From Psammoneis japonica (lineage: Eukaryota): 22,054 nucleotides of DNA. The DNA lies in contig QPGO01000287.1 of NCBI GenBank assembly GCA_008632985.1, positions 62,001 to 84,054 of the forward strand. Direction: 5' to 3'. Below, in pieces: positions 1-22,054 of this stretch. A program made the position numbers and the translations under genes. Positions within the stretch are counted from its first letter, which is position 1. The number at the start of each line of letters is the position of its first letter. The notes beneath the pieces were generated by a model. The model saw nothing but the letters and a program-made list of their open reading frames with translations, was not told the origin of the DNA and did no database searches.

Positions 1-1551
1 CTGCAGATGATGAGTCTGTTGGTGAAGGAACTCGTGGTGAGGAAATGCCAAAGCTGAAAGCACAGAAAAATGCAAAGCAATTGCCCTTTCATGGACAGTG
101 TGTGGCCACATCATTGTTTCTCATGGATGCAGTGAACTTGGGAAACTCCTTCAACATCACCAAAACATGTGCACCTTTTGGAAATGATCTTGAGGCCTGC
201 ATGCACCAACGTTGGTGCTGCAAAAGCTTTCCTTGATTGTTCTCCAGACAAGAAACAACCACCTCAAAAAGCTGAGAAAGAGCCATTGGCTTTGGTGATT
301 GACAGTTTTTGTCATCCATGGGTCTTCTGGGACAAGGAAGTCAACATTTCTCACCTGTTTTGCAGGTCATGCTTGCTTGGGCAGATGCTTTTCCAATGTT
401 GCTCTACTTTGTGGGTCCAAAAGCTCAAAGACAATCATGGGTGATCCAATCCCATCTGAAATGAAGTGCTGCAATGTGCTGGATGATGGTGCAACTGTCA
501 TCAAAGAGGAAGCCATGGTGATGTGCGGAGCCAGTTGGAGAAATGTCTGTCAAATGTCAATCTCATTGTCATGGATGACTGTTCTCTGTGCCATCAGATC
601 TCAGCAAATTCACTGGCACATTGGTTGTTGCTGCATCACCAAGCTTGCATGTAAAGAATCTCACAGATTCCATTGTTGATCATCATGTGTGTTGATGCAT
701 CCCTCACTGGATGAAGAATCTGTGATGCAAGAAAATTTTGGGGCATGTGGCAGGAATTGCTAACTGTCTTTTTGAGCCTGCTTTTGCCAAAGAACAAAAG
801 GCAGAAGAGAGTGTTGAAGAGGTGACTGCATGACAGATCACAAGGATGGCATCACTGCAGGCATCAGGCAGGGCAGAAAATTGTGTCATGCTTCACTCTC
901 TTGTCCTGTGGAAGGTTGGCAGTGATTTTATGACCATGCCAAGCTTTGAGTTGGTTTCATGGTTCAGGGAAAAGCCAGCAGCCAACAAACTGTGTCTTGA
1001 GTCTGTGGGCAAACTGAACAGTGCAAGGCAGGATGTGGCGCCGCTCTTGGGGGGCGAGGGTGTGCAGGTGCTCTCTTTGAAGCACTTGCCATTTGAATGA
1101 TTCAAGTGGGATGGTGCTCTTGATGTGCACTCTCTGGAAGATGGCAGAATGGTCAAAACACTTTGCATCCCACCCTTCAACTTAGATCCAATTGTGATGT
1201 TCATGTCTCCAACTCAGAGTCAGGGCAGTTTTCAATGCATCTCCTGTTCCCCACTGTGACCAACTTTCCAACGTTTGATTGTTTCTACTTTTGTGCAACT
1301 GGTGAGGCATTTTTGCTGCAAATGACTGTCACAAGAATCCATGACTTGAAGAACAGTGGTGCTGCCAAGACCAAATGCTGCTTTGACAGGATGCTCGGAG
1401 CTCACCACAGGCCCAAATGATGTCTGGCTGTGTTTGTTGTGCCAGCCAACATGTGGCTGCAGGATTCATAAAGCAGAAAGTTGCTGGGACAGTCAATGAA
1501 AAGAAAGCAGATTTTAGGCCCTTTTTTGAACAATGGGTCATTGGAGTTTGA
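1..1551 (+). pseudogene. Decayed Crinkler/RHS-type (CR) P-loop NTPase + restriction-endonuclease-like gene, 5' part outside the window
   Basis: Reading across frameshifts: MHQRWCCKSF (cf. YxRxCY); Walker A-like FVIHGSSGTRKSTFL (~308-352); AGALFEALAI (~1064-1093); LLFPTVTNFPTFDCFYF...FLLQMTVTRIHDLKN (~1240-1355); ending ...FEQWVIGV-TGA at 1551. Motif order matches CR-protein NTPase+REase architecture from memory. Multiple frameshifts and stops. Confidence 0.65.
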
Positions 1552-1635
1552 GGCATCTGCTTGTGTGTTCCCATGCTGCACCAACCTGATGTGGGGCATC
1601 TGCTTGTGTGTTCCCATGCTGCACCAACCTGATGT
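1552..1635. repeat. Perfect tandem duplication, 41-bp unit, 43-bp period
   Basis: ggcatctgcttgtgtgttcccatgctgcaccaacctgatgt at 1552-1592 and 1595-1635. Confidence 0.95.
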
Positions 1636-1782
1636 TGTCTCCATTGCTGGAGTGAGACTGGGCCTTTGAATCTCCTCATCATCAATTCTAACATCAATTT
1701 GAAGCCACAAACTCATCAAGAGGAAGAAGAAGAATTTACACCCTCTTGGGTGCTGCCGGCAAGACTGCATCTTCGCAAAGAA

Positions 1783-2181
1783 AACTTTCCAAAATTTGAT
1801 TGTCTCCACTTTTGAACAACTGGCAAGGCATCTCTGCTGCAAATGACTGTTGCAAGAGTCCACAACTTGAAGAACAGCAGTGCTTTCAAGACCAAGCTCT
1901 GCTTCAATGGGAGGTGCTCTGAACCGCTCACCACCAGCCCAAGCAACACCAGGTTGTTTTTGTTGCGCCAACCAATGTTGCTGCAGGGTTCATGAAGCCA
2001 AAGTTTGCTGGGGCAGTTGACAAAAAGAAAGCAGACTTTGAGCCCTTTTTTGAACATTGGCTCATTTTGGAGTTTGAGGAGGAGCCATTGTTGTTGATGC
2101 ACTCAGCATGTGAATTTGGAGAGCCACTCACAAACTCATCAAATGTGAGGAAGAAGAAGGAATGCACACACTCTTGGGTGC
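1783..2181 (+). repeat. Diverged direct duplicate of ~1262-1753 (nuclease-like 3' end of the CR-like pseudogene plus downstream flank)
   Basis: Shared anchors in both copies: aactttcca..tttgattgt, gctgcaaatgactgt, acttgaagaacag, aagaaagcaga.ttt...cccttttttgaaca.tgg, cacaaactcatcaa, ctcttgggtgc. Confidence 0.9.
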
Positions 2182-2372
2182 AACAACAGCGAAACAGCAG
2201 ATGTGTGCCACCAGCACCACTGATCCACTGTTTGCTGTGCACAACAGGAGCTGATCTCTATTCAAAAGAAATGGAAAGGAAGAAGAAGAAATGTGCGGCC
2301 CTCTTGCTGAGTGCAAAGGCAGCAAGAAGACAGCAGAGTCAACACCACATGCCATTGATGCCACCAGATAAC

Positions 2373-2764
2373 CCCACTCCCAGCGCGAACCATGCAGTGG
2401 TTCGCCGCGCGAACTCACGAATGCGCGCGATTCCTGCCCCGAACCATCAAGTGGTTCGCGGCAAGCCAAAAACGAACCGATAGACGATGGGTAAAAGTGT
2501 AAAAGATAATGAGATATCTACAATAACATTACATCAGTCGATACAGCAACGTCTGTTTGACAATAAGTATGCTTTATTTTAGTGGTTTACTATGTTCTTA
2601 AACTTCTCCGTACTGCTACCGTCTTGTTCATCGTGAGCCTCATTTTTCTGGTTCAATTTTGCATTCGACCCTCTGGTACAAATTACCACGTATATTTCTA
2701 CGCTCGTCCTCCCGAACCACCTCATGGTTCACCAATTCTACGGGGCTCCCGGTACTTATCTACG
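2373..2764. mobile_element. Terminus of a young insertion, likely a DNA transposon, cut off by the assembly gap
   Basis: Abrupt switch to CG- and TA-rich sequence at ...ccagataac|cccactcccagcg, absent from the equivalent site at 3043/3044. Three palindromes GAACCA-N5-TGGTTC at 2387-2403, 2441-2457 and 2714-2730. No transposase or second end is visible. Confidence 0.6.
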
Positions 2765-2766
2765 NN
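2765..2766. other. Assembly gap (NN)
   Basis: Two N bases in the sequence. Confidence 0.98.
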
Positions 2767-3581
2767 GATGCACTCAGCATGTGAATTTGGAGAGCCACTC
2801 ACAAACTCATCAAATGTGAGGAAGAAGAAGGAATGCACACACTCTTGGGTGCAACAACAGTGAAACAGCAGATGTGTGCCACCAGCACCACTGATGCACT
2901 GTTTGCTGTGCACAACAGGAGCTGATCTCCATTCAAAAGAAATGGAAAGGAAGAGGGAGAAATGTGCGGCCCTCTTGCTGAGTGCAAAGGCAGCAAGAAG
3001 ACAGCAGAGTCAACACCACATGCCATTGATGCCACCAGATAACACCAGTGATCCACTGTTGAGGACAGTTGGTGCCAAGTGTCGGTGTGCTCAACAGTGA
3101 TCTTGTGCACTTGGAAATGAAGGCCTCCACACTGGTTTTGGCACCGCCTGCCGGTTGTTGAGTACATGATCGTTTCAGACATGGACGCATGTGCTCTTGG
3201 CTTCGTTTAATTCGAGCGATCCATCTAATGATCCGAAAATGTCCCATGTGCTTCGGAGATCTTTTTGCTTTGCCGGCCCATGAACATGACGCTTTGATTT
3301 TGACCCACACCCCTCGCCGATCCACTGCACTCTAATACCCCAGCTCCTTTGTTGTCGTTGTGTATCTCGATAGGTAAGATGTGATGGAGAGAGTGGCTCG
3401 CAACTGCAACGAGAAACAAGAAATTGATCATGGAAGCTTATGGCGCTTGCTTCGTGTGGATTGTTCGTGGTGGATTGCCGTCTTTACTTTTCCACGTGTG
3501 ATTATTCGGCGACTCTCACACTGAAGTTCGATTTGTTACCCCGCTACATACGTACAGGTCATTCTCGAAACACAGTTCATC

Positions 3582-5372
3582 ATGGTGGAAACACAAAACC
3601 GCAAGCGCACCCGAAGTCAAGACGAAGATTATCACGAGCCTTCTGATAGCAATGCTCTCGTGGAACACGCGGAAGAAGCATTGGAAACGGCCAAGCAAGT
3701 CCGCGCTCACGAGAACAAGCAACGTCGGCTCGAGTCATTTGCGCGCAATCATCCTCCGTTGGAGACGCTGGATGGCTTAGTCTTGGAAAGGATCTTTCTC
3801 TACCTTGACTCTCCACGCGATGTGCAGTCCTTTGCGTTTTGTGCCAAGTACCTGCGAGCCTGTCTGACACCCGAGATTATCATTCGCTCGGCCGTCTTTG
3901 CGGGAGGCACGTCCCGTATTGCCATTAGTTCCATTATCCGCTGCGTTAGGAACAGGTCGATTCATATTCCTTCGACTCCTCGACTGCATCGATTGGTGAA
4001 TGCTACGAAATGTGAGAGAGGCGACCAGTGTTTTGCGTACAACCATCAGACAAAGCAGCCAAAGCGCATTGCTGACAGCGGGATGCGGTCATTTGGGCTT
4101 GCAGTTTGCGATGACTGCGTCAATAATACTTCTCATGCGGCAACCGTTTACCATAGACGGCTCGACAACGACAGCGACCCCTTTCGTTTTTTATCGGAGC
4201 ACTACGTGGAGGCAGTGATAGGCCATAAAGCGGGGCCAGTCATCTCAAACCTCCAAGTGAAGCAAGCTCAAGCCACGTATCCTCGTGATCAAGTCCAACA
4301 AGCTCTCAACGATTTTTTTGAGTCGGTTGACGAGGCAGCGGACGTACAAGATGCGGAGCGAGGCAAGAACTCTGTCTTTGACATTGCAGAAAGTCAGTAC
4401 GATGCATTTGAGAAATCCAAGGAGGATTTACTTCTGCAAAAGCAGCAAAAACGAGCAGCCTTGCGAATTGAGAAGCGACGGGCCAGCGCAGAGTCCATCT
4501 ACCAGAGACTCCAGTCTCTCGTAAAAGGACATGACCGCGAGGACCTCATTCTTGACTGCGCTTGGACGTACGATGGGTATTGCCACTTCAGTAATGCTGT
4601 CGTGGACGGAGAGTTAGGGGAGCTGCTTCGGGCTCCCACCCAAACGACTTTCAAAAAGCTCACGGCTGCGGTGGACCGTGTGAAGGAAGCCATGGACTTG
4701 CTAGCTTCTCACGGTTTTTTCTCTGGTCCCAATTTTCTGCCTTTTCTTTCTGGCGCAACCCATCAAAAGGTATTGCGTCAATTCTGTTTCTCTCTGTACA
4801 AGTACCGCGAGGTAAACGCTTTGTTAGGGCTGAACACGCGCACGTTGAGTGTATACCGCCTAGCGCTTGAACGCCTCAGGGGAGGAAAGCCTTTCGATGC
4901 ATTGCTTGTCCTCCTTGGGCCACGTAGTGTTGGTATGGCTCTCGCAACAAGTATTCGTGGCACAGATCTTGTGCCTAAAAGTAAGATCAGGATTCTTGTG
5001 CAGAAGGTATGGGACCGCAAGGTCCGTGCCCTGGTAGACATCGATTCGGAAACCAAGTACCGCGTAAAGCATCGGGAATGCTTGCGAGAGTGCAGAACAC
5101 TTCGTTTGGCCATCATCCATTATCTCGAGGATCCACTCACAGTGGAGTTTGTCAACCAAACGGATCCTCCTCCTCATCGTCCTCACCAACGATTCACTAG
5201 GCAGGATGCGGTGAACAAGATTTTTTCTCTCGAAGGAAACACCCTCCGACATTTGCAGTCTCGCAACTTTGCCGCGTTGCGACGCCTTCATCGTGCCGAT
5301 TTTTTGGGACCCAACTTTGTCCAACTCCCTGCTGGCGTGTTTCTTAGTCGAAGACCATCATCATTTCGATAG
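3582..5372 (+). CDS. 596-aa hypothetical protein with N-terminal F-box-like motif
   Basis: Long uninterrupted ORF with normal codon and dinucleotide use. PLETLDGLVLERIFLYLDSPRDVQSFAFCAKYLR is F-box-like. Cys cluster CERGDQC...VCDDC and a predicted coiled coil (EKSKEDLLLQKQQKRAALRIEKRR). Confidence 0.85.
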   Translation: MVETQNRKRTRSQDEDYHEPSDSNALVEHAEEALETAKQVRAHENKQRRLESFARNHPPLETLDGLVLERIFLYLDSPRDVQSFAFCAKYLRACLTPEIIIRSAVFAGGTSRIAISSIIRCVRNRSIHIPSTPRLHRLVNATKCERGDQCFAYNHQTKQPKRIADSGMRSFGLAVCDDCVNNTSHAATVYHRRLDNDSDPFRFLSEHYVEAVIGHKAGPVISNLQVKQAQATYPRDQVQQALNDFFESVDEAADVQDAERGKNSVFDIAESQYDAFEKSKEDLLLQKQQKRAALRIEKRRASAESIYQRLQSLVKGHDREDLILDCAWTYDGYCHFSNAVVDGELGELLRAPTQTTFKKLTAAVDRVKEAMDLLASHGFFSGPNFLPFLSGATHQKVLRQFCFSLYKYREVNALLGLNTRTLSVYRLALERLRGGKPFDALLVLLGPRSVGMALATSIRGTDLVPKSKIRILVQKVWDRKVRALVDIDSETKYRVKHRECLRECRTLRLAIIHYLEDPLTVEFVNQTDPPPHRPHQRFTRQDAVNKIFSLEGNTLRHLQSRNFAALRRLHRADFLGPNFVQLPAGVFLSRRPSSFR

Positions 5373-5607
5373 TGGCATATTCTTCGTGAGATTCGCCACC
5401 GTCCAACACCACTTCCAGCGATTTCTTTCGTGATAGTGTTTGTTTCTATCAAAGGCGTGCATGTCAAGCGGTGATTTCTTTCAGGGCTAAGCATCTGTGA
5501 ATTTTCAACTTCTCGTTTCAAGCAACAGTACCGTCGACTTTTTGTCGCAAGTGTGAGCATCAGAATGATTTATTCGTGAATTATAATCTGACATTGTTAC
5601 CAGTGCG

Positions 5608-5889
5608 GCAGTCTATCATAGCTTGTTGTTGCGTTTTCTACACTCCATGTCATTACACAATTTGCCAACATTGTGCTTTCCTCCTTTCCGTCAGCGCCTC
5701 CTCAAAGAGATGACTGCATTGCTGGGCACATCCACCAATAAAGTAGACTTTGTGGCTCCCTCAGAACTTAGATTCTCACCCTGGGTGGGAGGGTCTTTGC
5801 TGGGGTCTCTATCTGATTTCCAAAACTTTTGTATTGCACAAGAAGAGTGCAAGCAGTTGGGCCCCACCATTGTTCATCACAAATGTTTT
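5608..5889 (+). pseudogene. C-terminal fragment of an actin-like gene
   Basis: AVYHSLL...FANIVLS (frameshift) QRLLKEMTALLGTSTNKVDFVAPSELRFSPWVGGSLLGSLSDFQNFCIAQEECKQLGPTIVHHKCF aligns with the actin C-terminus (NIVLSGG...[46 protein letters not shown]). No N-terminal part upstream. Confidence 0.85.
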
Positions 5890-5972
5890 TTTCTAGTAGA
5901 GTCTTGCTTGTCCGCAAGTCGATCCGATCCTAGCTGGTACAGCAGTACACGTGCAGTAGCTAGCTAGAAGTA

Positions 5973-6243
5973 AAAAACCCAATCCTAATTTAAAGTGCTA
6001 TTACACCTTTGCCCAGCAACACCGGCGCCGGCTAACCCACACCTCCAGTACACTTGACTTGCAAGTGCGGCAGAAGTGGATGCGATTAGCCTGAAACGGC
6101 GCCTCCCGGAGGAGACGCCCGACGGAAATAACTGGCAATGGTGCGTGTGCCACGACGCGCCAGTTTCCTGGCCTCCTTCAAACTTTCTTTTAATCGGGGA
6201 CGAACCATAGCGATCCAATTCTGAATTCGAACCGTTGTGAACG
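5973..6243 (-). mobile_element. 5'-truncated non-LTR retrotransposon (LINE) 3' end with 11-bp target-site duplication
   Basis: Direct repeat agctagaagta at 5962-5972 and 6244-6254 flanks a 271-bp segment that is absent from the paralogous site (~17100-17125). The minus strand encodes IQNWIAMVRPRLKESLKEARKLARRGTRTIASYF, resembling from memory the C-terminus of diatom non-LTR element ORFs, followed by a short 3' UTR. Confidence 0.7.
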
Positions 6244-6596
6244 AGCTAGAAGTAGCTAGACGAATTGCCAATGTCTATTCGTCAAACGTTCGGGCCCGGA
6301 GAGTCTCGATTATCCACCCCAGTAGGATCCCAAGAGCACAATAGAAGATGACGGGTTGAGTCCCTGGTAGTGGCAAGGCGGCGAGACAATTGAATGAATT
6401 GAAACACGAATCATACATGACTAATTTTTATCCCTCCCAACTGTTCTGACAAACTCAGTGCACAAACCCCTTGTAGTTCGCTGCTGTGTGGGTCCAAGAC
6501 CGGCCAATTTTCGTCCAATCACCCCAAAGGACCTTGAGAAGAATTCATGGAATATCTCAAAATATAAAATGGCTCTTCTTCTTACAGATTCAGTTC

Positions 6597-7694
6597 TCAA
6601 AACAAGGCTTCCCATTCATTGTACGTAGTTGGGTCCTCCAACTTGTTCGTTGCTTCCTCGCAGAGCTTCTTGCTTCGTTTGTGGGCTTCTACGTGCTTTG
6701 GTGGCAATCCGACTGGCGCTACTAGTCCCGCGAACTCCGTAGTGAAGAGAACACGACCACCAGTTGCTTTCATAGCATTGATAATAGTATCCCGGCTGTA
6801 TCCTTCGCCCAACCGGAACAAGAGCAACTTCTTGCTCGCCACCGACATGACATCTCCCAGCTTTGCAGGGGGGATCCGCACACGAGTTACGGAGAGTTCT
6901 CGCAAATGAAGACATCCTTGGAGAATGGCTCGGACCCCCTTTTCAGTAGCTTTCTCGTGGAAATCGAGATTGAGGGCTTGCAGATTCGGGCATTCTCGTG
7001 CTATCGTAGCAAATGCTTCATCCGTCAGACAGGAGCCACGAACTGTGAGCTCGCCAAACGTACCCTCCAAATTAAGGCATCGGAGCTCAGGCATCCCCGG
7101 TGATGAAAAAAGGAGGACAACGTCTTCGTCCACGAAATAGTGATCTTGAATCTCTAACTTGACCAACTTCTTCAAATTTGACACTTCCAACGCCAAGGCG
7201 TCGCACGCAGCGCGTGGCCAAGGGCCATGATCAGACGCATTTCCAATCACAACATAATTAAGCACCAGCTCTTTGAGGTTTTCCAAAGACTTCAAAATGA
7301 CTGTCAGTTCCTCGACTTTGGCAAATGCCACATTTGCGAAGACTAGCTTTTCCAGAGTCTGGATGCGGGCCAGGGGACGCAAGGCCTTTCCATTGTTGAT
7401 CATCTTTGACACTTGCGCAAAGCAGCAATCCTCGGCCTCCATCTCGAAAGAGATCAGTTCCTCTTGGCCTCGCAAAAACTTCTCAAGAGCACCGGGGCTT
7501 AACTTGGGCGAGGGGGTCCTAGCCTCAATTCCTTCCATGTGGTCCATCGAGCTGCTGGCACCCAAGGTCAACTCCTGAGGGAAAAACATCTTCATGTGCT
7601 TGATGTTTTTCACGTTGATGCTGTTGAGGATGCTGTCAAGATTGTCTCCATCATTGCGTGGGTCGAGAGTGAGCGTGTTGCCTAAGAGTCCCAT
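6597..7694 (-). CDS. 365-aa leucine-rich repeat (RNI-like) protein
   Basis: Intact ORF with LRR units LENLKELVL, LKKLVKLEI, ELRCLNL, LTDEAFATIARECPNLQALNL, ILQGCLHLRELSV (cysteine-containing LRR type). Confidence 0.9.
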   Translation of the reverse strand: MGLLGNTLTLDPRNDGDNLDSILNSINVKNIKHMKMFFPQELTLGASSSMDHMEGIEARTPSPKLSPGALEKFLRGQEELISFEMEAEDCCFAQVSKMINNGKALRPLARIQTLEKLVFANVAFAKVEELTVILKSLENLKELVLNYVVIGNASDHGPWPRAACDALALEVSNLKKLVKLEIQDHYFVDEDVVLLFSSPGMPELRCLNLEGTFGELTVRGSCLTDEAFATIARECPNLQALNLDFHEKATEKGVRAILQGCLHLRELSVTRVRIPPAKLGDVMSVASKKLLLFRLGEGYSRDTIINAMKATGGRVLFTTEFAGLVAPVGLPPKHVEAHKRSKKLCEEATNKLEDPTTYNEWEALF

Positions 7695-7859
7695 GCTGGT
7701 TGCAGTTTGTTACGTAGGGGATCGGATGAGAGGATCAAGATCGTTCTGATAAAAATGCGATCTTCAATCCAAATCTTCGCGACGCTCCATGCTAGCTACG
7801 TGCCGCACGTGCGTGCGTGCGTGCACTCCCAACTGGGCGGTGCCAAGCCAAAAGCTGCA

Positions 7860-9480
7860 GCTGGGAATGGAGAGATGCCTCTCCATGCAGCCGCAGCCTG
7901 TGGCTGTGCAAATGTTGTCTCGGCTTTGCTGGAGAAAGTTGAATGTTTGCCTGAAGAAGACCTTGCTGCCTTGGATGAACACGGTGATGTGCCGTTGCAC
8001 GCTGCATTGCGAATGAAAACTTTGAGTGTCTTGAGCTGTTTGTGAAGAAGCTCCCGCCAGAAGTTTTTTTGAGTGACAAAACAGTGAACAAACAAAGGGA
8101 CAACATCTTGGCAGCGTTGGTGCGATGCACTGATGTATGCTGTGATTGTGAAAATTCTGAAGCCCGTGACTCAGGATCATTCAGAATGTTGAAAAAGTTG
8201 CTCGGCATCATCAAAAAGAATCACCTGCACAGTCCACACTTGCTCACAAGAGTGAAATCAAGGAACATGCCATGGCAGTTGCAGCAGCATCTGGTCATTT
8301 TTTAAGCAAAGGAGATTTCAAAGCTGCAGTTTTGTGCAGAGCGGAGTGTCACCAATGTGTGCATTGAAAAGAAGGGGGGTCTTCCAAGGACCCCTCTGGA
8401 CCTGGCAAAGGAGACAAAGGCCATGTTGGAGAGAAACGCTGCCAAAAAAGAGTTCTTTGAATGTGGTGTTGTTGTTCCTGAGTTTTGGGAGACTTGTCAT
8501 TTTTCAAACTGGCTTGAGTGAGGCACAAATCTGACTGTGGATCTGCTTGAGAAGTTGGGGCAGGTGAAAATGACATCTCTTGCCACTTCCATGTGCCACG
8601 CTTGGCCAGGTGCATGCGCAAGTCAGAAACAAAGGCTCAGCGTTGCTGCGGAAGATTTCAAAAACCGACACACCTCCATCAGGAACAGCAGAGGCACTCC
8701 CTCAACTCAATTTCACCAAAAAGGACGTGTGAAAAGGGTGACAGAGGTTGGTCAAGCAATTCAACAGCAGGTCAGAAATGTGGTCTGCAACCCTGGTCCC
8801 ATCCCTCAGGTGAAAGCAGCACTCATTGGGAATCCAAAAGATCCTTGCATTTGGACTTCTTTTGATTTGTGCTGCAGGCAGTGTGGGCTGTTCGTAGATG
8901 GCTTCACACCAATGAACACAGTCGTCTGTGTGCACCTTGGACTTGTGCACCGTGAGAGCAAATTTGGTGCATGCGATCCTGACCCTGAGTGTGCTGTCCA
9001 GATGGAGACATGCAACGAATGCATCAAGTCTGATGGGGGAAAGCCACATGCAGATGCACACATGCTTGATGCAGAGAAAGTGTGCAATGAAGGTTCGCTG
9101 ATGATGCCAGGTTCAATGTCATGGGAGAGGACAAAATTCTTTGAACCAAAAATGCAGATTTTCTCAAGGTCATCATTGACAGGTGGCCGCATGTCTTCAT
9201 TTTGACAGTCAAGGACACAAATCCTTCAGAAGGGGGGTCAGAAGAGCTTCTGATTGACTGTGGGTTTCTTTGCTGGGAGAAACATGAAAATGCAAAGTTG
9301 AGGAAGTGTCTGGAAATTTTTGGAAGCCAGACGCATGGAGTTGGAAGCAGAGAACACTCATCTGCGAACATTGAAACAGAGTTAGAACATCAGGATGTGG
9401 CCACTGTCTCCTCTGTTGAAGCTGTTGGCAGTCTCTTCACTGCTGTGTGTAATGGAAGCGTTCACTTTTCTTCTTGTTGC
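7860..9480 (+). pseudogene. Decayed ankyrin-repeat gene with an unidentified C-terminal region
   Basis: GEMPLHAAAACGCANVVSALL and DEHGDVPLHAALR (cf. ankyrin GxTPLHxAAxxGxxxVVxxLL), then a PLDLAKE-like motif near 8392-8415. Coding-like frames with shifts continue to ~9480. The 3' extent is uncertain. Confidence 0.65.
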
Positions 9481-9596
9481 TGAACAATTTAGGTTGAAGA
9501 AAAAAGCAAACACCTTTCCATGCGTCTGTTGCCATGTTTGAGCAAAGCATGGATGTCAAAGCATTGGCCAAGCATGTGCACCCAAGTGTTGCACTG

Positions 9597-9696
<100 letters not shown>

Positions 9697-9769
9697 AGAG
9701 AAGTGGCTGAACCAACTTGGCAGCAAACATCTTCTTAACTCCGCTGTGTCCAGAAACAAATGTCAGTTT

Positions 9770-10060
9770 CTTTGGTGCTGCACTGTGTCAACACTGTGGC
9801 AAAACCAACAGGAGACTGTCCCACACTCTCAGCAGTCTCATGCTGTCCTGTGCATGTGGCAGGATGACAATGCACCAATGACCCCCACTGAAAACAACTG
9901 GATGTTGTTCTTGTGCCTTGCACTGTGTTCCGGGCAGCAGCATGCTTGATGCTGTCCTTGAGCACAGGCTTGAAGCTTGCCAGCCAACTGTGCAAGTGGT
10001 GAGCAGAGATTGCTTCACATCTGTCCATCAGATGAATTTGATGCTTTGCCATGTTGTTGT
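9770..10060 (-). mobile_element. Decayed LINE 3' end, distantly related to 5973-6243
   Basis: Minus-strand LHSWLASFKPVLKDSIKHAAARNTVQGTRTTSSCF parallels IQNWIAMVRPRLKESLKEARKLARRGTRTIASYF. The downstream UTRs share ctg..g.gtgtggg..ag and ..agcac motifs. No TSD identified. Confidence 0.55.
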
Positions 10061-10879
10061 CATCTCATCAATTCACTGATTGGGTTGTTTGATGATCGTG
10101 CACATGCACAGCCATGCTGCACTTGTTCCGATGACCAAAAATGTGGTCAATCATGCCCCAGCTGCATTTCTTCTTACAGCAGCCACCAAAGTGAGACCAG
10201 AGTCCAGACAGTCATGGGAAGATGCCTCATTTGGGCACCACTCCAGCACCATGAGAAATGCCCACAACAATTGTGTCTTCAACAGCTTTTCTCTTTTTTG
10301 AGTTGGCAACTTGGGGGCAACATGAGGGTGTTGCTCACTCAGACAAAGCACTTCATTGCAGCAATCAGTGGTCTCAAGGGCAGTGTGGGCCCATGCTTTG
10401 CCTGAGTCCATGGAGCAGGAGCAAACAAATGTGGTTAAGTTGTCACCTTTTGTTTCAGCATGCTGCACTGTTTTTTCTGAGTGACTGTTTTGGAGGCATT
10501 CAGTGACTCAAAGGATCTTGTGGGAAATGCTTGCCAAAGCTGCTTGTCAGTGTGTGGGGGAGATGGTCCAGTCTGCCACCTCAACCTTGGCTGAGATGTT
10601 TCTTTGGTGCCCTGCATGGCTGGGTTCTGTGTGTCAGTGAAGAGAGGTCATTCCTGCACATGCAGCAGATTGCTCTGATGCTGTGAGCCAATTTCCATTC
10701 AATGCAAGTTTGCGCCTCTGCTTCAATGCAAAACATCAAATTGCTCCTTTCCATTTGTCATTGTTGATGCTGGCAGTGTGAGCATTTTGCATGTGAGCTC
10801 TTCTGCTCTGTTGATGAAGTTGTTTTCATTGTCACTCTTTGTGCTTTTGTTGATCACATCTGTTGATGCTTGCTCCAAT

Positions 10880-11170
10880 GCCAGCTGCCCCATGAACGGA
10901 GTGGTTTTTTTTAGTGCAACGATGGCAACAAGATGCCCCCTGACAAATGACACTCACTCAAAGTTGGCACCATGATTCTGGTGAAGCAAATTGTCATTGA
11001 TGCAAGCTGCTCTGTCACTGGCATCAGCTGACTTGTGCCACCACCTGAGCCCCATCCAGAAACCAGAAACACTGTCAAAAATTTGATGTCCACCATCCAT
11101 GATTGCTGCATTTTGTGTCACAACACACAACACCCACTTGGACTCCTGCCAATGCCAATGCCAGTGCCAC
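10880..11170 (-). pseudogene. Possible decayed SET-domain fragment
   Basis: DRAACINDN...NHGANFE*VSFVRGHLVAIVALKK...GQL weakly resembles SET ARFINH...N...V.IVA.RDI..GEEL after undoing Y->C/H and R->stop changes. Weak evidence. Confidence 0.25.
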
Positions 11171-14100
11171 CCTCTGGACAAACCCCATCTTCCAGCATCC
11201 ACTGCCCTCACCACTCCCCAGAAGGCTGCCACCACCTCACTTTGCTGCAAAGCCCCCTGGGCATAAAAACTCTGCTGTCAAATTTGCACCCCTGCCCGTG
11301 CTGCTGCTCTGTTGGCAACCACTTCACCAGTGTTCTCTCACTCTTACTCTGGGTGTCCCATGAATGACAAGAGTGAGCCATTGACCATTGTTCAAACTGC
11401 TGGGCAAGCTTAAAAACCAGTTGGCTGTGACAAAGCTGGCATTGCACTTGACAGAGCATCTCATGTCAGACACATTGTGTGCAAGGCAATTCACAGTGCA
11501 GCCTCCTGTTTCTTGACATCTCTCAAGTTGTGGAGTGCAGCAGGCTTCTGTTGGCATGCAATTGGCAAATGGCTTCTTTGTGCATGCCTGGGTTGATGGC
11601 TCACAAAGCACATTTGGATTCCATTTTTTTGTCTTTTGCTGCGACTTTGCAAATGCTGCAAGCCTCCCATTGTGTGTGTTGGGGGGGGGGGGGCTCCCCC
11701 AGTGACTTTTCTTGATGAATTGGACTGGCACCATTCTGGTTGGTTGCTCAACTTTTTATTGGCTTGGAGATGCATTTGAGATGTCCTCCTGATTCTCCTG
11801 ATCAGGAAGGCATCCTCTCCAGGGCTGTTGGCTGGTCATTGTCTGTGATTTGACATTTCTTCAGTTTTGCACCAGGTTGCCACCTTGGTTGGTTCCATGT
11901 GTGATGTTCAGTGTCTGCCTCCAGTGCACTGCATGTTCTTTTTTACAGCCACAGCTCTCACCAGTGCTTTTTTTGCACTGGAAGATCTGCAACCCTGTTT
12001 TTGCCAGGCTTCTGAAGCTTGCAGACCAGCTTCAGTTCATCAGGTTTTGAGCAGCAGTGCCACAGCATTGTGAATTCACTGGCCCATTTTCAGCAACTGT
12101 CAGTGTGACCTCAGTTGAAAAGATGAGCATTGGCAGAGTGATCTGGAGCATGAAGAAAACCCATGTGTGGTGGGCTGCAAGTCATTTGGAGGGTCAAGAA
12201 AAAGGTTGTTGTGCACCTCTAAAATCCAGCTAAATTCCTCTGGGTGCTTTGACCTGCACCATGAGCTGGAGAGTCTTCCAACAGCTGTCAATGGCTTTTT
12301 GTCACAAGGGTCAGCATCAGAATCTTTTGTTCATGAAGCACAAATGACTGTGATCTTAAGTTGCTGTCAGTGCTGCTGTCTGTTGCTGCTTGTTGTTTTT
12401 AACCCACAACATCATTGCACAGTGATTTTGTCTGGAGCACAGGTCCTTGTGATGATGTTTGAGATGACAGGGCACACATTTTTTCTTTCTGCCTGTCACC
12501 TCCCTGTGTGGTGTGGTGAGCAGAAGTGGCCCCATGCCCGTGGCATCCATGGGGCTGCTGAGAGCAGCAAAGCCCCCACAGCAAAGTGAAGGACAGACAG
12601 CTCAGTTGTGGGACACAAAATGCTTGGGTGTCACATCCAGGCAGGCATGATGCATGAAACCAGAAAGAGGCACTGCGCCCCAACATTTGTTCACAGTGCA
12701 CAACATGATGTGTGTGACACATGTCACGATGTGCCAGCATTGTTTGCATGGGTGTGAAGCACTGGGATTTGATGCCTGCTGGTTTTTGTTGGCATGAAAT
12801 TTAGCAAAATGAGTGCCAGAGCCAACAAACAATGTTGTGTCACTCAACCCTTGGCCAGGGTTGTTCTTTTGTGCCCAAGTCACTCAGCATCAGAGCTTGC
12901 TCAGCCTTGGTGTGTCACAAGTCAAAATGCTCATGTCCACTGTTCATGAGCTCTTGTCAACACAAGTCCTCATTCTGGCTGTGCCCAAGCATTGGCAAGC
13001 CCAAAACCAAAATGATGCTGCAATGGAGCCAGCACAATGCTGAGACATGTGCAAGCATGCAATGGAAAATGTGCTGATTCCACACAGCATCAGTGTGCTT
13101 TCCAAGCATGATCTTTTTCTCTTTTGCATTGCTCAGTTGTCATGCAGCTCAGGTTTGACAGAAGTGCCAATGACGGCAAAAAATTTGGTGCACTGGAGCC
13201 AGTGCAATGTGCCAGGTGCACAAGACACACTCATTCCATGCGCAGTGTGCAGCACTGCTCCGTGCTTTCCAACCATGCCCCCTTTTTTGTTTCAGCAGGT
13301 GAATTTTTTTCTGCCTTTTGTTTTTGACTTTTGAGTTCTTTGCAAGGCAAGGCCATGACAAGAGAAGTGTGCCACTCCAGCATGCTGCTCTGCTCTCCAA
13401 GCATTTGGGTGCTGAGTGTGCTTCAGCAAAGAACAGCTTGAAAAGTGTTTTCAAAGAGTGCATGCAACAACACTGGTGTTGCTCTTGACAGTGCTTTTGT
13501 GATCAGCAAGTTGTGGCACAAGGGATGTGGCAGCCACAGTTGTCTCAGAGTTGCCACTTCTTCTCTCTTGCCTGGTTTGCCACTCCACTCACCATGTTGA
13601 AGTGCACAGCAATCAAAGCTCTGGTGGCAGAGGATTGCAAACATGATGAAGGTGGCAACTCTGCTTTGTCATGCTGAAGGTTTGTGGTGTGTGAGGCCTT
13701 TTGATGCACAGGTGGGGTGGTTTCAGCAAAGAATCAGGCTTCCCCATGCTGATGCTCCACAGTGTGTTGCTGTGCACACTCTGCATGGGTGCCAGCCTGG
13801 TGCGCTGGTGGCCCACACATGTGTGGAGGTTTTGGGCCACATGTTGGGATTGTGCTGGACATCATGCACAACATGTGGTGTGGGGTGAACTCTGGGGGAA
13901 AGTGGGCCCCTTGTGTGGCAGCACTTCATGTTGAAAGATCTGGGAATGCCATGATCCATGATGCAAGAGCCAACAATGAACAAGAGATGACACCCCTGCA
14001 GGTGTGCAGCACTGCATGTCACACAGAACCCTGCCATGCAAAGCCCTGACAACTGAGGATCTCTCAAGCTGTCAACCAAGAAAAAGGGTGCTCATGCTGC

Positions 14101-16014
14101 ATCTCCATCTGCTGTGACAACAGCTGCAGCCCATGACAGCAATGCAAACAAGCATTGAGTCATTGCTTGCACATCAAAAACCAAGCCAAAGACAAGCCAA
14201 CAAATGTGGTGGTGGCAGTGGGCAATCAAGGTCAAGACAGCCCTTGCTCTTCAGCCAGTTGTTGACCATCTGTGCCACCAGCAATGCCAGTCAACAAGAA
14301 GGGCTGAAGCATTGTTGTGTCACTTGATGATGCAGTGCAAAATCTGAAAAATGTGGTTGACAGGCCAAGTGGTGCAACCTTCATTTGCATGCATGTGGCT
14401 GCCGGTTGAGTCAGCCCTTGTCATTTGCCTTGCCACTCATGACAATGACTTTGTCAAAGTGAAGTTTGGCACCTTGGTTGACAAATGGCCAGCAGCAAAG
14501 ATTTACCCTTGAGGTCTGGGAAGCACAGATGTCTGCAGAAAGACAGGGCAAGAAGACAGTTGCAGCAGATGAAGCACATTTGCTGTTTCTGCACCAAGTG
14601 TGGTGGTTGCATTGCTTGCCATTGAGGGTTAGAGACAAAGAGGAAAATGTGCTAAAAGTTCTCGTCTAATGGCTTCCAGCATTGCTTCCAACTCCAAAAC
14701 AGCACTTCCAGAAATCCAAAACAAGGCTGTGTGTGGCATTCTCTGCTTCTGGACATGGGTTGTGTCTCTGGTGGTGGACATGAGAAATGCCAGAAGACCC
14801 ATTTGCCTTGCTGTTGAGTCAAGCAGAAATGAGAGTCTGAAGAGGCAGCTGACAAGGCAGGCTGAGAGAGACACACACATTTCTCAGACATCATCATGGG
14901 CTTGTGTTTGTGCTGCTGCCCTGCTGTGGGTGTGCTTTCATGGACAGAGGTTCAATCAAATGAGAAGATTGCATCATGTTTTCTGCAAAAGCAAATTGTG
15001 CTTTTGCAGCTGCTGGCATGTGCTTCTTGTGTGCAAGCTTTATGGCAGAAACATGTTGCATGGTCTGCTGGTGGCTGAGCAAGACCCCAACTTGGACTTG
15101 TGACAACAAAGGCAGCACAAAAGGGCAGACTGCTGCCCCAATGTTTGGGAGCGCACACAGTGGGCCACAAAGGAGCAAGCAGCACCTTCTTCATTTAGAG
15201 TCCAAGCAACCAGGGCAAAGTCAAAGCTGTGGAAGGCAGGGCTGGTGTGGTGTGTTGTTGGAGCTTCATGGTTTTGTGGACCAAATCTGCATTAGTCTGA
15301 CCTCTCAGGAACTCACCAAATGGACTGCAAATGCATGCTTCATGCTGTTGCTGGCACCATTGGTTTGCCTCTGTGTCAACCTGACACAGAAGCTAAAAAG
15401 TGAGCACAAGACAATGTTCTTTGGAGTTTGTCAATGCAAACCCTCCATGTCATTGAAGAACATCAGGGATCTTTCATTGCAACATTGTCATTCTTGCTTT
15501 TGTGTCACAGTCCATTGCCAAATCAAAGGAAATGGGTTGGTCTCTCACAAGAGGGGGAAAGGCACAGAAGGCAAAGAAATGGGCATTTGTGTGGTTGTTG
15601 CTTGCCGCTTTCTTGTTGTGTTGATCAGTGAGTTTGGAGCCAAAAGCCTGTGTGTGCACAGCAGGGCACAGCTGTCCAGCTGGGGCTTTGGATTTTGCAG
15701 GCCCCACTGAGGCAGAAGGTGGTGTGGCTGCACAGCACAGGTGGTGCTGGGTCACAAAGAGGAGGCTGGCTTCTGTGCTGCAGAGGCAGGTTTGAAGAGT
15801 GCTTCAGGTCAGCAAAGAGAGCACAGGAGCAAGAAGTGGCAAAGGCCAAGGGACACTGGAAGAAGATTCAGCAGGGTGTCCAGGGATGCTCAAGGGGCAA
15901 GCAATGGCAGAACAATGGTGGCAAAAGCTCTAAAAAAGCAGTTGATGGGCAAAGAAATCAAGGGTGCCAGTCCAAGATGATCAACAACAAATGATGGAAA
16001 AGTGCAAATCAAGG

Positions 16015-17050
16015 TGTCATTGAGGTGGTCAGCTGTCAAAGTGCTGCACTGTGTCTCATGGTTTGGGTGATCATGGGTGACCCAGCCCCCATCAATTTGC
16101 CCAGTGCTGACTGTTGCTCTGGCAAAACATGGAGTCACTGTTCACTCATTGGGAGTGAGGAAATGGACAGATCTGAAGACATGCTTTTTGCACAGAGCTG
16201 CAGATGAATCTCAATGATCAACCCACATCCCTTGTCATCCAGGGGGCTGTTTCAGTGCCATTCCCAGCACCAAGTTAAGAGTGGATGATGCAGCTCATGT
16301 TAGAGACCTTTGGACCCCAGGTGTTCCACATCACCCTCCAGACAGCACTGTCTCTCTTTGCTTTGGTCTGCATGGCAGGATGAGCTGTCAGTCCAGAGAG
16401 GGTGTTGCTCACTGTGCCCCCATTTGCCAATGCTGTGTGCCCTCTTTTTTCCATGCCTTGGTTTGGCTTGATGTGGTGGGTCACAACATGACTCCAGTTG
16501 TTTGGCCCAGAGGAGGGTGACCCAATTTTCCCAATTGAAGCAATGAGCTCAAGGGCATCCACACCACAAATGACAACCATTGCAGTGCGGCTGCTTGCTT
16601 TGAGGGCAAAAGAAAAAGAAGAGATTGACTGCATTGGAATGACCTGCTGAGCTTGCCAAAATGGCAGCTGTCCTCTTAGAAGGGAGTGTTTTTGCTGGAC
16701 AGGGAGATCCTCTTCCAACCTTGCCTGGCAGGATTGCTGTGAAATGCATGGGGTTGCAGACTCCCTGTTTCAGCACATTCTGATTTGTGATGACCATCAG
16801 AACAACAACCCATGCTCCTGTTTGCATCAGGGCCTGTCCAAAGAGGCATGACTGTGATGGACATTGTGGCACCCCAGAGTGCAATTGTGGCACCCCCAGA
16901 ATGCAATTGTGGCACCCCCAGAATGCAGATTCTCACACTCTGGGTGGGAGGGTCTTTGTTGGGGTCTCCAGCTGATTTTCAAAGCTTTTGGGCTGCAAGA
17001 AGAATGCCAACAGTTGGGTGCTGCCACCATGTGGTCCATCACAAATTTTT
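16015..17050 (+). pseudogene. Near full-length actin-like pseudogene
   Basis: Collinear actin motifs: I*RHAFCTELQ (IWHHTFYNELR); EWMMQLMLETFGPQVFHITLQTALSLFA ([28 protein letters not shown]); SREGVAHCAPICQCC...HALVWLDVVGHNMT (SGDGVSHTVPIYEGY...HAILRLDLAGRDLT); EILFQP; IVAPPECRFS; WVGGSLLGS; VVHHKFF. Confidence 0.88.
16863..16927. repeat. Three tandem copies of a 21-22-bp unit inside the actin pseudogene
   Basis: attgtggcaccccagagtgca (16863-16883), attgtggcacccccagaatgca (16884-16905 and 16906-16927). Confidence 0.93.
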
Positions 17051-18510
17051 CCACAGTGGATTCTTTTGCTTGATGAAGTAGATTCAACACCAACTGACAG
17101 CCCACACACAGCACAGAGATGCAAAATTGCCAATGCATGTTCATCAAATGTGTTCGAGCCAGCCAATTGAGTTTCAATTGTCCACCCCAGCAAGAGCCCA
17201 AGAGCACAGCAGAAAAGGTCTTGCTGTTTGAGTCCCTGGTGGAGCCAAGGTGGTGAGACAATTGACCAAATTGAAACACAAATCATGAATGACTGGCTTG
17301 TCATCCCTGTCAACTGTTCTGACAAACCCGTGCCAACCCCTTGCAGTTTGCTACACCCAAAGCAACTTGAGAAGAACCCATGAGTGTCTCCAAATGCAAG
17401 GTGGCTCTTCTTCTTGCAGATTCAGTTCTCAAAACAAGGCTTCCCATTCATTGTGCCCAGTTGGGTCCTCCAACTTTTTTGTTGCTTCCTCACAGAGCTT
17501 CTTGCTTTGTTTGTGGGCTTCTGCATGCTCTGGTGGCAATCAGACTCACTCCATCAGACCCTCAAATTTTGCAATGAAGAGGACACAACCACCAGCTGCT
17601 TTCACAGCATTGGTGACAGCATCCCAGCTGCATCCTCTGCCACCCAATCAGAACAAAAGCACATTCTTGCTTGCCAACCACATGACATCTCCCAGCTTTG
17701 TTGCTGCACACAAGTGACAGAGAGCACTGCAAATGAGTGCATCCTTGGAGAATGGCTTGAACCCCCTTTTCAGTGGCTTTCTCATGGAAATCAAGATTGA
17801 TTGAGGGCTTGCAGATTCAGGCATTCTTGTGCCATTGCAGCAAATGCTTCATCTGTCAGGTGGGAGTTACAAACTGTGAGAGGTCACCAAGTGCACCCTC
17901 CAAATCAAGGCATCAGAGCTCAGGCATCTCCCATGAAATTGTGATCTTGAATCTCTGACTTGACCAACTTTGTCAAATTTGACATTCCCAGTGCCAAGGC
18001 ATTGCATGCAGCACAGGGCCAAGGGTCATCACCAGACACATGATTGCCAATCACAAATTGATTGAGCACCAGCTCATTGACATGTTTCCTGGAGACTTCA
18101 AAACAGCTGTCAGTTCCTCAAGTCTGGGAAATGTCACATTTACAAAGACTGGCTTTTCAAGAGTCTGGGTGTGGGCCAGTGTGCGCAAGGCCTTTCTGTG
18201 TTAATCATCTTTGACAGCTGTGCAAAGCAGCAGTCTTCAGCCTCCATCTTGAAAGAGATCAGTTCTTTTTGACCTTGCAATGACTTCTCAAGAGTGCCAG
18301 GACTCAACTCAAATGAGGGGTTTCCTGCTGTCAATTCCTTCTGTGCAGGCCACAGGGAGGCTGCCACCCAAGACCAACTTCTGAGGGAAAAACATCTTCA
18401 TGTTCTTGATGCTTTCACGTTGATCATTGATGCTGTCAAGGATGTTGTCAAGAAGATTGTTTTCATCATCATGTGGGTTGAGAGTCAGCATGATGCTCAA
18501 GAGCCCCATG
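16900..18510. repeat. Direct segmental duplicate of ~5750-7695 (actin 3' end, intergenic spacer, LRR gene)
   Basis: Collinear similarity, e.g. 6571-6710 vs 17403-17542 aligns without gaps with 12 mismatches in 140 bp. Spacer anchors tccaccccag, ccaagagcaca, gagtccctggt, caactgttctgacaaac are shared. Confidence 0.95.
17429..18509 (-). pseudogene. Hypermutated copy of the LRR gene at 6597-7694
   Basis: Homologous from ATG (18509) to stop (17429): MGLLSIMLTLNPHDDENNLL...IKNMKMFFPQKL, ELSPGTLEKSLQGQKELISFKMEAEDCCFAQLSKMIN. Frameshifts and a ~30-bp deletion near 17930. Confidence 0.95.
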
Positions 18511-20766
18511 ATGTGTGTGCAACAAATGGAGTGCAAATGGGGGCCTGACATTCACCTGCAAGGAAGATTTGACACTGCTGGGAGATGACCATGGCCAATC
18601 TAACACATGCTGCTCCAATGCATGCAGCTGGCCAGCCATGCTGCATTGTTTGTTTTTTGCTTTGTGATGGAACCACTCTGCACACAAATGTCACCCTCCA
18701 TTGTGTCTCCCCTCCAGCCTATCATGACAAAAGCTGCTTAGAAGAAACTGGGACAAACCATGTTGGCAGTTTCAAAAAGACAGTGCTGAAGAAATGAGTG
18801 CTGCCAATGACTGCACAGCTGGAACAAAGTGACAAAATGGCATCATCCTCAATCTGCTCATGCATGGTCATTTGTCTCTGGCACTCTTGGTGGCGTGGCT
18901 CCAAGGGCACAGGAGCCACCAGTGCCATCTTCCACACAAGGGGTGGTGGTGCACATGTGTGCCAACATCAACACTGCAACCACTTCTTCAGCCAACTCTT
19001 TGGCATGAACAAAGGAGGGTTTCATGTTGTTGGGGATTTCCTTTCAATGACTCAACAACAAAGGAGGTGCTGGCAGCTTCCACATGATGTGAAGCTCATG
19101 CCCCACAAGAAAGCAGCCATTTTGACTTGCTGCTTGGCATTGACCAGCTGACATGCAGGTCAACCATGCTGGGATCAACTGCCAGTCTGCAGCATCTGGT
19201 GCAGGCAGAGCATCTTGAGCTGTGCATCTGGCATCAATGAGGGAAGGAGCACATGCTCCACTCATCATGTGCAGACTTTGGGTGGAAGGTTGAGAATGGC
19301 CGCCCCCAACAATTTGATTTTCATTGTTCACTTTTTTGCAGCAGCATTTCCACAAACAGGCTTTTTTGTGGTCATGGTTGTCAGAGATGTTGCTCTGCAG
19401 CATTCATGAAGGGGGCTTCAACTGGCCTGGTTTGGCATCCATGGGTTTTTGTGGTTTTCTTTGCCTGACACTTGGCCACCTTTTTTGCTCCAGGCATCTT
19501 GCACCAAGTTGCCGGCATGGTGACTGGTTGGAAAGGCTTCCAGCACAAGAGATGAGGTGCTGTGGGCAGTGCCTGCTGTCAACTCAACCCCTGCACACCA
19601 TTGAGTTCTCCCTCAAAATGAAAGCAGACGAGCTTGGCTTGTTGTTGGGTTTCTCGCTCAGGAAAATTGCACACGTGGAAGAGCTGAAAAGGAGTCAGTC
19701 AAAACTGCCACCCTTGCTGCCAAATTGCACAGTGCACAGCTTGCACACACCAGATGTAGAGGTGGCCCCCATGTGGCTGTTTTTTTGTGACTCCCAGACA
19801 CCAGGGCAGTGGCCAGAGCAGCAACAACTCCCGCAGACAATGCAGTGAGCTGGCACAACATCAAGCTGTTCATCAACAGTGTCACAGATGTGGCCACCTT
19901 CTTTTTGCAGGCCAGCCAGCTTCTTTTCTGTGCAGCTGAGTCACAAGCCATTGGAGTGCAGGTGCTGCAATGCAGCAAATGCGTGTGAAGATGAGCTGGT
20001 GCTGCAGAGCCCAGCCTGCAAAAAACACCTCCATTTGCTTGGTGCATGACAATCAACCCTTGCTGACAAAACAGCAGAGCATGCATGTCTGCAGGGGGGA
20101 TTGTCAGTCACATGCAGTGGCCACAGAGGCTTCTGGGCCATGCCAGCCAACAACTCCATGAGAAGAGGAGGCCGGTGCTGGTGTGTGGCTCCCACATCTC
20201 TTCAAGGGGCTGGCGCAACAACCAAAGGACTCATTTTGCTTTCTCTGACACCTCTTTGTGTGCCGGTTTCTGAGTGGCCTTGGCAAGCTTGGTCAGGAGC
20301 AGGGGACACTGAAAAAGGCCTCTGGCACAGAGACCAGAGGCAGCAGCAGACAAGGGGGTCAACAACTCAGGGGTGGCAGTGGTCTCCACCAGCAGCATGA
20401 CAACACGATGCCCAGGCTGGCACATGCATCGTCCACCCTGGAATTGATTTGGTTGAAAAGCCTTGTGGCACTGCATGTTTTGCTGGTGCTCTCACCATAA
20501 AGGCTCCGCGTTTCTGGGAATCTCATTGGCTGCAGGAAGAAACAAAAATTAATGAAATCATTGTGCAAACATCACCTCCACCGCAATCGTTTTGCAAAAT
20601 CTCTTACCGGTAGAGTAGCTCGTGACACGCACTCGTGACTGAGGAGCATGAGGCATGAGGGAAATAACACAAACGACGATCGAAAGCTATGACAATAATA
20701 AGGAGAGAGGCGAAAGCGTACGCCGCACATCTCACTCTTCGCCTGTAGTCAACTGGGTTGCCTGCC

Positions 20767-21465
20767 ATGAGAGTCCCCTCTTTGCTGCTTTTTCTTGCCT
20801 GGGTGGTGTCACACGCGGATTCCTTGTCGTTGAGAGCCGTCCAGAAACAGCGTGTTGTAGGATTTCTTGCTCACGCCGGTGCTGCAGTGTTTGCGGGATC
20901 TGAAGTGCTGGAGGATGTTCGAGAAATCGGCCACGGACATGGTCTTCTTTTGCTCGGATGCTCCAAGATTTGTCGTGAGGTGAACCTCCTGAGAGAGTCG
21001 GTACAAGAAGAATCTGAAGAGCTGAAGGAACAGGCATCTAGGAAAAAGTGGGTGGCACGAGCCTTGGATCCATTTGTCAGCGGTTGGCGAATGTTTTTCT
21101 CAAGAAAAACGTCAGCTCTACTTGCCACGGCAGCGCTAGGTGCAGCCTTTGTGGAAGTTGTTCAGGATTCTCTCCCAGGTGGTCACCATGGTACTGTTTG
21201 CCTGGCGCTCTCTGAATTGTTGGAACTTTTGACCGAGTCAGGACTTGTAAAGGGCCGCATGTGGTCGGAACTGATAGCGAACCAAGTTTTGCGCCTTGGT
21301 CTTGCAGTGGGAGCCATAATCTTGGCATTGATGGAAACAGCAAGATCCACACAACAAGCAATGGGCGCTCACCATGCCGTCCTTGTAATTGCATTGAGCA
21401 AGACATTGCGATGTATTGGATTTCTGCTTGACGACGAGCCGGAAAACGAAAAGAAAGTCGCATAA
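20767..21465 (+). CDS. 232-aa membrane protein with signal peptide and three His-motif repeats
   Basis: First ATG at 20767. N-terminal MRVPSLLLFLAWVVSHADS is signal-like. Hydrophobic helices flank GHGHG, GGHHG and GAHHA. Normal composition. Confidence 0.85.
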   Translation: MRVPSLLLFLAWVVSHADSLSLRAVQKQRVVGFLAHAGAAVFAGSEVLEDVREIGHGHGLLLLGCSKICREVNLLRESVQEESEELKEQASRKKWVARALDPFVSGWRMFFSRKTSALLATAALGAAFVEVVQDSLPGGHHGTVCLALSELLELLTESGLVKGRMWSELIANQVLRLGLAVGAIILALMETARSTQQAMGAHHAVLVIALSKTLRCIGFLLDDEPENEKKVA

Positions 21466-21786
21466 GTAGATACCATGTAGGTAGACTGAAGAAGGTGTGT
21501 ATGTGTTGTACCTGATGCATGAGATACGGTAGAACAACTCGAGTTCTATCATCGTTCCGTGAAGTTAGCTGCCGGAATATAAGTACAGTATTACCAACCG
21601 CTCGTAAATGCCACGGGGACAGAAAGCTAGTTGCATAGTATGTGTTAGAACGTCAGGTTCGCGAGGCGACAAGTAAATGATAACGTGCATTTTTACAGCT
21701 TCGCGTTCTTGTAACGAAACAACGGACGTGGGGCCGACACCATTATTAACCAAAGTGACATTTATGTCAAGCGAGCTTCCTTCATG

Positions 21787-22053
21787 CTAAGGATTCGGCT
21801 CCTCTACCGCCTTTTCAGCCTCCTCACTTTCTTTTTCCGGCACATAGGTTCCCTTGACAACCTCCGTCGTAACAGCCGTAGTTCCGTCCGGTTGAATTGA
21901 TTGAGTGTATGTGACTGTCTGGGTTTCGGGTGGTCCTCGTTCTGGGCGAACCGATGGTTTGATGACAAAGCAGCAGAGTGCGGCCATGAACCAAATAACA
22001 ACAGAAGCAATGCTTGTATTATATCCCCAGTCACGTTCACATTCATCGGAACG
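21787..22053 (-). CDS. 3' end of a membrane protein gene (continues beyond the window)
   Basis: The frame is open to the window edge: RSDECERDWGYNTSIASVVIWFMAALCCFVIKP (final TM helix), then a Thr/Glu-rich tail ending in TAG at 21787-21789. Confidence 0.75.
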   Translation of the reverse strand, partial: RSDECERDWGYNTSIASVVIWFMAALCCFVIKPSVRPERGPPETQTVTYTQSIQPDGTTAVTTEVVKGTYVPEKESEEAEKAVEEPNP

Positions 22054-22054
22054 T

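Follow-up and report, generated by a model that had tools for sequence, protein, structure and literature searches.

Near-complete conversion of TpA and CpG to TpG or CpA in two sharply bounded DNA domains: probable TpA-specific hypermutation superimposed on CpG loss

Introduction

What can remove almost every TpA dinucleotide from a stretch of nuclear DNA, together with almost every CpG, and leave TpG and CpA in their place? The question is raised by a 22,054-nucleotide window (the whole stretch of DNA analysed here, in whose coordinates all positions are given), which carries both an intact gene, gene A, and its decayed duplicate, copy B. The original prediction placed at 16900..18510 a regional A:T>G:C change, confined to TpA and acting on either strand, alongside the loss of CpG to TpG or CpA. 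It also took such a system to be undescribed, a view that is now outdated, as the same TpA>TpG/CpA hypermutation is described in the main text of a preprint on Bigelowiella natans (Mettrop et al., bioRxiv 10.64898/2026.01.13.699255). In mutation-accumulation lines of this organism, integrated viruses were found to undergo A:T>G:C hypermutation at TpA only: 230 of 231 mutations in two regions were A>G/T>C, and every GC-biased one lay at TpA (10.64898/2026.01.13.699255). The target regions are an NCLDV insertion and a virophage insertion, and the rate is about 6e-7 per site per generation, episodic and seen in 11 of 15 lines (10.64898/2026.01.13.699255). The depletion there is mild, with a Rho_TpA of 0.45 in the NCLDV insertion and cluster cut-offs set at <=0.43 for Rho_TpA and at >=1.52 for Rho_CpA+TpG, and the term CpG has 0 occurrences in the main text (10.64898/2026.01.13.699255). 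In the literature searched, this signature was found only in that preprint, and none was found for diatoms.

Results

Erased domains and normal islands

Two domains from which TA and CG have been erased alternate in the window with two islands of normal dinucleotide content (Table 1). The signature predicted at 16900..18510 is real, though its extent was understated, as it is a feature of domains measuring 12.7 kb and at least 2.4 kb, not of the pseudogene, which lies in the former. In 500-bp bins of 1-2000 and 8000-20500, the observed/expected ratio (O/E) is 0.00-0.32 for CG, 0.00-0.12 for TA and 1.65-2.18 for the mean of TG/CA (within 1-2000, CG 0.04-0.17 and TA 0.03-0.09), and in 3501-7500 and 20501-22000 it is 0.70-1.29 for CG and 0.29-0.85 for TA. 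Overall, both domains have an O/E of about 0.05 for CG and TA (CG 0.05-0.09) and about 1.9 for TG/CA, and the islands have 0.91 for CG and 0.53 for TA. The core of the main domain (9500-19500) retains CG at 0.28% and TA at 0.34% of dinucleotides (O/E 0.05 each), with TG+CA making up 23.85%. The sum of CG, TA, TG and CA amounts to 23.8% of dinucleotides in the islands vs 24.2-24.5% in the domains, and the GC content is 0.489 vs 0.486, respectively. A simulated 50:50 conversion of island DNA gives 12.0% CA and 11.8% TG, the observed values being 11.3% and 12.0%. Non-coding island DNA retains TA and CG, and the effect is thus regional rather than genome-wide.

The domain boundaries have a width of 100 bp or less. 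Dense TA and CG are back from about 2384-2481 at the end of the left domain, the right edge of the main domain lies at 20498-20510, and at its left edge the last dense TA is found at 7797, while CG declines gradually to about 9500. About a third of CG survives in this margin while TA is gone. TA is therefore erased about 1.5 kb farther out than CG, suggesting that the TA process spreads farther or runs faster than the loss of CpG.

Table 1. Positions of domains, islands and duplicated features in the window.
Feature	Position	Strand	Basis
Left TA/CG-erased domain, continues past window start	1..2380	.	O/E bins
In-domain duplicate pair 1262-1553 / 1783-2079, 78% identical	1262..2079	+	blastn
Island 1, normal dinucleotide content	2381..7799	.	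ORF 3582-5372, actin-like fragment, high-copy repeat and gene A inside
Actin-like C-terminal fragment, copy A side of duplicated segment	5750..5888	+	Pfam Actin E=7e-14 (ORF 5623-5967); PDB actin alignment
Gene A, 'before' copy: intact 365-aa leucine-rich-repeat-like ORF (P0001)	6597..7694	-	ORF calling
Main TA/CG-erased domain, single copy, 12.7 kb	about 7800..20500	.	O/E bins, word depth
Main-domain margin: TA erased, CG partly lost	7800..9500	.	TA O/E 0.05, CG O/E 0.36
Actin-like fragment, copy B	16907..17050	+	blastn to copy A side
Copy B of gene A, pseudogene, 'after' copy	17125..18513	-	alignment to copy A
Island 2, normal dinucleotide content	20501..22054	.	CG O/E 0.70-1.17, TA O/E 0.36-0.85

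An intact gene and its decayed duplicate

The two copies of gene A, 6263-7698 and 17125-18513, share 75.1% identity over 1472 columns (blastn), and their MAFFT alignment contains 257 differences in 1354 aligned columns. Copy B keeps none of the 38 TA of copy A, of which 19 became CA, 16 became TG and three took other forms; it keeps one of 63 CG, with 28 turned to CA, 25 to TG and nine to other forms. Both hand alignments on which the prediction was built proved exact on recheck. Between 6571-6710 and 17403-17542, 12 substitutions were counted over 140 bp, with TA converted to TG/CA in four of four cases and two changes elsewhere; the CG of this stretch comprise five complete ones and one at 6710/6711, four of which went to TG/CA and two of which were lost by transversion. 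Between 6771-6803 and 17603-17635, five of five TA are converted.

Copy B is inactivated, as had been proposed. It is separated from copy A by 18 indel events, and its codons contain four in-frame stops along with 110 nonsynonymous and 47 synonymous differences, all four Tyr codons being altered. Besides the indels, about 13% other substitutions distinguish the copies, which together with the indels marks their split as an old and real divergence. An exhaustive HMMER search found a family for gene A, with 18 representatives passing E<1e-30 and 1406 passing E<=0.001, a word-indexed protein search with gene A gave no match, and its Pfam LRR_14 match is weak. The actin-like fragments of the two sides are 78.8% identical (blastn), and a 22-bp x3 tandem expansion is found at 16863-16927, at the fragment of copy B. 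The duplicated segment is 1.6 kb long.

Mutation spectrum and the chemistry of the change

Over the full alignment of copies A and B, A>G was found at 36 of 76 A-sites in TpA (47%) vs 51 of 610 outside TA (Fisher p=6e-16), the other contexts lying between 6 and 10%: ApA 19/210 (9.0%), CpA 12/197 (6.1%) and GpA 20/203 (9.9%). Among the 39 changed A-sites in TpA, 36 are A>G. Similarly, C>T at CpG was found at 54 of 127 sites vs 51 of 541 elsewhere (8.6-11.3% by context; Fisher p=7e-17). C>T at CpA (17/198) is at background, and no APOBEC-like TpC preference was found in this pair (TCH 15/162 vs 7-11% in other contexts). The spectrum thus bears out the predicted combination of a regional, strictly TpA-specific A:T>G:C change on either strand with the loss of CpG to TpG/CpA. 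GC>AT change is not negligible, conversion at CpG (54/127) being as frequent as at TpA (36/76), and CpG>TpG/CpA is read here as a second process superimposed on the TpA hypermutation. A conversion of about 50% per site amounts to each dinucleotide being hit once, which means that the two processes have reached saturation.

Broken down by the base 3' of TpA, A>G was found at TAC 12/18, TAA 8/16, TAT 8/18 and TAG 8/24 (chi-square p=0.20). TAC vs TAG gives a weak trend (p=0.06), a TAC preference being expected of a TadA-like enzyme. In addition, the domains exceed a random-conversion simulation in GC dinucleotides (7.45% vs 6.11% simulated) and in GCA/TGC (1.15x); this excess is suggestive of TAC>TGC, although confounded by ancestral composition.

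We consider it probable, on the dinucleotide record of the window, that essentially every TpA and CpG in the two domains was converted in situ by CpG loss and a superimposed TpA-specific A:T>G:C process, adenine deamination being the likeliest chemistry of the latter. TpA is palindromic, A>G on one strand being T>C on the other, and deamination of A is thus not distinguishable from a T-directed mechanism. A thymine-side drive is nevertheless unlikely. It would involve either a modified T in TpA (5-hydroxymethyluracil, 5hmU, or base-J-like, with a TET/JBP dioxygenase) that is mispaired or mis-repaired to C, or an over-active T:G mismatch glycosylase or very-short-patch (VSP)-type repair that is recruited to methylated DNA and fixes T:G mispairs of replication at TpA as C:G. 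5hmU prefers TpA, VSP repair depletes CTAG in E. coli, and TA and CG share a common domain in which both end as TG/CA. T>C through 5hmU mispairing is not known as an established high-rate pathway. In dinoflagellates, abundant 5hmU is reported to be linked to transposon silencing, which also speaks for the thymine side (PMC11572971). Against it stand the margin at 7800-9500, where TA has gone but a third of CG is left, and the TpA hypermutation without CpG mutation that the main text on B. natans describes (10.64898/2026.01.13.699255); both indicate that the TA process needs no CpG decay.

Besides a TadA/ADAT-like adenine deaminase acting on DNA, the original prediction named a Pol eta-like polymerase that would introduce errors during patch repair around deaminated 5mC, with the WA>WG pattern of immunoglobulin somatic hypermutation. 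The A:T>G:C changes do share their location with CpG decay, but the polymerase candidate is not borne out and is very unlikely: the WA motif predicts a raised ApA rate, whereas ApA is comparable to CpA and GpA; the erasure of TA reaches beyond the zone of CG loss; and 35 of 38 TA went to exactly TG/CA, which is far too specific for a polymerase error spectrum.

Support from sequencing runs

Contigs of 7780 and 5482 letters from a public run, X1, cover 9706-22049 with only 15 other letters. Their word depth across the main domain is 51-82, a level also seen where the islands are single copy, and X1 contigs bridge both junctions (6593-9590 and 17425-22049). X1 consists of short-read-like contigs from one sample, possibly the assembly's own source, with a platform that is not on record; its support is therefore independent of the assembler, not of the sample. 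At single-copy depth over both domains and junctions, these contigs argue that the erasure is not an assembly artefact; derived from raw reads, they agree with the assembly.

It is likewise highly improbable that errors of sequencing, base-calling or polishing made a long-read assembly show TG/CA in place of modified CG and TA. One-base insertions of X1 relative to the window (six of the 10 indels listed) do resemble long-read homopolymer errors, and at five places among the differences listed the window has TG/CA where X1 has CG, which might, as a speculation, reflect 5mC miscalls in a long-read assembly. However, X1 reproduces the erased domains, the indels and other substitutions described above separate copy B from copy A, and TA is even rarer in X1 than in the window, not commoner.

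Between the window and X1, the differences are enriched at TA, and 25 of 46 are A>G/T>C. Among the 34 differences listed, eight have TA in the window and TG/CA in X1, five of them at 7003-7715, just outside the domain edge. The TA differences are asymmetric, 8:1 for window to X1 (unpolarised), which is not expected of two equivalent haplotypes. These differences, comparative as they are, suggest that TA conversion may be ongoing. Another run, X2 (kind not on record), covers 2055-8057 and 20064-22054 only, with a depth of zero in 8058-20063; it looks like a transcriptome, which would fit a silent domain, the uncovered part by itself not being evidence.

Polarity of the change

The polarity assumed in the prediction, TA to TG/CA, holds. 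As outgroup served the 30 homologues that matched gene A best; these are proteins with 30-43% identity, which polarise amino acids only. Among 18 TA-involving codons, the residue of copy A was favoured at 14 and that of copy B at three, with one tie (binomial p=0.013), and CG-only codons favoured A at 17 and B at four, with two ties. For instance, a TTA Leu codon whose residue is found in 27 of 29 outgroups reads TCA in copy B, and an ATA Ile codon (27 of 30) reads ATG. The actin outgroup, aligned by hand, gave a single clean codon, an actin-conserved Leu whose CTA reads CCA (Pro) in the copy B fragment, and one site, TGT ATT vs TGG GCT (actin W-I; hand alignment), suggests a TA created in copy A. 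Furthermore, the duplicate pair within the left domain has 10 adjacent double differences, TG opposite CA, within 290 aligned bp, as is left when an ancestral CG/TA is resolved independently in each copy. The four TA of copy B's own sit opposite TG/CA of copy A and are thus newly arisen. Taken together, the outgroup vote and the double differences establish the TA state of copy A as ancestral, as far as aligned sequences polarise it.

The reverse, a TA/CG-free ancestral state with TA and CG arising later in gene A and the islands, is scarcely plausible, and so is a selective purge (for example, nuclease or RNA-sensor avoidance). From copy B, just 35 of 291 TG/CA sites would have turned to TA, a modest rate, and the B state is favoured at three of 17 informative TA-involving codons, but the votes for copy A outnumber these, an intact gene would have descended from a form without a Tyr codon and almost without TA, and the double differences require a CG/TA ancestor. 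As for selection, the domain contains a broken pseudogene and no recognisable coding sequence to select on. Least credible of all is ADAR-like A-to-I hyperediting of a transcript that was then reverse-transcribed and inserted in its edited form: a 5' U is favoured by ADARs (10.64898/2026.01.13.699255), but the erased domain is single-copy DNA eight times as long as the duplicate, its edges are common to CpG loss, ApA is not elevated, and no strand-coordinated runs of TG vs CA were found along copy B (TA 16 runs vs 18.4 expected, P=0.25; CG P=0.87), a random interleaving that speaks against RNA-based mechanisms and against runs along a single strand, as a retro-copy would have its changes on one strand.

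Content and origin of the erased DNA

Pfam searches with 41 ORFs (31 within 8000-20500) and with all six frames of 8000-20500, read through with X for stops, found no family in the domain. IMG/VR scans with the longest in-domain ORFs, which the absence of TAA and TAG makes probably spurious, found no locus, and Rfam and tRNA scans gave no match. By Pfam and IMG/VR, no viral or transposon hallmark is recognisable in the domain; erasure itself degrades homology. One part of the domain is certainly a host-type gene duplicate (blastn to copy A). In island 2, positions 20749-21465 are open from stop to stop over 238 aa, and this frame has homologues that are 43-48% identical. No database protein exceeds 48% identity to the ORFs of the window, which are intron-less, and the only named homologue is a protein of the diatom Discostella at 27% identity; a diatom source is plausible.

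Discussion

Proposed mechanism

If TpA and CpG were converted in situ, as we consider probable, their steps in both chromatin-sized domains would have been turned to TpG or CpA at the DNA level. Each palindromic step would undergo one transition on a random strand, after which the site would no longer be a target, and genes within the domain would be destroyed, as with the old duplicate of gene A and the actin fragment. The first process, CpG>TpG/CpA, would most simply be 5-methylcytosine deamination in methylated silent DNA, and the second would be a strictly TpA-specific A:T>G:C hypermutation of the B. natans kind. Composition puts TpA conversion at no less than about 35-fold the background of transitions, a lower bound that assumes equilibrium. 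The likeliest chemistry would be that an enzyme deaminates adenine to inosine in DNA at 5'-TA, the candidate being a deaminase, ADAT2/TadA-like or other, that is recruited to silenced chromatin. We know of no natural enzyme that erases TA from kilobase chromatin domains.

A more far-reaching version, which is doubtful but conceivable, is a heterochromatin 'scrambler' in a stramenopile-like alga, in which one domain-targeted system would edit the two palindromic pyrimidine-purine steps, CpG and TpA, nucleate on any silent DNA, including host-derived DNA, and creep into neighbouring genes. Candidates for it would be an ADAT2-type DNA deaminase acting on both A and C, or a DNMT coupled to a TA-editing module. 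The TA-only margin and the assembly-vs-reads differences at TA sites in gene A (7003-7715) may be signs of such creep.

Comparison with known systems

5-Methylcytosine deamination accounts for CpG decay in methylated silent DNA of vertebrates and plants, and a CG O/E of 0.05 goes beyond what methylated genomes usually show. DNMT5-type CG methylation is reported from diatoms and other SAR algae (PMC9998398). The loss of CpG in the window resembles such decay in that CG>TG/CA occurs on both strands and regionally, with an excess of TG/CA (53 of 63 CG became TG/CA), but 5mC deamination leaves TpA untouched. Fungal RIP is a C:G>T:A process (CpA>TpA in Neurospora) that is triggered by duplication and strikes both copies. 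It is similar in being a dinucleotide-specific storm of transitions, with inactivated DNA and a strong skew of dinucleotides as the outcome, whereas here TpA is lost rather than gained, copy A is spared, and the affected DNA is mostly single copy. TadA/ADAT2, engineered adenine base editors and ADAR convert A to I, which is read as G, and prefer a 5' U/T neighbour, which is their likeness to the TpA change seen here. Activity on DNA has been reported for amphioxus and trypanosome ADAT2 (10.64898/2026.01.13.699255).

The closest system is that of B. natans, as described in the main text of the preprint (10.64898/2026.01.13.699255). In both cases, A:T>G:C is confined to TpA and gives TpG or CpA according to strand in defined nuclear regions, long-term TpA depletion is paired with CpA+TpG enrichment in clustered windows, and the affected DNA is largely unannotatable. 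Every 500-bp bin of 8001-20500 passes the B. natans cut-offs, with a TA O/E of <=0.12 and a mean TG/CA O/E of >=1.65. The differences are that mutation was measured directly there and the evidence here is comparative only; that the present window is from a different organism, with saturated depletion (O/E 0.05 and 1.9) and CpG erased in the same domain; and that viral insertions are affected there, whereas here it is single-copy DNA without a recognisable viral hallmark, including a duplicated host gene.

Biological meaning

Only one earlier report, the unreviewed 2026 preprint on one chlorarachniophyte, describes A:T>G:C hypermutation that strikes nuclear DNA in a specific context. The window adds an independent, natural before/after pair, polarised by outgroups, in an apparently different algal lineage. 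It indicates that the process can run nearly to completion over about 12 kb, within sharp bounds and coincident with CpG erasure, and that host-type genes are destroyed too, not viruses alone. Erased domains conceal the origin of the DNA that they cover, and as the stops TAA and TAG vanish from them, long spurious ORFs arise that would mislead gene finders. Several questions become testable: whether silencing-coupled genome defence of this kind is general in SAR algae, how it is targeted, and which enzyme edits A (or T) at TpA, the identity of that enzyme bearing on base-editing technology. If the doubtful 'scrambler' were true, a natural editor of adenine in double-stranded DNA with dinucleotide specificity would exist, and TpA hypermutation would be an ancient genome defence that Rhizaria and Stramenopiles have in common, and not an antiviral peculiarity of a single chlorarachniophyte.

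Loss of TA and CG in the Broken Copy

The original prediction of a regional, TpA-specific A:T>G:C mutator acting beside CpG decay is supported, its observation being confirmed and extended, and the phenomenon is very probably real, in situ, and polarised as proposed. An old segmental duplication inside the window has an intact leucine-rich-repeat-like gene (gene A) in copy A and a broken counterpart in copy B. The latter retains the ATG and TGA of the gene A ORF and shows 18 indel events against copy A, 4 in-frame stops, and 110 nonsynonymous and 47 synonymous codon differences, with 4/4 Tyr codons of A altered.

The two short hand alignments behind the prediction were exact on rechecking. In a MAFFT alignment of the pair (1354 aligned columns, 257 differences; copy A as the reference for per-site rates), all 38 TA dinucleotides of A are gone from B (19 became CA, 16 TG, and 3 other), and only 1 of the 63 CG is kept (28 became CA, 25 TG, and 9 other). 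The A>G change affected 36/76 sites at TpA, compared with 19/210 at ApA, 12/197 at CpA, and 20/203 at GpA, and C>T affected 54/127 at CpG, compared with 17/198, 18/159, and 16/184 in other contexts. Sites outside CG and TA showed A>G at 51/610, C>T at 51/541, and transversions at 53/1151; the excess over these sites (Fisher p = 6e-16 for TA and 7e-17 for CG) bears out the claimed TpA specificity. A per-site rate of about 50% implies that each dinucleotide was hit once. TA and CG conversion are both saturated, each hit abolishing its own target.

Features of the window around the duplication and the erased domains
Feature	Position	Strand	Remarks
Gene A ORF	6597-7694	-	intact, 365 codons, copy A
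Duplicated segment (A / B)	6263-7698 / 17125-18513		75.1% identity, 1472 columns (blastn)
Actin fragment, same duplication (A / B)	5750-5888 / 16907-17050		78.8% identity (blastn)
CG-rich repeat	5972-6242		~300 bp, between actin fragment and gene A; CG and TA content normal
22-bp unit x3	16863-16927		inside copy B of actin fragment; single unit in copy A
Ankyrin-repeat ORF	7707-8045	+	Pfam Ank_2, E=5e-7; begins 13 bp from gene A start codon
(TC)17(CA)31 microsatellite	9599-9694		main domain; X1 contigs break here
Perfect 43-bp x2 tandem	1552-1635		left domain
Direct repeat	2096-2376 / 2767-3047		97.9% identical, flanking two-N gap (NN 2765-2766)

The CG-rich repeat has a word depth of ~1855 in the public sequencing run X1 vs. 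~55 in its surroundings, which identifies it as a high-copy repeat. It is missing from copy B, where the corresponding interval is only ~75 bp (17050-17125), implying insertion into A after the duplication or deletion from B.

Direction of Change

Homologues of gene A favour the polarity that had been assumed. An exhaustive HMMER search found 1406 representatives at E<=0.001, 18 of them at E<1e-30, the best being a full-length homologue with 43% identity. The best 30 of the 150 listed homologues were aligned, and codons with different residues in A and B were scored by the family residue. Among the 18 codons involving a TA site of A, the family carried the A residue in 14 and the B residue in 3, with 1 tie (binomial p = 0.013 for 14 vs. 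3); the 23 CG-only codons divided into 17, 4, and 2, and the 65 other codons into 39, 13, and 13. For instance, TTA Leu (27/29 homologues) is TCA Ser in B, ATA Ile (27/30) is ATG Met, and CTA Leu (16/27) is CCA Pro, the residue of B occurring in 0 homologues in each case. A hand alignment of the actin fragment likewise gave CTA in copy A and CCA in copy B for a Leu conserved in actin. The four TA of B itself each lie opposite a TG or CA of A and are therefore new in B.

An independent, outgroup-free argument comes from the duplicate 1262-1553 / 1783-2079, both copies of which lie in the left domain. It has 10 adjacent TG|CA double differences in 290 bp, making up 20 of its 57 substitutions, and their parsimonious ancestor is CG or TA, resolved oppositely in each copy. 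The A/B pair has 12 such double differences, which suggests that copy A too has lost some CG or TA.

Support in Sequencing Reads

X1 is a run of one public sample, which may be the assembly's own, with no platform on record. Its contigs extend over 2055-22054, with a word depth across the main domain of 51-82 that matches single-copy DNA of the islands (the stretches of normal dinucleotide content). Each main-domain edge is bridged by a single contig, one at 6593-9590 and the other at 17425-22049; a contig of 7780 letters spans 9706-17446, and 15 other letters separate the contigs from the window within 9706-22049. An artefact would have left TA in the reads at the erased sites; the contigs carry the erased state, and together with the depth they place it in the reads as single-copy DNA, not made by the assembler or polisher.

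The window and X1 differ by 46 substitutions in all: A>G or T>C makes up 25 of these, and C>T or G>A a further 10. Among the 34 listed, 8 have TA in the window vs. TG/CA in X1 and 1 the reverse, while 5 have TG/CA in the window vs. CG in X1 and 2 have window CG vs. X1 TG/CA. The 8 TA sites are all in island 1 (2381-7799), 5 of them at 7003-7715, adjoining the domain edge. TA sites are the most frequent class of difference in this sample among those listed; they may be alleles, mutations arisen in culture, or assembly errors left uncorrected, all of which are compatible with the contigs. X1 is one base longer at 13628, 14667, 17728, 18198, 18719, and 19223, as is typical where homopolymer errors persist in a long-read assembly.

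Erased Domains and Their Edges

Erasure is a property of the domain, not of the pseudogene. In 500-bp bins, all of 1-2000 and 8001-20500 has a CG observed/expected ratio (O/E) of 0.00-0.32 and a TA O/E of 0.00-0.12, with a mean TG/CA O/E of 1.65-2.18, compared with CG 0.70-1.29 and TA 0.29-0.85 in 3501-7500 and 20501-22000. The core (9500-19500) holds 0.28% CG and 0.34% TA (O/E 0.05 each) and 23.85% TG+CA. Non-coding island DNA, e.g., 5900-6600, retains TA and CG, so the bias is regional rather than a genome-wide neutral spectrum hidden by selection in genes.

The domains look like fully converted island-type DNA. The combined share of CG, TA, TG, and CA among dinucleotides is 23.8% for the islands and 24.2-24.5% for the domains, and G+C is 0.489 and 0.486, respectively. 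In silico 50:50 conversion of every island CG and TA to TG or CA gave 12.0% CA and 11.8% TG, compared with 11.3% and 12.0% observed in the domains.

The edges of the main domain are sharp, dense TA ending at 7797 and returning at 20498; at the left domain, dense CG is back from 2384 and dense TA from 2481. In the margin 7800-9500, TA O/E is already 0.05 and CG O/E still 0.36, and the bin 2001-2500 has the same order (CG 0.59, TA 0.13). No zone of the window has CG erased and TA kept, so TA erasure either extends beyond CG loss or outpaces it, and the processes can be separated. The direct repeat at the left domain edge, with an X1 depth of ~489 at 2055-2721, is a moderately repeated element, and its NN gap is possibly a scaffolding join.

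Mechanism and Known Systems

Adenine deamination is a tentative candidate for the chemistry, held with rather less than even confidence. The Pol eta-like (WA) polymerase, one of two candidates offered in the original prediction, is disfavoured, as A>G at ApA is not elevated. TG and CA outcomes alternate randomly along the sequence (TA, 16 runs vs. 18.4 expected, P=0.25; CG, 31 runs vs. 27.4 expected), indicating independent hits on either strand and arguing against both a processive single-strand deaminase run and a retro-copied edited RNA. No TpC (APOBEC-like) effect was found in the A/B substitution spectrum. A preference for a 3' C is hinted at by TAC 12/18 vs. TAG 8/24 (p=0.06), by VAC 13.9% vs. 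VAG 3.1% outside TpA, and by GCA/TGC in the domains at 1.15-fold over a random-conversion simulation. If equilibrium and equal back-rates are assumed, core composition would put the TA rate at no less than 23.85/(2x0.34), ~35 times the background transition rate, and the CG rate at no less than ~43 times.

Fungal RIP runs in the opposite direction and hits both copies, unlike the present case, and CpG decay accounts for only half of the pattern. A full-text literature search found one relevant report, a 2026 preprint on Bigelowiella natans that has overtaken the claim of novelty (bioRxiv 10.64898/2026.01.13.699255). There, 15 mutation-accumulation lines gave 302 nuclear mutations. Two integrated elements, an NCLDV of 186 kb and a virophage of 25 kb, took 231 of them, 230 of the 231 being A>G or T>C changes; all such GC-biased mutations are placed at TpA by the authors. 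Rates were ~6e-7 per site per generation, only 11/15 lines were affected, and an ADAT2-like protein was proposed as a candidate only (10.64898/2026.01.13.699255).

The two cases share the defining spectrum and footprint. The present case is from another organism, is known from sequence comparison rather than from mutation-accumulation lines, and is saturated (O/E 0.05) compared with Rho 0.45 in the B. natans NCLDV. TA erasure here coincides with equally complete CpG loss, while a term search found the word CpG absent from the text of the preprint (10.64898/2026.01.13.699255). In contrast to integrated viruses, single-copy DNA is affected here, including a duplicated host-type gene, and the erased DNA has no viral or transposon domain recognisable in Pfam or IMG/VR scans. 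For three proteins of the window no database match exceeds 48% identity, the only named homologue being from the diatom Discostella (27%), and the long ORFs of the window are intron-less.

Genes at the Edge and Inside the Domains

All 5 window/X1 differences in gene A (7003, 7258-7259, 7670, 7684) are protein-changing (I>T, N>G, T>A, L>S), and 3 of the 5 are at TA sites; gene A itself may be under attack or unconstrained. The neighbouring ankyrin-repeat ORF extends into the margin that lacks TA and still has CG, and may be a gene caught mid-erasure. TAA and TAG are nearly absent from all frames of 8000-20500, which leaves numerous long ORFs (<=244 codons) with a high content of Cys, His, Trp, and Gln. 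These have no Pfam match, and gene finders could take them for genes.

Follow-up and report, generated by a model that had tools for sequence, protein, structure and literature searches.

Decay of an Actin Gene Within a Regional, Strand-Symmetric Domain of CpG and TpA Loss to TpG and CpA

To our knowledge, context-specific hypermutation of silenced DNA is described for cytosine only, in the form of CpG decay and RIP. In the decay of 5-methylcytosine (5mC) at CpG, which is found in vertebrates, plants, fungi, and diatoms, CG is converted strand-symmetrically to TG or CA in silenced DNA that lies beside genes of normal CpG content, and the affected regions have graded shores. In RIP, as it operates in Neurospora and other fungi, near-saturating and context-specific transitions kill duplicated genes within sharp domains; CpA is turned into TpA, the DNA is enriched in TA/AT, and both copies of the duplicate are hit. 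Hypermutation at TCG, a related case, is reported for basidiomycetes (PMC3318451). We know of no eukaryotic modification that is specific for TpA. Modified thymine occurs in eukaryotes as 5hmU in dinoflagellates and as base J in kinetoplastids, where it is described as being enriched over repeats and silent DNA (PMC11071213; PMC11572971), and thymine oxidation of this type would offer a route to T>C changes. The genome-wide map of 5hmU presented in PMC11071213 has no sequence preference and no specificity for TpA. The papers on 5hmU and base J that were consulted yielded no mutational footprint of the CG/TA kind from thymine oxidation, and full-text searches of an open-access collection yielded no description of a joint regional loss of CG and TA to TG and CA.

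In this report, we describe such a loss in one 22-kb window of one genome (the window being the whole stretch of DNA that was analyzed, 22,054 nucleotides), of which 14.7 of 22 kb are depleted of CG and TA. The main domain, defined by composition as depleted in CG and TA and enriched in TG and CA, extends approximately from 8200 to 20500 and contains an actin pseudogene. A second depleted domain, also defined by composition, is found at 1–2400 and runs off the window start. The 14.7 kb of depleted blocks contain 74 CG (observed/expected ratio, o/e, of 0.09), 53 TA (0.05), 1754 TG (1.82), and 1671 CA (1.91), whereas the o/e values for the 6.2 kb of normal blocks (3051–7800 and beyond 20600) are 0.93, 0.53, 1.14, and 1.21 for CG, TA, TG, and CA, respectively. 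The gain of TG and CA in the depleted blocks equals the loss of CG and TA. The YR (pyrimidine–purine) steps were determined to be 241.6 per kb in the depleted blocks versus 236.9 per kb in the normal blocks, with GC contents of 0.486 and 0.494, respectively. The process is near saturation, and it leaves the GC content and the YR total unchanged. Approximately nine tenths of the CpG and TpA sites have been converted to TpG or CpA by single transitions, on either strand, across at least 12 kb of single-copy nuclear DNA. The changes are specific to CpG and TpA, the two YR steps that are self-complementary. An adjacent block of ~5 kb, which contains paralogs of the genes found in the domain, has retained a normal composition.

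Inside the block, CG and TA are both near saturation and their rates of loss are therefore not comparable there. At either edge of the main domain, the zone free of TA extends further out than the one free of CG, and the losses of CG and TA look spatially separable. In the left shore (7800–9500), TA is nearly gone (6 TA) and CG is partly lost (35 CG); in the right shore (19500–20500), there are 11 CG versus 2 TA. This slightly greater reach of the TpA arm suggests that two activities are at work, linked to each other yet separable.

None of the 110 open reading frames (ORFs) of at least 70 amino acids from the depleted blocks matched a Pfam family at or above the curated cut-off, and the Rfam scan of the window gave no match. 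The dinoflagellate spliced-leader motif, with up to 3 mismatches allowed, had 0 matches in the window. A compound microsatellite, (TC)17 followed by (CA)31.5, is located at 9599–9694 in the main depleted domain, and the contigs assembled from a public sequencing run break at this point.

The changes can be read site by site in two paralogous segments, one at 5668–7698 in the normal block and the other at approximately 16850–18513 in the depleted domain. Each is composed of the 3′ part of an actin gene followed by a leucine-rich-repeat-like (LRR-like) gene on the other strand, and the two were aligned over 1353 columns with 81.7% identity. Of the 63 CG of the normal copy, 52 read as TG (25) or CA (27) in its depleted counterpart, and 3 are kept. 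The 37 TA of the normal copy correspond to 35 TG or CA (16 TG and 19 CA), and 0 are kept. The TG and CA of the normal copy were found to be largely retained, at 69 of 87 and 93 of 107 sites, respectively. Inspection by eye of the 52 CG and 35 TA sites revealed no flank preference for the strand that was changed. Besides these transitions, frameshifts, a 32-bp deletion, a 22-bp triplication, and substitutions of other kinds (about 12%) are found in the depleted copies.

The near-equal division between TG and CA bears on whether the changes could have been made in RNA, by ADAR-like editing of A to I after U together with C to U editing, followed by reverse transcription and insertion. The replacement of TA by TG is indeed an A>G change, and ADAR enzymes prefer a 5′ U. 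Nevertheless, this route is extremely improbable, since the strand symmetry of the counts given above, at CG and at TA alike, largely refutes it. Moreover, the two opposite-strand genes and the spacer between them are in the same order as in the normal copy, which identifies the segment as a duplicate of DNA, and the conversion of AA to AG is not raised (7/102).

The LRR-like gene of the normal block is an intact ORF of 370 codons on the minus strand (6597–7709), and the region of this ORF contains 65 CG and 30 TA in 1.2 kb. Its decayed paralog, also on the minus strand (17429–18509), is interrupted by 10 indels that break the frame and by 4 TGA stops in frame; two of these stops are positioned at codons that are CGA/CGG in the intact copy. 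Between the two genes there are 107 nonsynonymous versus 44 synonymous codon differences. In a word-based homolog search with the intact ORF, 0 of 3599 candidates passed, and no related loci were found in either viral_contigs or metagenome_contigs. A further duplicate pair, 1262–1553 and 1783–2079, is situated wholly in depleted block 1 and is 80% identical. Here, 10 of the 21 adjacent double differences are TG in one copy versus CA in the other. This discordance indicates that an ancestral CG or TA was resolved independently in each copy after the duplication.

What remains at 16.1 to 17.05 kb is the dead copy of an actin gene that was divergent and had no introns. The part that could be aligned with confidence (16108–17054, plus strand) extends from approximately residue 64 of actin to the C-terminal HHKFF, and was determined by dynamic programming (DP) to be interrupted by 11 frameshifts and 3 in-frame stops. 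Relative to conventional actin (PF00022), the pseudogene is collinear from about residue 64 to the C-terminus, with the segments LETF, ALSLFA, and WVGGSLL being kept; it differs in being dead and in being derived from a divergent actin. A possible N-terminal remnant at 16015–16107 (plus strand) is ambiguous in its placement. The sequence GDPAP at 16076–16090 fits GDDAP (residues 23–27) and GDEAQ (residues 55–59) of actin equally badly, and no position for residues 1–60 was found upstream of 16108 (the best local score being 22). The first-pass annotation had assigned 16015–17050 to actin; approximately the first 90 nt of this range were not confidently placed, and the remainder is upheld.

The actin relatives were retrieved by an exhaustive, profile-free search that was seeded with the normal-composition actin fragment of the same window, and a consensus was built from the 13 full actin domains found among the 150 best matches. 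This consensus is of the animal type, and the ancestral gene was a divergent actin. Using frameshift-aware DP, the consensus was aligned to 15700–17120 with a score of 194, and actin residues 54–360 were placed on 16073–17003. In 14 control runs, with the protein reversed, with the DNA read from the opposite strand, or with either strand of six other depleted segments, the scores were 30–55. The match to actin that had been proposed from the translated peptides is thereby supported. With the 11 frameshifts and 3 stops distributed over residues 54–360, an open full-length actin frame is absent. A tblastn comparison of a retrieved actin domain with the pseudogene gave two collinear HSPs (16138–16362 and 16389–17003) with a joint E-value of 2.1e-9. 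In searches with single frames, the actin threshold of Pfam was not reached. The best frame of the pseudogene (16794–17081) scored 13.4 bits against Pfam Actin (PF00022; cut-off of 27), three other frames of the pseudogene had no Pfam match, and phmmer with the frame at 16218–16520 found no actin among the PDB chains. A 22-bp unit is present 3.0 times at 16863–16927 (plus strand; 95% matches) and duplicates the VAPPEC segment, which accounts for the two occurrences of PPEC in the pseudogene. Because the units still match at 95%, the triplication is younger than most of the decay.

The paralog of the actin C-terminus in the normal block (5668–5892, plus strand) covers residues 303–375 and is truncated on its 5′ side. 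It was recognized by Pfam Actin with 51.3 bits (cut-off of 27) and by the actins of the PDB with an E-value of 3e-17. Over 74 residues, it shares only 47% identity with actin, and its best relatives are taxonomically scattered (Anaeramoeba, plants, and fish), without a signal for any one taxon. In a word-based homolog search with this fragment, 0 of 35 candidates passed.

The conservation of actin makes it possible to polarize the change with an outgroup, with no reliance on the paralog inside the window. The first-pass annotation had made this argument from ten peptide strings, all of which were located on the plus strand within 16186–17045: FCTELQ at 16186–16203, EWM at 16279–16287, FHI at 16324–16332, PICQCC at 16419–16436, WLD at 16464–16472, PPEC at 16893–16904 and again at 16915–16926, EEC at 16999–17007, and HHK at 17037–17045. 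In these strings, conserved Tyr residues were said to have become Cys or His, and Arg residues to have become Gln, Trp, His, or Cys. Seven of the ten residue changes stand, and three do not hold in the form proposed. For the change of EY to EC, the normal-composition paralog also has EEC (GAA GAG TGC) at 5842–5850. The same is true for the change of HRK to HHK, where the normal paralog has HHK (CAT CAC AAA) at 5875–5883 and solved actins also end in HHK. For the change of ERM to EWM, the consensus at this position is EKM, and the other relatives have K in 11/15 and R in 2/15. A Cys or His already present in the closest intact homolog, which the first-pass annotation had named as evidence against its reading, was encountered at the EEC and HHK sites; this sole intact close homolog spans just the last ~73 codons of actin. 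Four columns that had not been quoted, R62, R183, R210, and Y294, were added by the full codon tally.

In this tally, 294 aligned codons of the pseudogene were compared with the actin consensus, and 91 were found to be identical. Tyr has been lost from all 13 consensus Tyr columns, 5 of which (positions 91, 133, 166, 169, and 294) are now TGY or CAY, compared with 13 of the 270 columns whose consensus is other than Y, C, or H (Fisher p = 5.5e-4). Of the 14 consensus Arg columns, 6 (positions 62, 95, 177, 183, 210, and 335) are TGN or CAN versus 28/255 (p = 0.004); 2 of the 14 survive as AGA, a codon without CG. At both kinds of column, the pattern is in excess of chance. Among the other 137 retrieved relatives, where they cover the position, the Tyr columns are conserved in 17/19 (Y133), 23/26 (Y166), and 16/26 (Y169), and the Arg columns in 12/13 (R95), 20/26 (R177), 20/26 (R183), and 133/136 (R335). 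The first-pass annotation had also stated that a loss of Tyr codons no greater than that of other codons would speak against it; Tyr codons were in fact lost more often: the residue is retained in 2/27 of the Tyr and Arg columns versus 16/35 of the C, H, Q, W, and M columns, whose codons require TG or CA (p = 8e-4).

The same polarity was obtained when the TG and CA sites of the pseudogene were reverted. Of the 396 TG or CA sites, 31 regain the consensus residue through one transition, a number reached by none of the 366 pairings obtained by sliding the consensus along the alignment (null mean of 13.7, standard deviation of 3.5, maximum of 28). Transitions at the 486 other sites restore 20 residues, which is the level expected by chance (null of 19.9). 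When the alignment is re-optimized with one change permitted per codon, every score is inflated, and the excess over 13 control runs specific to each scheme was used for this reason. The excess was determined to be 158 with no change, 237 with back-conversion of TG/CA, 169 with transitions elsewhere, and 158 with transversions at the TG/CA sites. Only the back-conversion of TG/CA, as had been anticipated, lifts the re-optimized score above its controls. A cruder site test, in which a transition was counted if it raised the BLOSUM score, gave no significant difference (65/396 TG/CA sites versus 70/486 others). Back-conversion explains just 31 of the 203 mismatched codons, since the ancestral gene was a divergent actin, as indicated by the 47% identity of the normal fragment. 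The Tyr and Arg columns, the restoration test, and the score excess agree, and the earlier proposal that TA and CG are ancestral, with TG and CA being derived, is supported by this comparison of sequences without recourse to the internal duplicate.

It could be argued that no regional process is needed, and that a neutral mutational spectrum erodes CG and TA across the entire genome while the "normal" blocks are either constrained by coding or consist of young insertions. The normal block does contain two long intact ORFs and at least two high-copy repeats, and as much as 14.7 of the 22 kb is depleted. This explanation is quite improbable, however. The intact ORFs show no CG depletion (block o/e of 0.93), even though their synonymous sites are exposed to mutation. 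Both copies have had the same time to change since the duplication (about 12% divergence at other sites), and the normal one has kept its CG and TA, including those of the noncoding 3′ flank, and the truncated and presumably useless actin fragment has also kept CG and TA. The retention of CG and TA by this fragment and by noncoding DNA of the normal block, together with the normal CG content of the intact ORFs, argues that the depletion is regional rather than the general neutral spectrum.

Other features of the normal block and its border were noted. A 615-amino acid intronless ORF (3525–5372) has no Pfam domain, and its sole relatives are a 27% identical protein from a Logan contig and a 29% identical EukProt record from Attheya sp.; this is the only hint of an affinity, possibly with the diatoms or other stramenopiles. 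The protein atlas gave only low-recognition F-box leads, and no related loci were found in viral_contigs. An ORF with ankyrin repeats (7686–8305; Pfam Ank_2, E = 6e-7) starts in normal DNA and extends into the depleted domain, where it is read in a different frame; it resembles a gene in the course of being consumed at the domain border. High-copy repeats, with a summed contig depth of 490–1855 versus ~58 elsewhere, are found at 2055–2721 and 5390–6056, and likewise at ~5972–6244. The high-copy stretch at ~5972–6244 belongs to the normal copy and lacks a counterpart in the depleted one; it was probably inserted recently, with a normal content of CG and TA. A 281-nt direct repeat (2096–2376 and 2767–3047, 98% identity), the second copy of which directly follows NN at 2765–2766, seems to be an overlap that was left unresolved where scaffolds were joined, and not biology.

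The reliability of the sequence was assessed with contigs assembled from the public run, which may be the source of the assembly and hence is not an independent confirmation. These contigs, with lengths of up to 7.8 kb, contain 0.98 of the sampled words of the window. Both borders of the main domain are spanned at an even depth of 55–62, by record 6 (6593–9590) and by record 8 (17425–22049), and thus the depleted domain is not an assembly chimera. There are 9 small indels between the window and the run contigs, which suggest a long-read assembly with residual errors and would be compatible with a technical origin of the signal, with modified CG and TA being systematically misread during base calling or consensus building. 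Such an artefact is very improbable, given that the same sequence, rich in TG and CA, is present in the accurate-read contigs. A clean resolution into either TG or CA is not what misreading of a symmetric site would produce, and neither the frameshifts, the 32-bp deletion, and the 22-bp triplication nor the ~12% of other substitutions would arise from errors in base calling.

The window and the run contigs also differ at single sites. Within 6593–7800, next to the domain edge, there are 7 differences, of which 5 have TA in the window and TG or CA in the run; TA bases make up 5% of this interval (p = 6e-6 for 5/7 differences on TA). Five of the seven differences are located in the LRR-like ORF; all five are nonsynonymous, and three of these five are TA changes. 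At 19379–19380, the window and the run read TG versus CA. These differences may be alleles, differences between strains, or residual assembly errors.

Among the known systems, RIP must be considered most closely, since a RIP-like, duplication-triggered defense would have a DNMT4/RID-type enzyme recognize a duplicated segment and mutate it premeiotically. Diatoms are described as encoding DNMT4 enzymes of no known function that cluster with the RID enzymes of fungi (PMC9998398), and a related enzyme family would thus be available if the DNA is from a diatom; a weak taxonomic pointer in this direction is the 615-amino acid ORF with its 29% identity to the protein from Attheya sp. In addition, the pseudogene and its neighbor are one copy of a segmental duplicate, and the duplicate pair of block 1 has been mutated independently in both copies. 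As in RIP, the transitions are near-saturating and context-specific, they have killed duplicated genes, and the domains are sharp. We nevertheless regard a RIP-like defense as unlikely. RIP makes TpA and lowers the GC content, whereas here TA is erased, the GC content is unchanged, and neither an excess of TpA nor an enrichment of AT was found. Mutation of both copies, with the mutations confined to the repeat, was likewise not observed for the segmental duplicate: one copy is pristine, with 63 CG and 37 TA in its aligned part, and the depleted domain is larger than the repeat, running ~8.6 kb past the duplicate. An RY-coded self-comparison of the window found no duplicates beyond those already known that would extend it. 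Finally, an enzyme acting on cytosine leaves the A:T>G:C changes unexplained.

The loss of CpG fits the decay of 5-methylcytosine. The CG o/e of 0.09 versus 0.93, the conversion of 63 CG to 25 TG and 27 CA, the position of the domain beside CpG-normal genes, and the graded shores are all as in the known systems. What differs is that TpA is lost as fully (o/e of 0.05) through A:T>G:C changes, and the GC content consequently does not fall. CpG decay by itself fails to account for the replacement of 35 of 37 TA by TG or CA with unchanged GC, and no mutation process known to us explains the TpA arm. A lowering of the TpA o/e as a mathematical side effect of CpG loss has been attributed to Duret and Galtier (PMC3829696). 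This effect was considered as a cause of the TA loss and rejected, since it cannot give 35 of 37 directly observed replacements of TA by TG or CA.

We are highly confident in the combination of a dead actin gene, the ancestral state of CG and TA, and a regional, strand-symmetric process. The mechanism that we propose for this process is based on DNA modification and is put forward tentatively, as somewhat more apt to be wrong than right. In this mechanism, the domain would be silenced and modified chromatin, CpG would be lost via deamination of 5-methylcytosine, and a second lesion directed at TpA would occur in the same domain. The candidates for the second lesion are a thymine that pairs wrongly with G after oxidation or some other modification, or the deamination of an adenine that follows T. 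Either arm would leave TG on the strand that was damaged. 5-Formyluracil causes T>C transitions. Oxidation of the thymine methyl group is described as leading to 5hmU, 5foU, and 5caU, which are found mispaired with G as substrates of glycosylases (PMC9423628). A single 5-methylpyrimidine oxidase that acts on both 5mCpG and TpA would be an attractive speculation. Taken as a whole, the explanation of an actin pseudogene within a regional, strand-symmetric domain of CG/TA to TG/CA conversion, complemented by a modification-based mechanism, is considered likely.

A bolder proposal, which we consider possible yet doubtful, is that this locus reveals an undescribed, domain-targeted mutator or modification system that removes CpG and TpA by transitions and would amount to a GC-neutral version of RIP. 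The TpA arm of this system, which would be either a thymine 5-methyl oxidase or modifier or an adenine deaminase, may spread ahead of the CpG arm. This arm may still be active, as could be read from the 5 of 7 edge differences between the window and the run that fall on TA.

The destruction of TpA as thoroughly as that of CpG implies a second targeted lesion, on A:T pairs. The domain also provides a clean and GC-neutral signature for silenced domains and dead genes, in which the YR steps become TG and CA and the YR total is conserved. If the process is enzymatic, it points to a new TpA-directed DNA modification or deaminase in a microbial eukaryote, which would be of interest for epigenetics and for the enzymology of base editing.
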